Source of the DNA: an uncultured delta proteobacterium
GTDB lineage: Bacteria; Myxococcota_A; Polyangia; Fen-1088
Length of the DNA stretch: 64,000 bases
Direction of reading: 5' to 3'
Assembly: GCA_963758155.1 (NCBI GenBank)
Contig: CAVWUP010000007.1
Span: 12,823 to 76,822, forward strand
A program made the position numbers and the translations under genes. Shown here one piece after another: positions 1 through 64,000 of the stretch. The notes under the pieces are model-generated. The model did no database searches and was not told where the DNA came from. It saw only the letters and a list, made by a program, of their open reading frames with translations. Positions within the stretch are counted from its first letter, which is position 1. Each line of letters begins with the position of its first letter.

Positions 1-28
1 CGATTTCATCCCCACCAACCGCGATGCC

Positions 29-1108
29 GTGCTCACCGTAGTCGGTGCGGGAGAACACGCCCGTTTCGTACCGCTTGCCGTGGAAGGCGCCTACGCCGTG
101 ACCCCCGCTCCCGACCACAGAAGCTACCTCGTGCGCGGAGAGCCGGGCGTCACCGGCTTCGTTTCCCTGCGCTTTGGCTATCGCCCCGATGGCCTTCCCT
201 CGGAGTTCGCCGGAGCGAGCCTCGCCACCCTTGAAGACCCCGTGCAGCGTGTCTTGCGGGAAGCCAACGTACCGGCGCCATTCTCGACCTCAGCGTCAGG
301 CGACAACGCCCTGATTGAACTGGTGTGCGCCGATGCACAGGGCAAGCCCCATCGCCTCGAACCTGGCAAGGAGAACGTCATCCCCTTCGCCGAGCGGAGC
401 ACCTGCCGGGTGCTCATCCACCGCGAGCGTTTGCGACCAGAAGATGGGCAGCAGGAAGTCGTCCTCGACGTGGACGTGACGGCGGCCGACGGGAGTGCGC
501 GCGGCTCGGCCGGCCTGCACGAGCGCATGGTCTTGCGCCCTGGCGGCGACGTGCGGGTCATCCCACTCAAGGGTGGCACGCGGCAGTTCGATCACATCGT
601 TGTGCGCATGGCCCACGTACTCGACGAAACACGCTACACATTGGGGCCGCTGACCAGCGATGGACTGCCAGCGGTCCAGTGGTCGGTTACGATCGAGGGC
701 GGCCGGGCGCGCCTCTATGGAACCGTCTCCATTCCCGCCGGCCTGTACCGCATGACCAGCCCGGCCGGGCAACTGACGCTCAATTTCGGGGTGCTTTCCC
801 GCATCGTCAAGCTCGACCGGCGGGGCAAGGAGAGCCTGCTGGGACTGGAACTGGGCTTGATGGGCATGGGCTTGCTCCAGCCGGCCAATACCACGCCGTA
901 TCCCGCGACCCTGGGCGCCGTCGGTGGGGTCGGCATTCGCCTACCACTCGGCGGCAGCGACACCGCAATCGCCATCCACATGTGGGGCGTGTACGAGTTT
1001 CGCGGCCGCTACGCCCCGGACCCCAGCTCGCCCAACGCAGATGCCTCGCACTGGGCCATCATCTTCGGCCCCAGCGTCTCCATCGGAAACGTAGGCGCGA
1101 ACCTCTGA
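29..1108 (+). CDS. hypothetical protein (may continue upstream of the window)
   Basis: 359-aa ORF with coding-like composition, in the same direction as the lipoprotein gene that follows. No family recognised by eye. Confidence 0.4.
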   Translation: MLTVVGAGEHARFVPLAVEGAYAVTPAPDHRSYLVRGEPGVTGFVSLRFGYRPDGLPSEFAGASLATLEDPVQRVLREANVPAPFSTSASGDNALIELVCADAQGKPHRLEPGKENVIPFAERSTCRVLIHRERLRPEDGQQEVVLDVDVTAADGSARGSAGLHERMVLRPGGDVRVIPLKGGTRQFDHIVVRMAHVLDETRYTLGPLTSDGLPAVQWSVTIEGGRARLYGTVSIPAGLYRMTSPAGQLTLNFGVLSRIVKLDRRGKESLLGLELGLMGMGLLQPANTTPYPATLGAVGGVGIRLPLGGSDTAIAIHMWGVYEFRGRYAPDPSSPNADASHWAIIFGPSVSIGNVGANL

Positions 1109-1211
1109 CGGTATTGTTCATGACCGACGATGCGAACCAGTTCACGCTCAGCCTGGATCTGAAAAATCTTTCGGTTGGCGCCCCCAGCAGCCAGGCGCTA
1201 GACAGGAAACC

Positions 1212-2105
1212 ATGAGAAACTACGTCTTCTTCCTTTTTGCTAGTGGTCTCCTCGTCGGAGCCTGCGTGACCACGGGCACCTACGACAAGAAAGTGGCCGA
1301 ACTTCAGAAGGTCACGGCCGATCACGACCAGGCCGCAGCGGCGCGCGAGAAGGCTCTGCAGTCGCGCATCGACGATTTGCAGAAGAAGATCGCCGATCTC
1401 GAAAAGCAGCTCACCGCCGCCGTGACCGAGCGCGATGGTCTGCGCAAGTCGCTCGACGACACCACGGCGCTGGCGGGTGAAATGAAAAAGCGTCTCGAAA
1501 AGCTGGGGCAGAACGTCGACAAGCTCACCGGCGAGAAGGGCGAGCTCGCGCGCACCCTGGAAGACGCCAAGGTCCGATTGGAGGAACTACGCAAGCAGAA
1601 GGCGGCGGCCGAGGCGCGGGCGGCAACGTTCCGCAATCTGGTCGCGCGGCTCAAGTCCATGATCGATGCAGGCCAGCTCAAGGTGATCGTTCGCGACGGG
1701 CGCATGGTGATCCAGCTCGAGTCCGACGTGCTCTTCGATTCGGGCAAGACCAACATCAAGCCCGACGGACAGACGGCGCTCGCCAAGCTGGCCCCGGTGC
1801 TCGCGGGGATAAACGATCGCAAGTACCTCGTCACCGGGTTCACCGACGACGTGCCGATTCACACCCAGCGCTTTCCCTCGAACTGGGAGCTTTCCACCGC
1901 GCGCGCCGTCGAGGTGGTGAAATTCTTGGTGGCGAGCGGACTCAAGCCGCAACAGGTGGCAGCCGCCGGTTACAGCGAGTTCGATCCCGTGGTGACCAAC
2001 GACACGCCTGAGCACCGTGCGCAGAACCGACGCATCGAGATCGTTTTGCAGCCGAATCTCTCCGATTTGCCCTCGCTCGACAATTTGCAGAGCGCCGCAA
2101 AGTAG
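1212..2105 (+). CDS. OmpA/MotB-family lipoprotein with long coiled-coil
   Basis: Lipobox LVGAC. About 150 aa of heptad-rich KxL/E repeats. C-terminal OmpA-like peptidoglycan-binding motifs (TGFTDD..., NRRIEIVL). Confidence 0.8.
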   Translation: MRNYVFFLFASGLLVGACVTTGTYDKKVAELQKVTADHDQAAAAREKALQSRIDDLQKKIADLEKQLTAAVTERDGLRKSLDDTTALAGEMKKRLEKLGQNVDKLTGEKGELARTLEDAKVRLEELRKQKAAAEARAATFRNLVARLKSMIDAGQLKVIVRDGRMVIQLESDVLFDSGKTNIKPDGQTALAKLAPVLAGINDRKYLVTGFTDDVPIHTQRFPSNWELSTARAVEVVKFLVASGLKPQQVAAAGYSEFDPVVTNDTPEHRAQNRRIEIVLQPNLSDLPSLDNLQSAAK

Positions 2106-2148
2106 CGCAGCCACGAGCCGAGAGGGCGGCAAGGCGCAGGCGGCCTGC

Positions 2149-2180
2149 GTGGCAGACCGCCACACGTGGCAGACTGCCAC
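2149..2180. promoter_or_regulatory. two tandem 15-bp palindromes GTGGCAGAC(C/T)GCCAC, candidate operator
   Basis: Read directly: GTGGC-N5-GCCAC twice, centres 17 bp apart, about 100 bp upstream of the response-regulator start. Confidence 0.3.
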
Positions 2181-2274
2181 GGGCCGTTTGCCGGCGGGTG
2201 ATGGCGCTGTAGCGGCTGCCGCTGGCCGAAGCATCTGGCACCGCTTGTGCAAGCCTCGGAGCAAGAGGCAGCTC

Positions 2275-2748
2275 GTGCGAAGAACCTCCCTGGTCGAATC
2301 GGCGTCCGCTCAATCAAGCGGCGACAGGCCAATTGCCCCTCCCCGGCGTTTGCTCGTGGCGGAAGACGACAAGGAATTTCGCGGTCTCTTGACGGCAGCC
2401 CTTCGATCCGATGGATATGAAATCGTCGAGGTAGCCACGGGATTCGAGCTGCTGGACGCTCTCATGACGTCTTCGACTTCCAATGCCAATGGGCGTTCCT
2501 TCGACCTAGTCATCTCAGATGTGCGCATGCCCGGATTGAACGGCATCACCGCTCTGGCAAGGCTGGGCGACAGCCACAAGGCCCCGCCGGTTGTCTTCGT
2601 CACGGCATTCGGCGACGACGAGGTGCATGAGCAGGCGCGGCAAGTCGGTGCCATAGACGTCCTGGACAAGCCGCTCGACATGGACGATCTGCGTGCCTTC
2701 GTGGCTGAGTTTCTGGCTGGTACGCGCCAGACCATCATCGGTCGCTAA
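2275..2748 (+). CDS. single-domain response regulator (CheY-like receiver)
   Basis: LLVAEDD...DLVISDVRMPGLNG...VVFVTAFGDD...K receiver motifs. There is no in-frame ATG; start assumed at the in-frame GTG at 2275. Confidence 0.7.
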   Translation: MRRTSLVESASAQSSGDRPIAPPRRLLVAEDDKEFRGLLTAALRSDGYEIVEVATGFELLDALMTSSTSNANGRSFDLVISDVRMPGLNGITALARLGDSHKAPPVVFVTAFGDDEVHEQARQVGAIDVLDKPLDMDDLRAFVAEFLAGTRQTIIGR

Positions 2749-3125
2749 GCGGGTCCCTCGGGACCACCGGACCAGCTCTTCGGCAGCCATCCCCGCACCC
2801 GACGAACCAGCGGACTTGCCTGGGGCTCTGGCAGCGAGGAATTGAGGATCTGCTCGTCGTAGATTGCGTTGATGTCGCCACTGGTGAGGACTGCGACCAC
2901 TTTCTGTTTCAAATCCTGGGTCTCGACCACCAGCAGATCCTTGCTTTCAAACCTGGCCATCTTGGTAAGGGCGGAATACAGGCTCTGATCGCCGGTGACT
3001 GTGACTGCGGGGGTGGCGAGATCCCGGGCCACGACTAGCGCAGACAGGGCGGCACGGCTGCTCAGTGTGTATCGCACCGCCTCGAACGAGACGACCCCCA
3101 CCAGAGCGCCGTCCTCGCCCAACAC
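2745..3125 (-). CDS. CBS-domain pair, probably the displaced C-terminal part of the ClC gene
   Basis: Two CBS-like repeats (VLGEDGALVGVVS..., VVARDLATPAVTV...). They lie immediately downstream of the ClC ORF but in a different frame. Confidence 0.5.
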   Translation of the reverse strand: MLGEDGALVGVVSFEAVRYTLSSRAALSALVVARDLATPAVTVTGDQSLYSALTKMARFESKDLLVVETQDLKQKVVAVLTSGDINAIYDEQILNSSLPEPQASPLVRRVRGWLPKSWSGGPEGPA

Positions 3126-3159
3126 CGGCAGGCACGTGAGCCCGCTGGACGAAAAACGC

Positions 3160-4797
3160 TCAAGGACCGCAGCAAGCGGCGTTTCTTTCGCTCACCGGCT
3201 GGGGCGGCGGGCTGGGACGCAGGGCCAGGATGTCCTGGACCGTGGAGCGTTCGAGCAGGGTCCGAATGATTCGGCGCTGGTGCGCGGGAGAGGACAAGCG
3301 GGCCGGAAGCTGCTTTTCGTAAATGGTCCGGTTTCTGACCAGCAAGAACCCCAGCATGCACACGAACATCGTGGGCACCAGGAGTTGGTAGTTGCCGGTC
3401 ATCTCGCTGACCATAATGATGGTGGAGATGGGAACGCGAGCTGCGGCTGCGAAGAAGCCTGCCATGCCCACCATTGCAAAAGCGCCTGGGTCAGGCACCA
3501 GAGCAGGCTGCCATCCGTGGAAGATCAATCCCACGGCGCCGCCAAGCGAGCCGCCGATCACGACCGCCGGTCCGAAGACGCCGCCGCTGCCACCCGAGCC
3601 AACCGTGAATGAGGTGGTCAGCATCTTGGCGCAAGCAATGATGAGCAACGAGATGACGGTGCCTTGTCCTTGAAACGCGCCCTGAATCACGCCCAAGCCG
3701 GTTGAAAGCGCCTCGGGGACGAAGAGGCCGATGGCGCCCACAATAAGCCCGCCTAGGGCTGGCTTCAGCCACGGCGGCATGGCCAGTTTCCGAAACCAGT
3801 CGCGGATTCCGTAGAATACCCGGGGATAGGTGCGGCCCCCTAACGCCACTACCAGCGCGAGCACGAGGTACGGTCCGAGTTCAAGTGGCGTTCGAAACTG
3901 GAAATTCGGCGTCTCGAACAGAGGGGTCCAGCCGAAGATCGAGCCGAAGGTGCTGTAGGCAACGATGGAGGATAGGATGGCTGGCGCGATGACCTCGTAT
4001 TCGAGGTCCATCTCGCGGTAGAGCACCTCGGCGGCGAACAGGGCGCCCGCCAGCGGCGCTCGGAAGATGGCGCCAATGCCAGCCCCTAAGCCGGCGGCCA
4101 TGAGCGTGCGACGCTGGCGGGTCGAGAGCCCGAGCCAGCCCGCCACCGTGGACCCGAGACCGGCGCCGATCTGGGCGATCGGTCCTTCCCGCCCCGCCGA
4201 CCCACCGGTGCCCATGGTGATGGCTGCAGTGATGGCTTTCACAAATGGTACGCGAGCCCGGATTTTGCCGTCGCGAAAATGATAGGCATCGATGGCAGCG
4301 TCGGTGCCGTGTCCCTCTGCCTCGGGCGCCAGCCAAAACACCAGTAGGCCGCTCACCAAACCGCCCAGGGCGGGAAGCACGACGAGGATCAGACGCGACA
4401 GCGGACGTGCAGTTGCGGCAAAGAGCGGAGTCTCGCCCAACGGTCCGGGCGGCCGGTATCCCGCCATGCCATCGAGAAACAGATGCTTGGAATACCCGAG
4501 CAGGTAGTGAAACCCTGCCGCCCCAAAGCCGGCGATCACTCCGACCACTGCGCACAGAACCAGCAGCGTCCCAAAGTCCACGAAGTGGCGGCGCAAGGCG
4601 AGCGCGTTCTGGTCGGCGGGTGCAATCACTGCGAATCCTCTGGCGCTTTCATAGCGCACGCGCTGCCAACTCCCCAAGATCGTCGACGATTTTCTCCTGT
4701 ATTCGACGACTCTCTGCCGGACCATGTCGACGCGGCAGGCAAGTGCAGATTGCGACAGCGATGAATGGAGCGGGGTTGACCACGCTCGTGCGCACAC
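3160..4797 (-). CDS. clcA: ClC-type chloride channel / H+-Cl- antiporter
   Basis: GSGGSAGREGP and GSGGSGGVFGP selectivity motifs and multiple TM helices. Its C-terminus begins a CBS domain, then hits a stop. Start could be the downstream Met near 4725. Confidence 0.85.
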   Translation of the reverse strand: MCARAWSTPLHSSLSQSALACRVDMVRQRVVEYRRKSSTILGSWQRVRYESARGFAVIAPADQNALALRRHFVDFGTLLVLCAVVGVIAGFGAAGFHYLLGYSKHLFLDGMAGYRPPGPLGETPLFAATARPLSRLILVVLPALGGLVSGLLVFWLAPEAEGHGTDAAIDAYHFRDGKIRARVPFVKAITAAITMGTGGSAGREGPIAQIGAGLGSTVAGWLGLSTRQRRTLMAAGLGAGIGAIFRAPLAGALFAAEVLYREMDLEYEVIAPAILSSIVAYSTFGSIFGWTPLFETPNFQFRTPLELGPYLVLALVVALGGRTYPRVFYGIRDWFRKLAMPPWLKPALGGLIVGAIGLFVPEALSTGLGVIQGAFQGQGTVISLLIIACAKMLTTSFTVGSGGSGGVFGPAVVIGGSLGGAVGLIFHGWQPALVPDPGAFAMVGMAGFFAAAARVPISTIIMVSEMTGNYQLLVPTMFVCMLGFLLVRNRTIYEKQLPARLSSPAHQRRIIRTLLERSTVQDILALRPSPPPQPVSERNAACCGP

Positions 4798-5027
4798 CGG
4801 GTCTCAGTGCGCCGCCAGCTCAAGAAGAAGTGGGATGGACGCGAGCGTGGAGCCGAAGACGAACTGGGCGTGGCAGGATGTCACGCGAGGCGGATTGCCA
4901 CGCCTCCGTACCGGACGGTCATTGGGCATGCTCCTCGGACGGGGCCGCATTGGCGCCCACTAGAACCCATTCGGCCCAGGGCAGCCTGCGGCACGCGGTT
5001 TGCTAAACGCTGACGGCGAGGTAATTC

Positions 5028-5783
5028 ATGCCGGACGCCAGCCACATCATTCGTTTCAGCTTGGTCGCAAGTTCGCTCTGCCTGGCCCTGACAGGCTGCA
5101 AGGCCCAGTACCCAGCGTGCGATACGGATCGCGACTGCAAGGACAAGGAGTTTTGCGTGGACCGCAAGTGCCAGCAGTGCCGCAATAACGGGGACTGCGG
5201 CCAGGGTCGCGCGTGCACCAGCGGTCGCTGCTCCGCCATTCCCGGCTACTGCCGCGACAAGAGCGAATGTGCCAAGGGCCAGGTTTGCATGGCCAATCAG
5301 TGCCGGGCCTGTCAGCTCGACAGCGAATGTCCCAGCGGTGACCGCTGCGACCAGGGCCTTTGCATCAAGGCATGCACACGTGACGAGAATTGCGCTCGTG
5401 GCGAGACCTGCGTCAATGGTGTGTGCATGGCGACCAGAAGCGAGATCGAACCCAAACACGCCTGCTCGCTCGACCCAGTGTACTTCGCCTTCGACGAGGC
5501 TCTGCTGACCACCGAGGCCAGGAACACGTTGAAGAAGGGCGACGAGTGCCTGAAGAAGACGCCAGATCCCCTGACTCTTGTCGGGCACGCGGATCCACGG
5601 GGTACCACCGAATACAACATGGCCTTGTCCGAGCACCGAGCGCAAGCGGTGAAGGACTATCTAAAACGACTGGGCGTCAAGCCCAGCAGTCTGCGCACGG
5701 TGCCGCGCGGAGAGCTCGATGCCACTGGCACCGACGAGGCCAGCTGGGCTCGTGATCGACGCGTGGACTCGGAATGGCGCTAA
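5028..5783 (+). CDS. OmpA-like lipoprotein with Myxococcales cysteine-rich repeats
   Basis: Lipobox LALTGC. Repeated CxxxxECxxGQxCxxxxC units, which look like the Myxococcus cysteine-rich repeat. C-terminal OmpA-like domain (VYFAFDEA...GHADPRGTTEYNMALSEHRA). Confidence 0.8.
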   Translation: MPDASHIIRFSLVASSLCLALTGCKAQYPACDTDRDCKDKEFCVDRKCQQCRNNGDCGQGRACTSGRCSAIPGYCRDKSECAKGQVCMANQCRACQLDSECPSGDRCDQGLCIKACTRDENCARGETCVNGVCMATRSEIEPKHACSLDPVYFAFDEALLTTEARNTLKKGDECLKKTPDPLTLVGHADPRGTTEYNMALSEHRAQAVKDYLKRLGVKPSSLRTVPRGELDATGTDEASWARDRRVDSEWR

Positions 5784-5825
5784 GCACTTGCAGTTTCGAT
5801 CAACCCATTCGCATTACCAACAACA

Positions 5826-6146
5826 GTGGAGGAGAAAGAGATGATGACCCGCAAATTCAGCGCATTGATGTCCCTGGCTCTCGGTGCAACGTTGCTTGCC
5901 AGCGCCGGATGTGAGGACGAGGCAAGCAAGGCCGCCCTCAACACCTGCAACACGAGTCTCGAAAGCATGAAGAAGAGCTCGTCCGCTCAAACGACAAGCA
6001 TGAACCAGATGAAGGCTGATCTTGCCCAGGCCCAGGCCAAGGTGCAGGAGTTGACCAAGGAAAACGAGCAGCTCAAGAACCCCAAGACGGGCAAGGCAGA
6101 GACGTCTGCTGCCAAGAAGCCTGCCGCTCCAGCCAAGAAGAAATAG
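5826..6146 (+). CDS. small coiled-coil lipoprotein with Lys-rich tail
   Basis: GGAGGAGAAAGAG ribosome-binding site, signal peptide LLASAGC, K-rich C-terminus. Confidence 0.5.
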   Translation: MEEKEMMTRKFSALMSLALGATLLASAGCEDEASKAALNTCNTSLESMKKSSSAQTTSMNQMKADLAQAQAKVQELTKENEQLKNPKTGKAETSAAKKPAAPAKKK

Positions 6147-6427
6147 GCAGGTCGGCGGACTGGAAAAGCAACGACGTGTACACCAAGATCTCCATTGGGA
6201 GCGCCATTGCAGGGATACTAGCCATCGTATACACACAATATTCGAATGTCAGTTGGCCATACATCCTTGCAGCGGTACTTGGTGTTGTGTCGCTCGTCAG
6301 CGGCAAGAGGCTCGATTGATGTCCAGGGCACGCGGACGCTGCCGCTGATCGTCCGCATGAAACGGTCGGCGAGACCGCTCTTGTGGCCGGGCGGCAGATC
6401 GTCCACGTGTCCGCCGCTCGCAAGCCT

Positions 6428-6736
6428 TTATTGGAAGTTGTGGCCCGGGGTAGCTTTCTGGCGCTGCCGGGTGGCGTGCAGGCCGTTCACGCTAGTCTCG
6501 ATCCAGGCGCCTCGGTCACCGCGACAGATGTTGAACTTGGAATCGCTCCACACGTAGCACACTTGACCGTCCTGGCTGGGTTCACAAACTGGCAGAGCCG
6601 ATCTGGCCAGGACGACCTGCGTCTCTCGCTGGCCGCAGCTTGAAGGTATGGCCGGCCTGTGATGGCAGGAGCACGCCGTCGCAACAGCCAACAACGCCAA
6701 GACAATTGTTCTTCGTAGCTTCTGAATATGTCCCAT
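6428..6736 (-). CDS. hypothetical small secreted/lipoprotein
   Basis: Signal-like N-terminus IVLALLAVATACSC. Other ORFs overlap here. Confidence 0.35.
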   Translation of the reverse strand: MGHIQKLRRTIVLALLAVATACSCHHRPAIPSSCGQRETQVVLARSALPVCEPSQDGQVCYVWSDSKFNICRGDRGAWIETSVNGLHATRQRQKATPGHNFQ

Positions 6737-6940
6737 TGTTGGATCCCGCGAGTGGGCTCGCTGACGTGGCCGCATCGAGCCACTCCTTGATGGCGATTCG
6801 ATTGGCGGCGCAAATGCGCGTTCCTCGCTGCCGCTCGATCACACGCAGATTCACCTGCAGATTGCGTGCCAGGGATGAACTTGGCTCCATCGTGTGCCAT
6901 CCTTCGGGCTGTCGCCCCCGGGGCAGGCCGTTCTTGGAAC

Positions 6941-7585
6941 ATGCGAATTCTCCTAGCACGCCACGGCGAAACGGAATGGAATTCCGAGGGTCGCTATCAA
7001 GGCCAGGGCTTCGATATTCCGCTTTCCGCAACCGGACGTTCCCAGGCCGAGGCATTGGCATCCCGTCTCGCGGATTTCGATTTCACGCGAATCGTTTCCT
7101 CTCCGCTCCTGCGCGCCAGACAGACCGCCGAGATCGTTCTGGGCAATCGTTCAGTTCCCGTGACCCTGGACCCTGATCTGATGGAGATCGCCCATGGGGA
7201 TTGGGAAGGGTGTTTGGACGCTGAAGTGAAGAAACGGGATGAACCTCGCCGCCGGGCATGGCGGGAGACTCCACATCTTGTGACCCTTCCTGGTGGCGAG
7301 TCCCTGGAACAGGTCATGGTCCGCGCCTGGAGCGCCTTGTGCAGGGCCTGTCATGGACTTCAGCCGCAGGAGACCCTGCTCATGGTTTCTCACGACGGCG
7401 TGAACCGCGTGCTGCTCTGCCGGGTTCTCGGGCTGAGTCTGGCGCGGGTATGGACGTTCCGTCAGGCTCCTGTTTGTTTGAACCTGCTGGAAGGAGCCGA
7501 TCCGGAACACCTGTCGCTGGTTCGCCTCAACGATGCCTCGCACCTGACGCCGCTCTTTGGCGAGGTGGTGCATCGCCGGGTTTGA
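6941..7585 (+). CDS. histidine phosphatase (phosphoglycerate mutase / CobC-like family)
   Basis: RHGETEWN catalytic motif at the N-terminus and a later HGDWEG. Start taken at MRILLARHG. Confidence 0.85.
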   Translation: MRILLARHGETEWNSEGRYQGQGFDIPLSATGRSQAEALASRLADFDFTRIVSSPLLRARQTAEIVLGNRSVPVTLDPDLMEIAHGDWEGCLDAEVKKRDEPRRRAWRETPHLVTLPGGESLEQVMVRAWSALCRACHGLQPQETLLMVSHDGVNRVLLCRVLGLSLARVWTFRQAPVCLNLLEGADPEHLSLVRLNDASHLTPLFGEVVHRRV

Positions 7586-7660
7586 AGCGGGCGGCTCGAC
7601 CGGTGGCACGCGACGCGGTCACAAATTGGCGCCCACGTTCCTGCCAGGCCGAGCCCATGT

Positions 7661-8212
7661 TCAGGCCAGACCAGCGACCCATCGATCAACTGCTGCCAAG
7701 GTCTCCGAGGGGTTGGCATCTCGTGTCCCCGTCATGTTCATCACCACGTTCCGATCGCGAAGCTCCGCCTCCAATTCTTCGATGAAGACACCTGTCCCGG
7801 GAGTGACGCCGTTTGACCAGGTCTCCTCGACCCCGCAGGCGGGCGAGCCATTCTTGCCGATAACTCCTACCACCGTAACCCCAGACTGCTGGTATTGCTG
7901 AATCTCGTCCACTAACTCCGCTGCAATCCGGCGACACGCAGCGCGGCCTGGATACTTCTGGAGCACTCCGCGAATATCTATCTTCTCCCGGGAGAGCCCG
8001 AGAATTCGCAACTCCGCGCAGGGCATCTGTACGATTCCTATCCCACGCTCCATCAACCCGGCAATGAGTTCGGTTATGGCGCTGGGACGTTCTGCGGCGC
8101 CAGCTACTCTCGCATTTTGGTTGATCGCACAGTGCGGGACCAGGATGACCCTTCTGCTGCGGCAGTCATCAGTAGCTCGACCTGCCAGCAGTCTTTTCAA
8201 GAACTCTCTCAT
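7661..8212 (-). CDS. conserved hypothetical, DUF523-like (possible Fe-S protein)
   Basis: ILVPHCAINQNARV and GKNGSPACG motifs recalled as typical of DUF523, the TudS-like family. Weak, from memory. Confidence 0.4.
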   Translation of the reverse strand: MREFLKRLLAGRATDDCRSRRVILVPHCAINQNARVAGAAERPSAITELIAGLMERGIGIVQMPCAELRILGLSREKIDIRGVLQKYPGRAACRRIAAELVDEIQQYQQSGVTVVGVIGKNGSPACGVEETWSNGVTPGTGVFIEELEAELRDRNVVMNMTGTRDANPSETLAAVDRWVAGLA

Positions 8213-8215
8213 CGT

Positions 8216-8866
8216 TCACGACCTCTCTGATTGCACCGTGCGATGCTTGTGAGGAGAACCGGTTCGCCTGGTCCGGTGCCTCAGGCTATCGAGAAACAGG
8301 AAATCGGCCCCCACTACTACGAGACGATCATCGAGCTCGTCCTGCGCTCGGAGGCTCGCCGCGTTCTCGGACGCTGCACGCCCGAGGAGCTCTATTCGAC
8401 CAAGCGGGATCTGATCGAGCGCGAAATCCGGGAGGGTCTGCGCGCCAGCGCCCAACAGAAAGCTGGCGATCAGCACGGCCAGGACCAGCAGCGTGATCAC
8501 CACGTAGAACCGATCGCGCTCCGCGATGAAGAAGCCGACCGACAGGGCCACCCTCAGCGCGGGTGTGGCAATGAGCACCAGGATGCCCAGCTCGATGATC
8601 GCGTATGACTTGCCGACGACGGCCGCCCGAAGGATCTCGCCTGGCGCGGTGGGGAAGTGACCCGGGCTTCCTGGCGGCGCAAAGGCAAGCAGGGCGCCCA
8701 GACCGTGCGGCAACACCGAGGCGTAGCCGGTCTGGCCCGTGCGGGCCATCTGGACCACTCCAGCCACGATGAGGGCCGTTCCCAGCAACACGCCGACGCG
8801 CAGGACGTAGCTCACCAGCAGTTCCATGCGTCTGGCCGTGATTCCGCTGGCGGAGTCTTCAGTCAT
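8216..8866 (-). CDS. DUF1634-like membrane protein (TauE partner); C-terminal third doubtful
   Basis: 3-4 TM helices in the first ~140 aa. ATGA overlap with the TauE stop. The tail overlaps an SPFH-like fragment on the + strand. Confidence 0.55.
   Translation of the reverse strand: MTEDSASGITARRMELLVSYVLRVGVLLGTALIVAGVVQMARTGQTGYASVLPHGLGALLAFAPPGSPGHFPTAPGEILRAAVVGKSYAIIELGILVLIATPALRVALSVGFFIAERDRFYVVITLLVLAVLIASFLLGAGAQTLPDFALDQIPLGRIELLGRAASENAASLRAQDELDDRLVVVGADFLFLDSLRHRTRRTGSPHKHRTVQSERS
8290..8470 (+). pseudogene. SPFH/band-7 (HflC/stomatin-like) domain fragment
   Basis: YYETIIELVLRSEARRVLGRCTPEELYSTKRDLIEREIREGL matches the SPFH-domain consensus, then decays. No complete gene. Confidence 0.35.
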
Positions 8867-9750
8867 GGTGCTCCGCCTCTCAGCAGTCCTGCGATCCCGC
8901 TTCGGATCATCTGCGCCGCCACAATCACCAAAACAACCAGAAGCACCCTGTGGATGAAACGGCTGCGCATCCTGCGCAGAAGCCTGGTTCCAATCACGGT
9001 GCCGGCCAACACGCCCAGAGCCACCGGCGCTGCGATGAACGGGTTGATGTCGCCGCGAGCGAAGTACGTGCCCGCGCTGGCCGCCACCGTTACCCCGATC
9101 ATGAAGTTGCTGGTCGTGGTCGATGCCTTGAGCGGCGCGCGCATCAAGCGGTCCATGGCGATCACCTTGAACAGGCCACTGCCGATGCCCAGCAATCCTG
9201 ACACCAGCCCCGCACCCCACATCACCGCAAGTCCCTGCGGGACCCGCGTGACCTGGTACTCGACCTGCCGTCCCAGCGCCGGGTCGAAGTACGAGCCCTG
9301 CAACCGCAGACGCGCCGCCAAGGGACTGCCCGTGCGACTGGGCGGCGTCTCGTCCCCACGCGAGCGGAAGGTCGACCAGCTGGCGTACGCCAGCACCAGC
9401 CCGAGAATCAGCGACAGCAGCGCCACAGGCAACAGGCCGGCCAGCAGCGCCCCGACCACCGCGCCCGTGGTGGTGGCCAGTTCCAGGAACATGGCCAGCC
9501 GCAGGTTGACCATGCGATCGCGAACGTAGGTTGCCGCTGCCCCGCTGGATGTCGCGATCACTGACACCAGGCTTGCCCCCATCGCATACCGAAGATCCAC
9601 GCCTGCAAATAGAGTCAGCGTAGGAATGATGATCAGCCCACCCCCGATCCCGAGCAACGACCCCAGCGCGCCGGCGAGAATACCGGCGGCCAAGACCATG
9701 AGGAAGAATGAGAGAGGCTCCAAGGAAAAACCTGCGGCGAAACCTGACAT
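8863..9750 (-). CDS. TauE/SafE family sulfite/anion exporter (DUF81)
   Basis: Two-fold repeat of 4-TM units with Gly-rich LGIGGGxxxxP and GxGxG motifs. Start at MSGFAAGF. Confidence 0.85.
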
Positions 9751-9753
9751 GAC

Positions 9754-9975
9754 GTGGGAAGCGCAACAATGGGGAAGGCCGCCACCCTTCACAACATCCG
9801 TCGGAACCTGTTCTTCGCCTTCCTCTACAACAGCATCGGCATACCCATGGCCGCTGGCGTGCTCTACCCAGTGTTCGGCCTGTTGCTTTCACCCATGATC
9901 GCAAGCGCCGCCTTGAGCCTCTCGTCAGTCTCGGTCATCGGCAACGCGCTCCGGTTGCGCAAGCTCGCCTTGTGA
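9754..9975 (+). pseudogene. C-terminal fragment of a P1B-type heavy-metal ATPase
   Basis: [56 protein letters not shown] is the conserved last two TM helices of CopA/ZntA-type pumps. No upstream ATPase body. Confidence 0.6.
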
Positions 9976-10031
9976 AGACATCCGGTTTGCCCGGGAACCC
10001 TTTGGCCGCTCTCCGGCTCTCAGTAATCGAG

Positions 10032-10475
10032 ATGTCAGCGAACACGGAACATGCGGTGGGTAATAGCGAGCACCTCGCCATCCTGGTGGGCGCCCCTGAG
10101 CCACGGTTACGGCAAAGGCTCACGTCGGCATTGCGGCTTCAAGGCCACGAAGTCCTGGAAGCGGCGGATGCGCAGGACATGCGCGACCGGCTGGCGGAAC
10201 ACGCCGATCGAACGGACAAACCGCTCGATCTCATCCTGTGCGGGGGTCTTTTTGCGGAGAAGGACGATCCGGAACTGGCTCAGCGCCTGACCTCCCAGAG
10301 AGTCACGCGTGCCTTGGTCCTAATCCCGGCCGGCGGGTTCCTGTCCACGGCCGCGCGGGCGCAGCGTCTGGGGGCCAACGCTGTCATGGGAGAGCTGCCG
10401 GTCGTCGAGGATCTGTGGGAGATCTTGAAGAAAGCGGCAGGCGGCCCGGAATCTTCGTCTGGAGGCCAGGCTTGA
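10032..10475 (+). CDS. receiver-like domain protein (degenerate response regulator)
   Basis: LAILVGAPE...LDLILC...K receiver-like pattern. The acidic pocket is partly missing. Confidence 0.45.
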   Translation: MSANTEHAVGNSEHLAILVGAPEPRLRQRLTSALRLQGHEVLEAADAQDMRDRLAEHADRTDKPLDLILCGGLFAEKDDPELAQRLTSQRVTRALVLIPAGGFLSTAARAQRLGANAVMGELPVVEDLWEILKKAAGGPESSSGGQA

Positions 10476-10516
10476 GTCCTCAAGCCGCCGTCAGCCAAGT
10501 CAGTGTCGTTCTGCGC

Positions 10517-11506
10517 TCATGACAACCATCCAAGGACGATCGCGGCGAGCGTTGCGCCACCGAGAGCGAACCAAAGCGCGACACCCTGGAAAAGTGGTCT
10601 AACGCCGATGGCTCGCAAAGCCGGGCGCGAGAGGCCGAGCCCAATCAGGAACAGCGTGACCGAAAGCAAGCGATGCGCTGCAACCGAGACGAGATGGCCG
10701 ACGTCATGAACGGCAGGAACGAAGGTCACAATGGCGGCGACCGCCAAGAAACCTGCGATGAACCACGGCCGCTTCGGCTTGTCAGTCGCCTGCGCGTCGG
10801 CAGGGCTCTGGCGGGCACGGTACGTCGCGACCGCGAAGGTGACGGGCACGATCCAGAGCGCCCGGGTGAGCTTGGTGGCGGTCGCAACCTCCAAAGCGCG
10901 TTCCCCGTACTGCGTCGCCGCGCCCACGACCGAGCTGGTGTCGTGAATAGCCAGCGCGCACCACAGCCCAAACGAATCCTGCCCGAGGTGAAGGGCGCGT
11001 CCGATCGGCGGGAAGATGAGAAGAGCGACTGCATTGAGAACGAAGACCGTTGCGAGTGCCATCGAGACGTCGTGGTCCTTGGCTCGAATCGCCGGCGCGA
11101 CCGCTGCGATGGCACTGCCACCACAAATCGCCGTCCCGACGGTCACGAGCAGAGAGACATCCCGAGCGACACCCAGACGGCGGCCAAGGAGGGTTCCGAG
11201 AATCATCGCCGCACCGATTCCGAGAACCGTGTAGCCCAAACCGTGCAACCCCGCCCGCGCAACAACGGCGAGGTTCATCCCAGCCCCCAGCCCAACCACC
11301 GACCAAGTCAGAGTCCGACGAGCGAATACGCGCGCGTGCGCTGGCCACGGATTGCCGACCGTGAGCGACAACGCGACCCCGAGCCCGAGTGCCACTCCTG
11401 GCGAAAACCACGGCAGCAGAGTCGCGATGGCAACCAGGGGAACCAGAACCTTTGCGACATTCGGAATGGATTGCGACGGCGAAGGCGGCGGGGCAGGTCT
11501 GACCAT
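10517..11506 (-). CDS. YeiH/UPF0324 family putative sulfate exporter
   Basis: ICGGSAIAAVAP signature and about 10 TM helices. Start at MVRPA. Confidence 0.8.
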   Translation of the reverse strand: MVRPAPPPSPSQSIPNVAKVLVPLVAIATLLPWFSPGVALGLGVALSLTVGNPWPAHARVFARRTLTWSVVGLGAGMNLAVVARAGLHGLGYTVLGIGAAMILGTLLGRRLGVARDVSLLVTVGTAICGGSAIAAVAPAIRAKDHDVSMALATVFVLNAVALLIFPPIGRALHLGQDSFGLWCALAIHDTSSVVGAATQYGERALEVATATKLTRALWIVPVTFAVATYRARQSPADAQATDKPKRPWFIAGFLAVAAIVTFVPAVHDVGHLVSVAAHRLLSVTLFLIGLGLSRPALRAIGVRPLFQGVALWFALGGATLAAIVLGWLS

Positions 11507-11526
11507 GACCAAGGACTTGGAGGGGG

Positions 11527-11877
11527 TCAGCGGGGCGGCATGTCTTTGAGCGCGCCGCCGTTGGTTACATCGGAGAAGCCGTTCTTCTCCAGAATGGCCT
11601 TGGCCTGTCCGCTGCGATTGCCCGACCGGCAATACACGACGATGGCGCGCTTGTGGTCGCCGAAATCGGCCAACCGCTTCTCAACTTGGTCGAGGGGAAT
11701 GTTGGTCGCGCCCGGGTACGCCCCTGCCGTGAATTCGGCCGGCGTGCGCACGTCGACCACCAGCGCGCCTGCCTTGATCTTCGCCCGCACCGTCGCTGCG
11801 TCGGTGCCGCCAGCGCGGCACGCAGAAACAGCGGCCAGAAGGGCAAAGCCCGCCGCGATTGCCGAGATAGTTCTCAT
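11527..11877 (-). CDS. periplasmic single-domain rhodanese (sulfurtransferase)
   Basis: Signal peptide, then the active-site loop VVYCRSGNRSGQA. Confidence 0.85.
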   Translation of the reverse strand: MRTISAIAAGFALLAAVSACRAGGTDAATVRAKIKAGALVVDVRTPAEFTAGAYPGATNIPLDQVEKRLADFGDHKRAIVVYCRSGNRSGQAKAILEKNGFSDVTNGGALKDMPPR

Positions 11878-11971
11878 GAGGTCATCTCCCCTTTTCGACG
11901 AAGATGGTGGCATGCACGCGGGAGCATTGCCAGGACCCGCATGACTTGAAGGAGGCTATCGATCAATATGT

Positions 11972-12460
11972 GTGCCCCAAAGGAATCCCATGTCCAATAA
12001 GGCCTTTCAGGACCACTACCTCGACAATGTTGCCCAGTGCTACGGCTGCGGACGGCTGAACGCCGATGGTTTGCAGATCAAGACCTTCTGGGAAGGCGAT
12101 GAGAGCGTCACCCATTTTCGTCCGCGCCCCTACCACACCGCCATTCCCGGATTCGTCTACGGAGGGCTCATCGCATCGCTGGTCGATTGCCACGGAACCG
12201 GCACCGCTGCTGCGGCCGCCTACCGCGCAGAAGGCCGCCCCATGGACTCGGATCCCCCGCTCCGCTACGTAACCGCCTCGCTGCATGTGGACTACCTCAA
12301 GCCAACGCCGATCGATGGCGAACTGGAATTGCGCGGGCGTGTGAAGGAGATCAAGGGCCGCAAGGTCATCGTCGAGACGACCGTGTATGCCGCCGGGGTA
12401 GCTACCGCACGAGGTGAAGTCGTCGCGGTGCAGATGCCCAAGACCTTCGTCGGCGGCTGA
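11972..12460 (+). CDS. hotdog-fold thioesterase (PaaI-like)
   Basis: GFVYGGLIASLVD hotdog core. Alternative start at 11990. Confidence 0.7.
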   Translation: MPQRNPMSNKAFQDHYLDNVAQCYGCGRLNADGLQIKTFWEGDESVTHFRPRPYHTAIPGFVYGGLIASLVDCHGTGTAAAAAYRAEGRPMDSDPPLRYVTASLHVDYLKPTPIDGELELRGRVKEIKGRKVIVETTVYAAGVATARGEVVAVQMPKTFVGG

Positions 12461-12465
12461 GCCGA

Positions 12466-12681
12466 TCAGGCGCCCTTGTGGGGCGACACGCGACAAGTGG
12501 AGAAGCCGAAGATCGAGTAGAGCGGGCAACTACCCAGCAAGCCCGTTGCCAGCGGCACCAGCCCGATGTAGCCGAGCGCTGTGTGCGGCCCGAGGAACGT
12601 CAGGCTGAGCAAGCCCAGCCCAAGTAGCACGCGCAGCGCGCGGTCGACCAGATGTTCATTCTTCGCAAGCAAACGTGACAT
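12466..12681 (-). CDS. DUF2892 (YgaP-like) small membrane protein
   Basis: GYIGLVPLATGLLGSCPLYSIFG signature of the rhodanese-associated YgaP membrane domain. Confidence 0.7.
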   Translation of the reverse strand: MSRLLAKNEHLVDRALRVLLGLGLLSLTFLGPHTALGYIGLVPLATGLLGSCPLYSIFGFSTCRVSPHKGA

Positions 12682-12805
12682 GGCACCCTCCTTGGTCAGG
12701 GCCAGCGGCTTCTTGCCATGACCCTTCGGCATGTATGAGCCACGCCGCAACCAAAAGGATTCACGCGAACCCAAATCAACGAAGCTGGCTCTCACAAGGC
12801 AAGTC

Positions 12806-13954
12806 ATGAACTTCACGTTTCCTGCCTTGTTTTTCGCTGGTGCGCTGACATTCCTCTCGCCCTGCGTGCTTCCACTGGTGCCGATCTACCTGGCTATGCT
12901 CGCGGGCACCTCTGCGGTCGCCCTGCGTGAGGGCTCGCGCGGTAAGGGACTGGTTGCGTCCACAATTGCGTTTGCACTTGGGCTTTCCTCGGTATTCGTG
13001 ATGCTGGGTCTTGCCGCATCGGTGGTGGGCCGGACGCTTTCGGGGCATCGCGCCCTCGTGTTCCAACTGGCGGGGCTGGCCATCTTCCTGGCGGGTCTGA
13101 AACTGCTGGGCTTCCTGCGCGTTTCTTTCCTCGATCGTGAAGCGCGTCCCTGGCTGGCCTCGGTTCGTCGGGGCGGCGGCCTTGCGTGGCCCTTCCTGTT
13201 CGGGGCAGCCTTCGCACTCGGCTGGAGTCCCTGCGTTGGTCCGGTGCTCGGCTCGGTGCTCGCGTTTGCCGGCACGGCAGGAAGCCCGACCAAGGCTGCG
13301 CTGTATCTTGGAACCTATGCGCTCGGCCTGACGCTGCCACTGGTTGCCGTGTCTCTGGTGGCACCAATAGCGTTGCGGCTGCTGGACAGGGCCAAACGAC
13401 ATCTGCGCGTGTTCGAACTGGCCAGCGGAACCCTGCTCGCGGCAATGGGCCTGTTGCTGATCACCGGGCACGAATCGCTGGTCATGAGTCCACGAGCAGC
13501 ATTGGCGGCACCGGGGGCCGTCGCCTCGTCCATCACGCCAGCGCCCGTCCCGGCCACGTGCAACGCAGGAGTCTCGCCTGCACCGCAGGCACTCGAAGCT
13601 TCCTCCGCCGTTGCAGCGGAGGGCATGCCCACCATGCTGGAATTCGTGGCTGCGGGCTGCCCGATCTGTCAGCGCATGCACTCGGTGGTGGCAGCGGCCG
13701 AGCGCGACTGCTCCCAGCACGGCATCCGTGTCCGGCAAGTGGATGTTTCCACGACGGCCGGCCGCGAAGCCGCCGCCAAGAACGGCGTTCTCGGAGTGCC
13801 CACGTTCCTGTTTCTGGACGGCGCTGGCAAAGAAGTGGCGCGCCTGGTTGGCGAGCAGCCACTGCCGGTGCTCATCCAGTCTCTGGAAGTCCTTGCGGGC
13901 GAGAAATGCGACGGATTCAGCCCTATGACAGTTCCACCTGCCCCAGGGTCCTGA
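12806..13954 (+). CDS. CcdA/DsbD-type thiol-disulfide transporter fused to a C-terminal thioredoxin-like domain
   Basis: LSPCVLPLVP and GWSPCVGP CcdA motifs. C-terminal FVAAGCPICQ CxxC, then a Trx fold. Confidence 0.8.
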   Translation: MNFTFPALFFAGALTFLSPCVLPLVPIYLAMLAGTSAVALREGSRGKGLVASTIAFALGLSSVFVMLGLAASVVGRTLSGHRALVFQLAGLAIFLAGLKLLGFLRVSFLDREARPWLASVRRGGGLAWPFLFGAAFALGWSPCVGPVLGSVLAFAGTAGSPTKAALYLGTYALGLTLPLVAVSLVAPIALRLLDRAKRHLRVFELASGTLLAAMGLLLITGHESLVMSPRAALAAPGAVASSITPAPVPATCNAGVSPAPQALEASSAVAAEGMPTMLEFVAAGCPICQRMHSVVAAAERDCSQHGIRVRQVDVSTTAGREAAAKNGVLGVPTFLFLDGAGKEVARLVGEQPLPVLIQSLEVLAGEKCDGFSPMTVPPAPGS

Positions 13955-13972
13955 TTGGCCTAGGATACGCGC

Positions 13973-14173
13973 ATGACAAACCCCTCTGCTTCTGGGAGCG
14001 ACAACATCCAGCTTTCCCTGAAGAGCGACGACATCCGGCTGCTGCTGCAATCTCTCGACCACTGCCTCGCCACCTGTACCAAGAGGGCGGCGGGCGCGAA
14101 GGATGCCCCCTGTGAGGATTGCGATCGCGCCAGGAATCTCCGCCAGCGCCTGTCAAAACTCGTTTCACCATAA
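13973..14173 (+). CDS. small 4-Cys protein (hypothetical)
   Basis: 66 aa, tightly packed between ccdA-trx and the next ORF. Motifs HCLATC...PCEDC. Confidence 0.35.
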   Translation: MTNPSASGSDNIQLSLKSDDIRLLLQSLDHCLATCTKRAAGAKDAPCEDCDRARNLRQRLSKLVSP

Positions 14174-14181
14174 GGAGCACC

Positions 14182-14313
14182 ATGAAGAAGCTGACTAAAC
14201 CCAAGCCCGCGAAGAACTGCTGCCAGGCCGCCAAGGTTTCCAAGCCCACGCCCGAAAAGGCCGCCCAGTGTTGCGCCAAGTCCTCGCGCTTGGTGGCGGG
14301 CTGCCACGACTAA
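14182..14313 (+). CDS. 43-aa peptide with two vicinal Cys pairs (NCCQ...QCCAK...GCHD)
   Basis: AAGGAG ribosome-binding site 6 nt upstream. Lys-rich. Sits directly upstream of trx. Confidence 0.45.
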   Translation: MKKLTKPKPAKNCCQAAKVSKPTPEKAAQCCAKSSRLVAGCHD

Positions 14314-14337
14314 CGGAACAGCAAGGAATCCAGCGCC

Positions 14338-14670
14338 ATGAGTGAAAACGTTCGCGAGATCCAGGCAGCCCAGTACGAAGCTGAGGTACTCGGCGCACCC
14401 CAGCCTGTGGTGCTGGACTTCTTTTCCACCGAATGCCCACCCTGCGAGGCCCTGGCGCCCAAGTTCGAGGCTGTGGCTGACCAGTTCAAGGGCCGCGTGC
14501 GTTTCCTCAAGATCTTCCGCCAGGGCAACCGCGACCTGGCGGCCAAGCTGGCAGTGACCAGCAGCCCCACGCTGCTGTTCTACAACGGCGGCAAGGAAGT
14601 GGGCAGCCGCCTGACCGGCGACATCAAGCGCAGCGAAATCAAGCAAACCGTCGAGGCCATGCTGGCCTGA
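14338..14670 (+). CDS. trxA: thioredoxin (atypical CPPC active site)
   Basis: VLDFFSTECPPCEALAP thioredoxin fold. Confidence 0.9.
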   Translation: MSENVREIQAAQYEAEVLGAPQPVVLDFFSTECPPCEALAPKFEAVADQFKGRVRFLKIFRQGNRDLAAKLAVTSSPTLLFYNGGKEVGSRLTGDIKRSEIKQTVEAMLA

Positions 14671-14685
14671 CTTGGAGGGTGCTGC

Positions 14686-15615
14686 ATGGCTGGACAATTC
14701 GATCTGGTGATTGTGGGTGCCGGCCCTGCGGGTCTGACTGCCGCTATCTACGGCGCCCGGGCTCGGTTGCGTACTATAGTTCTCGACGAGGGCATGCCGG
14801 GGGGACAGGTCAAGACCACGCACAAGGTGTCCAACTACCCCGGTTTCCCCGAGGACGTGAAGGGTGCGGAGCTGGCCGGCCTGTTCGCCAAGCAGGCCGA
14901 GCGTTTCGGCGCCCGCATTGCACGCGCGGTGGAGATCACCAAGATGGATCTGGCCAGCCGGGAGAAGCGTTTCGTCCTCGACGAAGACGAAGAGATCACT
15001 GGCCGAGCCGTGATCGTGGCCACGGGTGCCAAGCCGCGCGCCCTTGGCATTCCGGGTGAGGACACCTTCCGTGGCCGTGGCATCTCGTACTGTGCCACCT
15101 GCGACGGCGCCTACTTCGAGGGCAAGGACATCCACGTCATCGGTGGCGGCAATTCCGCCGTCGAGGAATCGCTGTTTCTCACCCAGTTCGCCCGCAGCGT
15201 GACCATCATCCACCAGTTCGACGAATTTCAGGCCGAGCCCGCCACCGCCAAAGAGGCGCTGGAGAACCCCAAGATCAAGGTGATGTGGAGCCACGAGCCA
15301 CGCGCCTTTCTGGGCGAAACCACATTGCAGAAGTTGCGCGTGGAGAATCTCAAGACCAAGCAGACAAGCGAGCTTCCCACCGACGGTGTCTTCGTATTCG
15401 TCGGCATGGTGCCGCGAACCGAGTTGCTCAAGGGTTTGGTACCCCTCGATCGCTGGGGTTGCGTCGAGACTGATGATTCCATGCAGACCTCCGTGCCGGG
15501 CCTGTTCGTGGCGGGCGACATCCGCGCCAAGATGTTCCGCCAGATCACCACCGCAGTCGCGGACGGCACCATCGCCGCCCTGGCTGCGCAGAAGTACCTG
15601 CGCGAAACGCGATGA
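14686..15615 (+). CDS. trxB: thioredoxin-disulfide reductase
   Basis: GAGPAGLTAAIY FAD motif, CATCDG redox centre, GGGNSAVEE NADPH motif. Confidence 0.95.
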   Translation: MAGQFDLVIVGAGPAGLTAAIYGARARLRTIVLDEGMPGGQVKTTHKVSNYPGFPEDVKGAELAGLFAKQAERFGARIARAVEITKMDLASREKRFVLDEDEEITGRAVIVATGAKPRALGIPGEDTFRGRGISYCATCDGAYFEGKDIHVIGGGNSAVEESLFLTQFARSVTIIHQFDEFQAEPATAKEALENPKIKVMWSHEPRAFLGETTLQKLRVENLKTKQTSELPTDGVFVFVGMVPRTELLKGLVPLDRWGCVETDDSMQTSVPGLFVAGDIRAKMFRQITTAVADGTIAALAAQKYLRETR

Positions 15616-15631
15616 AAACGGAACTACGCCC

Positions 15632-16273
15632 ATGACATCTCCGCCTCTTTCCATCATCGGTCGCGCCATTGAAGTGCGCTATGCAGGGCTCGCGGAGTCC
15701 TGCTGCTCGCTTTCCTGCGGTGAAGCCTTGGACCTGGCCGCCCCCACCACGGGCGAAACCCTGGTGGACCTCGGCTGCGGGCGGGGCCAGGACGTGATCC
15801 GCGCTGCCGGTCGGGTCGGTGCGAAAGGTGCAGCCATCGGCGTCGATCGGACGCAAGCCATGATCGACAAGGCACGGGCTGCCGTCCCGCCCTTCCTTAC
15901 CAACGTACGCTTCGTTTCCTGCGATTTGGCGGCGTTGGACCTGCAGGACGCTTCAGCCGACGTGGTCATTTCCAACTGCACCATCAACCACGCCGCAGAC
16001 AAGCCGGCGGTCTACCGAGAGATCCATCGCATCCTTCGGCCCGGAGGGCGTTTTGTGGTCTCGGACGTGATTGCGGAGTCAGAGTTGCCCGAGTCGGTGC
16101 GCAACGATCCCGCTGCTTGGGCCGCGTGCTATGGCGGTGCCATTCCTGAACCTCAATACCTTGGTGCCATTTCCGGGGCGGGCTTCGCCAGCGTCGCCGT
16201 TCTTTCACGCAGCGAACCCTACGAAAAGGGCGGCGTACTCGTGCGCAGCCTGACCATTCGCGGAAGTCGCTAG
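15632..16273 (+). CDS. arsM: arsenite S-adenosylmethionine methyltransferase-like (ArsM family)
   Basis: N-terminal SCCSLSCGE, LGCGRGQD SAM motif, VISNCTINHAADK and AACYGG. All four ArsM-type conserved cysteines appear present. Confidence 0.75.
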   Translation: MTSPPLSIIGRAIEVRYAGLAESCCSLSCGEALDLAAPTTGETLVDLGCGRGQDVIRAAGRVGAKGAAIGVDRTQAMIDKARAAVPPFLTNVRFVSCDLAALDLQDASADVVISNCTINHAADKPAVYREIHRILRPGGRFVVSDVIAESELPESVRNDPAAWAACYGGAIPEPQYLGAISGAGFASVAVLSRSEPYEKGGVLVRSLTIRGSR

Positions 16274-17427
16274 TTGCGTGTCGAGCTCGACGATGCCGGC
16301 GGCTCGTCCAGCGGATCGACCACCGCCACTGAGACCTTGCGAGCGAAGATAAGCCGCTCGGCGTTGGCGTAGTAGAGCTTGTGCAGCACATCGATGGGAA
16401 GGTGGATGGCGTTCACCTTCCAGCGACCCTGGATGGGCGTGGGGTGGTCGATGTTCTGCAAATCGGTTTCGAAGAAGCGAAAATGCGCCTGGTAGAATTT
16501 GACTGCGTCCTCGAATCCGACGGGCGTCTCGGAAACCGAGCCAAGCTGCCAGCTGTCCGGCCCGATGGACAGGTCAGTGCCAAACAGGATCCGATCTTGG
16601 AATTTCAGAAAGAAGCGTCTCACCCTGTCGACGGGATGACGGCCGAACTCGGGAATTCGCGCCGAGGTGTCCACATAGACGTTGCGGTGGGAATCGAGCA
16701 GCCTCTCCATGTAGTCGAGGTCTTCGGACAGGCCGAGATGAATGAAAAGGAAGGTCGTCGTGGGATGGCGGCTCAGCAGGCGCTCGGTCTGGTTCCACAG
16801 CTCCATCAGCGGTGGGTAGTCCTCGCCATAGAAGCTCCAGTCGGGCGCCAATTTCAGCTCGTCGTAGCGTTCGTTCTGGGGCGTGGGTGGCTCGAAGAAA
16901 GCCTTGGGATCGCCAACGTGAATGGCCACCACCACGTTGAGACTGGCCGCCCGTTCAATGATGGGATCGAAACGCGTGTCATCGATGTGGATGAGCTGCC
17001 CCTTGGCATCGCGCGCACCCAGACCCATGGCCTTGAAGAACTTGATGCCCTTGGCGCCGTAGCCGACCTCCCGCTGAAGTCGCTCGGCCTCGCGGGCGCC
17101 CCAGCCTGGCTCGGTCACGCCATTCCACGAGACGTTGACGAAGAACTCGAATTGATCCTTGAGGCGGTGCTTCACCTGTAGCGTGGCCGCAAAGGCGCGC
17201 GAGCCCATGTACCCGCCGTTCTTGTTGCAAAACTTCACCACGCCCACGCGCTTGAATAGCTTGAGTGCCGTGTCGATCGGCCCGTCGAGGGGAGCGATGA
17301 GGGTGTGCGAGTCGATGACCGGGCCGCGATCCACGGTGGCGCCGGTCTTGTGTGCCATGTTCTTGCGACACGCGCCGACAGCAAGAAAGCAAAGGACAAT
17401 GGCCGTAGCGCGAGCGGTGGCGAACAT
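16270..17427 (-). CDS. amidohydrolase-family lipoprotein (TIM-barrel metal hydrolase)
   Basis: Lipobox VGAC. VIDSHTLIAP...HVGDP...HLG...D metal-ligand pattern. Confidence 0.75.
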   Translation of the reverse strand: MFATARATAIVLCFLAVGACRKNMAHKTGATVDRGPVIDSHTLIAPLDGPIDTALKLFKRVGVVKFCNKNGGYMGSRAFAATLQVKHRLKDQFEFFVNVSWNGVTEPGWGAREAERLQREVGYGAKGIKFFKAMGLGARDAKGQLIHIDDTRFDPIIERAASLNVVVAIHVGDPKAFFEPPTPQNERYDELKLAPDWSFYGEDYPPLMELWNQTERLLSRHPTTTFLFIHLGLSEDLDYMERLLDSHRNVYVDTSARIPEFGRHPVDRVRRFFLKFQDRILFGTDLSIGPDSWQLGSVSETPVGFEDAVKFYQAHFRFFETDLQNIDHPTPIQGRWKVNAIHLPIDVLHKLYYANAERLIFARKVSVAVVDPLDEPPASSSSTRN

Positions 17428-17506
17428 GGCGCAGACTACCTTACCCGAACAGCTCGGGTACGCACACCGATCATCTCTTGGCGCGAAGCTGGGCTAGACT
17501 GGTGAC

Positions 17507-18340
17507 ATGGCAAACGAAGGCGACGGCGCCCCAACCGAAGACGCGCTTCTCTTGGCCGCGCGCAAAGGGGATCGCGCCGCGCTCGGCGATCTGCTCGAAC
17601 GCCATCAGCGGCAGGTGTTCGCGTTCGGCATGAAGATGTGCGGCGATCCAGATGACGCCCAGGAAGTGGCGCAGGACACCCTGCTGTCCATGGTGCGATC
17701 CGTGCGCGATTTCCGGGGCGAGGCTTCGCTTTCGACGTGGCTCTACACCGTCGCGCGCAGCTTTTGCATCAAGAAGCGCCGGCGCACCAAGGGAGCGCCC
17801 GCGCACTACGAACCGCTCGATGCGGCCGCGCACGAGCAGGCCGCTGCGTCGGCACCCAGCCCGGAACAGACGCTGCTCGGCCGCGAGACGCGCGACGCTG
17901 TGGCCGCCGCCCTGGACCAGTTGGAGCCCGAGGCGCGCGAGGTTGTGATCCTGCGCGATCTCGAAGGGCTGAGCGCCCCGGAGGTGGCGCAGGTCACCGG
18001 GCTCAGCGTGGCGGCGGTGAAGAGCCGGCTGCATCGCGCCCGGCAGTCGCTGCGCACGCAGTTGTTGGCCCTGGTTGGAGGCGACGGCGGCGCGCCGGCC
18101 CAGCCGAACTGTCCCGATGTGCTCACGATGCTGTCCAAGAAACTGGAAGATGAGATCGGCCCTGATCTGTGCGCCGAGATGGAGCGGCACGTGGACGGCT
18201 GTCCGCACTGCAAGGGATTGTGCGACTCGCTCAAGCGTACGCTGGCCTTGTGCAAGTCTGCGCCCAGCCCACTGGTTCCCCGGCAGGTGCAAGAGTCGCT
18301 GCGCAAAGCCGTCCAGGCGGCGCTGGACGAGCAACGCTAG
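17507..18340 (+). CDS. ECF sigma factor fused to a C-terminal zinc-binding anti-sigma (ZAS-like) domain
   Basis: Sigma region 2 (FAFGMKMCGDPDDAQEVAQDT) and region 4 (VILRDLEGLSAPEVAQVTGLS), then HVDGCPHCKGLC. Confidence 0.8.
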   Translation: MANEGDGAPTEDALLLAARKGDRAALGDLLERHQRQVFAFGMKMCGDPDDAQEVAQDTLLSMVRSVRDFRGEASLSTWLYTVARSFCIKKRRRTKGAPAHYEPLDAAAHEQAAASAPSPEQTLLGRETRDAVAAALDQLEPEAREVVILRDLEGLSAPEVAQVTGLSVAAVKSRLHRARQSLRTQLLALVGGDGGAPAQPNCPDVLTMLSKKLEDEIGPDLCAEMERHVDGCPHCKGLCDSLKRTLALCKSAPSPLVPRQVQESLRKAVQAALDEQR

Positions 18341-18574
18341 TCGAAATCCCTCGGTGCGCCGGTCGTTCTATCCCGTGGGCTCGGGCGGTACAGCACGCGG
18401 TTCGGGGAGATAGGCCCGGGCCGATTCTGCGGCAGCGGCCACGTCGCGCCATGTGGTCCACCCGCCGCTCAAGTTGCGGGCGTCGAAGCCGCACTGGCGC
18501 AAGATGCGCACGGCAATGCACGCTGAATCCTTTTCACCAAGAGTGGCTCTCACCGGGCAAGAGGGAGACAAAAC

Positions 18575-18970
18575 ATGGCAACCAAGGCACTCGATCAAAG
18601 CAACTTCGACCAGACCGTGAAAACCGGCATCGTGCTGGTGGATTTCTGGGCACCATGGTGCGGCCCGTGTCGCGTCTTCGGCCCGGTGTTCGAAAAATCC
18701 TCCGAGGCCAACCCCGACGTGGTGTTCGGCAAGGTGAACACCGAGGACCAGCCGGACTTGGCTGGAACCTTGGGCATCCAGGCCATCCCGACACTGATGG
18801 CGTTCCGCGATGGAATTCTCATCTTTGAACAGGCCGGAGCGCTGCCCGGACACGCGCTGCAGAAGCTCATCGACGAGATCAGGGCGCTCGACATGGTGGA
18901 GGTTCGCGCCAAGGTCGACGACAAGGTCAGCACTGCGACCGCCAGCAGCGGCGGGGGATGCTGCGGGTGA
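18575..18970 (+). CDS. trxA: thioredoxin with C-terminal GGGCCG tail
   Basis: VDFWAPWCGPCR canonical thioredoxin. Ends ...SSGGGCCG. Confidence 0.9.
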   Translation: MATKALDQSNFDQTVKTGIVLVDFWAPWCGPCRVFGPVFEKSSEANPDVVFGKVNTEDQPDLAGTLGIQAIPTLMAFRDGILIFEQAGALPGHALQKLIDEIRALDMVEVRAKVDDKVSTATASSGGGCCG

Positions 18971-19004
18971 TCCGATGCGGCTCGCCCTTGCGCGGGGGAC
19001 AAAG

Positions 19005-19175
19005 ATGACTCTCTTCACCTTGGCGTCTGTCGTCGTCGGCGGTGCACTCGGGTTTGGCTACTACCGGCTGGTTGGTTGCAGCTCGGGCGCATGTCCGATC
19101 ACCTCGAACCCGTACATTTCCACGCTCTACGGTGCATTGCTTGGCTACCTGATCGGAGCCGGCGGCCGACTGTGA
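19005..19175 (+). CDS. small membrane protein with GCSSGACP motif
   Basis: 56 aa, two hydrophobic segments flanking CxxxxCP. Alternative start at 18975. Co-directional with trxA. Confidence 0.4.
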   Translation: MTLFTLASVVVGGALGFGYYRLVGCSSGACPITSNPYISTLYGALLGYLIGAGGRL

Positions 19176-19181
19176 GTTGAA

Positions 19182-20537
19182 TCAGTCGTCGCCCAGACGA
19201 TAGTAGCGGGCACCCAGCCCCAGCAGTTCCCGAACCGGCCGGCAGTCCGGTGCTGCCACGGTGCCGGTGCGATTCACGGCCACGGCGCCACAGCCGCCGC
19301 CACACACCGAAGCCACAGAACAGACTTGGCAGGCCGGGATGGAAAACACGTTTCGATCACGCCAGCGGGCGATGGCGTCTTCGTCGCGCTCAATGTTGGG
19401 GGCATAGCTTCCCAGGCGGTGTGCCTGATGGCCCACCGTGGCCGTACAGCCGTAGAGGCCGCCGTCAGGGGCAAAGGCCCATTCCTTCTTGGCAGCGGGG
19501 CAACTGTCGAAGGTGGCAGGCGGCCATTCGCCGGTTGCGGCCAGGTGGCGCATGCCGTGCAGGCGTGGTTGGTGAAATCGCTGCAGCTCGGGATGCGCCT
19601 CGGCCAGGGCCAGGTATGCCGTCCACAGCTCCAGCCGGTCGAAGAGTTGTTCTCGCCCCTGCCGGCTGGCGCAGCCGAAGAGTTCGTAGTTCCGTCCGAT
19701 CTGCGTCTTGAAGGCCGACTCGGGATGGTCGAGCCATCCGCGTTCCGCCGCCAGTCTGGCCAGGGCCGGCAGGGCCGGCAGGTTTTCGCGGTCAACCACC
19801 ACGCGGAGATTCACCGGAATATCGGCGGCCAGCAGAGAGTCGATGCCGGCCGCGACCCGCGCGAAGGTTCCCAGCCCGTTGCGTAGTACACGGCGCCGGT
19901 CGTGGATCTCGGGCGGACCATCCAGCGTCACCTGCACCTCGCGGACGCCAGTCTTCGAAAGAAGCGGCAGGAAAGCCTCGACGTCAAAGCCATTCGTCAC
20001 CACTGCCACGCCGATGCCACGCTCACCTGCGCCAGCCGTCAAGCGCCCGACCCGATCGTGGTGCGCTGGCGAATTCATCAGGGGCTCGCCCCCGAACAAG
20101 GTGAGGTAGGGTCGCGGCTGGTCCTGGCCGTGAAAGCGATCGATGTAGGCAAAGAGCGCCGCGATGGTCTCGGGCGAGATCAGTCCGCTTGCCCCACCGA
20201 CGAATGGCTCCTGGTAGCAGTACGTGCAACTGAGGTTGCAGCCAAAGGTGGGCACGACGATCAGTTGAGTCGGCGTGCGCTCGATTTCCTCCAGGAAATT
20301 GGCGTAAGCCTCGGCCAGCATGGACCGCTCGTCGTCCTCGGATTCCACCGCGAACCCGGCCGCGCGCATGTCAGCCAGAGGCAATGCTGACGGCAAGGGT
20401 TGTTCTGCCGTGATCCCTCGCAAGCTGGACGCTTCCTCGCCCTCGAAGAGGGCGACCTCGCCGGTCAGGGGCTGGACCAGCAACAACCGATCTGAGCCGG
20501 AAACAGGCGCAACAATGGCGGAGCGGGACAGGTGCAT
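19182..20537 (-). CDS. radical SAM/SPASM-domain enzyme with about 120-aa N-terminal RRE-like extension
   Basis: CNLSCTYC (CxxxCxxC) radical SAM motif, GGEP, and a C-terminal CQVCSVASVCGGGCGA SPASM Cys cluster. The core is preceded by about 120 aa, the same layout as N-terminal-RRE peptide maturases. Confidence 0.85.
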   Translation of the reverse strand: MHLSRSAIVAPVSGSDRLLLVQPLTGEVALFEGEEASSLRGITAEQPLPSALPLADMRAAGFAVESEDDERSMLAEAYANFLEEIERTPTQLIVVPTFGCNLSCTYCYQEPFVGGASGLISPETIAALFAYIDRFHGQDQPRPYLTLFGGEPLMNSPAHHDRVGRLTAGAGERGIGVAVVTNGFDVEAFLPLLSKTGVREVQVTLDGPPEIHDRRRVLRNGLGTFARVAAGIDSLLAADIPVNLRVVVDRENLPALPALARLAAERGWLDHPESAFKTQIGRNYELFGCASRQGREQLFDRLELWTAYLALAEAHPELQRFHQPRLHGMRHLAATGEWPPATFDSCPAAKKEWAFAPDGGLYGCTATVGHQAHRLGSYAPNIERDEDAIARWRDRNVFSIPACQVCSVASVCGGGCGAVAVNRTGTVAAPDCRPVRELLGLGARYYRLGDD

Positions 20538-20708
20538 GGTGCGTGACCGTAGTCTTCTTTGAGAGCCAAGAATGGGAAAGAGGATTCGCGACGCTCGCGA
20601 AAATCGGCGGACAGCACTTTGCGCTGACGTCTTGCCCAACGTCGGCGGTGAGAAGGACCCGGTTGACAAATAGTGAACTTATGTTCATAACCAGGGTCGA
20701 GGTCATCC

Positions 20709-21095
20709 TTGTCCCGACCATTCTGCTGCCGCCGTATCTGCGGGGAGCCGCCCTCCGCAGTGTTCAAGCCAGCCGGCATCCCCCTACGCCAGCTCGACGA
20801 GGTGGTGATGACCCTGGACGAGTTCGAGGCTATCCGGCTCGCCGATCTGGCGGAGATGTACCAGGAGAAGGCCGCCAAACAGATGGGGATCTCGCGGCCG
20901 ACCTTCAGCCGGATCATCGACTCAGCCCATCGCAAGCTGGCCGACGCCTTGGTCCACGGAAAGGCGCTGCTCATCGAGGGCGGCGCCGTGAGGCGGGCTG
21001 GCCGGCGCTGTTGTGAGCTGCATGACGGCGATGATCCGCCCGTCGCTTCGCCAAGATTGGAAACAACCAACAAGAAAAAGAGGAAGAAACCATGA
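20709..21095 (+). CDS. DUF134/UPF0251 DNA-binding protein
   Basis: MSRPFCCRRICGEP...FKPAGIP...LTLDEFEAIRLADL...GISRPTFSRII matches the UPF0251 consensus. Confidence 0.8.
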   Translation: MSRPFCCRRICGEPPSAVFKPAGIPLRQLDEVVMTLDEFEAIRLADLAEMYQEKAAKQMGISRPTFSRIIDSAHRKLADALVHGKALLIEGGAVRRAGRRCCELHDGDDPPVASPRLETTNKKKRKKP

Positions 21096-21484
21096 ATGTC
21101 TGTATTCCCGTAAACGAGCCCGAGAACGGGGCAAGCCCGGTGTGCGCCCACTTTGGTTCGGCTCCTGCCTTCGTGATCGCGAACACCGAAGCTGGTACCT
21201 ACCGATCGGTGACGACCGGCGGGCAGCACATGTGCGGCGCCATCGGCACGCTTCAGAAAGAGAACGTGGCGAGCATTATCGTGGGCGGTATTGGCATGGG
21301 AGCCCTGAACCGGCTTGCCGCCGCCGGCATCCAGGTGTTCGCCGCGCAGCACGCGACGGTCGACGAGAACCTGGCCGCTCTCAAGGCAGGCCAGCTTCCC
21401 CTGATGACCCTCGATGGCGCCTGCTCCCACCACGGCCACGAGCAAGGTCACGGCCAGGGCCACGGATGCGGCCAAGGAAGCTAG
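21092..21484 (+). CDS. NifX/NifB-like dinitrogenase FeMo-cofactor-family protein with His-rich tail
   Basis: CIPVNE...HFGSAPAFVIAN...IIVGGIGMGA fold. HHGHEQGHGQGHG tail. ATGA overlap with DUF134. Confidence 0.8.
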   Translation: MNVCIPVNEPENGASPVCAHFGSAPAFVIANTEAGTYRSVTTGGQHMCGAIGTLQKENVASIIVGGIGMGALNRLAAAGIQVFAAQHATVDENLAALKAGQLPLMTLDGACSHHGHEQGHGQGHGCGQGS

Positions 21485-21532
21485 CCCCTGCAGGAAGCCC
21501 ACGATGCCGCGATCGCGGCGAGGAGATAGCCG

Positions 21533-22018
21533 ATGAACGACTTTTCGCCCGAGAGGATGCCCGAGGCCGCCGCTGTCTCGCAGGCACAGCAGAAGTTGGA
21601 GGCGATGAAGATCGTCGAGCACTCGCGTTGCTTGCTCTGCGGCAAAGACAACCCTATCGGATTCAAACTCGACTTCCGCGTGATCCGGCCCGGGATGGTT
21701 CTCGCCAACTTTCCGTGCAGCCGAGTTTTTCAGAGCTATCCCGAAACCCTACACGGCGGAGTGATCTCCGCCCTGTTCGACGCGGCCATGACCAACTGCC
21801 TGTTCTCGCTGGGCGAGGTTGCCGTGACAGCCGAACTCGTCGTTCACTATCTGCGGCCCACGCTGGTCGATCAACAGGCCGAGGTGGTTGCGGAGCTGCA
21901 GAAATCGAGCTGGCCAATGTACCAGATGACCGCAGAGCTGCGGCAAGCAGGTATCACACTGGCACGGGCCGAGGCGAAATTCGTCAACCGGCGCTATGCC
22001 GCCGATGCCCAGGATTGA
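21533..22018 (+). CDS. hotdog-fold thioesterase (PaaI-like) with N-terminal CxxC
   Basis: HGGVISALFDAAM hotdog core. SRCLLCGKDNP N-terminal motif. Confidence 0.7.
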   Translation: MNDFSPERMPEAAAVSQAQQKLEAMKIVEHSRCLLCGKDNPIGFKLDFRVIRPGMVLANFPCSRVFQSYPETLHGGVISALFDAAMTNCLFSLGEVAVTAELVVHYLRPTLVDQQAEVVAELQKSSWPMYQMTAELRQAGITLARAEAKFVNRRYAADAQD

Positions 22019-22122
22019 AAAGTCGCAGGGAGTGAAGCAGCCCAAACACAGGAGCTGCCAACATGAGTGAGCCGCTCCGGATTGGCATCGTCATCTGTGG
22101 GATCCTGGGCGCACCCACGACA

Positions 22123-22473
22123 TCACTCATGGCGTCCTTCCCGCCCAGCTACGGCTTCGCATTTGTCCCGCGCGATCATTGAAATCGCATGGTGCGGGCA
22201 CGCTGAAGCGCAGACCCCGCAGCCGTCGCACAGAGCGTCTATCACCACTACCCGAGCCGGCAAGCATGGCACTTCCATCGTGAGGCAATACTTCACGCAC
22301 TTGGCACACCCGGTATTCCCCGGCTCTATCAGCGCTCGGGTGGGACACTGAACGATACAGATCCCACAGCCATCGCACAGCGCATGGGCGATGCACGGTA
22401 TCGCCGTTCGCGTGTTCGTTCCGACGGCTTTCTCTGAGACAACAGCAGCGGCGGACTTGGTCAACCTGGTCAT
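22123..22473 (-). CDS. 2x[4Fe-4S] ferredoxin
   Basis: CDGCGICIVQCP and CDGCGVCASACP cluster motifs. Start overlaps the TsaA-like stop by 1 nt. Confidence 0.7.
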   Translation of the reverse strand: MTRLTKSAAAVVSEKAVGTNTRTAIPCIAHALCDGCGICIVQCPTRALIEPGNTGCAKCVKYCLTMEVPCLPARVVVIDALCDGCGVCASACPHHAISMIARDKCEAVAGREGRHE

Positions 22474-22988
22474 CAGCGTTTCTTGCCCGGAGTCTCATGA
22501 AATCGGCCATCCGCAACCTTGCGATCCACTCCACAGGCATCGAACCAGCCAGCCTTCGCCGACGGGTGCGCATCGAATTCGGGTACGTATGGCTTGATGT
22601 CGAGCAGGGGGGTGTTGTCGAGGACGTCGATGTCGATAACGTGGAGGATGCATCCTTCGCGCTGCACCAACCGGACAGCGGACATGCCGATCGGATTCGG
22701 CCGGCACGGAGAACGGGTCGCGAACAGACCGCGTTCCCGAGTGTCACGATACGGCACCACACGAGGTTGGAAAGCGGTTGCGCGATCCATCCAGTAGACC
22801 AGCCAGACCCGATCGAAGCCCTCGATGTCATCCAACGCGGCGGCGAAGGAGTCGGCCACGATGACCTGCCCCTCGGCACACTGGGCATAGACGGACTGAA
22901 TCGGCGTACCGGTCGCCTCGACAAATCGCGTTCGAATGCGGCCAATCACCTGGAGGCTGATGGGGGCGCTTTCTCGACCACGATCCAT
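22473..22988 (-). CDS. TsaA/YaeB (TrmO)-like SAM-binding domain protein
   Basis: GFDRVWLVYWMD, RSPCRPNPIGMSAVRL and LDNTPLLDIKPY motifs. Confidence 0.8.
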   Translation of the reverse strand: MDRGRESAPISLQVIGRIRTRFVEATGTPIQSVYAQCAEGQVIVADSFAAALDDIEGFDRVWLVYWMDRATAFQPRVVPYRDTRERGLFATRSPCRPNPIGMSAVRLVQREGCILHVIDIDVLDNTPLLDIKPYVPEFDAHPSAKAGWFDACGVDRKVADGRFHETPGKKR

Positions 22989-23184
22989 CGGGTCATTATT
23001 GACCTATGTTCACAACAGTCAATGGGTACCGCATCCTGCTCATACCCCATGCGATGCACCCCTCTTCTTGCGCCACGCAGATGCCGAAAAGCGCGCCTGG
23101 CCGGCTGCCTCTTCTTGAGGCAGTGTTGCTGCGGCAAGCCCCGTCGGCATTCCCGGCTATCGGCGCCAATACCCAGGAGTCTCC

Positions 23185-24108
23185 ATGAGTCACCATCACG
23201 AATCATTCGCCAGCCACGGAGGGCTGGACAGGAGACTGTGGGCCAGCGCCGCTCTCAACGCGGCCATCACGCTGGCTGAATTCGTGGGCGGCATCTTGTC
23301 GGGCAGCTTGGCCTTACTCTCGGACGCGACCCACAATCTCAGCGACGTCGTCGCCATTGTTTTGGCGCTGATGGCGCGACGACTCGGCCGTCGGCCCCCG
23401 ACTACTCGACACACCTACGGCCTTAAGCGCGTCGAGGTTGTGGCCGCGCTGATCAACGCCGTGATGCTCATCGCGGTGACCGTGCTCATCGCCCACCAGG
23501 CTGTGCTCCGCCTTCTTCATCCCGAGCCGGTGGCGCAGGGGATCATGCTGGTGGTTGCCCTGGTCGCGTTGGGCGCCAACATCGGCTCGGCCCTGTTGCT
23601 GCGTCAGCATGACAAAGGCGACGTCAACGTGCGCGGCGTTTTCCTTCACATGGCCCAGGATGCCGTCGCATCGCTCACCGTGGTGGTTGCGGCGCTGCTC
23701 GCTCGCACCGGCGTGGGCCCCTATTTGGACTCAGTCGCGGCGCTACTCGTTGGGGTCGTCGTTCTTCGAAGCGCTCTGTCGCTGGCGTGGCAGACCCTTT
23801 CCACTATCCTCGAAGGTGTCCCCGGCGATGTGGACATCGTGGACCTGGCGGATCGTGTGCATCGGGCCTTCGCCCCGGCCTGCCTGCACCACATACACGT
23901 CTGGGAGCTGGGACCCACCCAGCGCCTACTCACGGCCCACGTCACCGTCGCCCAGGACATGAGCGGGCTCGACATCGAGAGCTTCTTGTCGCGCCTCAAG
24001 GCACTTTTGCACGAACAGTGGGGGATCAACCACGCCACCATCGAGCCAGAGGTTGCGGCCTGTGCGCAACCCGAACTCCTTGGCCGATGGGACAAGTCGC
24101 ACGTTTGA
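23185..24108 (+). CDS. cation diffusion facilitator (CzcD-like metal efflux)
   Basis: 6-TM CDF pattern, HNLSD and HMAQD motifs, C-terminal cytoplasmic domain. Confidence 0.9.
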   Translation: MSHHHESFASHGGLDRRLWASAALNAAITLAEFVGGILSGSLALLSDATHNLSDVVAIVLALMARRLGRRPPTTRHTYGLKRVEVVAALINAVMLIAVTVLIAHQAVLRLLHPEPVAQGIMLVVALVALGANIGSALLLRQHDKGDVNVRGVFLHMAQDAVASLTVVVAALLARTGVGPYLDSVAALLVGVVVLRSALSLAWQTLSTILEGVPGDVDIVDLADRVHRAFAPACLHHIHVWELGPTQRLLTAHVTVAQDMSGLDIESFLSRLKALLHEQWGINHATIEPEVAACAQPELLGRWDKSHV

Positions 24109-24196
24109 TGACCAGGGGAACAATGGGCGGGTGGCCATTGGCAAGAAGTGCCACGAGGCGTCCGCACACGAGCAACACCACAGCCCACCCCGCGCC

Positions 24197-24595
24197 TCAC
24201 CCCACCGTGGCAACCAACCCCGACCGGATGATCCTTTCGTCCTGGGTCAGTAACGTGGCGCCCTGGACCCGGGCCGTGGCCACGAGGATCCGGTCGGCCG
24301 GATCGCGATGAAACGAATCCGGCAACGCCGCTACCTCGGCGGCGACAGCGGGCGAGATTCCGCAGCGTCGCACCAGGGGCTCCGCTGACGCCCCTTCGAG
24401 CCATTCGCGCAGAGGAACATCCAATTCGATGCGGCCCAGCGAGAGGAGCGTTGCGACCTCCCACAGACTGATTTCGGACACCAGCGCGGGACTCTGAGGC
24501 GTGACCTTGGCCAGACGCCGCTGCTGCGCCGTCGATAGCCTGCGCTCACCGGTGATCCACCACCACCAGATGTGGGTGTCCAGCAGGATGGTCAC
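24197..24595 (-). CDS. vapC: type II toxin VapC (PIN domain)
   Basis: MTILLDTHIWWWW...LTQD acidic PIN residues. 4-nt overlap with the upstream antitoxin. Confidence 0.85.
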   Translation of the reverse strand: MTILLDTHIWWWWITGERRLSTAQQRRLAKVTPQSPALVSEISLWEVATLLSLGRIELDVPLREWLEGASAEPLVRRCGISPAVAAEVAALPDSFHRDPADRILVATARVQGATLLTQDERIIRSGLVATVG

Positions 24596-24840
24596 CCGCG
24601 CCTCGCCAGCGCATCCCAGGCGTCGGCCGGCAAAACGGGCGACACGATGTCACCGCGTGTGCGCCCCCTCGCGCGCAGAGCGTGCTGCGGGAACTTTGCG
24701 CGGTTCGCGGCCTCGGGCCGTACGATGTTCACAACCTCGCGTCCGCGCTTCGAGATGGCCATGGGTTCGCCAGTTCGGGCTACGTCGTCCATGATCGCAA
24801 GGCAGCGCGCCTTGAACAGGGATGCCGGCATCGACTTCAT
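24592..24840 (-). CDS. vapB: type II antitoxin (Phd/YefM-like)
   Basis: 82 aa. ISKRGREVVNIV prevent-host-death-like N-terminus. Confidence 0.7.
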   Translation of the reverse strand: MKSMPASLFKARCLAIMDDVARTGEPMAISKRGREVVNIVRPEAANRAKFPQHALRARGRTRGDIVSPVLPADAWDALARRG

Positions 24841-25204
24841 ATGACCAGTTTACGTGACCATGTACGGCTGAGCAACCGCCGTGGTTCGCCACGACGCCAT
24901 CGGAGGCGCGCCCGAGGTGAGCCCGCCCCATTCGCGGCCTTCAAGTGGAGCGGATCCTCGAAAAACGGCCAACGATCTCGCCGAGCGCGGCGAAATCTCT
25001 GTGCAGGATGGCGCGCACGAGATCCAGGTGCAGGTGAGAATCCGCGTGTGGGACTGGATTGCAGACACAACGGCATCGAGAACTGGCGTGCCACGCCGGG
25101 CGCGCTGGTTTGGCTGGCGGCCGCGCTGTGACCACAACCGCGCCGGCCGCTGGCGAGTCCTGCGTGCTCTTGTCCATTCTTGCCGAACGGTTTAAGAGAC
25201 AGCG

Positions 25205-25411
25205 ATGGCTGACAACATTGACCTGACCAACTTCAGCGAAGAGGAACTGATTCGGCTCAACCGCCGGATCGTTGAACGGCTTCGATCTCTCCACCAAGGC
25301 CGCTGCTACAAGGATCTGGCCCAGTTCAAGTTGGGCGATGCCGTCTGCTTCACGCCGGAACGCTGCCAAATTGATGCCAGCTTGAGCGAATATGCTAGAA
25401 TAGATTTATGA
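25205..25411 (+). CDS. small hypothetical protein leading the AbiE-like operon
   Basis: 68 aa. ATGA overlap with the next gene. Confidence 0.4.
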   Translation: MADNIDLTNFSEEELIRLNRRIVERLRSLHQGRCYKDLAQFKLGDAVCFTPERCQIDASLSEYARIDL

Positions 25412-25923
25412 AGAATCCTCACGCCGTTGCACTAGGCCGGCTCGGCGGTGCCAAGGGGGGGCCGGCCCGCGCCAGGGTGTTGAGCGCGAGACGCCGCCGG
25501 GAGATCGCACACAAGGCAGGGCTGGCTCGGGCGCAGACTCTCTCGCGTCGGGAGCGAAAAGCGCTGGCGCTGCGCGCGGCTACGGCTCGATGGGCAACCC
25601 GATTGCCGATTCTGACAGCCGCGGAGGCGCCGGAGACGGTCCGACGACTCCTCAAGAGCTACGACGTGGCAGCTCTGAAATGGGCGGAGTCAGATCATCG
25701 GTACGCGATCGTCCGCGAGATTCTCGTGAGGGGTGACGATCAAGCCGCGCGCTGGCTCCAAAAAGTTCTTCGCCGGGTTGAAATACGTGAGCTGGTTCGG
25801 CGATATCGTGGCGCCGGTTGCAACGAGCCCGAGCGGCAGAGGCTGCGCAAGGAATTTCGACTCACTGTGGACGACATTCCAAGTCGTCCCTACCTGGGTT
25901 TCAAGTGGCCCGCTCACGCATGA
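25408..25923 (+). CDS. putative antitoxin / DNA-binding partner of the AbiEii-like toxin
   Basis: Arg-rich N-terminus. ATGA overlaps on both sides. Confidence 0.45.
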   Translation: MKNPHAVALGRLGGAKGGPARARVLSARRRREIAHKAGLARAQTLSRRERKALALRAATARWATRLPILTAAEAPETVRRLLKSYDVAALKWAESDHRYAIVREILVRGDDQAARWLQKVLRRVEIRELVRRYRGAGCNEPERQRLRKEFRLTVDDIPSRPYLGFKWPAHA

Positions 25924-26570
25924 ACCAGCAGGTTCTCGATCCGGACAAGGCGCGCGTGATCCGCCTGCAAGCAGATCTCGTGCGAGCGGAGGGTTTCTTC
26001 CTGGCCGGTGGCGTCGGGCTCGCCTTGCGCCTCGGGCACAGGCTCTCCGCTGATCTCGACTGGTTCACGCCGCGCCGTTTTGATACTGCCGTCCTCCAGA
26101 AACGCATCGAGCAGCTCGCGGAGAGGCCCACGCAAATCCTCCGCCAAGGGCGGCACACCGTGCGGGTGTACTACGGGATGCTCGAAACCAGTTTCATCAG
26201 CTATGAGCAGGTGCCCGCCAAGCCGGAGATCATGAAGGTGGCTGGAACGGAGATTCCTGTGGCCGACATCGAGATCATCGCTGCGATGAAGGCGGCGGCG
26301 GTCCACGATCGGGGGGCAAAGCGCGACTTCATCGACATCCACGCGATCTGCGCGCAACCGGGTTGGTCGGTCGGACGGTTCATCGAGCACGCCGCGCGGC
26401 TGCTGCCGTTCCAGCCCGAACAGGTTGGGCGCGCTCTCACCTACTTCGTCGACGCCGAAAGGGATCCGATGCCAGCTGGTTGCACGATCACGTGGGAAAG
26501 GGCCAAGTCGAATCTCACCCTCGGCGTGCGCCAATGGGAGCAAGGACCTCGGGGGAAACGCCGCCCGTAG
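25920..26570 (+). CDS. nucleotidyltransferase, AbiEii/AbiGii toxin family
   Basis: FLAGGVGLALRLGHRLSADLDWF matches the GGTAL...R.S.DLDF NTase motif. Confidence 0.75.
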   Translation: MNQQVLDPDKARVIRLQADLVRAEGFFLAGGVGLALRLGHRLSADLDWFTPRRFDTAVLQKRIEQLAERPTQILRQGRHTVRVYYGMLETSFISYEQVPAKPEIMKVAGTEIPVADIEIIAAMKAAAVHDRGAKRDFIDIHAICAQPGWSVGRFIEHAARLLPFQPEQVGRALTYFVDAERDPMPAGCTITWERAKSNLTLGVRQWEQGPRGKRRP

Positions 26571-26863
26571 TGTCCCCGAAGCCCACGCCCAATGCGCGCG
26601 CGGATGCGCTCCACCGCCATCCCGATCCGCCTCGCGGCCTCCGGCGTGACAAGCCGGATGTGCTGGAGTGCATTGCCGCACCATGATGCGATTCCAATTG
26701 CAGATTCCAATTGCACCCTTACATGACTCCCGTCCAGTCTCTACAGTGCCGTCAGTGTGCCGTGACTCTGCACACCTGGATGTAGCTCGATGCAACTAGA
26801 TGCACTCAGAGCCAAGAATGATTCACCAACAACCACGGGGACTTGACGGCCAAGGTCGCGTCC

Positions 26864-28252
26864 TCACTCGGTTTTTGGGTTTTCAGTCCTGCAAGTTTCA
26901 AGTCCCGTCCACCCCGCAAGACCCCTCGGGAGAAATCCCGAGGGGTTTTGTGTATTTGGAGCGCTGACGTCAACCTCGGTGGAGCCCTCACCAGAGCCAT
27001 TTTCGTTGGCTGGCAGCACAGTGGCAGCAGATTTCTTCGCATCCGGTGCTGACGGCTGCAACCGCGTGCTATCCGGCGTGGTGGCCTTGGGTTCGAAGGC
27101 CAGTCTGTCGATCTCGCTGCGCAGGTAGCCGGGCAGGAGGTGCCCGTACACCTCAGTGGTGATCCTGGGGTCGCTGTGTCGCAGGATCTTCTGCACCGCC
27201 GCCGGGTTCGCGCCCGCCATCAGCAACAGCGATCCAGTCGTGTGGCGAAGATCGTGGAATCGAATCTGACGAACCTGGGCTTTGGGCCACAGCTTCATCC
27301 GGTGGGTCGGGCAATGACGAAGCTCCGCGTCCGCCGCCGCTTCCTTGTGAGCGCAACCCTTCTTGCGGCAGACGTGCTGATAGCCGGTGGCGAAGCCCGC
27401 GTGGATGAGGGCACGTCGGAGCACATCCTCCAGCGGGGTGTGCCGCGACAACATCGAACCATCCGGAGCCGGGAAGACCAGATCTGACCGCGATGCCGCG
27501 ATGGCGGCCCGCAGGTAGGGGACAAGCTCGGCCGCGATCGGGATCGATTCGGCATGGCCGCCTTTGGTGGTGTCGTGGTCGTAGGACCGCACCACGGTGA
27601 TTAGGCCGGTCGAGAAGTCGACGTCCGATTTGAGCAGGCCCAGCAGTTCTCCCTTCCTGAGCCCCGTGTAGATCGCCGTCGCGAACAGCGGTCGCCACTT
27701 CGACGGCACGGCCCGCAGCACGGGCGGCACCTCGTGAAGCCGCAGGAACTCGGGCTTTCCCTTCGGCACGCGGCGCCGCCGGACATCCTCGACCGGATTC
27801 GCGCCCTGCCACTTGCCGGCCCGCCTCGCGCAGTTGAAGGCGGTGAGCAGGAAACGGCGCAGATGGTTCAGCGTTTGGGGCGCTAGCTTGTCCGCCCTTT
27901 CTTGTAGGAAAGCCTCGATCTTCCCTGAGGTCACCTCGACCAGAAGCAGATCGGCGATCCCAGGCGAAGCGAAATGCTTGCCGAGTGTGGAAACGTTCCG
28001 ATCGTGCGAGGGCGATCCGACCGAGTACGTCTGGAGCCACCAGGTCAGGAGTTCGCCCAGCCTGCCACCACCATCCTCGGGTGGCAGCGTCTCCAGCCCC
28101 AGCCGCGCGCGTTCGAAACGGGTTTCGAGTTCGCCGACGAGACGCTTCGCCTCGATCTTCGTGCGGGCAGTGGACGACCTGTCCCGCCACCGGCCGTGCT
28201 GGTCGCGGTAGCGGAGGTACCATCTGCCTCTTTTCACGTACACGGAAGCCAT
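26864..28252 (-). CDS. int: tyrosine-type site-specific integrase
   Basis: N-terminal SAM-like domain, catalytic R...HDLRHT...TTEVYGHL box. The last ~60 aa is low-complexity read-through. Confidence 0.9.
   Translation of the reverse strand: MASVYVKRGRWYLRYRDQHGRWRDRSSTARTKIEAKRLVGELETRFERARLGLETLPPEDGGGRLGELLTWWLQTYSVGSPSHDRNVSTLGKHFASPGIADLLLVEVTSGKIEAFLQERADKLAPQTLNHLRRFLLTAFNCARRAGKWQGANPVEDVRRRRVPKGKPEFLRLHEVPPVLRAVPSKWRPLFATAIYTGLRKGELLGLLKSDVDFSTGLITVVRSYDHDTTKGGHAESIPIAAELVPYLRAAIAASRSDLVFPAPDGSMLSRHTPLEDVLRRALIHAGFATGYQHVCRKKGCAHKEAAADAELRHCPTHRMKLWPKAQVRQIRFHDLRHTTGSLLLMAGANPAAVQKILRHSDPRITTEVYGHLLPGYLRSEIDRLAFEPKATTPDSTRLQPSAPDAKKSAATVLPANENGSGEGSTEVDVSAPNTQNPSGFLPRGLAGWTGLETCRTENPKTE
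26921..26957 (+). terminator. GC hairpin (CCCCTCGGG-agaaat-CCCGAGGGG) followed by TTTTGTGTATTT
   Basis: Read directly. Lies inside the 3' tail of the integrase ORF. Confidence 0.4.
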
Positions 28253-28275
28253 GACGTTCTCGATCCACTCTCCAG

Positions 28276-28521
28276 CTAGCGCGGGTGCCGAATCGTAGCA
28301 GATGCCGCCCGGGGCGCAGGTGAAGAACAACCCGCGGAAACATGCTCCCGGATTGCAGCGGGGTCGAAGCGCACCAACGCGCCCACCCGGATGTGGGGCA
28401 GAAGGCCGCATTCGAGCCGGTGGTACACCCAACTCCGCGACACTTTCAGGTATGCAGCCACCTCGGTCACCGTCCACAAGCCGTCGGACACGGGAACGTC
28501 GTTCGTGTTGATCGTGTTCAT
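28276..28521 (-). CDS. xis: excisionase / AlpA-like HTH protein
   Basis: LWTVTEVAAYLKVSRSWVYHRLECGLLPHIRVG HTH, directly upstream of int. Confidence 0.7.
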   Translation of the reverse strand: MNTINTNDVPVSDGLWTVTEVAAYLKVSRSWVYHRLECGLLPHIRVGALVRFDPAAIREHVSAGCSSPAPRAASATIRHPR

Positions 28522-29458
28522 AGTGATCGCCTCGCAATGACAACTCGCGACTCTCGAAGCCGAAGTCGTAGGTGGGGAAACCGCCAGCGGGGCGGCGTGA
28601 GGCCGCCATCAAGCGCCCAATGGCGCGGACACACCGTTCGAGATCCGACTCGGCCGTCCTCTTGTCGTCGAGGCGGATGGTTCCCGAACGCGCTGCCAGC
28701 GCGGGCAAGGCGCATGCCCAGAACCGCCGGACTCGCGAACGCCGCCAGCGGTTTCCCCGTGCAGCCCACCGCAAGACGACCATGCTCCCGCCCGGTGACC
28801 GCACGTCGCTCGATCCGGGCTACTGCCCGGACGCGCGCGTCGTGATGTCCACCGACCTGAAGGCATCCGGAACCGCAACGTGAACCGTTGCCCAGTACGC
28901 CAGCAGTCCCAGTAGGACTACCGCCGCGGTCAATGCCAGGCATTGGGATCCGAATTGCCGCCAAGTCAGCTCTTTTCGATAATGAGTGTGAGGCATAGTA
29001 AGAGCGAGTCCGGCGACTCCGATACCATGCGCGCCACCCGGGCACATGCAGGAGCACGGCGAGTCCGCCGTGGGCTACAGCTTCTGCGGGCGGGCCGGCA
29101 ACGGCCACACACCCGACTCGCGGTCGGACGCCGGCCCAGACTTCGCCAGGACCAGCGGTCCATACGCGGGCGAGGTTCTGGGGGCCTAGTCGCGCTCCGA
29201 TTCCAAAAAGGAATAGGCAGGGATCGCGGTCGGGCGGCGTGAAGCCGGAGCGCGGGCGCTCCCCGCGGTACAGTCCGACGATGCGCGAATTCATCTGGCC
29301 GCTCGGTCCTTTGGCCGGAGGCTCAGCGGGGCGCATCATAGGTCGGATCGTCCGGGCGGACATCCGTCGCTGACCGGGCTCGCGGATCCGACCGCGCTCC
29401 CCTAGGGCCACCATCTCCCGACTGCGATGCGCAACCGCTCCGCTCTTCCCCTTCAGAA

Positions 29459-29707
29459 TCAGGGCTTGAGCCGCCACACGCCAGGCGAGACCCACTCCAC
29501 GAGCGGATCTCGTTGAACGCACTGCCGGATCTTTGCTTTCCAGTGTGGATTGATTTTCGTCCGTGGGTTGGCCTCCAGCGCGGCGTAGAGCGTGGCAAGA
29601 GGAGCCACGCCGCCGCAGCGTTGGAGCGCACCGCGGACGAGAGTTCGCCAGCTTGGCGAAACCGGCGTCACGTTCGACGTCGATGTTACGGGTTTGGTCG
29701 TGGTCAT
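29459..29707 (-). CDS. small HARE-HTH-like winged-helix protein
   Basis: ...TLYAALEANPRTKINPHWKAKIRQ...VEWVSPGVWRLKP resembles the HARE-HTH C-terminal signature. Confidence 0.35.
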   Translation of the reverse strand: MTTTKPVTSTSNVTPVSPSWRTLVRGALQRCGGVAPLATLYAALEANPRTKINPHWKAKIRQCVQRDPLVEWVSPGVWRLKP

Positions 29708-30167
29708 ATGCGTAGTCGGTTAAGAAACGAGCCCGGTCACGCAAAGGACGAACAGCCCGGAGCACCGCGAGAGCAGCCGAGATACGGCATCCCATAACTA
29801 GTAAATGGCTGTTGCGGGCCATCTGTTACTCCAACGGCTGCCGACCCGCTTGGAAGCGGTCCGTCCGGTGTTCGGCGAACCCGGGGCACGCTGTTGGGCC
29901 ACAACCCGCGTCCCGCCGCGTACCCCACACATGGGCGCCGACCACTCACTCCTTGATCATGCGCCGGCGAGGAGCGTCCGTCGCCGATCACTCGGGAAAC
30001 TCCTCTGCTGGACCCGTACCATGATCCAACATTCCTCTCAAGCGCGCACGTTCGGTGTCACCCGCCGCGTCGCAGGACGAAGCAATGTTCGCGATCCAGA
30101 TTGGCTGGGGAACGATCTGCTATGCAACGGCGGGGCGCGAGCACCGTCCGCCGTAACGGCGGTGAGT

Positions 30168-31052
30168 CTAGGAAGCCTCGACGACGTACTTGGCTTCGAG
30201 GTCACCTGCGTATTCTCGCAGGGCAGCCGGACACTGGGCATCGCTCCGGAGATAAGCGAGCACGTCCTCGATGGCGACAGCGGCCACGCGCTCGCGCGTG
30301 CTTGGATGAAGCGCAGCAAGCGCTACAGTCAGCTTGTCCCAGAGCCGGGTGTTCGCACGGGGGAGGAGAAACACAAGCTTCGAGCCGGGCAGCAGGATTA
30401 TGTGCCACACGTTGCGCAGAAACTGGTATGCGCGGAAGAACTCGGGTTCCTGAAGCATTCGTCCGTCGACATGGCCGCTCAAGGGCCGACGGTAGATGAC
30501 CTCGAGTTTGCGCCGATGCTTTTCGTCGGTGCTGGCCCTCCCAAAGTCGGCTTCGGACAACTTCACCTCACACATCACCACGGTTCCGTCGGCGAGTTGC
30601 CACTTGGCATCCAGATTCGTGCCTTCGTCCTTGTCTGGAATCGACTCGGGCTCCCACGATTCGAGCGGTGGCGCTTGCCCAAGTGCGCGAAGGAGTGAAG
30701 AACTCCCCGCTTTTGGGCCGCCGAAGAATGGGAAGAATAGATTGAACGCGAATGCCTGTGACGAATTCAGATGGTGGAAGTAGCGGTGCAACCGGACCTC
30801 GCCATTGGCGGCCAGGTGGGCTTTGACGAGGGGTTGTGCCAGGCCGAGCAGATTCGCCCACTTCTTGGCACGTGGCAGCACGTGTTCCTTGGGGACAGCT
30901 CTCCCGCGGTACTGAAACGTCCCCGGTTCGCGAATGCGAAGCACCGAGTACTTATACCTGATGAGGTGCGCGAGGAGCCGTGCTCGATATTCCATGAATG
31001 CCTGTGCGTCTTCGTGCCTCTGAATCTGATCCCGACCTCGGATCATCTTCAC
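30168..31052 (-). CDS. hypothetical protein, possible PD-(D/E)xK nuclease fold; low-GC gene
   Basis: GC clearly below neighbours. VVMCEVKLSEADFG motif is D/ExK-like. Confidence 0.45.
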   Translation of the reverse strand: MKMIRGRDQIQRHEDAQAFMEYRARLLAHLIRYKYSVLRIREPGTFQYRGRAVPKEHVLPRAKKWANLLGLAQPLVKAHLAANGEVRLHRYFHHLNSSQAFAFNLFFPFFGGPKAGSSSLLRALGQAPPLESWEPESIPDKDEGTNLDAKWQLADGTVVMCEVKLSEADFGRASTDEKHRRKLEVIYRRPLSGHVDGRMLQEPEFFRAYQFLRNVWHIILLPGSKLVFLLPRANTRLWDKLTVALAALHPSTRERVAAVAIEDVLAYLRSDAQCPAALREYAGDLEAKYVVEAS

Positions 31053-31088
31053 CCAGCCGGTGGGTCAATCTCGGTGGCGAAATCGTGT

Positions 31089-31331
31089 CTAGGTCTGATC
31101 TCGCGTTCTAACCCTTCCGGCTGCGCGGGTCGCTTCCCTCGCTGTCTTTCTGTCGGATGGTGCCATTGCGCCCTGAACGACGAGTTCTGAGCGCTCATTC
31201 TTGGCCAACTCGCGGCCGCGCTCGATCATTTCCGCTTGGGTTTGGCCAACGGCGCTTGCTTTGGCGTTTCCGGCTTTCTTCGCCTGCCAACCCCCGTCCC
31301 TGTGTGGTCCCACAAATACGTTCTTTCCCAT
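31089..31331 (-). CDS. DUF2188 family protein
   Basis: MGKNVFVGPHRDGGWQAKKAGNAKASAVGQTQAEMIERGRELAKNERSELVVQG matches the DUF2188 consensus. Confidence 0.75.
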   Translation of the reverse strand: MGKNVFVGPHRDGGWQAKKAGNAKASAVGQTQAEMIERGRELAKNERSELVVQGAMAPSDRKTAREATRAAGRVRTRDQT

Positions 31332-31685
31332 GTTCTCATCTCCTCTCGCTCTCGCCGGCTGTGAAATACGCCAAGGCCGGCAATTTCCGGCAAATCTACC
31401 GAACAACTGAACTGATGTCCAGTACAGAACAGCTCGTCACTCCATCGCTACCCCGGCTGAAGCATGCGCCGACCCGTCCGCATCCGCGTCGCGGCCCGAC
31501 GTCGCTCGTGCTCATGCGCCAGTCACACACTGGTCTGAGACGCGGCCAACTCGCTCAGCGACATTTACAAGGATTTCGCAGGCATGGTTACGATGCGCCT
31601 GGCCGTTCTGTGTGGCTACCCCGTGCGGCCAGGTGCCCAGGCGATAGCGCAGGCCCGAAGCCATCGCGTAGCCACCAACTGATGA

Positions 31686-34600
31686 TCACGCGTCTTGTAA
31701 CCTGACGACATGAACACCATTCCCTAACACCTGCTGCGCGATGGCGACGAGGTGCTCATGGTGGGTGAAAAACAGCACCTGGGTGTGCATCGCGAGGTCC
31801 GAGAGCACGCGAAAGGCAGCCGCGGCTCTCTGGTTATCGTAATGCGCCAGTAGATCGTCCGCGACGAACGGTAACGCCAGCGACGATTCGAGGTGCATCT
31901 CAAGAGCGGCGATTCTCAGAGCAAGGTAGAGCTGGTCTGCGGTCCCAGTACTCATGCTGCCCACGACGACGCGCTGGCTGTTGCGGCGGATTCCCGCCAG
32001 ACGCGGTTCATCCTTCTCGTCCAGTTCGGCTGCCAGTTGCACAAACTCGCCGAGGGTCAGGATCGAAAATAGGCCACTCGCGCGCGCGAGTAGTGGGCCC
32101 TGTTTCTCCCGGCGAAAGCGCTCGATGGCCCAACGGAGCAGAACGAGGGCCACGCGCACTCGGATGTAGCGCTCCATGGTCTCGGTCATACTAGCGATCG
32201 CCTCATTGCGCTGCGCGGCCGCGGTGGCGGCGTCGGCTTGGCCGGCTATCGCCTCCAGTTCGCGCTGTGCATCCTTCAACGAGACCACCAACCCCTTCTG
32301 CTTGTCCGACTGATCCTGGTGATCCTGGCGCGCCTTCGCGAGCGCGAGATCGAGCAGCGACCGGTCTTCCGCGGCCAATTCGGCTACGAGTTCGTCCAGC
32401 GTAAGACCATCTCCCGTCTCGATCAGATGTTGTTCCGTCGTATCAAGTTCGCGCTGCAGTTGCCGACGTCGTTGTGAAAGCTCGATCGCCGCAGTGAGAT
32501 CGGACAGACTCCCGACCCCCGCGCTCTCCAACAGCGGCTGCAGACGCGACTGGGCCTCTTGCCTCTTCGTGACTTCCTGACGGTGCTCATCTTGGAGATC
32601 CCCAATCCGCACAATCGCCTCATCCCGCACACGCTTGGATTCCTCGGCCGAAGCTAGGCGCAGTTCCAACTCCCGGGCCGCATCCATCGGTTCTCGACCC
32701 TGGAGTTCAGGCGCGACGGCACGGACAAGCCGAGCAATCTCCTGACCGAACACTTCGAGGTCCCGGAGCATCGTTTCGATTCGCGTTTTCTCTATGCTGC
32801 CGATCTCCCGTAGTTTTCCGTCGAGATCTTGCATCAGCGACAGCGCGCGAGAAGGTACATCGGGCTCCGTGGCCTGGGGCAGACCGAACTCCGCAAGGCA
32901 TCTTGCGAGATTTTTCTGCCACTCGACCATCGCCCGTTCGGCCTCCCCGTGTCTGGCCTCGAGATCAGGAAGAGACTGGTCCAGGCTCTTGAGCTGGTTG
33001 ACGAGCGCCTGTTGGCGTGTCCGCTCATCGTCGAGCGCTCGAACCGTCTCATCCGCGAAACCGACCAGGCCTGCAAACCCACGCCCTTCAACCTCTGCGT
33101 CAGCAACCCCAGCCGCAGTCAGCGCCTCGCGTAGTCCCTGCGCTGCCGCCTCCACATCACGATCGTGTCGCTCGACCTCGTCCCTTGCGCGCTCAAACAC
33201 CGAAGCGTCGTCGAGCGCCTTCTCACGGCGCACGATCCATGCCCGAAGTTTGGCCGGCGTCTCCAGAGAAATGCCGAACCCCGCTTGAAGCCGCGCGAGA
33301 TCACTCAGCGCCGTCTCCTCTTCCAACTTGAGTTCGCGCAGACGAGTGTCGGCAGCTTCCAGTCGATGGGCACACGTCTCAATGTCGGCACGAACCTGTT
33401 GTAGGGTGACGGAAGCCTCGGCGGCATCGAACCGCCGGTCGGCCAGCAGGTCGACATCCCGCACCAGCGTCTCGAACTCGCCCAGCCTTGCTGCACTCGG
33501 CTGAGTAGTGGAGTCAACGCCCTTCTCGACAGAAGATCGCAACAACCGCCAGTTCTCGTCGCGTCGAGCGCGCGCGTGTGCGAGATCCTCTGCAGTCACC
33601 GGTTGCTCATCCCGCTCGACCTGGCGCTCCTGGAGCCGCCGTTGTTCTAGGGTCTGCGCCTCGGCCGCTCGCCCCGAGCGCGTTGCCTCCTGGTCCTTCG
33701 TGAGCCGCCGAACCCGTTCTGCAATCGCATCTAGTTCCTCCTCAGTCGGAGGCACAATCCGGCGGAGGGCTTCCAGGTCCCCGCTCCAGGGGGCAAGTTG
33801 ACCGAATGCGATGCGCATTTTCTTCTCTGCAGTCGCAACTGGCGTCTCCAGAGCACGCCGTCGAGCATCGGCATCGCCGAGCTTACGGGCCGCGGCGATG
33901 GCGTCGCAGAGAGACCCAGGAGATCCCCTGTCGCGCGACGGGTCGCGTTCCAGAGCCACTTGGCGGCGTTCGCTGCGTTTCTCTGCGAGAGCTTGCCCGG
34001 CTGCGACGCTCGTGGCAGCAAGGCCAGCGTGGCGCCCAAGGAGGTGGGAGAGATCCTCCCGCGCCAATTCGGAGGGAATCCGTCCACGCCATTCGGCCAG
34101 CGTTCCTGCGGGCCAACCGAGGCGTGTGGCAAGCTCACCAGCCTGCATTGTCAGCTGTTGACTCTCCGCCCGCCTCTTCGCAATCCCCTCGGCATGACCC
34201 GTCAGCCTATGCCTCTCCCGCGTGCTGGCCCGAATGTCTTCCACCAGGGCTAGCACCCCCTCGTCAACCAGCGTCGTGTCCCGCCTCCCCGCAGCCTTTT
34301 CAAGATCGCCGGCAATACGCGCACACGCCCCGTCGGCGAGCGCGATCTCCGTCATAGCATCCCGCACCTGTTTGTCGGCCGTCTCGGGGAGAAGAGGAAT
34401 CCTCGCCAGCCCGGTCAGATCTTCGCGCAGGTGGGTCCTTCGAGCGAGCGCGGCCGCAACACGTTTGACCCTCTCGAGGTGAGCGCATTGCCGAACGAGT
34501 CGCTTCAGCTCAGCATCCCCCTCGTTCACGGCCTTTTCGGCCTCCTGGACTTTTCGCTCCGCCTCCCTGAAGTCCTTCGCCCGAACGATCGTGTCCCGCA

Positions 34601-35186
34601 GTGCCGTGTCGGCCGAGTTGAGTAGATCAAGTGCGACGTAGTACCGCCGGCTCGCGTTGCGGCGCGGACCCCACAGCTCCTCGGCCTGACTTTCGAGGTT
34701 CTCGAACACCTCGCCGAATCGGGCCAGACCACCGCTCGCCTGGAAGAGCATCCGCCCGATATCGTCCCTGGCGTCAAGCAACTGTTTACCGCCGTTCACC
34801 AGTCCTGCATGGTCCAGGCTAAACATGCGCTCGAAAAGCGCACGATCGGTGCTGCCAAGGAAGGGCGCCAGCACGGAATCAGCGAGCACACCCTCGCTGT
34901 CGTCGAGCAACGTGTTCTTGATACCCTTGCGCCGCCGGAAGGAGAGTCGCTGATTCCCTTGCTCAAGCACCGCACCGATGCGCATCGACTTGGTATCGTG
35001 GAGAAATGAGTATGGCGTGTTGCCTGCTATGTTGAACAACACGTCGGAGAGGGCCGCACGCGTCGTCGACTTCCCCGCCTCGTTCGGACCGACGACGACG
35101 TGAAAGTCCGGCACGTGCGCCGGAAGTTCAACAACCCGATCGGTGAAGCACCCGTAGCGAGCAAGGTCAAGACGAGCGACGCGCAT
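31686..35186 (-). CDS. SbcC/YhaN-like SMC-family AAA ATPase
   Basis: Walker A GPNEAGKST, about 900 aa of coiled coil, C-terminal signature/Walker B (MSTGTADQLYLALRIA...PFVADDLLAHYD). Confidence 0.85.
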   Translation of the reverse strand: MRVARLDLARYGCFTDRVVELPAHVPDFHVVVGPNEAGKSTTRAALSDVLFNIAGNTPYSFLHDTKSMRIGAVLEQGNQRLSFRRRKGIKNTLLDDSEGVLADSVLAPFLGSTDRALFERMFSLDHAGLVNGGKQLLDARDDIGRMLFQASGGLARFGEVFENLESQAEELWGPRRNASRRYYVALDLLNSADTALRDTIVRAKDFREAERKVQEAEKAVNEGDAELKRLVRQCAHLERVKRVAAALARRTHLREDLTGLARIPLLPETADKQVRDAMTEIALADGACARIAGDLEKAAGRRDTTLVDEGVLALVEDIRASTRERHRLTGHAEGIAKRRAESQQLTMQAGELATRLGWPAGTLAEWRGRIPSELAREDLSHLLGRHAGLAATSVAAGQALAEKRSERRQVALERDPSRDRGSPGSLCDAIAAARKLGDADARRRALETPVATAEKKMRIAFGQLAPWSGDLEALRRIVPPTEEELDAIAERVRRLTKDQEATRSGRAAEAQTLEQRRLQERQVERDEQPVTAEDLAHARARRDENWRLLRSSVEKGVDSTTQPSAARLGEFETLVRDVDLLADRRFDAAEASVTLQQVRADIETCAHRLEAADTRLRELKLEEETALSDLARLQAGFGISLETPAKLRAWIVRREKALDDASVFERARDEVERHDRDVEAAAQGLREALTAAGVADAEVEGRGFAGLVGFADETVRALDDERTRQQALVNQLKSLDQSLPDLEARHGEAERAMVEWQKNLARCLAEFGLPQATEPDVPSRALSLMQDLDGKLREIGSIEKTRIETMLRDLEVFGQEIARLVRAVAPELQGREPMDAARELELRLASAEESKRVRDEAIVRIGDLQDEHRQEVTKRQEAQSRLQPLLESAGVGSLSDLTAAIELSQRRRQLQRELDTTEQHLIETGDGLTLDELVAELAAEDRSLLDLALAKARQDHQDQSDKQKGLVVSLKDAQRELEAIAGQADAATAAAQRNEAIASMTETMERYIRVRVALVLLRWAIERFRREKQGPLLARASGLFSILTLGEFVQLAAELDEKDEPRLAGIRRNSQRVVVGSMSTGTADQLYLALRIAALEMHLESSLALPFVADDLLAHYDNQRAAAAFRVLSDLAMHTQVLFFTHHEHLVAIAQQVLGNGVHVVRLQDA

Positions 35187-35193
35187 TGCAGCC

Positions 35194-36459
35194 TTAGTCA
35201 CCCGCGACACGCGCCACCAAAGCGGGGGCAATCTCTCGAATGATATCGCCGAGCCGATTCTCGCGGATCGCCGAGAGCATCGGGTCTGACGCAGTCCGGA
35301 CCTCGGGCTCTAGCTTGGAGATCATCTCCGCCAGTTCCTCCTCGAGCGCACGCAGGAGGTCAGCATCGCCGGGGGCCTGCTCCAGCATGACGTGGAGATC
35401 AGCAACAGCATCCCCCCGCGCCTCGATTTCCGCCGCGCTCCATGCGGGTTCGGTCGCCAGGCGCAGTTTTTCGATCCACAAGCGCTCCGCGCCGTGTGCG
35501 AGCGCCGCCGCTTGGAGTTCGGCGCGCACGCGCGACTCGGCGCCGAAGAGCTCACCGTGAGCCGCTGTTCTGCCAAACAACGTCACTCGAGCAGCGATTG
35601 GGCGACCGCCAGCCATATCAAGCGCGGTCACGAACCGCGCCTCGGCGCGTGCGATCGCTTCGTTGGCGGTCGCGCAGCCTTGCACGTCGACGCGAATATC
35701 TTCCCAGCGCAGAACGTCTTCGACCAGACGTGACACCGAGACGATCGCGTCTCCGTCGGCCTCGACCAGCATCGCACCTCGCGCACCCGTCTCTCGCACG
35801 TTTCGCCCCTGGAGATTGCCGGGGAACACGACCCAAGGGCGCTCGCATACGATCTCGTACTCGTGCGCGTGACCGAGTGCCCAGTACTCGTACCCTCTGC
35901 CGCGCAAATCGTCGAGATCGCACGGAGCATACGGCTCGTGCCCTTCACGGCCGCCAAGTGCGGTGTGGAGCACACCTATGTTGAGCCAACCAGGAACGCG
36001 CTCCGGGTACTGCTTGACGAGATTCTCGCTGACTGCCCGCTGTCGAAAGCTCTGCCCGTGGATTGCGACGTGTAGGTCGTCGAACTTGATGGTCTCGGCC
36101 TTGCGCGATCCGAATACGTGAACATTGTCCGGCAGACGGAGGCGCAACGATGGACTGAGGTCGCTTTCGGCGTCGTGGTTTCCATAAAGGACGACGACGC
36201 GAATGTTGGCCCCCCGCAGGCGGCCCATCTGCGCGGCAAAGAAGAGCCCCGTGTTGAAGTCTTTCCACGTGCCGTCATACAGGTCACCTGCGATGACCAC
36301 GAAGTCGACTTGTCCAGTGATCGCTTCATCAATCAAACCCTCGAAAGCTCGCCGGGGGGCCGTACGCAGCATGTCGAGCGGAGCCTCCGGGCACGAGCTG
36401 AGTCCGGACAGCGCACTGTCGAGGTGGACATCGGCGGCGTGGATGAATCGGATAGGCAT
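35194..36459 (-). CDS. SbcD/Mre11-like metallophosphoesterase nuclease
   Basis: IHAADVHLD, IAGDLYD, GNHD and ALGHAHE phosphoesterase motifs. Confidence 0.85.
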   Translation of the reverse strand: MPIRFIHAADVHLDSALSGLSSCPEAPLDMLRTAPRRAFEGLIDEAITGQVDFVVIAGDLYDGTWKDFNTGLFFAAQMGRLRGANIRVVVLYGNHDAESDLSPSLRLRLPDNVHVFGSRKAETIKFDDLHVAIHGQSFRQRAVSENLVKQYPERVPGWLNIGVLHTALGGREGHEPYAPCDLDDLRGRGYEYWALGHAHEYEIVCERPWVVFPGNLQGRNVRETGARGAMLVEADGDAIVSVSRLVEDVLRWEDIRVDVQGCATANEAIARAEARFVTALDMAGGRPIAARVTLFGRTAAHGELFGAESRVRAELQAAALAHGAERLWIEKLRLATEPAWSAAEIEARGDAVADLHVMLEQAPGDADLLRALEEELAEMISKLEPEVRTASDPMLSAIRENRLGDIIREIAPALVARVAGD

Positions 36460-36691
36460 TGGTGGGTACCGTCCACGGCACAGCACGCACCAACAGAGTG
36501 AGGGCGCGCTGTCTTGTGGCATGGAAATGCTACACCCTGCGAGCCGGATCGGACGGCAATTTCTCCCGTGACGGGAGCGTTGCTGCCTGTTCGTCGCCAC
36601 CGACGAGTTGCGGATGGGCGGCCGTTCATCGCAGTCACGCCACCCTCGCGCCCCTCGGCCCCCGCGCTTACCTCTCGCGTTTGGGGGCCGC

Positions 36692-37516
36692 TCATCCGAC
36701 GGGCAGAAATGCTGGCCCAGGAAGGCCGAGCGCGTCCGGCAGTGTTCCCCCCTGACGGATTTCGTCCAGCAGGCACATTCGAATCTCCGGCTCGGCCCCA
36801 AGCCCAGACGCGAAGTCCCTGGTGTTGGACAGCCGGCGCTCGCCCTCGGTTACAACCAGCACGACGAGACCGCTCGTGGAGAACAGCGGCATCCCGGCTG
36901 CTCGCGCGCGCACGTAGGCCAGGAGTTTCTGGCGAACCTGGGCTAGTGGCTGCCCGGCGCAGTTGACTTCCCACATGACCAAGCGAACGGCCCCGTCATT
37001 CTCGATCGTCGCGAGGCCATCCGGCACCAGCCGAGCCTCGCGGAACGGCGAGCGATTGGCCAATTCGCCGTCCAGCCTGATGTCTGTCACCGCCAGTAGC
37101 CCGTGCGTCCTGGCGGTCAGGAAAGACACCGCCACGTCCCGAACCGCCACGGCGTGTCCCAGTTTCTGGGACTGGGCGTTCAGCCGATACGGCCTGGTGT
37201 CTTCCGGGGCGAGCCCTTCGTCGCGCAACAAGGTCAGCCCACGCAGGCCGAGCGTCCACACGGTATCGCGATGAAGGGCTCCTCCCTGCAGGTGCGCGCG
37301 CAGGTACCCGTGGTCAAGTAGTGCGCGTAGGCGGCGCTGCGCCCGCCGCCGCGACGGAAATGCTAGACGCTCGATCTGGCATGTCGTCAGGAATCCTGCC
37401 CAACACAGATCCGAGAACAGCGTTCGCTCTCGGCCTGATGGCACCAAGCCGCCCGTGGGCGTGCGCGGGCATGCGCGTTTTGGGAGGCGTGATGCGTTCA
37501 CTCGAACTTCCGCCAT
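36692..37516 (-). CDS. replication-relaxation (Replic_Relax) family protein
   Basis: TLFSDLCWAGFLTTCQIERLAFPSRRRAQRRLRALLDHGYL N-terminal HTH typical of the family. Start uncertain. Confidence 0.65.
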   Translation of the reverse strand: MAEVRVNASRLPKRACPRTPTGGLVPSGRERTLFSDLCWAGFLTTCQIERLAFPSRRRAQRRLRALLDHGYLRAHLQGGALHRDTVWTLGLRGLTLLRDEGLAPEDTRPYRLNAQSQKLGHAVAVRDVAVSFLTARTHGLLAVTDIRLDGELANRSPFREARLVPDGLATIENDGAVRLVMWEVNCAGQPLAQVRQKLLAYVRARAAGMPLFSTSGLVVLVVTEGERRLSNTRDFASGLGAEPEIRMCLLDEIRQGGTLPDALGLPGPAFLPVG

Positions 37517-37833
37517 GGCAGCACCACGGCCAATTCGCACGTCTCACAGGGGAACCAGTCCGCCTCGGAACCACAAATCTCGCAGCGGCCGACCCAGCCA
37601 AGGTACTGGCCGTGGCAGGTCACGCATTCCCAACGCGCAGCTACCGCGTTCGCGTGGCCATTCGGACAAGCGAGAGATGCCGCCCAGAATGCCGGCAGGT
37701 TCTTAAGCCAACGAACGGCCCGCGGAAAAAAAGCCACCGCCACGAACACACCCACGATGGCGAACACGGGCGTCATGATGAGCATTACCCCCACGCGCGT
37801 GACCGAGATGCGCTTTGCCGCGGGCCCCGTCAT
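37498..37833 (-). CDS. membrane-anchored zinc-ribbon protein
   Basis: TM helix, then CPNGH...CVTCHG...CEICG...CETC. ATGA overlap with the upstream ATPase stop. Confidence 0.5.
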   Translation of the reverse strand: MTGPAAKRISVTRVGVMLIMTPVFAIVGVFVAVAFFPRAVRWLKNLPAFWAASLACPNGHANAVAARWECVTCHGQYLGWVGRCEICGSEADWFPCETCELAVVLPWRKFE

Positions 37834-39455
37834 CTTTGCACCCGTGGCCAGCGTGGCGGACCAAGAATTGCCGTCGGATCATCAACGACATCTGTGGTCA
37901 GTGCCGGCGGAGGTAATGGGAGTGGCGGCCTTTCGAGTTCAGCAATGGGAACTGCCGCGCTCCCCACCCTAAGCCGGCGCGCGGTTTCGACGGGCAGAAA
38001 TGCCGGAACTTCAACGTCGACATCGAGAGCACGCACGAGCTGTGCTTTGTACGGAACGCGCCGCTGCCAGAAATAGTAGGTTCGGTCCGGAAGATGTGTG
38101 ACGCCGTCCACGAGCCTAGCCAGTTCTTCCGGCGCGGTCAGGTAGGGGCTCTTTGGTCTCTCTTCCCAGGGCTGGGCTGGCTCGCGCGGGTGGCGACCAG
38201 TCACCGGGAGCATGTGGGCCATGGCCTTGGCGTCCTCGCTTGCCGCCGAGAACAACGCCTGGTGGCTGGTGTTCGTGGCCACGACCTTGGGGAGCGAACT
38301 CGAGATCCTGGCCGCGCCTGCAAGTGACTGGCTGATCAACATGAGCGCGACGCCCCGCGATCTCGCCATTGCCAAGACCCGCTCGTAGTTCTCTGCAGTC
38401 TCGTCGCCAGCGGCCAGACCCTCTTGCCATTCGTCCACTGCCATCAGCACCGGCCGCCCTGCCTCTTCCGGGCTACGTTCGAAGATCGCACGGGTTGTCT
38501 TGAGGGTGATGAGCCCGCCCCACCAGCGCGCAATGTCCTCGCAGCCGAGTGGCGGGTTGCCCAGGTTCGCCACGACGATCTTGTCGCGCATCAGCGAACG
38601 AAAGTCGATGCAGCCGCGTGCCCCCAACATCAAGCGCGTTGCAGGCAGACGCAGCAACCGGCTGAACCGCGCTTGCAGGCCGGCAGCCGAGGTAACCGGG
38701 ACCGGGCGTGCTTCGACGAAGAAACGTCGCACGTCGGCGTTCGGACTCCGCGCGGCCACGGCCGCGCGAGCGGCGGGATCCATGATCAGCGGCACCAGAT
38801 CCGGCAAGCCGAGATGACCGTCGCACACGCCCATCAAGAGCAAACTGAACAAAAGTTGGTCCTGTACGACACCCGTAGGCGCCCTGGTCATCCGCTCGAA
38901 CATCGATGCCACCTCGTAGGCCTGAGCCTCCGGTGGGACGGGGCTGTCGGGCTCACGGGCGAGAACATTGAGGGGCACGAGCCCTCCCTCAGCGAAAGGA
39001 TCGATTACGACCAGAGCGTCTATCAGCCGATTCGCGTGCTGGGGTGGAAGTTGGTCAACGAGTTCCGCGATGAGGTCACGAATCAGGGTGGCCAGATCGC
39101 CCTTGAAGTCTGTGAGGTAGATGCGCGCCGACGACGGTGACAGAACGAACAGTCGCAAGAGTTCCCTGATGATTCCAACCACCAGCCGAGTCTTGCCGGT
39201 TCCTGTGCGTCCCAACACGAGGCCGTGCCCGGCGCCCAGGAGGTCAGGGAGATTCAAGGAAACCGCGAGCGACGGGTCGAGGGCGCTAGTACCGATCCTT
39301 ATGGCCCCCGGCTGCTGGGCCAACCGCTCCATGTCTGTACGGAAGCGTGGATCAATCTGATCCCGCGCTGTGGCCCTCGCCATCGAGGCATTCTCGCGTG
39401 CCCCGGCGACAGCGCGGTCGAGGTCGATCCGACGAAACCAACTCGAAGCACCCAT
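37830..39455 (-). CDS. TraD/TrwB/FtsK-like coupling-protein ATPase
   Basis: Walker A GRTGTGKT, Walker B VLMAVDEWQ. Size and context (Replic_Relax, int) fit a DNA-transfer ATPase. Confidence 0.65.
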   Translation of the reverse strand: MGASSWFRRIDLDRAVAGARENASMARATARDQIDPRFRTDMERLAQQPGAIRIGTSALDPSLAVSLNLPDLLGAGHGLVLGRTGTGKTRLVVGIIRELLRLFVLSPSSARIYLTDFKGDLATLIRDLIAELVDQLPPQHANRLIDALVVIDPFAEGGLVPLNVLAREPDSPVPPEAQAYEVASMFERMTRAPTGVVQDQLLFSLLLMGVCDGHLGLPDLVPLIMDPAARAAVAARSPNADVRRFFVEARPVPVTSAAGLQARFSRLLRLPATRLMLGARGCIDFRSLMRDKIVVANLGNPPLGCEDIARWWGGLITLKTTRAIFERSPEEAGRPVLMAVDEWQEGLAAGDETAENYERVLAMARSRGVALMLISQSLAGAARISSSLPKVVATNTSHQALFSAASEDAKAMAHMLPVTGRHPREPAQPWEERPKSPYLTAPEELARLVDGVTHLPDRTYYFWQRRVPYKAQLVRALDVDVEVPAFLPVETARRLRVGSAAVPIAELERPPLPLPPPALTTDVVDDPTAILGPPRWPRVQR

Positions 39456-39461
39456 GACAGC

Positions 39462-39839
39462 TCACGCCGCGGGTGGATCTCCGTCCTGCGCTTGAGGCAA
39501 GTTCGGCGCGGGCGGCAGCGCGCGGCGACGCACTCGCATTGCCCTCCGATCCCCCTCGCGCCCAGTCGCTCGGGCCTCAAGCCAGGAATAACCGATCAAT
39601 GCCAGCACGACAACCAGGACGAGTAAGGCGATGTCGCCCGTGCCCGGGCCGTCCACGCCCTGCAGAAGCCCCTCGCCATGACAGTCCCGCAGACTCGCGA
39701 AGGTCAGGCCGCAGATCAGGATGACCGCCCCCCACGTCAGGGCATTGGCGGCATCGGTCGGATATCCGAGCCGCCGAACCAAGAACCGACCCACAACCGA
39801 GGCGAGGCCGAGCGCGAGAAGGAAGCCAACGACGATCAT
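39462..39839 (-). CDS. small polytopic membrane protein
   Basis: Three hydrophobic segments. ATGA overlap with the JAB stop. Confidence 0.45.
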   Translation of the reverse strand: MIVVGFLLALGLASVVGRFLVRRLGYPTDAANALTWGAVILICGLTFASLRDCHGEGLLQGVDGPGTGDIALLVLVVVLALIGYSWLEARATGREGDRRAMRVRRRALPPAPNLPQAQDGDPPAA

Positions 39840-40843
39840 GGCTCTGTACACATGGGCAAGTCGCCGGCCATGTCGATCCGCGCGACCTGGCAGATCTCGC
39901 TTTCATTCACGGTTGCGGTTGTGGATTGAAGAGTCGCACCTTCTCCTCGGGCTCGTTCCATGTCCGTGAGCCTGCGTTCAATCTCGACGGTCCTTTCATC
40001 GATCCGGGCCACGTGACCCCAGAGCGCGATGATCGCAAGAAGTGTCAACACCGCAACCGGGGCGGCCAGTTTCGGCCAAACACGGCGCATGGATGGAGCA
40101 GCGCTAGGGGGTGTCGGAATTGCGGCCGGTGGCTTGCTCTCGGTCTCCGGCTCGGCCATCTCCGGGACCTTGGGCTGCGGCCCGAAGGGCTTGAGCATCT
40201 CCCCCTCGGGTCCCCTGTACACCCCCAGCCTGGGCTCACTGAACGGATCGACGACGATGCCGATGGAGTGCGGCTGGGTCCAGGTCGACTGGTTCTTGAA
40301 ATCGGTACTTGAGTAGCGGGCGCCGTAGCGGATGTGACCATGCACCCAGCCCACCGGTATGCAGTCTGGATACAGCAATCGCGCCGCCATGCGGGTCCGC
40401 ATTTCGGAACCGAAGGACGTCCGAACGAATCCGCGCTGCGCGTCCGCTTCCGGATCTGGTACGACACCCAGGATGACGACATGATGTCCGACATCATCTA
40501 GATACACACGGCCGACCAGCAACCCGTACCACTCGCGCGGCGCCGCCTGCTTGCCAAGAACTATCGTTCGTTCCACGACAGACTCGGGAATCGCAACCTC
40601 GAAGCCCGTCGCCCCGCCGTACAAGACGTAGCCCGTTCTAGCTGAATGCCTTGGCGCGCGCCGAACGGGCTCGTCGACGACGCCCACCGGTGTGAAGCTT
40701 GGGACCGATCCGACCGTTCGTATCCGACCAGGCCTTACGGGCGGGGCGCGAAGCAACACAAAAGGATGGCGAGGCTGGACGTGTGGGGCTCTACACGGTG
40801 GAGTATCGGTTCCCAATCCTGATCGACGCGGGACCAACGACAC
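39836..40843 (-). CDS. JAB/MPN (JAMM) metallopeptidase with C-terminal TM helix and coiled coil
   Basis: EWYGLLVG (Glu), GWVHGHIRYGARYSSTD (HxH...S..D). Probable true start near 40620 (GTG/TTG). C-terminal TM (VAVLTLLAIIALWG). Confidence 0.75.
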   Translation of the reverse strand: MSLVPRRSGLGTDTPPCRAPHVQPRHPFVLLRAPPVRPGRIRTVGSVPSFTPVGVVDEPVRRAPRHSARTGYVLYGGATGFEVAIPESVVERTIVLGKQAAPREWYGLLVGRVYLDDVGHHVVILGVVPDPEADAQRGFVRTSFGSEMRTRMAARLLYPDCIPVGWVHGHIRYGARYSSTDFKNQSTWTQPHSIGIVVDPFSEPRLGVYRGPEGEMLKPFGPQPKVPEMAEPETESKPPAAIPTPPSAAPSMRRVWPKLAAPVAVLTLLAIIALWGHVARIDERTVEIERRLTDMERARGEGATLQSTTATVNESEICQVARIDMAGDLPMCTEP

Positions 40844-41352
40844 CGAGAGTGACGGTGAAGTTGGACCTATTGGCAGGCGGCAACTATCCCTTCAGCGATC
40901 CGGCAGCGATATGTCTCGGGGCGCCCCTCCCTTGGTCGCCTCACTTCCACCCCAGCAGCGGCACCGTTTGCCTAGGTGATGCATGGAGAAGCGCTCAGGG
41001 GCGGATGCTGGCCGGACAAATCGTTGTCCACATAATGCGCCTGCTCAACTTCGACGAGCCCGACCAAGAACGATATGGCGGCTGGAATCCGCCAGCGGTT
41101 CGGTACTGGCGATCAATTCTGGGGACCCGGCCACTCCATCCCGATCTGCAGTATCCGGTCTTGCCCGCGGAGGTCACGCATGCACTGTACGACGCGAACA
41201 GCAGATTCCAGCCCATCGGCGACGGCTCCGGAAGTAACAGCTTCGTTGGCGCATCAGTGGCGGCGTTCGCGCCCGCACCACTTGAAGTGATGTTCGTGCC
41301 GGTCGGCGATGCGGATGGCGGAGGCTTCCAACCGCTGGGAGGTGCCCTATGA
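40699..41352 (+). CDS. E2-like ubiquitin-conjugating fold protein
   Basis: HFHPSSGTVCLGDAW resembles the HPN...G.ICLD E2 active site. Start may be GTG near 40787. Confidence 0.6.
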   Translation: MGPIRPFVSDQALRAGREATQKDGEAGRVGLYTVEYRFPILIDAGPTTPRVTVKLDLLAGGNYPFSDPAAICLGAPLPWSPHFHPSSGTVCLGDAWRSAQGRMLAGQIVVHIMRLLNFDEPDQERYGGWNPPAVRYWRSILGTRPLHPDLQYPVLPAEVTHALYDANSRFQPIGDGSGSNSFVGASVAAFAPAPLEVMFVPVGDADGGGFQPLGGAL

Positions 41353-41477
41353 CGATGGACAACGGAATGTTGGATCGTGTGGCGGACGAAAGGAATCGGA
41401 ATGCAGGCCGCACATGACCCTGTAGTCGAATGCGAGGCGCGTGCGCAGGTGCGCGGGGCTGAGCCTGGCCATGTTCG

Positions 41478-41753
41478 TCAAGCTCCGGCGCTGGTCTCAG
41501 TGACCGGCAGATTGTCCCCGTCCTGCACACCGGCGGCGACGAGCGATGAGGATAGCGGAACGGTCGCGCCCGTGCGCTGCAACTGAAGCGCGTAGGCCCT
41601 TGTGGCGCCAGGTGCCTCGATGAAACCCGCCTTGACCAGACCGTCGATCGCCTGCTTCCCGGTGGTGCCGGGGCCCAACTCGGCCTTGAATTCGCGCGAG
41701 TCGCGCGGATGCAAAAAAACTGCGGTGATCTTTCCGTTCGTGGTTGTCGTCAT
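41478..41753 (-). CDS. ubiquitin-like (beta-grasp) small protein
   Basis: 91 aa, 4-nt spacing from the E1 stop. ...VAAGVQDGDNLPVTETSAGA C-terminus. Confidence 0.5.
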   Translation of the reverse strand: MTTTTNGKITAVFLHPRDSREFKAELGPGTTGKQAIDGLVKAGFIEAPGATRAYALQLQRTGATVPLSSSLVAAGVQDGDNLPVTETSAGA

Positions 41754-41757
41754 GTTC

Positions 41758-43032
41758 CTACTCCTGTTTGGTGTCCTCGTTCTTCTCAGTGGCCGAAGTG
41801 GCCCTGGTGTTACGCTCCTGCCTTCGCGTTTCGAACAGGTCGTCGATGTCGCCGGACAACTTCACTGCGTGCAGCTCTCCCGTCGCGCGGTCCTCGATCT
41901 CGAACACGGCCGCGGGCGGAAGGCCAAGCGTGTGACAGCGGCGCTGCACCAGCGAATGGTCGCCGGCCACCGTCGATGCGACCACCATCCCCCGGTCGCC
42001 AAGCTGGGGCAACTCGGGACACTTTGTGCAGCCCGGAGGCTGGTGTACGCCCCAGAGCGGTTTGCCAATCTCTATGGACGCCCCGCATAAGGCGCAGGGC
42101 ATCTCGACAATGAAGGGCGCCGGCAGCTGCACCACGGGCTCGGTCACGAAGGACCGAGCCGCCTCCAGAACAGCACGCAACGGCTCCTCGCAGCGCACAG
42201 CCAGCGGCCGAATTTCTCCGAGACGGCGGTGAACCCCCGGACAGTTTGGATCGGTGGTCAGATGAAGCACTCTGGTTTGGCCGGTGTGGAGATCGAGAAA
42301 GAACGCCTTCCCACCAAGCGGGAACCGCTGGTGGATCGCCTGGATCGCGTGTTCCGCAGCGAGAGCACCCAGGACCGCCGCCAGCGATTGCGTCGCCGGG
42401 ATAGCGCCCGCCTCAGCCACGCGCCGGGCGTACAAGACGCAGGATGCGGCGCCATCCTCAACCTCGGGATTGAGGCACCGCCAGCAGGCCTCGTCACCGA
42501 CGCGATTCGGGAATACAGATACCTGTCCTCGTGATCCGGAGAAACCGAGTTCCACCAGCGGGATACCCAATAAGCGGGTCGCATCGGCCAGTAGCGCACG
42601 GACCCGTAGCGAGTCGACCGCTGCAATCACCACATCAGATCCGACGAGGGCGCCGAGACCGACCTCCTCGAAACGAGCGACCGCGAAACGTACGATGGGA
42701 TCGTCAGCATAGGAGTTGGCTAGCGCGCCCATGGCTGCCTCGCGCGCCTTGAACCGCACCCGCTTGCCCGCCAGACGGCGACGGTCGAAGAGCGGTGATC
42801 TCGTTAGATTGGATGCTTCGACGCTGTCGAAGTCGATCAGTCGAAGCTCATTGACGCCGGCGAGGGCCATCGTCTGGCCCGCGTTGCAACCACCGGCTCC
42901 CAAGCCCACCACCGTGACGATTGCCGATGACATGCGCGCGCGGTCGTAGCCGGCGAGGGTCTCGCGCGAAAACAAGCCGTTGCTAGTGTTGATGTCCATC
43001 ACGTGCCCTCCCGCATATCCAGCACGGAGCAC
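41758..43032 (-). CDS. E1-like ThiF/MoeB-family activating enzyme
   Basis: VTVVGLGAGGCNAGQTMALAGVNELRLIDFDSVEASNLTR Rossmann/ATP motif, CWRC...CxxC zinc site. Start may be MDINTS (42999). Confidence 0.85.
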   Translation of the reverse strand: MLRAGYAGGHVMDINTSNGLFSRETLAGYDRARMSSAIVTVVGLGAGGCNAGQTMALAGVNELRLIDFDSVEASNLTRSPLFDRRRLAGKRVRFKAREAAMGALANSYADDPIVRFAVARFEEVGLGALVGSDVVIAAVDSLRVRALLADATRLLGIPLVELGFSGSRGQVSVFPNRVGDEACWRCLNPEVEDGAASCVLYARRVAEAGAIPATQSLAAVLGALAAEHAIQAIHQRFPLGGKAFFLDLHTGQTRVLHLTTDPNCPGVHRRLGEIRPLAVRCEEPLRAVLEAARSFVTEPVVQLPAPFIVEMPCALCGASIEIGKPLWGVHQPPGCTKCPELPQLGDRGMVVASTVAGDHSLVQRRCHTLGLPPAAVFEIEDRATGELHAVKLSGDIDDLFETRRQERNTRATSATEKNEDTKQE

Positions 43033-43198
43033 CGACTGGGGTTGCCTTATCTGTTTCGACTAGTGAGAAGTCCGACATTGGTTGGAAGCTCGCAGCGCGT
43101 TTTCCCCTTGGCTTGCGAACCGGCGGGGGAGCCGTTGGACGCGCGTCTAATCTTGTGAGGAGAAAACAAAGACCGAGAATGGCGACCAGCCCGTCCAT
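42983..43198 (-). CDS. small membrane protein with C-terminal CWICGR...DGHQH motif (paralog 1)
   Basis: N-terminal TM helix, then a C-x2-C-x6-H-x-H tail. A paralog is adjacent. Confidence 0.4.
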   Translation of the reverse strand: MDGLVAILGLCFLLTRLDARPTAPPPVRKPRGKRAASFQPMSDFSLVETDKATPVGAPCWICGRARDGHQH

Positions 43199-43213
43199 AG
43201 CGATGCCTTTCCA

Positions 43214-43489
43214 TCAATGACGGCAGAAACCGTCGGGTTGCTTGTGGTTGTGACCGTCTGGTGCACTCTTTGAGCGACCGCACACCCAGCAGGGCTGCTC
43301 CCCTGGCCCCGGCCCCATCACCGGTACAAAGGCATCGGGCGACAAGACGCGTCGGCTTCCCCATGTCCTTCTGTGCCGAGCTTCGAGAGGACGGAACGCG
43401 CGGTCCTCGCGATCCCGCAAGAACTTTGAGTATGCCTGCCCGAGCAGGAAGCCACCGATCAGACATGAAATCAGGGCTGCAATTCCCAT
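43214..43489 (-). CDS. small membrane protein with C-terminal CWVCGR...DGHNH motif (paralog 2)
   Basis: Same architecture as 42983-43198. Confidence 0.4.
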   Translation of the reverse strand: MGIAALISCLIGGFLLGQAYSKFLRDREDRAFRPLEARHRRTWGSRRVLSPDAFVPVMGPGPGEQPCWVCGRSKSAPDGHNHKQPDGFCRH

Positions 43490-43610
43490 CGTTGCCCTCC
43501 TACTCGTCTAATGTCCGGAGCGACCTTCTTCGTTACACCTCCACTGGATGCGCACAGCTTGTTGCCAAAACGTGCCCACCGAGGCCAGTATCATGTAGAA
43601 GGTCACCATC

Positions 43611-44522
43611 ATGGCCACGGACGTGAACACCCTTAGCAGGCTCTTGCAGGCGCTCGCAGAGCGCCGGTGGGAGGACGCCGTGACGCTTGGAGCGGCGCTC
43701 GCCAAGCGCGAGGAGCGCCAGGGGCACTTCCAGGCCGCGCGACGGCTTCGCGGCGCGCTGGGTGAGACCGGCAACGGTGACGCGGGCGAAGTACCTTGGC
43801 GCGCCACCGGCGGGGCGCCATCCGCGCTACGAGCGCTGCTTCCGGTCTCGCCGGTCGAGCTTGAACAGGTCGTGCTCCCACGCCACCTGCGCGAACAGCT
43901 CGAAGAACTCGCCCTCGAGTGGCGACTCCACGAGCAGCTTGAGCAGGCCGGCATGGGCAGGCGGCGCAAGCTGCTGTTCGTCGGCCCGCCAGGCTGCGGA
44001 AAAACACTCACCGCACGTGCGCTCGGCGGGATGACTTCCTTGCCGATCCTTGTGGTCCGGTTCGACGCCATCGTGGGGGCGTACCTGGGACAGACCGCCG
44101 CCCAGCTTCGGGAGGTCTTCGCCTACGCCGAGGCGATTCCGTCGGTGTTGGTGCTGGACGAGATCGATGCCCTTGCCCAACGTCGCGGCAACCCGCGCGA
44201 GGTGGGCGAACTCGACCGGGTGGTCATTTCGCTGATGCAGGAGCTTGAGCACGCGTCGCCCCGCGGCTTCGTGGTGGCCAGTTCGAACTTGCCTAGACTC
44301 CTTGACGAGGCCCTTTGGCGCAGGTTCGACCTGGTGCTGTCATTCCCGGCGGCGGCCCGGCGGGACTTGGTCGCCTTCGCTCGGAGCCGCCTCCGCACGT
44401 GGTCGCTCCGCCCGCCGCGCAATCTGCCCGCTATTCTCAAGGGCGCGAACTCCTACGCTGACGTTGACCGCGTGCTAGGCGACCTACGCCGGCGCACGAT
44501 CTTGCGCCAGCACATGGAGTGA
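43611..44522 (+). CDS. AAA+ ATPase
   Basis: Walker A GPPGCGKT, Walker B VLVLDEID, and sensor/arginine-finger region. Confidence 0.85.
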   Translation: MATDVNTLSRLLQALAERRWEDAVTLGAALAKREERQGHFQAARRLRGALGETGNGDAGEVPWRATGGAPSALRALLPVSPVELEQVVLPRHLREQLEELALEWRLHEQLEQAGMGRRRKLLFVGPPGCGKTLTARALGGMTSLPILVVRFDAIVGAYLGQTAAQLREVFAYAEAIPSVLVLDEIDALAQRRGNPREVGELDRVVISLMQELEHASPRGFVVASSNLPRLLDEALWRRFDLVLSFPAAARRDLVAFARSRLRTWSLRPPRNLPAILKGANSYADVDRVLGDLRRRTILRQHME

Positions 44523-44523
44523 G

Positions 44524-46917
44524 ATGGCCGAGATCAGGGCGCCTCGAACCTTTTTCCTGAACGAAGCCCACGAGCACGCGCGGGGCGAGAAGAAGGGTGG
44601 AGGCGGGGTTCCCAAGTACGCCTCGATCAACTGGCAAGCGAAGGGCGAGCGCATCGCCAAATCCCTGAGGGCAGCGCGAACCGCCGTTCGGCAGTCGCCG
44701 GACCCGGTTCGGGAAACTCGCTTCTTCCTGCTTTCGAAGGCCGAGGCCAAGATCGAGAAGTTCTCCACGGACAAACGGAAGTCCAAGGACGGTCGCGTGG
44801 TCGAGGAGATCCACCCGGCCGGTAAGCACGCTGGGATTTTCCAACGGCTGGGGCTCGACCTTCTTGGGGTGACAGACCGGGGAGAAGCCTTGGTGCACGC
44901 CGAGGCCGACAGACTAGATCGCCTGCTCGCAACCGCGGATGCTCTGGGCTCGGCGGGCCCGCGCGAACAAGCCCGATGGGCGCTTCTGTCGGACTTTCAG
45001 CCCGCGCCGCCCGAGACGCGCGCCGACCCCGAGTGGATCTCGTCCATCCCGCTGAAGACAACAGTGGAGGCCATCGTCGAGATTCAACCGCTCCTCCTGC
45101 GCACGGAGGTTGAGGCCGTGGCCAAAGCTCTGCGCGATTCTATCGCCGGCGATGGCCGCCAGGCAGTCCTCGCAGCCGGGCGGGACTTCTCGGGCCGCAG
45201 TTGGTTCCGCATGCGGCTCTTGCGGCAGACCGTGGACGCGTTTGCCAGGCAGTTCCAGTCAATCCAGTCGATCCACCCCCCACTACGGTCGCCCCTGGCT
45301 GCGGTGAACACCAAGGCGCCCGCGGTCGCAGGCGGCGTCGCGGTTCCACCGATCACAGACGCCAATCTTCCGGCGGTCGCCATCGTGGACGCGGGCATTC
45401 CGCAACAACACCCAGTCCTTGCCCGCTATCGGCGAGGACAATTCCTGCATGCGGAAGCAGGACAACCAGGAACCGACGATCACGCCTCGCGAGTCGCGTC
45501 GCGCATCGTTTTTGGGGACGTCGATGCGAGTAGCGCGGGGTATGTGCCGCCACCCGGCCGGTGTCAGTTCCTGGACGTGGTGGTCCCCGCTTTCCCGGGG
45601 AGCATTGGCAAAATCCCCACCATTGATCTCGACAACAAGGCTATCCAGGATGTCATCGGCGACGTCACGCGCAACTACCCCGACGTGCGCGTGTTCGACT
45701 TCAGCTTCGGAAGCCATCAACCCCTGTCGCGGTTGACTGCCGTGCAAAGGCGCGAGGAACTCATTGGGGTCCAGGATCTCGACAACTTCATCTTCGCGAA
45801 CGACGTGCTTGTCGTCGTGGCGGCCGGAAACTCGCCGCGCGGAGCTGTTCCAAACCAGCAGTACCCGGGGCATGTCGACGATCCAGATTGGGGTCTCGGT
45901 GCCTGGGCGTGCGGGTTCAACACGCTGGTCATTGGTTCCTACGTGGGGCAGCCCCACTCAGACGGCCTGGCCGGACACACCGGGTGGCCAAGCCCGTTCA
46001 CCCGCATCGGCCCAGGGTTGGCGGAAGCGCCGGTCCCCAGCTTCTCTGCGAGCGGCGGCGATTCGACGAGGAACTACGGCTACCAAAGCCCGCTGGGGGT
46101 CTGGACCTGCGGACGTACCGGGTTGTGGGAGGATGCCGTTGGAACCTCGTTCGCCGCGCCGATTGTCGCCCGCGAAGCCGCGATCCTTCTCCAGCAACTC
46201 CAGCGGCACTGCGCACCGGGAATCCCGTGCTTCGCAGCGACAGCGAGGGCATTCTTGCGGCTGGTCGCACGGCGATCTGGCGACCAGCCGTTTCCGCCCC
46301 GTGTCCGGAAACTCGCTGACCTGACGCTCGGACACGGACTGCCCACCGCCGAGCGGCTTGCCCGCCCTCGCGCATCGAGCGCAGTGCTCGTTTGGCAGGG
46401 GACTCTGGAAGATCCTGCGTCGATCGCGCGGGTGCGTGTGCCCGTGCCGCTCGCCTGGGTGGCAGCCGCGCAGCACCCCAGCCTGCGGGTCGTCTGTGCC
46501 TGGAATACACCGGTGAGTGCGGCCGCGCCTGATGTCTGGGCCAGCCGCAAGGTGGTCATGCACCTCAAGCCCACGCTCGGAGCGGAGGCGATCCGGGGCA
46601 AGGGCAAGTCCCACAGGAGCTACCCGATCACCGACAGGGTGTGGCGGCTTGATCGGGATGAGGAGGGCGAACCACGGGCCACGCCACCGTCCGACGAGTG
46701 GGTGGTAGAGTTATTCTACGAGGACGTCGGACCCTATCCCGCCACCCTCCAGATCTCGCCTCAGCAGCAAGTTTCGCTGGTGATGGAGCTGTTCGACGAT
46801 TCGAGCACCCCGATCAGTCCCCAGGAGGAATTGCAGAAGCTGCCCATCGCGGAAACGATGATTCGCCTCGCGGGCGTGGCGCGCGAGGTCCAGGTGCCGG
46901 TGAAGATCCGCGTGTAG
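44524..46917 (+). CDS. subtilisin-like (S8) serine peptidase
   Basis: AIVDAGI (Asp), HASRVASRI (His), GTSFAAPIVA (Ser). 1-nt gap after the AAA+ gene. Confidence 0.9.
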   Translation: MAEIRAPRTFFLNEAHEHARGEKKGGGGVPKYASINWQAKGERIAKSLRAARTAVRQSPDPVRETRFFLLSKAEAKIEKFSTDKRKSKDGRVVEEIHPAGKHAGIFQRLGLDLLGVTDRGEALVHAEADRLDRLLATADALGSAGPREQARWALLSDFQPAPPETRADPEWISSIPLKTTVEAIVEIQPLLLRTEVEAVAKALRDSIAGDGRQAVLAAGRDFSGRSWFRMRLLRQTVDAFARQFQSIQSIHPPLRSPLAAVNTKAPAVAGGVAVPPITDANLPAVAIVDAGIPQQHPVLARYRRGQFLHAEAGQPGTDDHASRVASRIVFGDVDASSAGYVPPPGRCQFLDVVVPAFPGSIGKIPTIDLDNKAIQDVIGDVTRNYPDVRVFDFSFGSHQPLSRLTAVQRREELIGVQDLDNFIFANDVLVVVAAGNSPRGAVPNQQYPGHVDDPDWGLGAWACGFNTLVIGSYVGQPHSDGLAGHTGWPSPFTRIGPGLAEAPVPSFSASGGDSTRNYGYQSPLGVWTCGRTGLWEDAVGTSFAAPIVAREAAILLQQLQRHCAPGIPCFAATARAFLRLVARRSGDQPFPPRVRKLADLTLGHGLPTAERLARPRASSAVLVWQGTLEDPASIARVRVPVPLAWVAAAQHPSLRVVCAWNTPVSAAAPDVWASRKVVMHLKPTLGAEAIRGKGKSHRSYPITDRVWRLDRDEEGEPRATPPSDEWVVELFYEDVGPYPATLQISPQQQVSLVMELFDDSSTPISPQEELQKLPIAETMIRLAGVAREVQVPVKIRV

Positions 46918-47085
46918 TCGCCACCCGCGTACGACGGTGCCTCAGAATGACCCGCTCCTCATTTGATAGCTGACCGCCCCGTCGAGCCGCGGAGGTAGAA
47001 GACCTGCGTATCTGTGCGTAGTTGGGTTGTTTGATGGGTATTTGATCCGGACGCCGGCAACGATCACGCGAGGGCACCGCGTGAA

Positions 47086-47967
47086 CTACGCCTTCCGGTC
47101 GTGGTTCATGGTCAGCAGCGAGAAGGCCGCCAGGGTCACCACGAAGGTGAAACGGGCTTCCTCGTAAGAGACGTGGACCGCCGGGTAGCCGGCGTGACGC
47201 CCGAACTGGGTGAAGTCGTTCAGATTCTTCAACAGCGCACTGAGGACATCCGTCTTCTCGATGCTCTCGGGGAAGGCCCGGCCGAGAAGGAGTTCGAAGC
47301 CCTTCTTCTTCTCTCCCGCCCCCTCATACTTCGCCGCGCTTTCGAGCGCTTGATAGCAGGTCGTCAGGACCAACTTGGGATCGCCACCCGTTCGCATCGC
47401 GTTCTCGGCGTCCCGGAGTAGCTTCAGGGCCGCGGCAAGGTTGGGATCAGCGGCCATGTCACCCGCTTGCACCTCGAAAACCTCGACCTCCTTCCAGCCG
47501 AGCGTCTTCAGGCATGTTCGCCATGGGTCGCGATGGACGTTCCAGTGAATCTGCCGACTGGCGGTCTGACTGTCCGAAACGAACTTCGGCGCATCCCAGG
47601 CTTCGCCTGTCTTGTGAACGAAATGATGAACCACCGCAACATCCAGGTTGAAGATCGCAGGGCCACCTCCACGACGCTGATTCTCGATTGCAGCGATGAT
47701 CTCCCGGGAAAACGGAACCCGCACCTGAAATATCGAGCCTGTCGCCGAGATAGTCTGCGGGTATACCGGCTGAAATGATCGCGGCCAAAGTGTCTTGTTG
47801 CCGAGCTTTCCCTCCAAGGCGATGGCGGTGACCTCGACGGGCGGATCGACCGGTTGGTTGGAATTGGTCGGCAAGACCACCTTGACGGGGATGGCCCCGC
47901 TCCAAGCCGGCGGGGGATCGCAGGACGGGGCCTCGCTTGGGATCTCTATCTCGATGCTGATACTCAT
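47086..47967 (-). CDS. hypothetical protein
   Basis: 293 aa with coding-like composition. No recognisable family. Confidence 0.45.
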   Translation of the reverse strand: MSISIEIEIPSEAPSCDPPPAWSGAIPVKVVLPTNSNQPVDPPVEVTAIALEGKLGNKTLWPRSFQPVYPQTISATGSIFQVRVPFSREIIAAIENQRRGGGPAIFNLDVAVVHHFVHKTGEAWDAPKFVSDSQTASRQIHWNVHRDPWRTCLKTLGWKEVEVFEVQAGDMAADPNLAAALKLLRDAENAMRTGGDPKLVLTTCYQALESAAKYEGAGEKKKGFELLLGRAFPESIEKTDVLSALLKNLNDFTQFGRHAGYPAVHVSYEEARFTFVVTLAAFSLLTMNHDRKA

Positions 47968-48421
47968 GACGGAACCTCCTCGCGCACACTGGGAGTGTCT
48001 CATCTCAGATGACGGGGTGCAGCTGCGAAGTATTCAATGTCTGGATTGGCCAAGATGAGCCTGACCAGGAGTCCGCCTGCGCGCGTGATGGAACGAGCGG
48101 GAAGTTCACAGATACCGCTCGACCATGTAGCCCACGTAGGATCCATGCTCTCTACGCTGGCCCTGGGCTATCCGCCTCGCGCCTGCATCGCGATGCGTCT
48201 CCCCGCCAGGTGGGCACCTGGCCCCGCCAACCCGCACATACCGCCGCCCGTGTCAGCCCCTTGGGATACACTGGCTCTCCTCGGAGGCAGCCAGACAGTG
48301 GTCGACTCGGATCTACAAAACAGCGCCATTCGAAAGCGGGTCCGTCTCGGTGGACAGCATGTCGTCTTGATCAAAGGCTTCGCCCGCACCGTTTGCCGCA
48401 GTCCGGCTAGCCGAGGCAGAG

Positions 48422-49144
48422 ATGGAGCATAGGAAGGAGAACCTTCACGCGGGTCATCGGGCACGCTTGCGAAGGCGCTTTCTCGATGAGGGGCTCGACG
48501 CCTTCGAGGACCACCAGGTCCTCGAGCTGCTCCTGTTCTTCGCCATTCCCCGTCGGGACACCAACGAACTCGCCCATCTCCTGCTGCGCCGCTACGGCTC
48601 CTTCTCTGCCGTGCTCGATGCCGACCCCGTCGATTTTGCGCAGACTGAGGGGGTTGGCGAGGCTGCGGCGACGCTGCTGTCGCTCGTGCCCGCCCTGACT
48701 CGGCGGTACTCGATGGATCGCACGCGCCAAGAGCGGCAAACGCTGAACACGAGCGAGCGGGCAGCCGAGTTCCTCGTGCCCCTTATGGCTGGCAGGAGCG
48801 AGGAGGTCTTCTACATCGTCTGCCTCGATACCCAGTGCCGGGTGATCGTCCCTGCTCTCGTTGTTGAGGGGCTGCCTGATCGCGCCCACATTGAGCCGCG
48901 CCAGGCGGTCGAGGTGGCTTTGCGCCACAAGGCACACTCGGTGATCCTGGCGCACAACCACCCCACTGGGCAGGCCAAGCCCACGACGGCCGATCACCGG
49001 GCCACCCAAACGCTCGTCAGCGCATTCGGCGCAATTGCCATCGTCGTCCGGGACCACATCATCGTGGCGGGGGAAGATTGGTACAGCTTCTCTCGTGCAG
49101 GCGACATGCCAGCTGCAAAACCAACGGGAGCACTGAACCCATGA
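48422..49144 (+). CDS. radC: RadC-like JAB domain protein (UPF0758)
   Basis: HNHPTGQAKPTTADHRAT JAMM motif with the RadC N-terminal HhH-like region. Confidence 0.85.
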   Translation: MEHRKENLHAGHRARLRRRFLDEGLDAFEDHQVLELLLFFAIPRRDTNELAHLLLRRYGSFSAVLDADPVDFAQTEGVGEAAATLLSLVPALTRRYSMDRTRQERQTLNTSERAAEFLVPLMAGRSEEVFYIVCLDTQCRVIVPALVVEGLPDRAHIEPRQAVEVALRHKAHSVILAHNHPTGQAKPTTADHRATQTLVSAFGAIAIVVRDHIIVAGEDWYSFSRAGDMPAAKPTGALNP

Positions 49145-50673
49145 AGCTCACGGACGCGCAGAAACGGGCCGTCGCGCACGCGAAGGCCAACTTGCAGCTC
49201 ATTGCTTGCGCCGGCTCGGGCAAGACGGAGGTCGTGGCCCGTTTCGTGGCGAACCTCCTCAACCCGAGGACCAAGCCGAGGGTCGTACCAGCGAACATCA
49301 TAGCGTTCACGTTCACCGAGAAGGCGGCTGCTGAGCTGAAAGAACGAATCGTGACGAGGTGTCGGGAGGAGAATGGGGATCAACCGGGACTCGCCGAACT
49401 CTATGTCGGCACCATCCACGCCTTCTGCCTGGATCTTCTCAAGACCGAAGTGCCGCGCTTCCTCAAGTTCGAGGTGCTGAATGAGGTCCAGCAGGCTCTC
49501 TTTGTCGACCGGCACAGCAAGCAGAGCGGTCTCACGACGACCACCGACCTGACAGGTCGAGTTCTTCAGCGCTACAAGGACACCGATCTCTACGTTGCCG
49601 CGCTGTCGATCCTCCGCGAGGCCCAGCTCGACGACGAAGTTCTGCGCGGCAACTCGGTCGTCACAGGTCTTAGCGCCTACAAGGCACTGCTGACCAAGGA
49701 AGACTCGTTCGATTACTCGTCGATCCTCGGCGAGGCTGTTTGCGCACTTCGAGACGATGCGGGACTGCGCGATCGGATGCGCGACCGCGTCCGCTACGTC
49801 ATCGTGGACGAGTACCAGGACGTGAACCCGATCCAGGAATGCATCGTCAAGCTGCTGCACGACTTGGGTGCGTATGTCTGCGTGGTGGGCGATGACGACC
49901 AGACCATCTACCAGTGGCGAGGCAGCGACGTCCGCAACATCCTCAACTTCGAGAAGCGCTACCCAAAGCCGAAGCAGATCCGGCTTGAGGAGAATTTCCG
50001 TTCCAGCGAGGGGATCGTCGAGACCGCACGGGACTTCATCAGCAAAAACGCCGAACGCCTTCCCAAGGCGATGAAACCAACGGATGTTCAGCCCTACGAG
50101 GCCGGCGACATCATCGCGCTCGCCTTGGCCGATCCGGACGCGGAGGCGCAGCACATCGCCGCGAGCATCAAGGCTCTTCGCGGTGTCGCCTTCAAGGAGG
50201 ACGACGCCAAGCGGGGCTTGGCTTGGTCGGATATGGCCATCCTCTTGCGAAGCGTCCGCAACAGCGCCGATCCGATCACGCGTGCGCTCTCGGCGGCAGG
50301 CATCCCTTTTGTCATCGGCGGGATGAACGATCTCTTTTCTCGGGCCGAGGCCGAGGCGGCGCGGCAGCTCTTCTACTTCATTCGCGGACGCATCGACGAG
50401 GCTGCACTGATCGCTGCCTGGAAAGCGGCGGCGCTCGGTGTCTCGAAGCGGGCAATCGACCAGGCAGTCGCGGGCGCCAAGGCCACCAAAGAAGCTCTCG
50501 ATGGAACGGACGAGAACCGCTGGAGCTATTACTCCCTGCAACGGCAGTTCCTCACCTTCCTCGAGGATTTGGAGCTGCGCGAGGAGTCGGTCCCGGACGG
50601 TCGCGGCGAGGTTGTCTTCTACAACCTCGGCAAGTTCAGTCAGCTCATCTCGGACTTCGAGACCATCCACTAA
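49141..50673 (+). pseudogene. UvrD/Rep-type SF1 helicase, C-terminally truncated
   Basis: IACAGSGKTEV (Walker A), VIVDEYQD, GDDDQTIYQWRG. Ends after about 510 aa, exactly where a transposase fragment begins. Confidence 0.7.
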
Positions 50674-50674
50674 C

Positions 50675-50863
50675 CGCCGCTTTACCCGCCTGACCAACGC
50701 CTTCTCGAAGAAGCTGGAGAACCACGCGGCTTCCGTGGCCGTCTTCGTCATGTACTACAATTTTTGCCGGATTCACCAGACGCTGCGGGTTACGCCGGCC
50801 ATGGCGGTCGGCGTGGCGGATCACGTCTGGAGTTTAGAAGAACTCGTGAGCCTGCTCGGATGA
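50675..50863 (+). pseudogene. C-terminal fragment of a DDE transposase
   Basis: ...RLTNAFSKKLENHAASVAVFVMYYNFCRIHQTLRVTPAMAVGVADHVWSLEELV is a transposase C-terminal YNF.R.H..L..TPA-type signature. No upstream catalytic domain. Confidence 0.5.
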
Positions 50864-50999
50864 TTTTCAAACTGTACCACTACCGACCAGCGCCAGCGCT
50901 TGACGGATTGACGAGGTCAGCGCATTGTATTGCGCGTCAGCGGAGAACGTGCCATGGCCGAACCGGCGCGCAAGGAGCGCAAGATGGGATCAAGAAGGC

Positions 51000-51818
51000 T
51001 TAGTGGAGATACGGATCCCCGAAGTTGACGCTTAACACGCGCTTGAAACCCATAGATAGGGATATCTTCTGCGCCACACAGTACGCGTTCATTTGCAGTG
51101 ACTCTAGAGTTCCCTCGATCCGAAAATCGTCTCCACGACGCGAAGGAAGCCTGCGAATGGTCCAGTCGGCGGCGCTGAGTTCTTTCGTGAGACGGGCCAC
51201 CGCCTGGCCGCACTGGGCGGACGAATTGGCACCGAAATCCATGTAGAGGCCGCGGACGGTGTTCCCATCATCTGACCTGACTACCCCGAAGACCCTGGCC
51301 TGAAGCAACCCGACCATAATGTTCGGCTCCAGAATCCCTGTCCGGTTTCCTGACGGAGAGGAGGACATTTCCCGTCCGCTTGTCCCAAGTGCCTTGATGG
51401 CCTGTGTCCAGGTCATGCCGACCTGCGCTGGCAGAGATGCTAGAAACACCCCACTCATTTCGTCGGCTGTTGATACCGTCTGTGCCTTTGCCCGTTTCTT
51501 CGTGAGGGGAGTATTCTCAATCGCCAATTCGACCTCAAGCAGCTGGTTGGCCGCCTCGGGATCTTCAGCCGCCCCAAGGCGTTTCGCCTCAGTGACGGCC
51601 TCCAGGGCCTTGTCGGGGTTGTTCTTTCTTGCGAGTGCTGCTGCTTCCCCTAGTAGAGAGCGGACCCTCGGGCGGTTGGCCTCTAGCTCGGCATTCCGCT
51701 TGGCGGTTTGTGCCAGTTCAGCCTGTCTCTTGTCCTCTTCACGCTGGCGAGCCGCCTCCTGTTTCTCATGTAAACCCCTTACAGGGAGGGTGAATGCGGT
51801 GGGGCGGATTTCGGGCAT
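51000..51818 (-). CDS. hypothetical protein, low-GC gene
   Basis: 272 aa, coiled-coil N-terminus. Lower GC than the flanks. Confidence 0.45.
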   Translation of the reverse strand: MPEIRPTAFTLPVRGLHEKQEAARQREEDKRQAELAQTAKRNAELEANRPRVRSLLGEAAALARKNNPDKALEAVTEAKRLGAAEDPEAANQLLEVELAIENTPLTKKRAKAQTVSTADEMSGVFLASLPAQVGMTWTQAIKALGTSGREMSSSPSGNRTGILEPNIMVGLLQARVFGVVRSDDGNTVRGLYMDFGANSSAQCGQAVARLTKELSAADWTIRRLPSRRGDDFRIEGTLESLQMNAYCVAQKISLSMGFKRVLSVNFGDPYLH

Positions 51819-51827
51819 GCTGGGCGT

Positions 51828-52214
51828 ATGGAGAAGACTGAAAATTCGGCAGCGCCATCAACCAAGCGAAGGCGACGGCCCCGGGCAGCCTGGATCAAGG
51901 AGGTTCGTAGCCTTCGTGACAGCGGCTTGTCCCCCGAGGAGTACGCCGCGAGGAAGGGCATGGTGCTCAGCACGCTCAAGTTCTGGATGCGAGTCCTGAG
52001 AAACGAGGTGGAGGCGAGGACCAAGAGTGCCGTGCCCGCGTTTCTCCCGGTGAGCGTCCTGCAGGCGGCGGAGGCCCCGGCGTCCGGCGCCAACGTGATG
52101 ATCGAGGTCGACCTGGCGAATGGCCGCCGCGTGCGAATGCACGTCAGGCCGAATGCGGATTTCAAGCGAGTGTCCGAGTTGGTCGACGCGCTGGAAGGTG
52201 GGCTTCGATGTTGA
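51828..52214 (+). CDS. tnpA: IS66 family TnpA (orf1)
   Basis: Small HTH protein. Position and size as in IS66. Confidence 0.7.
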   Translation: MEKTENSAAPSTKRRRRPRAAWIKEVRSLRDSGLSPEEYAARKGMVLSTLKFWMRVLRNEVEARTKSAVPAFLPVSVLQAAEAPASGANVMIEVDLANGRRVRMHVRPNADFKRVSELVDALEGGLRC

Positions 52215-52597
52215 CCTTGCCACCAAGTGTACGGATTTTCGCGGCTGTCGAGCCAGTTGACGCCCGCAAGAGTTTTGATGGCTTGTCGGCCGTGGTGCGC
52301 GACAGCCTGGGCGGGGATCCCATGTCGGGTCATCTGTTCTTCTTCATCAACCGGCGAGGTGACATGGCGCAGATCCTGTTTTGGGACCGCACGGGATTTG
52401 TGGTGATGCGAAAACGGCTGGAGGCGGGGACATTTCGACTGGTCCGCAGCGCCGACGGCAACAAGAGCCACGTGGAGATCGATGCTGCGGAATTGGGATT
52501 GATGCTTGAAGGAATCGACTTGGGCACAGTGAAGCGGCGCAAACGGTTCAAGTGGGAGCGACAGTCAACAGTGGAGGAAGAATCAGCAACGACGTAA
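52208..52597 (+). CDS. tnpB: IS66 family TnpB (orf2)
   Basis: LPPSVRIFAAVEPVDARKSFDGLSAVVRDSLGGDPMSGHLFFFINRRGDMAQILFWDRTGFVVMRKRLE matches the IS66 Orf2 consensus almost throughout. Confidence 0.9.
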   Translation: MLTLPPSVRIFAAVEPVDARKSFDGLSAVVRDSLGGDPMSGHLFFFINRRGDMAQILFWDRTGFVVMRKRLEAGTFRLVRSADGNKSHVEIDAAELGLMLEGIDLGTVKRRKRFKWERQSTVEEESATT

Positions 52598-52606
52598 CGA
52601 TTACAA

Positions 52607-53638
52607 TTGCATTGTGTGCGAGGATTTGCGATTGCACTTCTCGCTTTGTCGCAATCGAAGTCCAAGAGCAAACAGAAGTCCTTCAGTGTAGAAGGCGCGT
52701 TGCCGGTTCCGCGGGACCTGCTGTCCGCTGGGATTGATCTCGACGCCGACATCGAGGTCGAGCGTCAACACAGAATGGAGGCGCTCAAGGCCGAGCTTTG
52801 CGCCATGGCCGCACAGGGCAACTTCGCCAATGCCATCGACAGGATGATGGGCATTGTCCTGGGCCTGGAGCAGGAAAATGAGCGGATGTCATGGCGGCTG
52901 CTGCGCGCCTTGCGCTACCGATTCGGCCGCAATACCGAAAAGCTGGCGCCTGTCGAGCTCAAGCAGCTCTATCTTGCGCTGGGCGGCGATGCTGCGGCCC
53001 CGACGCCGGCCGGCGGCCCGCTTGTGCCGGTTCCCACCGCGCCGACAGAGGAGCTGAATGCCGACGGCGAGGTCGCTGCGCCCAATAGCACCAGCAAAAA
53101 GCGGCGCAAGCGCAAGGTCGGTGGCGCCACTGTGGTCGACGACAAGGTGGAGAAGATTGTCACCAAGGTGCCTGTGCCCGAGGAGGAGCGGACTTGCGCA
53201 CTCTGCGGAGGTGCCAAGACTGTTTTTGAAACCGTCGAGCACCAGCGCATCGAGTTCGTGCCGGCCAAGGTCGTCCTGCACATTGAGCAGCGCGAGAAGA
53301 TGACTTGCCTGGCTTGCCGCAAAGACGTCAGCATTGCCCCGCGCACTCAGGCTCCCGCTGTGATTCGCAAGGTCGGCTCCTCGTTTCTCGCCAAGCTCCT
53401 GACCGACAAGTGCGCGCTCGGCTTCCCAATGCCGCGCGCACCAGACTCGCCCAGCCTCTGGCCCGAGTTGCCCAGGGCTCGCCCAACTCCAAAGTTGGGC
53501 AAACTATTGAATCATTCTAGGAAGTTGCAGGCGTGCCCCACTGCCCGACGACTTTTGGCCTTCCTCAGACAAGACGGGATTCAACCTGGGGTTTGCGCCA
53601 TATCAGGAGAAGTCATCGGGCAACGGGGCAGCCAATGA
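52607..53638 (+). pseudogene. tnpC: IS66 family transposase TnpC, truncated or frameshifted
   Basis: Leucine-zipper and CALCGG...C..C zinc-finger N-terminal half. Homology ends near 53400. Confidence 0.65.
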
Positions 53639-53831
53639 TTCCGGCAACTTGTGTTGTTGGGCAAGTCTCGGGCAAGTGTTGGGCAAGGCTTGGGTGATGC
53701 GCTTGTTGGGCTCGCGAATCTGCGCGCAGACGGGATCCCTGGCCACGCCCTCGAGAATGTTCTGGGAAATGCTGATGACCGGTCGCCTGCGGTAATCCAA
53801 GAGCGCCTCGCTGACAATGCCTGACAGAAGC

Positions 53832-54398
53832 CTACGGTGTCGAGCGGTTGGGCGGCAAGCCCGTCCCCCGTCCCTTGGTCTGGAAACCGATCTGCCGCTT
53901 GGGTTTCTCCGGCGTGGCCATCAGGCTGCGGACGGCGTCGAACAAGGTCACTATGTTTTTGTCGTGGGACGCGATCTGCTTCTCCAGCTCTTCCAGTTTG
54001 GCCGCGAGCTGGCGATGGGAGGCCAGGAATCCCCTGAGCCGGACGAAGACGCGGACCACCTCGACGCTCATCTGCACGGCCTTGGTCGAGTTCAGCACGG
54101 ATGCGGCCATGACGGCGCCGTGCTCGGTGAAGGCGGTTGGCAGGTACTTCCGGTGCTCGCCTCGACCGGGCTTTAAGGTCGCAATTTGCGACCTTAGAGC
54201 GGCGCCCTCTTCCTTGGTCAAGACGAAGGCGAAGTCAGGGGGAAATCGGTCGGCATTCCGTTTCACCTGCTCGTTCAATCGCTTGACGGGCACGCCGTAC
54301 AAGGCGGCCAGGTCGGAATCGAGGATCACCCTGTGTCCGCGCAGGACGAGGATCGTCCGCTCCACCCGTTCCAGCGGGGCGAGGCTGGGCGTGCTCAC
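53832..54398 (-). CDS. ORF6N-domain (KilA-N/antirepressor-like) protein
   Basis: ILVLRGHRVILDSDLAALYGVPVKRLNEQVKRNADRFPPDFAFVLTKEE matches the ORF6N consensus. Confidence 0.8.
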   Translation of the reverse strand: MSTPSLAPLERVERTILVLRGHRVILDSDLAALYGVPVKRLNEQVKRNADRFPPDFAFVLTKEEGAALRSQIATLKPGRGEHRKYLPTAFTEHGAVMAASVLNSTKAVQMSVEVVRVFVRLRGFLASHRQLAAKLEELEKQIASHDKNIVTLFDAVRSLMATPEKPKRQIGFQTKGRGTGLPPNRSTP

Positions 54399-54595
54399 TT
54401 TTCGGTCGCTTTCTTGGCGTCGTAGTCAGCCCGGCCCTTCTCCAGCCACTCCTCGGCCAGGGCGGAGTAGGTCTGCCGTTTCTCGGTCGCGGCCCGCTTG
54501 AGCGCCTTGAGCAGCGCTGGCGGCAGGCACAGCAAGATCTTGTCGTGGTTGAGGGGCTTCCGCGGCATTTGCTTCGTTCGCTTCACTCTCAACAT
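54395..54595 (-). CDS. ribbon-helix-helix (CopG-like) protein
   Basis: AGGAGG ribosome-binding site 7 nt before the second ATG. ...LLCLPPALLKALKRAATEKRQTYSALAEEWL. 4-nt overlap with ORF6N. Confidence 0.6.
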   Translation of the reverse strand: MLRVKRTKQMPRKPLNHDKILLCLPPALLKALKRAATEKRQTYSALAEEWLEKGRADYDAKKATEK

Positions 54596-54757
54596 TATCC
54601 AACCTCCTGAAAACAGCAAGGTTTCCGGTGATGTGGATATAACTATATCAAATGTTATATCCATTTGGTAAGCTATCGGTGGAGGTCAAGAACATGCCGA
54701 GCCCCGCCGTTACCATTCCGCTCAAAAACATCTTCTTCCATTGATGATGGTGCAACG

Positions 54758-55525
54758 ATGATCTTCATCTTCGACAACGGGGAAGTGTTCAGCAACCACG
54801 CGCTGTATTTCGTCGAGGCGCCAGAGGACTTCGGCGCGTGGTTCAACGGCGTCTATCGACCTTGGATCGACGGCATCGAGTATCGGCCGCTGATGATCGT
54901 GGCCACGGCGCCAGCGGTCGAGCGGCGCGAGCGCGTGCCCTACAAACCCCGTCCTCTCGCCAAGTTCGACATGCCCATCGAGGACGATCCCATGCATGAG
55001 TTCTCGACGATATCGGTCGTCGACTTCCTGGCCAAGATCGTCGTGCAGAAGCGCGATTGCAGGCTCCGTCCACGCTACAGGCTGGAGGGCCAGAAGATGG
55101 CGACCGAGCAAGCTCCCAAAAAGAAGAAGCTGAGGAACGCGGGTTTCTCTAACCCGAACGCCGTCAAGCTCGACATCCCCACACCGCCGACCCTGCGCGA
55201 GTGCCTCGCCCGGGGTCTATTCGGCTCGGGCATCTCTCCCCATGGCCACCGCGAGATGAGCGTCGCGCACTCGAAGCAGCTCATAGAGCGCTACCCCTCC
55301 CTCTACCGGCTGGCCGACGCCTCGCCCATCTCGTCGTCGCCGCCGTTCGCCCGTGAGGGCTTCGCATGCGGCGACGGCTGGTTTGCCGTCATCGACAAGC
55401 TCTCGGCGAGGCTGCCCGCCTTTCTCTTTGGCTATATGCATGGTCCCGGCGTCACGCTGAGGCAGTCGGAGCGGCGTGCGCTGATATTGTTTCCCGCTAT
55501 GAATCCTGGACTGCGAGACAACTGA
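54758..55525 (+). CDS. hypothetical protein
   Basis: 255 aa, divergent from the RHH gene across an AT-rich spacer. Confidence 0.4.
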   Translation: MIFIFDNGEVFSNHALYFVEAPEDFGAWFNGVYRPWIDGIEYRPLMIVATAPAVERRERVPYKPRPLAKFDMPIEDDPMHEFSTISVVDFLAKIVVQKRDCRLRPRYRLEGQKMATEQAPKKKKLRNAGFSNPNAVKLDIPTPPTLRECLARGLFGSGISPHGHREMSVAHSKQLIERYPSLYRLADASPISSSPPFAREGFACGDGWFAVIDKLSARLPAFLFGYMHGPGVTLRQSERRALILFPAMNPGLRDN

Positions 55526-55568
55526 AGCAAGCAGCGTGAGGTTGGCGCTGCCGAGGAACGGAGAACTC

Positions 55569-57170
55569 ATGACCATTACCCGTCTTAGGATCCACTGTCG
55601 TCAGGCGTTTCTACTGTCCGCTGTCGTCACGTCAGCGGCATGCGCCAACTCGTCGACCCCGAATCATGCTGGGCAGGGCGGGGGCGGCAGCGGAGGCTCG
55701 GCGTCAGCCGAGTCGCACGGAGGCACCGGCGGTACGGGCGCCGGCGGCACGACCGGCCCAAGCAACCCGTCCAACACTGGCGGCATGACGGTAGTGGGCG
55801 GCATCACCAGTTCTGGCGGCATGACGGTCGCCGGTGGAACGTCCGCCGCAGCCGGCATCACCAGTTCTGGCGGAACGTCAGGCGTCGGTGGTGGCACAGC
55901 CACTAATGTTCCGTGGACGGTGGCGCCGGGCGGATATGTGATGAGCGGACCCTGGGAAGGCTATGCGTGGACGAATGCGGGTGGTACAGGGTCCACGATC
56001 ACTCCAGACAACTTTTCGACGCTCACGGCAGGTAGTCCTCTATGTGCCAGCGGCAGCGTCGGACCGATGGCGGACTACAGTGGAGTCGCTCAAATCGGTA
56101 TTGACCTCGCTCAGGCGCAGGGTGCGCCAGAGGAAACCTGGACGGCAACCGGAACCGGCATCGTCATCAACGTCAGCAACCCGGGCGGGAGTGCCCTGCG
56201 TGTGCAAATCCAAGGGCCAACCGGCGCAACAGATGCCAACGACCGGTGGTGCACGAAGCTCACCGTCTTCGACCAGCCGGTTTCCGTCCCATGGAGCGCT
56301 TTCAACACTGCTTGCTGGGATGGTTCCGGTTCTACCTACAACATGCAGCCGCTTAGCGGCGTGGTGTTGAACGTACCTGGGGGGAACGTAACGGCAGTGT
56401 CTTTCAGTGCCTGCATCGCGAGCCTCAGTTTGCAGACGGGTGGCGGAACGGGTGGCACAACTGCAATGGGCGGCATGATTGCTTCGGGAGGCACAACAAG
56501 TTCGGGCGGCGCAATTGCAACAGGCGGTAGTTCAGCGACGGGCGGATCAACCAACAGTGACCCTAGTGTTTGCAAGCCTCCTACTACTGGTGGTGGCATT
56601 CCTCCGTGCGGCCAATCGGGAACATCTTGCTCACCTAGCAAGACCTACAGCAGCGGGACAACCTACTGTTCCGACAGTAGCACGTGCACAGCATGCACAG
56701 CTACGGGGACTGCTTGCTCGACAACGAATTGCCGGGATTGTTGCAGTGGTGTCCACGCAGACAATTCATGTATTGCGGGGCCAGGTACTCCGAACGGTAC
56801 GAATTGTCGCGGCACAGACTGCAAGGACTGCAGCTCTGGTCTCAGCTCCCAGGGCATTTGTGTTCAGTGCAACATCAATTCTGACTGCGGCTGTCCCACA
56901 GCGTGCATAAACCATCAATGCGTATGCACGCCAAGCAACCGACCTTGCGCGTATCCCAATCAGAACTGCCAGGATTGCTGCTCCGGCTACTACTCGACCT
57001 CCGGCACGTGCTCGTGCGTTCCAAGTGGTACGAACGTTCTTAACAATGTTTGCACGAGCCTGACCAGTGGATCGACGTGTGGCGACTTCACAATGACTTT
57101 CAAGGGCGCTCCCGGAGCGGCTTCTGCCTGCTGCTCGGGAAATGCATCTAGCACGGCGTCCTGTAGCTGA
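55569..57170 (+). CDS. secreted lipoprotein with Gly/Thr/Ser-rich repeats and Cys-rich C-terminal domain
   Basis: Lipobox AACANS. GGxTxxGG repeats. C-terminal ~200 aa dense in CxxC/CC, similar to myxobacterial Cys-rich repeats. Confidence 0.6.
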   Translation: MTITRLRIHCRQAFLLSAVVTSAACANSSTPNHAGQGGGGSGGSASAESHGGTGGTGAGGTTGPSNPSNTGGMTVVGGITSSGGMTVAGGTSAAAGITSSGGTSGVGGGTATNVPWTVAPGGYVMSGPWEGYAWTNAGGTGSTITPDNFSTLTAGSPLCASGSVGPMADYSGVAQIGIDLAQAQGAPEETWTATGTGIVINVSNPGGSALRVQIQGPTGATDANDRWCTKLTVFDQPVSVPWSAFNTACWDGSGSTYNMQPLSGVVLNVPGGNVTAVSFSACIASLSLQTGGGTGGTTAMGGMIASGGTTSSGGAIATGGSSATGGSTNSDPSVCKPPTTGGGIPPCGQSGTSCSPSKTYSSGTTYCSDSSTCTACTATGTACSTTNCRDCCSGVHADNSCIAGPGTPNGTNCRGTDCKDCSSGLSSQGICVQCNINSDCGCPTACINHQCVCTPSNRPCAYPNQNCQDCCSGYYSTSGTCSCVPSGTNVLNNVCTSLTSGSTCGDFTMTFKGAPGAASACCSGNASSTASCS

Positions 57171-57926
57171 TCCCGTAGGGTGCGAATATCCAGGACAGCT
57201 CCAATCCGGCACCCAGGTAGCAGCTCGGTGAGCGACGGTGCACTTGTGCGGCGGATTGCGGCAAATCTGGTGAAGTTGTTGATGCATCATGATCACCTCA
57301 ATTGCTCGGGGAGGAGTCGGTCGGGGACAGGCGCGGTGGAGTGCAAAACCATCTGGTGAAGGAAATTGAGGGTCATGAGCCGAGTTAGCTATGTCTTGTC
57401 GAAATGGTGCCGGCCCTACGAGCCTGGGTGACGAATACCAGGGGGGTAGGTACGTTGGCGGGTGGGAAGAGGTGCAGCCTCCGTGGTGCCCATGCCGTGG
57501 GAATTTTGCGAAACGGTTTCGCGAAATTCAGTACGCGGAGCAGGCCACGAGACGGGTGCTCCCGGCACCGTGAACCGGGAACAGCTTCGACAGCTGGCAC
57601 CAGCAGTCTTCGATGGGCCGGGGGTGGCAAGGGGCCGAACCACATCCTTCACCCGCCAGTGCTTGCGAAAAATGGTGGACGGCGGGAGGCTAGGGCCGAA
57701 TACAAGGTTCGGTGGACGAAAGGCGTATCCACAAATAGCCACGGTCTGGAAGGCCACCATGCGTGCAAGCAAGCGCGGGAAGAGATGAAGAAGCACGAGC
57801 ACCAGAGTGGCAAGCCGGGGGCCGAGTAGCTCCACAGCAGTGCTACGTTTGCGCGATCCGGCCGCTTGGCGTGACTGTCACCAAGCTCGTGCTTGCGTAC
57901 CGTCCGTTTGGCACTATACCAGGCTC

Positions 57927-58646
57927 ATGACTTCGTCCCGAGCGGCGGTCGTGGTGGTGTCCCCGTCAGAGCCTGTTGTGGCGGTTTTGGAACAGGCGCT
58001 TGGTGTGCTCTCGGCAGGCGGCGTGATTGCCTTTCCCACCGACACCCTGTACGGCCTCGGCTGTGCCTTTGGCCAGACTCAGGCGCTTGAGCGGATTCAA
58101 CGTCTACGCGGTATAGATCTGGCAACCCGGCCGCTGACCTTCTTGCTGCCCGATTTGGGCGAGCTTCCGCGCTTCACACGCATGGGCGAGTTGGCCTATC
58201 GTAACGTCAACAGCATCTTTCCTGGACCCTACTGCACCGAGCTGCTGGCCCACCCGAGGGTGCCGTCGCCCCTCGTACAGGGTGACCGGCGCACCATCGG
58301 CGTCCGCATCCCCCAGAGCGCCTTGTGTGAAGAGCTGACCTGGCGTCTGGGCCGACCCATCCTTACGGCTACGGCCAAGTCGCACGATGGTGATGTGCTG
58401 AGCACCGCTGCTGAGATCCGGCAGGAATATGGGACCGATCTCGATCTTATCTTGGACGGCGGAACCCTCAACGGCCCGCCGTCGACCGTGGTGAGCCTGG
58501 TCGACGACTGGGTGACCATCTTGCGCGAGGGGCTGGGTCCGGTGAATCGCCTGGTCGGTGCGGTCAACAGGATCCGCGTTTCGAGCAGGACACACCGGCC
58601 ACCGGAAAGCTCAGTCCGGGCCGCCAGCGCATTGATAGATTCGTAG
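57927..58646 (+). CDS. tsaC: L-threonylcarbamoyladenylate synthase (TsaC/YrdC/Sua5 domain)
   Basis: AFPTDTLYGLGC and later GVRIP..., TATAKSHDGD motifs. Confidence 0.8.
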   Translation: MTSSRAAVVVVSPSEPVVAVLEQALGVLSAGGVIAFPTDTLYGLGCAFGQTQALERIQRLRGIDLATRPLTFLLPDLGELPRFTRMGELAYRNVNSIFPGPYCTELLAHPRVPSPLVQGDRRTIGVRIPQSALCEELTWRLGRPILTATAKSHDGDVLSTAAEIRQEYGTDLDLILDGGTLNGPPSTVVSLVDDWVTILREGLGPVNRLVGAVNRIRVSSRTHRPPESSVRAASALIDS

Positions 58647-58764
58647 AGGCGAATCCGCACGGGTGCCCTATGGCTTTGGGAACAGCCGTCGCTCGTCGGG
58701 CCGTCCACACACCAGGGGTGGGGTATGTCGGCGGGTGAAGAGGGCCGTGTGGTTGGCGACGCTG

Positions 58765-58830
58765 CACATGACCCCATGACCTTGTGAAGGTCGCGGAAAA
58801 GTGTAAAGGCCAAACCGTATCCATGACTGT
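58765..58830 (+). repeat. copy A of IHF/HU-like gene promoter+leader (no coding part)
   Basis: TTGTGAAGGTCGCGGAAAAGTGTAAAGGCCAAACCGTATCCATGAC matches copy C upstream of its ATG. Confidence 0.6.
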
Positions 58831-59345
58831 CGCCACCGGCCCTGAGGGGTACCCTTTTCAGCGGAATCAGCGGGAACCAGGAGCCCACCACAAACCTCCA
58901 CTTTCGAGGAGGGCAATGCGGGCGCACAATGCGGGCACGCTGGTTTCGTCCATGCGTATTGCGGCGGCGAGTGCGTAGCCGGCCGATCAGCGCGCCCCCG
59001 ACGGCGCGCAGGCCGGCGGAGCCGTTGCTATCGAGTTGACGGTCTTCGCCGCCGTCGCGCCTATGCCAAGCGGCTTCTTGGCACACCGACGGAGTACGGT
59101 GCAAGCGAATTTGGTTTCAACCTATCGATGGTGACATCTGTCGCCATCTCGTGGCAGCGTGTAGTGGTCACGCCCCGCTTCGAGAGGAGCCGAGGCCGTC
59201 GAGAGAGCGGCGTCGTTCCTGCGTCTGCGCTTTCAAGCGCGCGCCATTGAGCGCTGGGCGAAGTCATGTCCTGAAATCACCGGGTGGGTCCCTGGCACCC
59301 GGTGATACTGGTGAAAGTGGTACCCCCGCTGGCCGCTGGCGACAC

Positions 59346-59485
59346 ATGACCAAAGCCAACCTCATCACCGTCATCGCCGACAAGCTCAAGTTCCCTTGGG
59401 TGCGTGCGGAGCTGCTGGTCGACGTGGTCTTCGGCTGCCTGGAGCAATCTATCCGTCGCGGCAAGAAGATCGAAATTCGTGCTAC
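59346..59485 (+). pseudogene. copy B: 5' ~47 codons of an IHF/HU-family gene, then divergent
   Basis: MTKANLITVIADKLKFPWVRAELLVDVVFGCLEQSIRRGKKIEIR is an HU/IHF N-terminus. The GFG-arm region is missing. Confidence 0.6.
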
Positions 59486-59610
59486 ACGCCCAAACTATCC
59501 CTATAGCTCTGCAGCGACGACGATGACGGCTTCTCCTGCAGCTCGATCTGGATCGGCTCGTCCGTCGTCGGTGGCACGCACTGGTCGTTTCTGCCTTACT
59601 AGAGCAAATG

Positions 59611-60597
59611 CTAATAGCAGCACCCATTGTAGGGTTGGCCGACATCCCAGCAGGCGACGGCGCCGTCGGTCCGCACGCCGCACGCGTGGTAATAACCCAC
59701 GCTGACAGAAGTGAATGTGCCTGCCGGCAGCGGGAATTGGGTGCTCCAGCAGGCGATTCTGCCATCGGTCCGCACGCCACAGGAGTCGTAGAGACCCACG
59801 CTGACGGAGGTGAAGGTGCCCGTCGGCGGTGCGGCCTGGGGCATGCGGTTTGTGCCCCAGCAGTCGACGGTGGCGTCGGTCCTCACCCCACAGAAGGAGG
59901 AATCACCCCCGCTGACGGAGGTGAAGGTGCCGGCTGGCGTGGGCTGGACGGTGTAGCTTGTGCCCCAGCAGGCGACGGTGCCGTCGGTTTGCACGCCGCA
60001 GAAGTAGGAAAAACTCCCGCTGATAGAGGTGAAAGTGCCTGCCGGCTGGGTGTCGAAAGGGACCGAGGCGTCGAGCGGGGCTGGTGGCACACTGGCGGGC
60101 CATGGTGGCGGCGTGGGTGGGATGCTGGTCTGCCAGCAAAGGACGGTACCGTCGGGCTTCAGACCACAGGCGTAGTAATCACCCACGCTGACGGAGGCGA
60201 AGACGCCTGATGGCGGCGGGAGTAATTCGATGGCGTCACTATTCCAGCAGGCGATGGTGCCGTCGGTCTTCACGCCACAGGTGTAGAGATAGCCCACGGT
60301 CACGGAGCTGAAAGTGCCCGTGGCTGGCGGGCCGTAGGTGTTTGCACCCCAGCAGGCAATGGTATTGTCGGTCTTCACGCCACAGGTGTAGTAATAGCCC
60401 GCACTGACGGAGAGAAAGGTTCCCGGATTGACAGTGCCGATTGCCGAGGAGCCGCCGTCAGGCGCAGGCAACGCCACCACCGATGAATCGTTTTGAAGAG
60501 GTATCGGCTGCGACGACCCTTCGTCGGGTGGAAGCGATCTCCAGGGCGAGGAGGAACAGGCCAGAACCAAGAGCAGCAGCAAAGCCAGACGTGTCAT
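59611..60597 (-). CDS. RCC1-like repeat (beta-propeller) lipoprotein
   Basis: Lipobox LVLACSSS. Seven repeats of GTFTSVSxGxxxxCGVRTDGxxACWG. Confidence 0.75.
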   Translation of the reverse strand: MTRLALLLLLVLACSSSPWRSLPPDEGSSQPIPLQNDSSVVALPAPDGGSSAIGTVNPGTFLSVSAGYYYTCGVKTDNTIACWGANTYGPPATGTFSSVTVGYLYTCGVKTDGTIACWNSDAIELLPPPSGVFASVSVGDYYACGLKPDGTVLCWQTSIPPTPPPWPASVPPAPLDASVPFDTQPAGTFTSISGSFSYFCGVQTDGTVACWGTSYTVQPTPAGTFTSVSGGDSSFCGVRTDATVDCWGTNRMPQAAPPTGTFTSVSVGLYDSCGVRTDGRIACWSTQFPLPAGTFTSVSVGYYHACGVRTDGAVACWDVGQPYNGCCY

Positions 60598-61125
60598 CGG
60601 CACCTCCCTCTCACGGAACATTAGCAAGTGGACCATGAAGATGCGCGCCACGCAAGCTAACGGTTCGCAGCAACCCGCCCCCATCAACCCCGCCAGTAAC
60701 ATGTACGACATGAAGAACACAGCACACCAAGACAGGACCAAATTCAGCGCCCACGGCGACCGACCGCCGCCCATGAGAAGCTGTCGACTGCAGACAGCAA
60801 ACTGGGCACCGCCTACTCAGGGCAAGGCGCACACAGCTGGGCCGTGGTCTCGCTCCGATGGGGAGATGTAATTGTCGCTCAACAGCGGATCTGCCTGCGC
60901 CCTTCGACTCGGCGGCGGTGATGGTTTCTGCGTGAACATCCAGACCCAGATATCGAGTACAATTGCTCCTGACCGACTCCTCCGTTGTGGCTCTGCGTCT
61001 TGTGTCTCACACCAGGCCCGAGCGTAACCCACGGTCCCGGTGTGAGTCGGTCGTTCGATTCTGACTAGCCGCGCTGGTTGAGCATTGTCGAGTTGACGAC
61101 AACCGATGAAGAACGGAGCAACGGT

Positions 61126-61707
61126 CTAGTATACGGTGCCGTCGAACTGCCCGGCGACTGAGGAGACGATTTCCCCTGGCGGCGAGGAAGCAGTCATAGT
61201 GCCGTTGAAGATGGCTTGGATGGGGTCGCAGATAAAACTGCCGGACACTCGATCTCCCCGCGAGGGCTCTAACGGGCCGGCAACTGTCACCGTGCATGAT
61301 GCAGCCGGAAAGCCCGGCGACGCTGGCCACGTGATCAAATCGTAGGTGCCCAACGAGGGGAACCAGGCGTGATTCCCCGTGTCGTTCGAGCACGTGGTAC
61401 CAGCGTAGCCGCCATCGCATTGAAAGACGTAGGTGTCAGGCCCGTGATAGTTTCCGACCTCCAATTGGGCAGACGTAGAGATTATCCCCCCGTCGCTTCC
61501 GGTAGCGTTGAAGTAGCAGATCACAATCATGTCGACCCCGCCCGACGTCGACTTCGTGTCCAGCCCAATGCCACCGCCGGTGCAAGGATAGGTCAAGTCG
61601 CCGAGGGGCGAAGAAATCGTTAGAACCACGTCCGGGCTCGCGGTTGTGTTCGGTGCCCCGCAACCCAGAACAATAGCGGGAAGGGCGAATGCGATCCGAA
61701 CCTTCAT
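61126..61707 (-). CDS. hypothetical lipoprotein
   Basis: Lipobox IVLGCGAP. Coding-like composition. Confidence 0.5.
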   Translation of the reverse strand: MKVRIAFALPAIVLGCGAPNTTASPDVVLTISSPLGDLTYPCTGGGIGLDTKSTSGGVDMIVICYFNATGSDGGIISTSAQLEVGNYHGPDTYVFQCDGGYAGTTCSNDTGNHAWFPSLGTYDLITWPASPGFPAASCTVTVAGPLEPSRGDRVSGSFICDPIQAIFNGTMTASSPPGEIVSSVAGQFDGTVY

Positions 61708-61879
61708 GCGATGGGATCATGCCACGTTGCAGGCGTTCGGTTCAAGTCGTCTTTGTGACCGGTACGTCGAGGCCCATAATGCCGTTGCAGCTGGCAATCC
61801 CGCCGCAGTGATATCGCCTGCCGAGCCAAGAATGGATCGGAGAGAAGCAAGGGAAATCCGGGGAGCTGGCGACGCTGCC

Positions 61880-61985
61880 GTTCAGCTTGTGAAGCTCGCG
61901 GAAAGATGTAAAAGCCAAAACCGTATCCATGACCAAGGCAGACCTCATCACCGTCATCGCCGACAAGGTCAGGTTCCCTTGGGCG
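61880..61985 (+). repeat. copy C: IHF/HU-like promoter+leader plus first ~15 codons
   Basis: TTGTGAAGCTCGCGGAAAGATGTAAAAGCCAAAACCGTATCCATGACCAAGGCAGACCTCATCACCGTCATCGCCGACAAG shares its upstream part with copy A and its coding part with copy B. Confidence 0.6.
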
Positions 61986-61994
61986 CCCCCGGCG

Positions 61995-63320
61995 CTATTT
62001 ACACTTGTTCGCGGCTACGCAGCCGTTGGAGCAGCATCCGCTGGAGTTGGAAAACACGCTGACGTATCCCGTGGGACAGAAGCTCACCGTCAGCGGGCAG
62101 TCGATGGTGCAGGGTTGCGTCGCCGGAGCACACTCGGGAGGGGCGTTCACACAACTGACGAAATGGTTCGAACAAAAGCTGCTGTTGCACGGCAATTCGC
62201 CGCTGAAGAGCGCATAGCAGCCGACCTGGGCATCGCACGTGGTGGGATTGGTGATCTGGGTGCAGGGCACGCCACTCCCGCCAGTGGAAACTATGCCACC
62301 GGTTCCCATGCCTCCGCCGGTCTCCACCACCCCGCCAGCGCCAATGGCACCACCGGCAGCGGGAACTCCTCCGCTGGCAATGCTTCCCCCGGTTCCGCCC
62401 CCGCCACTCCCACCGCTGTTTGAGGAACCGCCGGTACCGCCATTGCCGCCAGTTCCGTTGTTTCCAGAATAGCCACCGCTGCCTAGACGGATCACGGTCC
62501 TGCCACCAGCACCACCAAGCGGAGGCGTACACACGACCTCGCATTTTCCGCCAATGCAGCCAAAGGTGATTGTCTGCGCCGGAGTGTCGCACATGGTTAG
62601 GCAAGGGCAATCGATACGTGTCGCGGACTGGTTGGGACAGTAGACCGCCCACGCAGCCTGATTGGCCTCGCATCGCTTCTCGCTCATCCAATTTGAGCCG
62701 CAACAGTACTGGGCGAAGCACTGGCTCGAATCCGTGGGGGCCGTTGTCCAGACGCACGAGGTCGTGCAGTCGGCATCGCTTGAGCAGGTGTCTAGGTCGC
62801 TGGTGGATACTGAACCGCCAACTCCCGAAGTCCCGCCTCCGCCGGGCACGCCTCCCGCCGCCAGAACGCCGGCGGTAGCTGTCACACCACCAACAGCCAT
62901 CGCTCCGCCAGCGCCAGCGTCCTTCGTCGCACCCGCGTCTGCAGGATTCAGTACACAGATGGGACAGCCGCACGGGTCGTTTGGGTTCGGCTGGACCTCG
63001 CCAGCACAGGCGTGCATAGGAATAGAGCACTGGGCCGGAAGGCAGGAAACCGTTCCACCGAGGGTGCCACTCATCATGCCGCCACCAGCACCGACCATAC
63101 CGCCCGTGCCGCCGGTTGTTCCGCTGCCGATGGTGCTGCCCGCCTGGCCGCCCTTCACCGCAGCGCCAGCGCCTGCAGTGCTCCCTCCACCTTTCAGACC
63201 GGAGCCCTTCACCGCAGCGCCAGCGCCTGCAGTGCTCCCTCCACCTTTCAGACCGGAACCGCTACACGCCCCCAAGCCAGCCAGAAGAAGTGCCACGCCG
63301 CATGTAGACATCTTGAACAT
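61995..63320 (-). CDS. Gly-rich / Cys-rich secreted lipoprotein
   Basis: GGAGG ribosome-binding site, lipobox LAGLGACSGS, Gly-rich linkers, Cys-rich modules. Confidence 0.6.
   Translation of the reverse strand: MFKMSTCGVALLLAGLGACSGSGLKGGGSTAGAGAAVKGSGLKGGGSTAGAGAAVKGGQAGSTIGSGTTGGTGGMVGAGGGMMSGTLGGTVSCLPAQCSIPMHACAGEVQPNPNDPCGCPICVLNPADAGATKDAGAGGAMAVGGVTATAGVLAAGGVPGGGGTSGVGGSVSTSDLDTCSSDADCTTSCVWTTAPTDSSQCFAQYCCGSNWMSEKRCEANQAAWAVYCPNQSATRIDCPCLTMCDTPAQTITFGCIGGKCEVVCTPPLGGAGGRTVIRLGSGGYSGNNGTGGNGGTGGSSNSGGSGGGGTGGSIASGGVPAAGGAIGAGGVVETGGGMGTGGIVSTGGSGVPCTQITNPTTCDAQVGCYALFSGELPCNSSFCSNHFVSCVNAPPECAPATQPCTIDCPLTVSFCPTGYVSVFSNSSGCCSNGCVAANKCK
63153..63260. repeat. perfect 54-bp tandem duplication (x2) inside the lipoprotein gene
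   Basis: cttcaccgcagcgccagcgcctgcagtgctccctccacctttcagaccgga(g/a)cc twice. Encodes GLKGGGSTAGAGAAVKGS x2. Confidence 0.85.
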
Positions 63321-63567
63321 AAATTCCTCCACGCGATCTAGGACAGCAATCTCCGTGCCCAGTCTCGCGCCGCAACGGCAAGGCCGATTCCCTCGCAACT
63401 ACAAGGAGAAAAGCCCAGGTGGTGGGTGAAGACATGGCCATGGAGTCCGCCAGCTATCAGAATTCTGAGGGTAGCCGGCCACGATCTGGCTTATTCCCTG
63501 TCGGGGGACAGACTCAGCCTTGGCCTCGAACTTGCTGATAACCTGCCCACTTGATCTGGAGGCGGCC

Positions 63568-64000
63568 ATGACTCGTTCGCTTTCAGGCAAGACCGGTTGC
63601 GTTCTCACCGCCCTTGTCGTCGCCGCGCTTGCCGGGTGTAGTGGTTCGATCAGCGTACGACTTGATGGCTCAGTCTCGACAGGCGGCAGCACCGTTGAAG
63701 GCGGCCCTCCCGACTCCCAGCTTTGCGGAATGAGCGTTCCACAGGACCACCGCCCCACAGAAGGTCCAGCCTGCCCGAACGACCGAGCTCCGGGAGGGGT
63801 TCCAGCAATGTGCGCTCCCGACGGCGGACCCCCTCCCGGGGGAGACTGTCAGCAGGACTCGGATTGTACCACCGGAATAAACGGAAGATGTCTTCCTCTT
63901 CGAGGCTGCTACATGGTGTGCTCGTACGACGAGTGCTTCCAGGATTCGGACTGCGCGGCTAACGTACCCTGCCAGTGTCGCGACTCGGCATCAAGCACTG
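63568..64000 (+). CDS. Cys-rich lipoprotein (3' end beyond window)
   Basis: Signal/lipobox LAGCSGS. Cys-rich. ORF runs off the window. Confidence 0.5.
   Translation, partial: MTRSLSGKTGCVLTALVVAALAGCSGSISVRLDGSVSTGGSTVEGGPPDSQLCGMSVPQDHRPTEGPACPNDRAPGGVPAMCAPDGGPPPGGDCQQDSDCTTGINGRCLPLRGCYMVCSYDECFQDSDCAANVPCQCRDSASST

Follow-up and report, generated by a model that had tools for sequence, protein, structure and literature searches.

The window, that is, the whole 64,000-nucleotide stretch of DNA analyzed here, contains immediately upstream of an E1 gene two adjacent genes, mini1 and mini2, that are real protein-coding genes under purifying selection and syntenic with E1. They are members of a new small-protein family, encoded by one or two genes at the front of a conserved mini-E1-Ubl-E2-JAB cassette that resides on integrative mobile elements of Myxococcota. 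With a probability of about 0.45, we propose that these paralogous proteins act as membrane tethers or adaptors, a kind of E3-like accessory, docking the receptor of a short linear motif that they share with E2 and JAB; the tethering function and the candidate receptor are both predicted from the distribution of this motif.

The choice of substrate and location is an open question in bacterial Ubl conjugation, an active field that includes CBASS Cap2/3, Bil and Bub. The present cassette is unlike the described families in that it combines a MoeB-like E1 bearing a UFD-like domain, a canonical-looking UBC E2, a pro-Ubl, a membrane-anchored JAB and the unannotated mini-proteins. The co-varying motif shared by E2, JAB and the mini-proteins provides a testable handle on the wiring and localization of the system. 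Furthermore, small ORFs that are overlooked by gene callers can be integral to Ubl operons.

Two small genes at the head of a Ubl operon

The mini1 gene (P0001; 43,214-43,489, minus strand) encodes 91 amino acids from an ATG, arranged as a predicted transmembrane (TM) helix, a linker and a CCHH(+CH) tail, and is preceded at 5 nt by the Shine-Dalgarno (SD) sequence AGGAGGG (43,495-43,501, minus strand); a core SD is present in 14 of 29 family members. The mini2 gene (42,983-43,198, minus strand; 71 amino acids, ATG) shares its final 17 nt, stop codon included, with the start of E1, which begins at 42,999, and its 'GRA' codons (GGG AGG GCA) have a dual use as the E1 ribosome-binding site. These are exactly the two ORFs that the original prediction had placed on the same strand at the head of the E1 operon, and the order mini-E1-Ubl-E2-JAB was found. 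Their proposed paralogy also holds: the two proteins align over 68 residues at 28% identity (BLASTP E=8e-7), and the tandem pair is a duplication.

Each of the 25 distinct related loci for which upstream DNA is available (E1 proteins 42-85% identical, all from Myxococcota) has one or two mini ORFs directly 5' of E1; the search for homologs in equivalent loci elsewhere, which had been suggested as a check, favors the prediction. The tandem pair is confined to the seven loci whose E1 proteins form a clade of at least 72% identity, remoter loci being single-copy, and ORFs of the mini2 type overlap the E1 ATG by 17-20 nt. The mini1 homologs P0002 and P0073 are located 5' of E1. Gene finders leave mini2 uncalled in every case (its uncalled homologs include those at L001, L005 and L019-L023, among others), and it is not in a collection of 5.8 billion proteins; a HMMER search with a three-sequence mini profile against 1.84 billion representative proteins recovered only three true members. 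Sequence and profile searches of the mini-proteins against Pfam, NCBIfam, PADLOC and PDB yielded nothing significant, relatives of E1 were not found in IMG/VR and PLSDB, and neither the mini-proteins nor the cassette is described in the literature searched, a set to which Burroughs et al. (2011) does not belong. Natural mini-E1 fusions were not found either; the N-terminal extensions of long E1 calls are out of frame, and Rosetta-stone evidence is therefore absent.

The sequence of the window would not by itself establish coding, composition being weak evidence: GC at the three codon positions is 0.64/0.55/0.64 and 0.64/0.56/0.53 in the two mini genes, whereas GC3 is 0.67-0.82 in the neighboring genes. 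The codon signal that had been proposed as a check is accordingly weak in composition but evident in substitutions, which fall 128/104/203 on the three positions, with a third-position excess (chi-square p=1e-8). The dN/dS ratio is below 1 in all 11 scorable pairs, namely 0.18-0.54 in ten divergent pairs and 0.70 in one near-identical pair (15 substitutions), two more pairs being saturated; for mini1 it is 0.28-0.37 (against L001 and L020) and for mini2 0.18-0.41. The frames remain open even where indels add or remove as many as 18 whole codons. Purifying selection together with synteny identifies both ORFs as the real genes they had been taken for. The rival reading, that they are chance ORFs or upstream ORFs serving only the translational coupling of E1, could draw on the weak GC3 signal, the absence of mini2 from gene calls and the overlap of its tail with the E1 SD and start, but it is effectively refuted by the substitution data, by the ligand swaps in the tail that preserve four ligands, and by the retention of the motif in those mini-proteins that end 16-235 nt short of E1 and are hence free of any overlap constraint.

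With respect to the rest of the operon, E1 (41,758-42,999, minus strand; 413 aa) comprises a MoeB/ThiF-like adenylation domain (Pfam ThiF, 5e-30; best PDB sequence match, MoeB), a zinc ribbon and a C-terminal UFD-like domain. Its AF2 model (pLDDT 88.9), in which the C-terminal alpha/beta domain is modeled, has UBA3 (first), MoeB and ThiF as its top Foldseek matches. The Ubl (41,478-41,753, minus strand; 91 aa, weak YukD match) is a predicted pro-Ubl ending in ...TSAG-A, with a conserved Gly followed by 1-7 extra residues, and the ending is ...G-A(+0-7) in nearly all loci. The UBC-like E2 is split in this strain by a 700-bp inversion, with the first 26 codons orphaned on the operon strand (41,395-41,472, minus strand) and the body inverted (40,699-41,352, plus strand); inverted repeats were not found at the ends of the inversion. 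Because E2 is inverted, the Ubl pathway of this strain may be inactive. The E2 profile matches UBE2K, UBC9 and others (E=0.002), and its invariant Cys aligns with the UBC catalytic Cys; judging from the sequences, a UBC-fold E2 with this Cys and a Ubl with a C-terminal Gly would form a canonical thioester cascade. JAB (39,836-40,699, minus strand; Pfam Prok-JAB) ends in a TM helix, and the remainder of the conserved cassette (36,692-39,839, minus strand) consists of p125 (3 TM), p541 (FtsK/HerA-like P-loop ATPase), p112 (TM plus an 8-ligand Cys/His domain) and Replic_Relax. No RNA family was detected by an Rfam scan of 39,000-45,000 and no sigma-70-type site by a promoter scan; two weak terminator-like hairpins are regarded as fortuitous.

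Membrane helix and Cys/His tail of the mini-proteins

Residues 1-21 of mini1 (43,427-43,489, minus strand) form a hydrophobic helix with a Kyte-Doolittle mean of 2.37 in a 15-aa window and 17 uncharged residues, and the AF2 model, with a helix at residues 2-31 (pLDDT 87-90) and low confidence beyond residue ~31 (pLDDT 46-59), bears out a hydrophobic N-terminal helix, which the original prediction had read as a TM helix. The corresponding segment of mini2 (residues 3-15; 43,154-43,192, minus strand) has 13 hydrophobic residues, which is short for a TM helix, and a membrane anchor is less certain here than in mini1. An uncharged hydrophobic run of 12-27 aa (median 17), starting at residue 1-11, is present in all 27 full-length mini-proteins. 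The flank on the N-side has a charge of 0 or is negative and that on the C-side is positive in most members, which suggests single-pass proteins with an N-out/C-in topology. The proposal that they are membrane sensors is unlikely for any outside signal, because at most ~10 residues would extend beyond the membrane. A signal peptide was considered and rejected on account of the acidic or neutral n-region and of a tail that forms a Cys/His site.

The tail of mini1 (P66-H91, PCWVCGRSKSAPDGHNHKQPDGFCRH; 43,217-43,294, minus strand) contains 6 Cys/His with the spacing C67-x2-C70-x9-H80-x-H82, and that of mini2 (P58-H71, PCWICGRARDGHQH; 42,986-43,027, minus strand), which includes the E1 SD (GGGAGGG) and the E1 ATG, contains 4, spaced C59-x2-C62-x6-H69-x-H71. 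Across the family, C-x2-C is invariant and the second pair is H-x-H, H-x2-C (L031), C-x4-C (L034) or C-x-H; in mini1 of L020, Y/P replaces H-x-H and is offset by a C-x-H further downstream. At least four Cys/His ligands are retained in 30/30 tails through CCHH/CCHC/CCCC swaps, tails of the mini2 type having 4 and those of the mini1 clade 4-6. The tail, with four Cys/His in two close pairs of interchangeable identity, is thus predicted to be a four-ligand zinc knuckle, C-x2-C-G-[RK]-...-H-x-H, that would bind zinc. The suspected metal-binding tail thereby gains in plausibility, and the C-x2-C-G-[RK]...H-x-H portion of the originally described motif is conserved, but its literal 'DGH[NQ]H' is not the core.

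One alternative is that the knuckle is a reduced RING-like module, and the mini-protein a minimal E3 ligase that binds E2~Ubl and chooses membrane-proximal substrates. In a sister family with the same gene order (L049/L046/L017), the position of the mini 5' of E1 is held by a RING-like zinc-finger protein, in L049 one with DFEPIG, which has the D-F-x-P-phi motif of the mini-proteins, and more distant E1/JAB operons at L016 and L045 encode TM-anchored Prok-RING_1 proteins (best E=2e-10); moreover, a passage in a review citing Burroughs 2011 notes that some bacterial RINGs keep only two ligand pairs (PMC11354881). The mini tails, however, have four ligands and not the eight of a cross-brace with two zinc ions. 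Pfam RING-type profiles (PF14446 and others) gave zero matches to 25 mini-proteins at E<=5, whereas the TM-RING proteins of L016 and L045, serving as positive control, matched PF14446 at 2e-10 to 7e-7. The hhalign probability against the RING-like sister family is a non-significant 1.4%, and no significant similarity of the knuckle to RING, UBZ or other known fingers was found. Since p112 of the same cassette, with its 8 ligands, is the better candidate, we consider E3 ligase activity of the mini-proteins unlikely.

A far more remote alternative is that the mini-proteins are RiPP-like precursors whose C-terminus is adenylated by the E1-like enzyme, as MccA is by MccB. Small ORFs immediately 5' of a ThiF-like enzyme, the presence of MccB and PaaA among the E1 Foldseek matches and a weak TOMM-docking match would be in line with such a role. 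In the cassette, however, a dedicated Ubl with a conserved C-terminal Gly is encoded together with JAB and with an E2 that bears a catalytic Cys; the mini-proteins vary between 69 and 165 aa and end 0-9 variable residues past the last ligand, which leaves the C-terminal carboxylate unpositioned and provides no exact residue for adenylation, and their N-terminal membrane helix is unlike a leader.

The F-x-P-phi motif of the mini-proteins, E2 and JAB

The predicted disordered linker between helix and knuckle carries F-x-P-[LIVM] motifs, of which 30 were observed across the family against 1.7 +/- 1.3 in shuffles. There are one to three copies per protein, the proximal one 12-21 residues N-terminal of C-x2-C. 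In mini1, these are the distal F32-R-P-L35 (43,385-43,396, minus strand) and the proximal F54-V-P-V57 (43,319-43,330, minus strand; 13 residues ahead of C-x2-C), and in mini2, F38-Q-P-M41 (43,076-43,087, minus strand) and F44-S-L-V47 (43,058-43,069, minus strand; 15 residues ahead of C-x2-C), the latter corresponding to F-S-P-L/V in orthologs. The same motif is found 24 times in E2 C-terminal tails, against 4.0 +/- 1.9 expected, here as FQPI (41,206-41,217), FVPV (41,293-41,304) and FQPL (41,326-41,337), all on the plus strand, and at the JAB N-terminus in 20/21 loci, here within S-F-T-P-V-G-V-V-D-E-P (40,667-40,699, minus strand). No enrichment was found in E1, Ubl, p541 or p112. Pro occupies position +2 at 62% of Phe sites, and where the JAB motif lacks Pro, E2 and the mini-protein lack it as well (2/14 versus 73/117 Phe sites, Fisher p=0.0009), a covariation that comprises three loci, two of them possibly related, and a statistic that ignores phylogeny. 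At the level of sequence, then, F-x-P-phi is common to the mini-proteins, E2 and JAB and co-varies among them.

Because the docking motif of the mini-proteins is also present in the E2 and JAB of their operon, a role as regulator, one of the three options originally raised, or as adaptor gains support. We specifically favor tethering, since the motif occurs in E2 and JAB and is absent from E1 and Ubl. The N-terminal helix would anchor the mini-protein in the inner membrane, with the remainder facing the cytoplasm, where the disordered linker would present its one to three motifs ahead of the terminal four-ligand knuckle. The mini-proteins could thereby dock the common receptor of the motif at the inner membrane, most probably a beta-grasp module, either the C-terminal UFD-like domain of E1 or Ubl. 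Such docking would localize or gate Ubl conjugation, given that the anchored JAB, the 3-TM p125, the TM/Cys-rich p112 and the FtsK/HerA-like ATPase are also at the membrane. A bolder version, which we regard as speculative though with some chance of being correct, is that F-x-P-phi(-G) is the first bacterial Ubl short-linear-motif 'code', LIR/SIM-like and binding a beta-grasp module, and that the mini-proteins are membrane receptors concentrating conjugation beside the FtsK/HerA-type ATPase of the mobile element.

Two further alternatives were considered. Under the first, the mini-proteins are a regulatory subunit or competitor that fills the docking site of E2 and JAB and holds E1 or Ubl inactive at the membrane until released by a redox or metal change or by a signal of infection or transfer. 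A motif common to E2 and JAB does imply one contested site, the mini genes head the operon and show translational coupling to E1, and C-x2-C zinc sites are often redox switches; nevertheless, we find this possibility doubtful, as the mini-proteins are devoid of a signal-receiving domain, and the observations do not separate inhibition from recruitment. Under the second, raised in the original prediction, the mini-proteins are themselves targets of the pathway, offering as Ubl acceptor a long, accessible, disordered cytoplasmic tail beside the enzymes. Lys is not conserved, however, being absent from 9 of the 29 tabulated mini-proteins (e.g., mini2 of L005), and the conserved parts are the docking motif and the metal site, with no acceptor residue among them, which renders a role as substrates quite improbable. 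We retain the tether or adaptor as the preferred reading.

Parallels with known conjugation systems

A possible parallel to the cassette motif is offered by the LIR/AIM and SIM motifs of eukaryotic Ubl systems, which likewise have an aromatic-x-x-aliphatic core, often after acidic residues, in disordered regions. In the Atg8 system, Atg3, Atg4 and receptors all bear such motifs, much as one motif recurs in the conjugating enzyme E2, the processing protease JAB and the putative membrane-bound adaptors of the cassette. The cassette motif differs from these in its strong preference for Pro at +2.

With respect to accessory proteins, the Prok-RING_1 proteins (PF14446) of bacterial E1/E2/JAB operons resemble the mini-proteins in being small zinc-binding components encoded beside E1, if the mini-proteins indeed bind zinc, and the Ub operon of Caldiarchaeum subterraneum also encodes a small RING finger protein (PMC3082918, PMC5654768). 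However, the mini-proteins would form one four-ligand knuckle in place of an eight-ligand cross-brace, have the TM helix at the N-terminus instead of the C-terminus, lack sequence or profile similarity to the RING proteins and are predicted to be mostly disordered.

As in the Bil system (BilABCD; PMC10557695; bioRxiv 10.1101/2023.09.04.556158), the cassette encodes Ubl, JAB, E1 and an E2 bearing a catalytic Cys in separate genes, both involve a Ubl precursor, cleaved after Gly in Bil and predicted here, and both occur in a defense-island or mobile-element context. In contrast, Bil E1 joins an inactive and an active adenylation domain in one chain, whereas the 413-aa E1 has a single MoeB-like domain; gene order differs, and Bil is without membrane components or a mini-protein, whereas the cassette additionally includes the mini-proteins, p125, p541 and p112. 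PADLOC gave only weak Cap2-type matches for the cassette.

Finally, the Bub system (6E/DUF6527; PMC11601596) is, like the cassette, a bacterial Ubl conjugation system with an accessory zinc-binding protein, BubE, a beta-sandwich serine protease with a C4 site and a hydrophobic extension (PMC11601596). Whereas BubE is a folded beta-sandwich, the mini-proteins are without a predicted fold, and whereas conjugation in Bub involves Ser/Tyr oxyesters and fused proteins, the invariant Cys of the cassette E2 falls on the catalytic Cys of UBC in the alignment.

Tandem genes ahead of E1

On the minus strand of the window, the E1 gene of a ubiquitin-like conjugation cassette is preceded by two ATG-initiated ORFs, mini1 (43489..43214, 91 aa) and mini2 (43198..42983, 71 aa), which are spaced by 15 nt and align with each other (BLASTP E=8e-7). 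Both proteins combine a hydrophobic N-terminal stretch with a C-terminal C-x2-C-G-R...H-x-H end (putative ligands C67/C70/H80/H82 in mini1 and C59/C62/H69/H71 in mini2), that is, the tandem pair of common architecture that the original prediction described. The Shine-Dalgarno sequence of mini1 is AGGAGGG. E1 is a ThiF-type protein (Pfam 5e-30) whose most plausible start codon is the ATG at 42999; therefore the final 17 nt of mini2 overlap E1 in a different frame, and the G-R-A codons of mini2 (GGG AGG GCA) are the ribosome-binding site of E1.

With respect to coding status, base composition would not by itself make the case (third-position GC of 0.64 in mini1 and 0.53 in mini2 vs. 0.67-0.82 in neighboring genes), but substitutions in the family are biased toward the third position (128/104/203 at positions 1/2/3, p=1e-8). 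Moreover, comparisons of ten divergent mini pairs give dN/dS values of 0.18-0.54, and the frames remain open over in-frame indels. Among 50 loci retrieved from genome and metagenome collections via E1 homologue alignment, one or two mini ORFs are present in all 25 distinct loci with upstream DNA and an E1 at least 42% identical, immediately upstream of E1 and on its strand as in the window; the sources of all 25 are MAGs or environmental contigs of Myxococcota. When 9,634 six-frame segments were scored with an HMM built on the C-terminal module, the mini ORFs reached 33-59 bits, apart from four with truncated or variant tails, which scored lower, and nothing else exceeded ~13 bits. Judging from these comparisons, mini1 and mini2 are real protein-coding genes, and the chance that they represent a non-functional uORF is next to negligible. 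Thus, the original observation is confirmed and its interpretation as real genes heading the E1 operon is supported. The duplication behind the tandem pair occurs only where E1 is at least 72% identical, a clade of 7 loci of which one, L021, carries one copy; loci outside the clade have a single copy.

The family is barely represented among called proteins. In a collection of 5.8 billion protein clusters, mini1 matches only itself and P0002 (49% identical), and mini2 is absent; in four contigs, the P0002 gene is found immediately ahead of a ThiF gene, and the apparent gap between the two holds an uncalled 70-aa ORF, a mini2 homologue that overlaps E1 as in the window. Only three called members, each a "hypothetical protein," emerged when 1.84 billion representatives were scanned in full with HMMER. 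The family has no match in Pfam, NCBIfam, PADLOC or PDB; a RiPP precursor is a very improbable identity for it.

Putative membrane anchor, proposed docking motif and Cys/His tail

The full-length members, 27 in number and 69-165 aa long, carry a hydrophobic segment of 12-27 uncharged residues (median 17) that starts within residues 1-11. The few residues before it have a net charge of 0 or below, and the 15 residues after it are mostly positively charged, which, under the positive-inside rule, argues for an N-out/C-in topology. In the AF2 model of mini1, residues 2-31 form a confident helix and the remainder is of low confidence (pLDDT 46-59). The linker contains F-x-P-[LIVM] motifs, with 30 instances compared to 1.7 +/- 1.3 in 2,000 shuffles (maximum 8); one copy lies 12-21 residues N-terminal of C-x2-C, and a second is usually found closer to the membrane.

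The tail, P-C-[WRFH]-[VI]-C-G-[RK]-(P)-x(2-5)-G-[DEH]-H-x-H, ends 0 to ~4 residues from the C-terminus, with an extra D-G-F/V-C-x-H in the mini1 clade. C-x2-C-G is invariant in an alignment of 25 sequences, and the second ligand pair varies among H-x-H, H-x2-C (L031), C-x4-C (L034) and, in the mini1 of L020, which has lost H-x-H, C-x-H. At least four Cys/His are retained in 30/30 tails despite these swaps, the pattern predicted by a structural zinc site; the suggested metal-binding capacity is thus borne out at the level of ligand conservation, and the tails probably bind zinc. A conserved Lys is missing from the family, and a role of the minis as substrate appears improbable.

The F-x-P-[LIVM](-G) motif is not confined to the minis, a connection that the original prediction did not anticipate. 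The extreme N-terminus of JAB (39836-40699, minus strand) carries it in 20/21 loci as [DES]-x-F-x-P-[LIV]-G-x-V-x-E-P-V (SFTPVGVVDEP at 40667-40699 in the window), and E2 tails beyond the UBC core contain 1-4 copies, the last at the very C-terminus (24 observed vs. 4.0 +/- 1.9); the E2 body in the window (40699-41352, plus strand) has FQPIG, FVPVG and FQPLGGAL*. In three loci, the JAB motif lacks Pro (FRALG in L036 and L038, FRIIE in L010), and Pro is also missing from their E2-tail and mini motifs (Pro at 2/14 Phe sites vs. 73/117 elsewhere, Fisher p=0.0009, a statistic that ignores phylogeny). E1, Ubl, p541 and p112 show no motif enrichment. Given this distribution, the receptor should be a core component without the motif, E1 or Ubl, each of which would be expected to present beta-grasp-type surfaces. 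That the minis act as a competitive regulator or redox switch is a lesser possibility.

The cassette and its inverted E2

By tblastn, the conserved gene order is mini(s)-E1-Ubl-E2-JAB-p125-p541-p112-Replic_Relax. The E1 model is confident (pLDDT 88.9) and comprises a MoeB/ThiF-like adenylation domain, a beta-hairpin with invariant C302/C305/C324/C327 and a C-terminal alpha/beta domain; the best Foldseek matches are UBA3, which has a UFD, MoeB and ThiF. The invariant Cys187 lies in a low-confidence crossover loop. In nearly all loci, Ubl (41478-41753, minus strand) ends in S-A-G-A with 0-7 further residues, and the residues beyond Gly indicate a precursor predicted to be cleaved after that Gly. 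The E2 profile matches UBC enzymes of eukaryotes, whose catalytic Cys aligns with the invariant Cys of E2. In JAB, a C-terminal TM helix precedes a coiled-coil-like tail that contains two Cys, and p125 has three hydrophobic segments. The FtsK/HerA/EccC-like P-loop ATPase p541 (37830-39455, minus strand) gives weak EccC/FtsK matches (3.5e-8) and a PADLOC mad8 match (3e-13); together with a weak YukD match of Ubl (E=0.0018), these faintly echo the pairing of YukD with an FtsK-like ATPase in type VII secretion loci. The conserved p112 (37498-37833, minus strand; 15704-16042 in the related locus L001), which has no Pfam match, combines a hydrophobic (TM) helix with a downstream eight-ligand Cys/His domain, CPNGH-x9-CxxCH-x10-CxxC-x8-CxxC (8-9 Cys/His). 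Possibly, p112 is a binuclear RING-like finger anchored in the membrane and, as such, the real E3 candidate of the cassette; that the minis are themselves a true minimal E3 seems doubtful.

In this strain, 40693-41392 (~700 bp; alternatively delimited as 40693-41414), with E2 codons 27-243 and the first ~14 JAB codons, is inverted relative to all ~25 related loci. The inversion deprives JAB of its native start and splits E2, with codons 1-26 left at 41472-41395 on the minus strand and the rest placed at 40699-41352 on the plus strand. It is flanked by 2-4 nt of microhomology (AAGCTT/CTT), with no inverted repeats. Three other contigs, derived from at least two sequencing runs (one NCBI MAG contig and two Logan assemblies from different runs), show the same arrangement at 99.98% identity or above; therefore an assembly artefact is unlikely and the inversion is probably real. 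The Ubl pathway may be impaired or rewired in this strain; the mini genes are intact despite the inversion.

The neighbors include a tyrosine integrase, an SbcC-like AAA_27 protein with an SbcD-like phosphoesterase, RadC and a UvrD-type helicase (26864-28804, 31686-36801 and 48422-50673), along with the antiphage pair IetA (AAA ATPase, PADLOC 1e-61) and IetS (S8 peptidase, 1e-30) at 43611-46917 on the plus strand. The latter pair is transcribed divergently from the mini-E1 operon, with 121 nt between. Judged by these neighbors, the region as a whole resembles an integrative mobile element packed with defense genes; no relative of E1 was found in IMG/VR or PLSDB.

Proposed role and related operons

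As the most likely reading, with a probability of about 0.45, we propose that the minis are membrane-anchored, cytoplasm-facing adaptors; their zinc knuckle and the docking motif common to the system would retain E1 or Ubl at the membrane, beside other membrane-bound cassette parts, and so localize or gate conjugation. Translational coupling with E1 fits this function, as does a position equivalent to that of RING-like proteins in other operons. The sister operon of Chthonomonadaceae type (L049 5583-8934; also L017, L046 and L054) has the order RING-like protein-E1-Ubl(GG)-E2-JAB, without p125, p541 and p112. Its first protein carries D-F-E-P-I-G before a zinc finger (CPVT...C..C...W...C..CG) whose only Pfam match, to Rtf2-RING, is weak (E=0.098); its E2 tail and JAB N-terminus bear Y-x-P motifs, and its Ubl terminates in GG plus an extension. 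More distant E1/JAB loci, from Armatimonadota and others, encode Prok-RING_1 proteins (E 2e-10 to 7e-7; L016 2578-3488 and L045 9421-10149) with a zinc ribbon and C-terminal TM helices, that is, membrane-anchored RING proteins adjoining E1.

Overall, the minis are a new family of small proteins that adds a variant to a known theme, namely accessory proteins with zinc sites in the Ubl operons of prokaryotes. The cassette differs from Bil in its E1 and its extra genes, from Bub in having a Cys E2 and lacking DUF6527, and from types 6a-6e by their descriptions.

Follow-up and report, generated by a model that had tools for sequence, protein, structure and literature searches.

A divergent ATPase and protease gene pair of the IetAS family carried as a cassette in a Polyangia-like genome

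Described IetAS systems and the gene pair

Pairs of an AAA+ ATPase and an S8 peptidase, named IetAS in PADLOC and IteA/IteS in NCBIfam, are reportedly among the anti-phage systems that Gao et al. described in 2020. As related in a later paper, ietAS was first described on the Agrobacterium plasmid pTiC58 as a toxin-antitoxin module for stability and incompatibility (Yamamoto et al. 2009, ref. 61 in PMC13069673). In other IetAS pairs, IetS has the role of toxin and IetA that of antitoxin; the protease must be active, and attempts to construct an ietA mutant failed (PMC13069673). E. coli homologues protect against phage (10.1101/2022.08.21.504612; PMC13069673), and a Bacillus cereus homologue acts by abortive infection triggered by a single phage protein (10.1101/2022.08.27.505566). 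In the variant ietHAS (Liu-DS4), the SNF2-family helicase IetH is also essential (PMC13069673). Our literature search found no structure or mechanism for IetAS.

The pair analyzed here lies in a 64-kb window, which is the whole stretch of DNA studied (Table 1). The initial annotation had described a 303-aa AAA+ protein and a 797-aa S8 peptidase encoded 1 nt apart, and the coordinates match exactly. The two genes, ietA and ietS, are co-directional with the ATPase gene upstream, and a single G separates the TGA stop codon of ietA from the ATG of ietS. They are probably translationally coupled, since a GGAG sits 5 nt upstream of the ietS ATG, inside the 3' end of ietA. Chance pairing is excluded because the AAA+ ATPase is directly upstream of the S8 peptidase in 16/16 homologous loci checked. 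Both genes are under purifying selection, with dN/dS of 0.006-0.30 per segment (0.006-0.11 for ietA) and higher values in the ietS linker.

Table 1. Coordinates of the features of the ietAS locus in the window.
Feature	Position	Strand	Description
Upstream motif, TTGCCAA ... CAGTATCAT	43562..43594	+	conserved, promoter-like
Two-gene cassette (DNA homology block)	43582..46920	+	~3.3 kb, self-contained
RBS-like GAAGG	43598-43602		after the upstream motif
ietA	43611..44522	+	classical-clade AAA+ ATPase, 303 aa, ATG start
ietA stop codon TGA	44520-44522	+	
ietS	44524..46917	+	797 aa, ATG start
ietS N-terminal domain, aa 1-258	44524..45297	+	AlphaFold models, invariant columns
ietS linker, aa 259-282	45298..45369	+	most variable stretch; low model confidence
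ietS subtilase (S8) catalytic domain, aa 283-615	45370..46368	+	Pfam Peptidase_S8, Foldseek
ietS codon D289	45388-45390	+	catalytic
ietS codon H320	45481-45483	+	catalytic
ietS codon N436	45829-45831	+	oxyanion residue
ietS codon S542	46147-46149	+	catalytic
ietS C-terminal beta-sandwich (aa ~619-760), low-confidence tail and stop codon	46369..46917	+	AlphaFold, hhalign
UvrD-type helicase gene	49078-50673		2 kb downstream of the pair

The resemblance to ietAS, which the initial annotation had pointed out, agrees with PADLOC and NCBIfam, where the best matches of both proteins are IetA/IetS (IteA/IteS). In PADLOC, a check by defence-system finder that the annotation had proposed, IetA is named by PDLC02196 (E=1.3e-61, residues 7-301 of 303) and IetS by PDLC02197 (E=1.2e-30, residues 108-578), and three further IetA models (E<=1.6e-38) and five other IetS models also match. 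The best NCBIfam matches, "anti-phage ATPase IteA" at 188 bits and "S8 family anti-phage peptidase IteS" at 92 bits, compare with equivalog cut-offs of 510 and 900 bits. These cut-offs mark a narrow subgroup and not the family, because the Agrobacterium and Klebsiella plasmid pairs fall short of them too (199/41 and 201/89 bits). By BLASTP, IetA shares 35% identity with an AAA protein that is paired with an S8 peptidase on a plasmid of Agrobacterium (E=4e-46). The BLASTP comparison of IetS with Agrobacterium IetS was not significant (E=0.068), so a profile-profile comparison was needed for this protein: hhalign of the IetS family against five plasmid IetS proteins gave Prob 99.8 and E=1.7e-29 over residues 277-770, covering the S8 and C-terminal domains. 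As judged from these matches, membership in the IetAS family is highly probable, and we regard the two genes as a real, intact and divergent pair of this already known family and not as a new kind of system.

Like the described pairs, the locus encodes the AAA+ ATPase first and then, tightly coupled, a predicted cytoplasmic S8 peptidase of ~800 aa, IetA being homologous over nearly its full length and IetS over its S8 and C-terminal domains; in the window and in close relatives, the pair also sits on mobile elements. In contrast to them, IetS has an N-domain of 260 aa that sequence searches retrieve only in this subfamily, IetA has 303 aa instead of 328-346 aa and is without the C-terminal extension, the NCBIfam scores are far under the equivalog cut-offs, and the pair occurs in Myxococcota, Planctomycetota, Binatota and comparable environmental lineages instead of Enterobacteria, Rhizobiales or Bacilli. 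The IetA/IetS core is common to ietHAS as well, and a helicase gene of UvrD type is found in the wider neighbourhood, past a convergent 305-aa ORF and a RadC gene. However, there is no SNF2 helicase here and no helicase in the operon, and the UvrD-like gene is absent from the other copies of the cassette.

Predicted architecture of IetA and IetS

IetA matches Pfam AAA (PF00004, E=1.3e-26) and contains Walker A (G125-T132, with K131/T132), Walker B (D183/E184), sensor-1 (N226), arginine fingers (R237/R238) and an intact aromatic-hydrophobic-Gly pore loop 1 (Y158-L159-G160). These residues are invariant in 16 sequences, among them the Agrobacterium and Klebsiella plasmid IetA, and their conservation predicts a catalytically competent ATPase. 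Residues 1-100 form a helical N-terminal region with no Pfam match at E<=10. In type III CBASS, where Trip13/Pch2 is paired with HORMA, the AAA+ remodeller is an off-switch. IetA would resemble Trip13 as a classical-type AAA+ protein encoded beside a defence effector pathway as its negative regulator, but its client here would be the protease itself. The PADLOC TRIP13 models match IetA weakly (E=2.6e-13), the IetA model being stronger by ~48 orders of magnitude, and no HORMA or CD-NTase genes were found among the neighbours of the pair.

IetS matches Peptidase_S8 (PF00082, E=7.1e-14) in Pfam and subtilases in Foldseek (E down to 2e-17). The Asp/His/Ser triad, described as intact by the initial annotation, is indeed present as D289/H320/S542, together with the oxyanion residue N436. 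H320, N436 and S542 do not vary among 53 homologues, and D289 is conserved in at least 90% of them, from which IetS is predicted to be a catalytically competent serine protease. Neither a signal peptide nor a transmembrane segment was detected in IetS (maximum Kyte-Doolittle 19-residue mean of 1.43), and a cytoplasmic subtilisin-like protease is predicted. The PDB sequence search with IetS returned generic subtilase matches only and no IetS-like solved structure. In the C-terminal domain, which has no Pfam match at E<=10, AlphaFold strands span 619-758; this domain is homologous to that of plasmid IetS, as the hhalign alignment extends to residue 770, and C-terminal beta domains likewise follow in Tk-SP and KP-43, which are among the top fold matches of IetS.

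The long non-catalytic N-terminal region noticed from the sequence is also real (aa 1-282) and is confidently folded in the AlphaFold models, the full-length model having a pLDDT of 89.8. It begins with a conserved tail, PRTFFLNExHE, in which L12, N13, E14, H16 and E17 are invariant, followed by a Gly run at 24-27, a helix at 37-56 and two ferredoxin-like beta-alpha-beta-beta-alpha-beta subdomains at ~60-160 and 180-251. Residues 1-20 have a pLDDT of 77-84 in the full model versus <50 when the N-domain is modelled alone, and we propose from these models that the tail packs against the rest of the protein. The second subdomain is placed as a propeptide would be and ends in a conserved S246/H251/P253 motif. 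The linker that follows has a pLDDT of 49-62, the lowest column conservation and the highest dN/dS (0.32-0.39).

Prodomain-bearing subtilases are secreted enzymes whose propeptide serves as a folding chaperone and is removed by cleavage. In Foldseek, the alignment of the full IetS model to pro-forms (3afg_B, 3whi, 3t41) is better than the mature domain could account for by itself, with ProN-Tk-SP as the top match. Unprocessed pro-subtilisin E (355 residues) gives a TMt of 0.70-0.73 versus ~0.71 for the 275-residue mature subtilisins; as TMt is equal for the longer protein, its 77-residue propeptide must superpose on the IetS model too. The isolated N-domain has no Pfam match at E<=10 and nothing significant in the PDB by Foldseek, where only tandem ferredoxin-like folds were retrieved; its match to the PCSK9 prodomain has a probability of 0.97 but E=0.17. 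IetS is thus predicted to resemble pro-subtilisin E (3whi), ProN-Tk-SP (3afg), EpiP (3t41) and PCSK9 in having a ferredoxin-like, propeptide-type subdomain against the catalytic domain, and this modelled placement suggests that IetS is a zymogen. Unlike the pro-subtilisins, IetS is predicted to be cytoplasmic, is partnered with an ATPase and carries one more ferredoxin-like subdomain as well as a long helix and the conserved N-terminal tail.

A phmmer search of 1.84 billion representatives retrieved the 260-aa N-domain only in relatives of ~795 aa (181 clusters). As defined by this domain in sequence searches, the pair belongs to a distinct IetAS subfamily. The N-domain lies outside the hhalign alignment to plasmid IetS, while PDLC02197 reaches back to residue 108, and the first ~50 residues follow a similar template in the subfamily and in plasmid IetS: a hydrophobic/His strand, a basic Gly-rich loop and a helix. 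Since the N-domain did not align with that of plasmid IetS, regulation of IetS may differ from that in the studied systems.

Mobility, neighbourhood and distribution of the cassette

The cassette is 97.9% identical to the copies in three other loci (L025, L026 and L027) and 85.9% identical to that in a fourth (L016), and the rest of the 64-kb window has no match to these four loci. The pair moves as a discrete, exactly bounded cassette from one mobile element to another, unrelated one. No direct or inverted repeats were found at the cassette flanks and no tRNA genes in the window, and the cassette locus had no megablast match among plasmids. L016 is a recombinant with a junction near 45,230, at the boundary between the N-domain and the protease, just upstream of the linker. 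Relative to L016, dS reaches ~1.1 in the S8 and C-terminal domains, against 0.26 in IetA and 0.10 in the IetS N-domain, indicating that the protease part was replaced by recombination and that IetA stayed with the N-domain. The upstream motif, which we infer to be promoter-like from its sequence, occurs in all contexts examined, among them relatives at ~70% DNA identity, and the sequence farther upstream is unrelated. A scan for consensus sigma-70 promoters and terminators found no promoter and was uninformative.

The setting given by the initial annotation, next to a Ubl operon on a mobile element, holds on both counts. An E1/JAB operon is directly upstream on the opposite strand, its divergent 139-aa ORF being the upstream neighbour of the pair, and around the pair are an integrase, a relaxase-like gene, an FtsK/HerA-like ATPase, RadC and IS66-like ORFs; AbiEii and REase-ARP are also encoded in the window. 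Adjacency to the Ubl operon is not conserved, as a 97.9% identical copy has unrelated surroundings, and we rejected a functional link to the Ubl/E1/JAB operon because a 98% identical cassette occurs without it; the E1/JAB operon proteins of the window have no homologue in any related locus. Close relatives of the pair are located on elements with an integrase and FtsK, and the Binatus copies are surrounded by housekeeping genes. The neighbours of 12 homologous loci gave only few generic PADLOC matches, and there is no strong signal of defence-island enrichment around the homologues. The annotation had named placement with housekeeping proteases, away from defence islands, as what would speak against a defence role: such placement was not found, but neither was a strong defence-island signal near the homologues.

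The pair has a patchy spread, in Polyangia, Binatus, Planctomycetota, Phycisphaerae, Myxococcus and others. As only two weak S8-core matches were obtained in the phage collection, this is not a phage-borne family. An IetA-like gene is present in 649 plasmid records, of which 390 are conjugative, and an S8 peptidase is directly downstream in 5/5 of the records examined (Agrobacterium, Klebsiella, Nitrosospira, Rhizobium and Pseudomonas). This frequency on plasmids speaks for the pair being mainly an addiction module, which would stabilize the integrated element by post-segregational killing and would not be primarily anti-phage, the molecular parts being identical. The discovery of the family as a plasmid stability and incompatibility toxin-antitoxin, as related by the citing paper (ref. 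61 in PMC13069673), favours this, as do the carriage of the cassette by integrase/FtsK-type elements in the window and in close relatives and the little defence-gene enrichment near homologues. However, other IetAS homologues protect against phages, and for one of them the trigger is a particular phage protein (10.1101/2022.08.27.505566; PMC13069673); moreover, some copies are in apparently stable chromosomal contexts amid housekeeping genes, where addiction would be pointless. A plasmid-stabilizing toxin-antitoxin role fits the mobile-element setting as well as abortive infection does, and addiction and anti-phage roles are not mutually exclusive; we consider a mainly addictive role possible, though rather doubtful.

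Candidate mechanism and its alternatives

We favour as likely the reading that the pair is an IetAS-type toxin-antitoxin/defence module, belongs to a divergent subfamily and rides as cargo on an integrated mobile element in a Polyangia-like (Myxococcota) genome. Abortive infection, which the initial annotation had suggested as the effector type, is known from tested IetAS homologues (10.1101/2022.08.27.505566). By analogy with the literature on other IetAS pairs, from which the toxin and antitoxin roles, the protease requirement and abortive infection are carried over, the module could work as follows. IetS would be made as a latent zymogen, with the propeptide-like subdomain of its N-domain sitting on the catalytic domain. 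IetA, as a hexameric substrate-threading AAA+ protein, would hold IetS harmless as long as ATP and IetA are present and would in this way be the antitoxin. Once IetA is lost, inhibited or diverted, by a phage protein or by loss of the element, IetS would become active and cleave cellular proteins, and the resulting growth stop would abort the infection or kill element-free cells.

That IetA acts on the N-domain or tail of IetS is our inference, and the specific mechanism, a zymogen with a gripped tail, is offered tentatively from the structural models. We further speculate, as a rather unlikely elaboration, that IetA forms with the N-domain of IetS a "lock and sensor" whose parts are inherited together, the protease and C-terminal part being an exchangeable effector. 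The IetA pore loops would grip the PRTFFLNExHE tail and the Gly run and so keep the zymogen shut, and phage interference would free the propeptide-like plug.

The same pore loop, with the probable translational coupling of the genes, would also suit a two-component ATP-dependent protease like PAN/proteasome or ClpX/ClpP, in which IetA would be the activator and specificity factor that unfolds substrates, possibly phage proteins, for IetS. IetA belongs to the classical unfoldase clade; its closest solved structures in the PDB sequence search are p97/Cdc48 D2 domains (E=1e-40), which are generic matches with no IetA-specific structure among them, and it also matches PAN and FtsH models. Subtilases, however, are monomeric and open-clefted, not gated chambers, and the top fold matches of IetS are such monomeric subtilases; IetS has a large regulatory N-domain of its own, and genetic work on other IetAS systems shows the ATPase to be an antitoxin, its loss being lethal (PMC13069673). 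We therefore hold this arrangement to be improbable. A housekeeping or secretion protease with its chaperone, such as mycosin/EccA of type VII secretion, with no conflict function, is very improbable: the NCBIfam matches to T7SS mycosin (E=1.2e-5) and EccA (E=5.6e-11) and the location of some homologues among housekeeping genes point that way, but these matches (24.6 bits vs a cut-off of 279, and 41.7 vs 467) are far weaker than those to IetA/IetS, IetS lacks both a signal peptide and a membrane anchor, the neighbourhood contains no ESX genes, and the cassette has a patchy distribution and passes from one context to another, unrelated one at 98% identity.

Returning to the toxin-antitoxin/defence module, automatic annotation by a standard defence finder would pick up this locus, and the analysis extends the known IetAS family to the poorly studied environmental phyla Myxococcota (Polyangia), Planctomycetota and Binatota, with a clean example of the mobility of a defence/addiction cassette. 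It also provides three testable handles on the IetAS mechanism: the propeptide-like plug, the conserved N-tail as a possible grip point for the ATPase, and the natural recombinant, in which IetA and the IetS N-domain are inherited jointly and the protease part is swappable. If true, the lock-and-sensor reading would give IetAS its first mechanistic model and provide a case in which a zymogen has an AAA+ unfoldase for its antitoxin.

An ATPase-protease pair of the IetAS family

The initial annotation described a two-gene module made of an AAA+ ATPase and an S8 peptidase, hereafter ietA and ietS, and this two-ORF layout was confirmed. The stop codon of ietA is followed by a single G and then by the ATG of ietS, and a GGAG is located within the 3' end of ietA, an arrangement that makes translational coupling of the two genes probable. 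IetA contains a classical AAA domain (Pfam, E=1.3e-26) with Walker A (G125-K131-T132), Walker B (D183/E184) and sensor-1 (N226) motifs, two arginines in the second region of homology (R237/R238), and an aromatic-hydrophobic-glycine pore loop (Y158-L159-G160). G125, K131, G160, D183, E184, N226, R237 and R238 are invariant among 16 sequences including plasmid IetA proteins. Judged by these motifs, IetA is a threading-type ATPase whose pore loop is intact. IetS contains a Peptidase_S8 domain (Pfam, residues 284-560, E=7.1e-14) with the catalytic residues D289, H320 and S542 and the oxyanion residue N436. Across 53 aligned homologues, conservation is complete at H320, N436 and S542 and at least 90% at D289, in agreement with the intact Asp/His/Ser triad claimed initially. 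Neither a signal peptide nor a membrane segment was found in IetS, indicating that the protease is cytoplasmic. IetS is a cytoplasmic subtilase whose active site is intact, and it carries a large regulatory N-terminal domain of about 260 residues (N-domain), which includes a propeptide-like module.

The initial annotation had also pointed to a resemblance to the anti-phage pair ietAS and proposed a search with a defence-system finder, which proved positive. In PADLOC, a library of defence-system HMMs, the top match of the ATPase is by far IetA (E=1.3e-61, residues 7-301), the next unrelated family being TRIP13 with only E=2.6e-13; the protease matches IetS (E=1.2e-30, residues 108-578) and five more IetS models. 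The best NCBIfam matches are "anti-phage ATPase IteA" and "S8 family anti-phage peptidase IteS", with scores well under the equivalog cut-offs (188 vs 510 bits for the ATPase, 92 vs 900 bits for the protease). As a control, ATPase/S8 pairs from one Agrobacterium and one Klebsiella plasmid were scored and also fell below these cut-offs, by comparable margins (199/41 and 201/89 bits), indicating that the cut-offs mark a narrow subgroup and not the whole family. An IetA-like gene is present in 649 records of the plasmid collection (E<1e-15), and the window IetA shares 35% identity with the Agrobacterium ATPase over 272 residues (E=4e-46). IetS diverges much faster than IetA. No significant BLASTP match was found between the window and Agrobacterium IetS; profile-profile comparison of 53 window-type IetS with five plasmid IetS gave a probability of 99.8 (E=1.7e-29) over residues 277-770, which span the S8 and C-terminal domains. 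The window pair very probably belongs to the IetAS family, an assignment that supports the ATPase plus protease anti-phage reading. The locus adds a new, divergent member to an already known type of system, and a standard defence finder would label it.

The gene order is conserved. At all 16 related loci, drawn from metagenomes and from Phycisphaerae, Pirellulaceae, Planctomycetota, Fuerstiella, Granulosicoccaceae, Limisphaerales and Myxococcus genomes, an AAA ORF of about 300 aa ends a few nucleotides from the S8 start. Nei-Gojobori comparison with four relatives gave dN/dS values of 0.006-0.11 for ietA and 0.11-0.39 for ietS when split into four parts, of which the linker and C-terminal domain evolve fastest. 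On these comparative grounds, the ATPase-protease pair is real and under selection.

Limits and surroundings of the cassette

We compared the whole 64-kb window with the loci of its closest relatives by BLASTN. A single homology block was found per locus, and the remainder of the window had no match in any of the seven loci listed in the table. The cassette block starts 29 nt 5' of the ietA ATG and ends 3 nt past the ietS stop. An upstream motif (43562-43594, TTGCCAA-N17-CAGTATCAT, with a variable spacer) is kept in every cassette context, L001, L003, L016 and L025 included, and the DNA further upstream is unrelated. This motif is probably the cassette's own promoter. Its TTGCCA and TATCAT hexamers are spaced by 21 nt, which is non-canonical for sigma-70, and a sigma-70 consensus scan found no promoter. 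No repeats flanking the cassette were found.

Features of the window, blocks shared with related loci, and elements of IetS (positions in window nucleotides unless residues are indicated)
Feature	Position	Strand	Match or remark
AbiEii-family nucleotidyltransferase toxin	25818-26570	+	E=7e-14
Tyrosine recombinase, unusually long, 646 aa	28804-26864	-	
REase-ARP PD-(D/E)XK nuclease	31052-30168	-	E=9e-35
Metallophos + AAA_27 (SbcCD-like) pair	36801-31686	-	PADLOC mad3, weak, E=4e-7
Replic_Relax protein	37540-36692	-	E=1e-15
FtsK/HerA-like ATPase, 541 aa	39455-37830	-	PADLOC mad8, E=1.9e-14
JAB-domain protein	40843-39836	-	E=2.2e-5
91-aa ORF	41753-41478	-	Weak ubiquitin-like YukD match, E=0.0018
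ThiF-type E1	43032-41758	-	E=4.9e-30; weak PADLOC CBASS E1-E2 matches only
139-aa ORF	43466-43047	-	No match; in operon divergent from ietA
ietA, 303 aa	43611-44522	+	
ietS, 797 aa	44524-46917	+	
305-aa ORF convergent on ietS	47086-48003	-	HEPN match non-significant, E=0.053
RadC	48422-49144	+	E=5e-32
UvrD-type helicase, overlaps RadC	49078-50673	+	Best PADLOC matches GajB models, E=2e-51
IS66-like ORFs	about 51.8-53.6 kb	+	
Block shared with L025, L026, L027	43582-46920		97.9% DNA identity
Block shared with L016	43582-46920		85.9% DNA identity
Block shared with L001	43558-46915		80.2% DNA identity
Block shared with L003	43562-46905		70.3% DNA identity
Block shared with L018	43562-46917		71.6% DNA identity
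Short strand within the N-terminal tail	IetS residues 10-12		AlphaFold2 model
Helix	IetS residues 37-56		AlphaFold2 model
Two ferredoxin-like beta-alpha-beta-beta-alpha-beta subdomains	IetS residues about 60-160 and 180-251		AlphaFold2 model
Strand	IetS residues 255-258		AlphaFold2 model
Linker, low confidence	IetS residues 259-282		AlphaFold2 model
Subtilase domain	IetS residues 283-615		AlphaFold2 model
C-terminal beta-sandwich domain	IetS residues 619-758		AlphaFold2 model

The contexts of the cassette vary among relatives. At L025, L027 and L028 it forms the end of a small inserted element next to ftsJ, which also contains an integrase, several uncharacterised ORFs, an FtsK_SpoIIIE gene and a 59-aa ORF; at L001 and L002 an integrase precedes it, and in Candidatus Binatus it stands between housekeeping genes. 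A PADLOC search with 112 neighbour ORFs of 12 loci returned few matches, all generic (kinase-type PD-T4-6, mad3, mad6, mad8 and MkoA), so that defence-island enrichment of the window-type subfamily was not demonstrated by this survey. We also observed an IetS-like S8 peptidase directly 3' of parA/parB on the Planctomyces plasmid pPL62-2 (L024, 2308-4863). It has no annotated AAA partner and may be either an orphan or a relative under different regulation.

In the window itself, the surroundings are a mobile-element or conflict-gene setting. The 25818-31052 region is probably one end of an integrated element; no tRNA gene was found anywhere in the 64 kb. The Replic_Relax protein and the FtsK/HerA-like ATPase may serve the transfer of this element; the ATPase is comparable in kind to the product of the FtsK_SpoIIIE gene that adjoins the cassette copies of L025 and L016. 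The SbcCD-like pair, an overlapping 535-aa calcineurin-like phosphoesterase and 1181-aa AAA_27/SMC-like ATPase, could be a further conflict system on it. No GajA-like partner of the UvrD-type helicase was seen.

The operon divergent from ietA (39836-43466, minus strand) looks like a bacterial ubiquitin-like (Ubl) conjugation operon, and the gap of about 630 nt between its 91-aa ORF and its JAB gene contains no convincing ORF. The adjacency of the cassette to this operon, reported initially, is true of the window; however, none of the related loci encodes a homologue of the operon's proteins, so the operon does not accompany the cassette as a conserved partner. At L026 (8455-11458, minus strand), another, distinct Ubl operon (HTH_3, Multi_ubiq, Prok-E2_E, ThiF) was observed, about 3 kb from the 97.9% identical cassette copy. 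The proteins of the window E1 operon have no tblastn match in L026 at E<1e-5; thus, two unrelated E1 operons adjoin the same cassette.

Domain organisation of IetS and a natural recombinant

An AlphaFold2 model of full-length IetS, built with the 53-sequence alignment, reached a mean pLDDT of 89.8 and a pTM of 0.91. Its top Foldseek matches in the PDB are subtilases solved with propeptides or C-terminal beta domains, including ProN-Tk-SP (3afg_B, E=2e-17), KP-43, unautoprocessed pro-subtilisin E (3whi), EpiP and PCSK9. The target-normalised TM-score of pro-subtilisin E (355 residues) is 0.70-0.73, similar to that of mature subtilisins (275 residues, about 0.71) despite its greater length, which argues that the 77-residue propeptide also superposes on IetS. 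From these scores we infer that the second ferredoxin-like subdomain would occupy the position of the subtilisin propeptide. The match of the isolated N-domain to the PCSK9 prodomain was not significant (probability 0.97, TMt 0.63, E=0.17). When the N-domain was modelled alone, residues 1-26 had a pLDDT below 50 and strand 255-258 was missing, whereas the tail reaches a pLDDT of 77-84 when IetS is modelled at full length. The prediction is therefore that this tail and the terminal stretch of the N-domain lie packed on the catalytic or C-terminal part of IetS. L12, N13, E14, H16 and E17 are invariant in the tail, and a conserved S246/H251/P253 motif closes the N-domain.

The N-domain is rare. 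With residues 1-260 as the query, only 181 clusters were retrieved from 1.84 billion representative proteins at E<=0.001. The matches, full-length or fragments retaining the N-terminus, begin a few residues from the protein start; full-length proteins are 777-807 aa long, and shorter ones resemble contig-end fragments. The N-domain has no Pfam match, as a whole it gave nothing significant against PDB folds, and it is absent from the hhalign alignment of window-type with plasmid IetS. By this measure, the window IetS is a distinct subfamily. Nevertheless, the first 50 or so residues of both groups are built alike, with a short hydrophobic/His strand and then a basic, glycine-rich loop, followed by a proline and a long helix, and PADLOC model 02197 extends back to residue 108, so that the two N-domains may be homologous.

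Comparison of L016 (5500-7833) with the window (44524-46917) revealed a break within ietS. IetA differs by one amino acid (dS 0.26) and the N-domain has a dS of 0.10; from about 45,230 (IetS residue ~240) onward, DNA identity drops from 98% to 70-80%, and dS is about 1.1 for each of the S8 and C-terminal domains. By its substitution pattern, this is an intragenic mosaic with a diverged allele after the junction; one recombination event swapped the protease and C-terminal part and kept ietA and the N-domain together. The recombinant fits IetA working with the IetS N-domain, short of proof.

Proposed mode of action and role

According to PMC13069673, which cites Yamamoto 2009 (its ref. 61), ietAS originally came to light on pTiC58 as a toxin-antitoxin that stabilises the plasmid, the serine protease being the toxin and the ATPase the antitoxin. 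Defence requires protease activity, an ietA mutant was not obtainable, and the anti-phage mechanism "remains unknown" (PMC13069673). The ietAS pair of Bacillus cereus reportedly works through abortive infection and turns toxic once the SPbeta gene yosG is expressed (10.1101/2022.08.27.505566). In IetAS members other than the window pair, the protease is both toxin and effector of abortive infection, with a single phage protein as a possible trigger (PMC13069673; 10.1101/2022.08.27.505566).

By analogy with these members, the toxin-antitoxin logic probably applies to the window pair. IetS would be a zymogen locked by its own N-domain, and IetA would maintain this lock in an ATP-dependent manner, the simplest way being to bind the conserved N-terminal tail or the N-domain. 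If IetA were lost or inhibited, IetS would be released and would arrest the cell. This specific combination of zymogen and tail grip is a tentative proposal, and a rather unlikely one in its details. The selected role in the host would be either phage defence or element addiction, both of which are documented for the IetAS family. Useful leads on the mechanism of IetAS come from the N-domain specific to the subfamily, the module resembling a propeptide, the sharply defined ends of the cassette and the recombinant with its junction at a domain boundary.

Follow-up and report, generated by a model that had tools for sequence, protein, structure and literature searches.

Probable relics of a dispersed IHF-beta-like gene module, one copy split by a MITE-like insertion, in DNA of uncultured Myxococcales

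Introduction

DNA binding by DNABII proteins (PF00216), such as IHF-beta and HU, requires the beta-arm motifs GFGSF and GRNPxTG. In the window, the 64-kb stretch of DNA analyzed here, an initial annotation described three partial copies of the 5' part, leader included, of an IHF/HU-like gene. Intact relatives of this gene (loci L010, L011 and L014) match the IHF-beta and IHF-alpha models over their full length and contain the GFGSF and GRNPRTG motifs. They differ from the classical proteins as a multi-copy paralogue group that stands apart from the probable housekeeping copy. The copies in the window differ further and hold only 46 and 18-19 codons, without the DNA-binding arms.

Three types of mobile DNA provide additional comparisons. 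Like MITEs, an element in the window is short (516 bp), is bounded by terminal inverted repeats (TIRs) and a 6-bp duplication, lacks a transposase, folds strongly end to end and has a relative in another genome. Unlike typical MITEs, it has no assigned parent IS family, only one relative and no second copy in the 64-kb window. Rolling-circle gene capture is known mainly from antibiotic-resistance contexts in Gammaproteobacteria. IS91-family oriIS regions carry subterminal palindromes, and the oriIS side of ISCR1 is its variable side. Even for ISCR elements themselves, transposition is reported to be unproven. R120, a dispersed repeat of approximately 120 nt, shares with ISCR1/IS91 a fixed terminal motif ending in CCTATACCC, a subterminal palindrome and variable DNA from exactly that end, and ISCR-like transposase genes occur in the same genomes as the modules. 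In contrast to ISCR1/IS91, the R120 motif has no associated transposase, the resident ISCR-like IS uses another end and the window retains only 25 nt. As in a complex class 1 integron, the flanking module is partially duplicated in direct orientation around acquired genes. Finally, tRNA-gene fragments mark tandem genomic islands. The window resembles such fragment arrays in its directly repeated partial copies around accessory genes but differs in its unlike junctions and in lacking both an intact copy at the array end and an integrase.

Here, we propose that the window probably contains two decayed, directly oriented copies of one module of approximately 0.4 kb, which comprises a conserved leader and an IHF-beta-like DNABII gene. 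The module occurs in one clade of uncultured Myxococcales from peat and fen, where it is multi-copy and much rearranged. We regard both copies as pseudogene relics without a function of their own and attribute them to the insertion of mobile elements, to deletion and to recombination between dispersed copies.

Results

The parent gene and its pieces in the window

The parent, an IHF-beta-like (DNABII) gene of 101-120 aa, survives intact in the Myxococcales MAG fen_1158, where it follows a Sua5/TsaC gene at the syntenic position. L010, which has 90% synteny with the window, presents the order Sua5, intact 108-aa gene and gene X. IHF-beta is the best NCBIfam match of the intact L010 homologue (89.5 bits, E 1e-25), and the L014 homologue scores 96.7 bits, both below the equivalog cut-off of 115 (NF001222 / TIGR00988). 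The intact relatives are classed simply as IHF-like. They pass the Pfam gathering threshold for DNABII, as does the domain retained in L036.

The window contains three pieces related to this gene:

58745-58828 (A also delimited as 58777-58828), plus strand: piece A, proximal half of copy 1, leader followed by the ATGAC of the start-codon region
59346-59481, plus strand: piece B, distal half of copy 1, codons 1-46 of the IHF-beta-like gene, MTKANLITVIADKLKFPWVRAELLVDVVFGCLEQSIRRGKKIEIR
61782-61986, plus strand: piece C, copy 2, upstream region of the "U1" subtype, leader and codons 1-18/19, with the ATG at 61929

The likeness among the pieces lies well beyond chance. In blastn searches within the window, A matches C (58781-58827 and 61886-61933) with 89.6% identity over 48 nt (E 8e-12), B matches C (59345-59400 and 61928-61983) with 91% identity over 56 nt (E 1e-16), and an additional 21-nt match lies upstream of A and C (58745-58765 and 61858-61878). 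No further copy is detected in the 64-kb window by blastn, and tblastn detects neither an intact HU/IHF gene nor the 3' half of the IHF-like gene anywhere in it; an intact copy is presumed to reside elsewhere in the source genome. The initial annotation correctly traced the pieces to the 5' part of an IHF/HU-like gene and its leader and correctly found none to be full length. It overstated the number of copies, given that A and B belong to one copy (see below), and its codon counts (15 for C and 47 for B) become 18-19 and 46.

The leader of copy 1 contains a promoter-like TTGTGA...TAAAGG region and matches C and the leaders of approximately 15 related loci at 88-96%. In all of these loci, the leader passes into ATGACCAAR... 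without a break. The region, originally described as TTGTGA-N16-TAAAAG, is conserved in all relatives, but a sigma-70 consensus scan does not call it a promoter. No known RNA family matches the leader or the repeats at gathering score (Rfam 15, 54000-64000); the sole match in this interval, IRES_Bip, has 23 bits where the gathering score is 40 and is read as chance. The window contains no tRNA or tmRNA.

Could the pieces be collapsed or chimeric repeats of the assembly, a concern that the initial annotation itself raised? The source is apparently an uncultured-organism assembly, and the protein collection searched contained no exact match, which would leave room for such errors. However, the copies are short (50-170 nt) and 88-91% identical, and are thus too divergent for read mis-joining. 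Moreover, the junctions of the MITE-like element show a clean target-site duplication, and similar multi-fragment layouts recur in independent assemblies from other projects (L007, L010, L011/L036 and L046). An artefact is therefore extremely improbable.

A MITE-like insertion splits copy 1

Copy 1 follows a Sua5/YrdC/TsaC-family gene and is interrupted immediately after its start codon:

57807-58646, plus strand: Sua5/YrdC/TsaC-family gene (L-threonylcarbamoyladenylate synthase; Pfam Sua5_yciO_yrdC, E 5.6e-35)
58823-58828: left target-site duplication CATGAC, the last 6 nt of the proximal half
58829-59344, no strand assigned: MITE-like non-autonomous insertion of 516 bp, with TIRs at 58829-58889 and 59283-59344 (TGTCGCCAsCGGCC...)
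59345-59350, plus strand: right target-site duplication CATGAC

The Sua5 gene also matches NCBIfam TIGR00057, with 139.8 bits where 123.2 are required. The window at 57761-58818 is 90.2% identical over 1066 nt to L010 8945-10002, after which L010 continues directly into its intact IHF-like gene. This Sua5/TsaC synteny with L010 places copy 1 at the ancestral position.

The TIR arms of the insertion span 62 nt, are imperfect (76% complementary) and both end exactly at the homology breakpoints. The DNA fold of the insertion joins its two ends (z = -5.4). CATGAC is doubled around the insertion, whereas uninterrupted homologues (L001, L003, L007, L009-L013 and L033-L037) and piece C have it only once, and the empty site is found in approximately 20 related loci. 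A shorter element with an identical ...GGCGACA terminus (L034 2283-2495) is the only relative found; no second copy occurs elsewhere in the 64-kb window or in the other loci. Thus, the exact position of the TIRs at both breakpoints, the 6-bp duplication, the empty sites and the L034 relative identify A and B as one split copy. No transposase-sized ORF fits into the 393 bp between the TIR arms, and the ORFs that overlap the insertion appear to be spurious long frames of GC-rich sequence. We propose that the MITE-like element entered copy 1 at a later stage, just past the start codon, and would thereby have doubled CATGAC and generated A and B. A target-site duplication, which the initial annotation advised seeking around the lipoprotein genes, exists but bounds the MITE-like element inside copy 1 and not those genes.

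Copy 1 carries a truncated unit that is dispersed among loci

Piece B matches positions 1-45 of the 90-position Pfam Bac_DNA_binding profile (E 1.3e-3) with 19.3 bits, under the cut-off of 22.4; C is too short for a Pfam score. B ends in ...KIEIR, directly ahead of the GFGSF motif. The two copies in the window both lack the GFGSF and GRNPRTG motifs of the beta-arm and for that reason cannot encode a DNA-binding IHF/HU protein. The nucleotide identity of B to its relatives is 87-92.5%, with L047 as the nearest (92.5%). Codon 46 is joined to a short tail:

59482-59506, plus strand: 25-nt tail, CTACACGCCCAAACTATCCCTATAG, equivalent to the last 25 nt of R120

The tail is mutated at its tip in the window (CCCTATAGC). 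The junction of codon 46 with the tail is identical in eight other DNA contexts (L001, L003, L007 twice, L010b, L034, L035 and L047) and is found in 16 of 19 metagenomic protein clusters, frameshifted readings included. These frameshift variants indicate that the junction is conserved at the DNA level. The DNA to the right of the tail differs at each locus. R120 is found in full directly after the intact gene in L013 (2709-2811) and, in L036, after the surviving 3' part of a copy that is otherwise truncated. The distal part of copy 1 is a dispersed deletion derivative ("delta unit") made by internal deletion, and not a local accident. The unit consists of the leader and codons 1-46, to which the terminal 25 nt of R120 are joined. 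The SIRRG signature of B, which is found elsewhere only in the truncated-type relatives P0002, P0009 and P0019 and is replaced by SMSRG in all intact copies, also assigns B to the delta type. L046 contains an intact and a delta copy 4.5 kb apart, with an X-like gene after each, and one MAG contains four group-1 copies and two fragments. The spread of a small leader-bearing unit, as envisaged in the initial annotation, is borne out by the identical junction at many loci.

Does the truncated unit have a function? It could be a mini-gene for a small protein of IHF N-terminal helices (for example, a dominant-negative partner) or a portable promoter for cargo. The unit and its leader are conserved across many loci, and gene callers predict ORFs of 57-79 aa. 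The dN/dS ratio, calculated from 45 codons only, is 0.47 for truncated copies, which is below 1, and 0.16 for intact copies, indicating that constraint on the truncated copies is relaxed; the value of 0.47 may still reflect a degree of constraint, or gene conversion by intact copies. However, truncated copies have a threefold higher dN than intact ones, all three reading frames of the tail are used among the copies and the truncated copy of L034 contains an in-frame stop codon. In the window, the MITE-like element lies between the leader and the ORF. The leader does not fit the sigma-70 promoter consensus, and it cannot drive the adjoining cargo, which lies mostly on the opposite strand in the window and the related loci. 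A functional unit is thus highly improbable, and we retain the interpretation of copy 1 as a relic.

The R120 tail and rolling-circle elements

The 25-nt tail may alternatively be a remnant of an oriIS-like terminus, in which case units of leader, IHF 5' end and tail would represent the right-hand ends of non-autonomous rolling-circle elements. We consider this origin rather unlikely. The same low likelihood applies to the accompanying proposal that the DNA abutting the tail, with lipoprotein genes in the window and defense-like genes at other loci, was captured in the manner of ISCR1 complex integrons, so that the captured genes came to lie between partial direct duplications. The rolling-circle reading extends the two-relic explanation and is compatible with it.

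The R120 terminus ...CCCTATACCC equals the last 9 nt of the ISCR1 oriIS, GTGGTTTATACTTCCTATACCC, a match that could be coincidental, and the ISCR27 oriIS, GCGGTTGAACTTCCTATACC, has AACT..CCTATACC in common with it. R120 contains a conserved 10-bp subterminal palindrome and a sharp right boundary, past which the DNA is different in 11 copies. Its right end is kept despite variable loss from the left in L007a, in L036 (5691-5942) and in R120 copies that stand alone. The IHF module of L013 has an IS91/ISCR-like transposase gene just upstream (Y2_Tnp, E 2e-25; ISCR clade Ia, E 6e-44), and those of L032 and L033 have fragments of such genes there. However, the right end of the resident IS91/ISCR-like element is a different one (...CCCCCTTCGATTCGCTTA, approximately 180 nt past the tnpA stop), and the element stops 890 nt ahead of the IHF gene in L013. 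No transposase with R120 as its own end and no terIS were found. In the window, the tail comprises 25 nt only, with a mutated tip and no palindrome, and tblastn detects no Y2 transposase fragment. If the element is taken to end in ...CTATAC, it is followed by the tetranucleotide CCAR in 7 of 10 non-window copies and by CCGA, CCGG or CCCA in the rest; the CC could equally be part of the element, as in ISCR1.

Copy 2 and the bracketed segment

Copy 2 is separated from copy 1 by two probable lipoprotein genes, as the initial annotation recognized, which lie on the minus strand and have lipobox-like N-termini; it adjoins a convergent gene:

59611-60774, minus strand: RCC1-repeat protein, probable lipoprotein (Pfam RCC1_2, E 1.6e-28)
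60905-61070, minus strand: conserved block, possible 5' end of an IS transposase gene (remnant), 95% identical to L003 8993-9158
61126-61707, minus strand: ORF for a 193-aa probable lipoprotein (MKVRIAFALPAIVLGC...)
61995-63398, minus strand: X', Cys/Gly-rich lipoprotein gene, convergent, with its stop codon 8 nt from the copy 2 breakpoint

The RCC1 gene contains internal repeats of approximately 108 nt and probably starts at 60597 (MTRLALLLLLVLAC...); in both bracketed genes, the lipobox is recognized by reading of the sequence. The 193-aa protein matches no Pfam family. On the minus strand, the conserved block reads GGAGGAG, a mutated start codon and then SNCTRYLGLDVHAETITAA, which may resemble an IS110-type N-terminus; the block has no match in Pfam or in a plasmid tblastn search. 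Its adjacent genes differ between the window and L003.

The nearest relative of copy 2 is the intact U1-type copy of L037 (89.7% over 175 nt); copy 2 also matches L009, L003, L033, L034 and L036 from -97 to -149. Its homology stops at ...CCCTTGGGCGC. The N-terminal part of X' and its upstream region are syntenic with gene X, which adjoins the intact IHF-like gene in L010 (window 62914-63655 against L010 10970-11985, 77-81%). The X' and X proteins have a signal peptide and one Cys-rich module in common and nothing more, which indicates that, compared with L010, approximately 300 C-terminal codons of X' and IHF codons 19-108 have been replaced together. We assign copy 2 to a different module subtype; it is cut past codon 18-19, and its remainder abuts the 3' end of X'. 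Speculatively, its leader, if an active promoter, would do no more than transcribe X' in antisense. The intervening segment, with the two lipoprotein genes and the possible IS remnant, was most likely brought in or reshuffled via homologous recombination or segmental duplication between dispersed module copies. No donor arrangement that contains the RCC1 gene and the 193-aa gene was found.

Next to the copy 2 breakpoint, at a distance of 1-2 nt at most, lies the end of the left-only fragment L036 10441-10594, and the right-only fragment L007 5623-5736 begins at this breakpoint. In three independent fragments (piece C, L036 and L007a), the break thus falls in one shared stretch of 6-7 nt (TGGGCG) at codon 18-19. 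This shared breakpoint is unexpected under random decay and counts against the two-relic explanation.

The recurrent breakpoint would instead fit tandem site-specific integration at the 5' end of the IHF-like gene by elements that bring their own leader and 5' codons and build an array of 5' fragments. The directly oriented 5' pieces around cargo and a tyrosine integrase gene near the IHF fragments of L036 agree with such a process. However, tandem integration predicts an intact gene downstream, yet copy 2 is the shortest piece and adjoins a convergent gene. There is no integrase in or beside the bracketed 2.3-kb segment (59507-61781), the ends of which are unlike each other (R120 tail and U1 upstream region). 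The end of copy 1 is a deletion junction common to many loci rather than an att core, and the synteny of X' with L010 shows that the DNA to the right of C is native and not part of an island. Tandem integration is thus improbable, and the "serial insertion at the same target" suggested in the initial annotation is not sustained. Its more general proposal, that the pieces are products of rearrangement, is supported.

Discussion

The apparent triple partial gene resolves into a pseudogene split by a MITE-like element and a second relic under the two-relic explanation, providing a clean worked example with little biological consequence. The locus also carries a warning for annotators: ORFs of 57-79 aa annotated as "nucleoid DNA-binding protein" in peat and fen Myxococcales metagenomes represent truncated relics.

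The cargo adjoining the unit varies from lipoprotein genes in the window to reverse transcriptase, Mrr and TIR-LRR genes in L001, L003 and L007. It is conceivable, though doubtful, that the unit, often with a preceding conserved repeat of approximately 190 nt, is the business end of a non-autonomous rolling-circle (ISCR-like) or recombination cassette system in Myxococcota. New cargo would then be set repeatedly at the CCCTATACCC boundary, and TGGGCG at codon 18-19 would serve as a second specific cleavage or termination site, a suggestion that we hold to be just as doubtful. If the unit were an ISCR-like capture end, rolling-circle capture would extend to environmental Myxococcota and to the shuffling of lipoprotein and defense genes.

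The setting is a transposon-rich region with ordinary gene decay rather than a working system. Module copies in the relatives lie near IS91/ISCR-like, IS21, IS5-like and DDE_3 genes and one tyrosine integrase gene. The upstream part of the window contains an IS66 zinc-finger ORF and an ORF6N gene.

Two relics of an IHF-like gene

In the window, a multi-copy IHF-like module has left two pseudogene relics, and a MITE-like element splits one of them. The initial annotation had reported three similar stretches, here termed A (58777-58828), B (59345-59506) and C (61782-61986), and within-window blastn confirms that their similarity is real, correctly located and far beyond chance. A matches C at 58781-58827 and 61886-61933 (89.6% over 48 nt, E 8e-12), with an extra 21-nt match farther upstream, and B matches C at 59345-59400 and 61928-61983 (91% over 56 nt, E 1e-16). 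No further copies were found in the 64-kb window by blastn, and tblastn found neither an intact HU/IHF gene nor a 3' half in it. Pfam Bac_DNA_binding matches B over profile positions 1-45, and since B holds just half the domain, the score stays under threshold. The coding remnants comprise 46 IHF codons in B and 18-19 codons in C, rather than 47 and 15, and the copies do bracket two genes with lipobox-like N-termini, at 59611-60774 (RCC1_2 repeats) and 61126-61707.

The supposed three copies are really two, since A and B are the halves of a single copy (copy 1) and C is copy 2. From 58829, directly after ATGAC in A, the sequence recurs in inverted complementary form up to 59344, directly before ATGAC in B. 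The inverted arms span 62 nt with 76% complementarity, and their ends coincide exactly with both homology breakpoints. CATGAC stands on either side of the 516-bp insert as a 6-bp target duplication. A single CATGACCAAR... and an uninterrupted leader are found in C and in ~20 related loci, which thus represent the empty site. The insert folds end to end (z = -5.4), leaves no room for a transposase and has a relative in MAG contig L034 that is shorter and shares the ...GGCGACA terminus. Judged by these features, 58829-59344 is a putative non-autonomous element with terminal inverted repeats (TIRs) and a 6-bp target duplication. Serial insertion at one target, as initially suggested, has left no visible sign, and the assembly artefact named as a possibility is ruled against: the repeats are not artefactual.

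CATGACC also stands as a tandem pair at 58766-58784, directly before the -35-like hexamer in A (CACATGACCCCATGACCTTGTG), where other leader copies read CGACGACCTTGTG. This tandem could reflect a minor duplication at this spot or a footprint of the hexamer that the MITE duplicated.

Parent gene and intact locus

What is the parent gene of the two relics? With B as protein query, 19 metagenomic proteins of 34-79 aa were retrieved, and a degenerate-pattern scan of GTDB genomes yielded 28 loci, all 28 from uncultured Myxococcales or 'delta proteobacterium' MAGs of fen and Danish soil projects. Intact genes among these loci encode 101-120 aa with GFGSF and GRNPRTG motifs; in NCBIfam they are nearest IHF-beta, yet under the equivalog cut-off. 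The IHF-like genes form two groups. The group with VDQIF... is probably housekeeping, and the multi-copy group (VDVVFGCMEQSMSRG...) includes the window fragments and is present as four copies and two fragments in one MAG.

An intact arrangement is found in L010, a related locus in MAG fen_1158. Window 57761-58818, which covers a Sua5/TsaC gene and the leader, is syntenic with L010 8945-10002 (90% over 1066 nt). Past the leader, L010 carries an intact 108-aa IHF-like gene whose stop overlaps that of X, a convergent gene for a 467-aa lipoprotein. Window 62914-63655, which overlaps the counterpart gene X' (61995-63398, minus strand), matches the X N-terminus and the DNA upstream of it. Because synteny holds on both flanks, the departure from the intact arrangement is limited to window 58829-62900.

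Copy 1 and the dispersed delta unit

Past ...ATTCGTG (codon 46), B reads CTACACGCCCAAACTATCCCTATAG. The same junction is found in L001, L003, L007 (twice), L010 (second copy, 17287-17493), L034, L035 and L047, and beyond ...CCCTATACCC the sequence differs in each locus. The tail is conserved as DNA rather than as protein, given that three different frames (ATRPNYPYTQ, ...HAQTIPIP or ...YTPKLSLYP) are used for it across 16 of the 19 protein clusters. The 25-nt tail of B is the end of R120, a ~120-nt dispersed repeat. Complete R120 lies directly 3' of the intact gene in L013 and of a gene 3' fragment in L036, and is also found alone. This position indicates that the delta unit (leader, codons 1-46 and the last 25 nt of R120) arose by an internal deletion that took out ~85 nt from the start of R120 together with codons 47-108. 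The IHF-like family is scarce in the scanned collections: the right-hand part of the unit had 0 matches in the viral-contig scan, and the leader had 1 match, L037, in the metagenome scan.

The SIRRG signature of B is found elsewhere only in the delta-type relatives P0002, P0009 and P0019, with SMSRG in all intact copies, and the closest relative of B is L047 (92.5%). The distal part of copy 1 thus derives from the dispersed delta lineage, with the leader still at the ancestral site. This composite sequence points to replacement by recombination with another copy, against in-situ deletion.

R120 ends in CCCTATACCC, whose last 9 nt are identical to the oriIS end of ISCR1 (GTGGTTTATACTTCCTATACCC; PMC13023784), and its terminus has AACT..CCTATACC in common with the ISCR27 oriIS (GCGGTTGAACTTCCTATACC; PMC8894482). 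Like IS91-family oriIS regions (PMC13181058), R120 has a subterminal palindrome, here conserved and 10 bp long, and like the oriIS side of ISCR1 (PMC6218425) it has a sharp outer boundary with variable DNA beyond. These likenesses would fit an R120 tail that is an oriIS-type end of a rolling-circle, ISCR-like element. However, no transposase with R120 as its own end was found, the window retains only 25 nt of R120, and the resident ISCR-like IS ends otherwise (...CCCCCTTCGATTCGCTTA, ~180 nt after tnpA), 890 nt before the IHF gene in L013. Its differing end excludes R120 as the oriIS of that resident IS, and we regard the rolling-circle origin of the tail in general as unlikely. If true, it would add a dispersal mechanism and leave the verdict on the window unchanged.

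The resident element is as follows.
L013 354-1506, and L038-L045: IS91/ISCR-like element of ~2.0 kb; tnpA of 493-501 aa with Zn_Tnp_IS91 and Y2_Tnp

Its transposase in L013 matches Pfam Y2_Tnp (E 2e-25) and NCBIfam ISCR clade Ia (E 6e-44), and 926 proteins match the Y2 transposase at E <= 1e-20. No IHF gene follows elements of the P0028/P0029 type. Near-identical copies of the ~2.0-kb element occur in several peat metagenomes, its right end is sharp (...ACCCCCTTCGATTCGCTTA, ~180 nt after the stop), and a large serine recombinase and a group II intron RT adjoin some copies.

Copy 2 and a recurrent breakpoint

The upstream region of C is of subtype U1, common to L003, L009, L033, L034, L036 and L037, and its best match is L037 (intact type, 89.7%). 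Homology of C ends at ...CCCTTGGGCGC, and from there it is 8 nt to the stop of X', whose C-terminal ~300 codons bear no relation to gene X in L010. Therefore, a joint replacement affected both IHF codons 19-108 and the 3' end portion of X. Three independent fragments break inside the same TGGGCG at codon 18-19 (window 61980-61986, L036 10588-10594 and L007 5623-5628), two of them left-only (C and L036) and one right-only (L007, protein P0019), with unrelated DNA on the other side. The L036 fragment ends <=1-2 nt from the C breakpoint, and the L007 fragment starts at TGGGCG. Microhomology-mediated joining or a specific cleavage site may account for this recurrence.

Both tetranucleotides that IS91 classically targets, GTTC and CTTG, occur in GGTTCCCTTGG, just upstream of these breaks; the break positions do not coincide exactly with either. 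The Gly/Ala-rich part of X' (63150-63257) contains a perfect 54-nt tandem duplication (2 x 54, 100% identical), whose identity suggests a recent repeat expansion.

Decay of the truncated copies

Pairwise comparison across codons 2-45 yields a dN/dS of 0.47 in the truncated set and 0.16 in the intact set, with dS alike in both; an in-frame stop is present in one of the truncated copies. In the window, the MITE parts leader from ORF in copy 1, and the 18 codons of copy 2 read on into the antisense strand of X'. A functional mini-protein was rejected on account of the frameshifted tails, the in-frame stop and the raised dN. The leader is not a cargo promoter, given that cargo beside delta units is mostly on the opposite strand, and the promoter-like TTGTGA/TAAAAG region of the initial annotation was not called by a sigma-70 consensus scan. 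A search for structured RNA gave no Rfam finding, and ARAGORN gave no tRNA. The window finding is real but ordinary.

Repeats, cargo and mobile elements around the relics

A conserved intergenic repeat lies upstream of copy 1 and recurs in related loci.
Window 57309-57464 (to about 57540), same orientation as the IHF module: repeat of ~190-250 nt
L001 5755/9760/12880; L007 4859/9124/11947; L035 3111/6355/9683: same repeat
L010 8502/17091; L047 4039/6344: same repeat

In related loci the repeat, always oriented like the IHF module, has a density of 2-3 copies per 10-20 kb, flanks variable cargo and often lies ~60 nt upstream of a delta unit; the 3' part of another copy immediately precedes A (58700-58745). 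It has no Rfam match and almost no covariation by RNAalifold. The conserved intergenic blocks are of several unrelated types, and integron-like cassettes, which such blocks had brought to mind, were rejected, as neither an integrase nor a common attC-like site was found. A residue made up of the sharp CCCTATACCC boundary, the recurrent codon-18 breakpoint and this cargo-flanking repeat has a modest chance of being something new.

In L010, a gene for a 107-aa secreted Cys-rich protein (8690-9013) lies between the repeat and the Sua5 gene. At window ~57560-57829 only its C-terminal ~22 residues (ACKQAREEMKKHEHQSGKPGAE) are still in frame, and this gene appears to be decayed as well.

In the metagenome contigs L001 (10197-17206), L003 (10218-15221) and L007 (5599-15781), the delta unit lies between variable cargo and a conserved PDDEXK_1, Rad52, VWA and MoxR-AAA module. 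The cargo is partly defence-like (RVT_1, Mrr_cat, AAA_15, TIR_2-LRR, FRG and FGE-sulfatase), and the region may be a prophage-like or island hotspot. A prophage reading of the window itself was rejected, as none of that module is present in it.

The relics lie in accessory DNA of an uncultured myxobacterium, in a region prone to rearrangement. IS91/ISCR-like transposase fragments directly precede the IHF module in L032 and L033, IstB of IS21 lies near the module in L009, and in L036 an IS5-like fragment, read from the sequence, abuts an IHF fragment, with DDE_3 and a tyrosine integrase in the same locus. The window itself has an IS66 zinc-finger ORF and an ORF6N gene. L046 carries an intact and a delta copy 4.5 kb apart with an X-like convergent gene after each, a two-copy layout of the same kind as that of the window.

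One conserved block lies between the copies.
60905-61070, possibly to ~60780: 95% identical to L003 8993-9158, with different neighbouring genes

On the minus strand, it reads GGAGGAG, an ATG mutated to AGG, and SNCTRYLGLDVHAETITAA, and it looks like a ribosome-binding site with the first 20 codons of an IS transposase. An IS110-like resemblance is no more than a hunch, and neither Pfam nor plasmid tblastn supports this assignment or a transposase identity.

Farther upstream, window 31686-55525 encodes an AAA_27/SMC-like 1181-aa protein, a HerA/FtsK-like ATPase and ThiF beside a subtilase, together with the ORF6N and IS66 zinc-finger genes, and looks like an accessory island.
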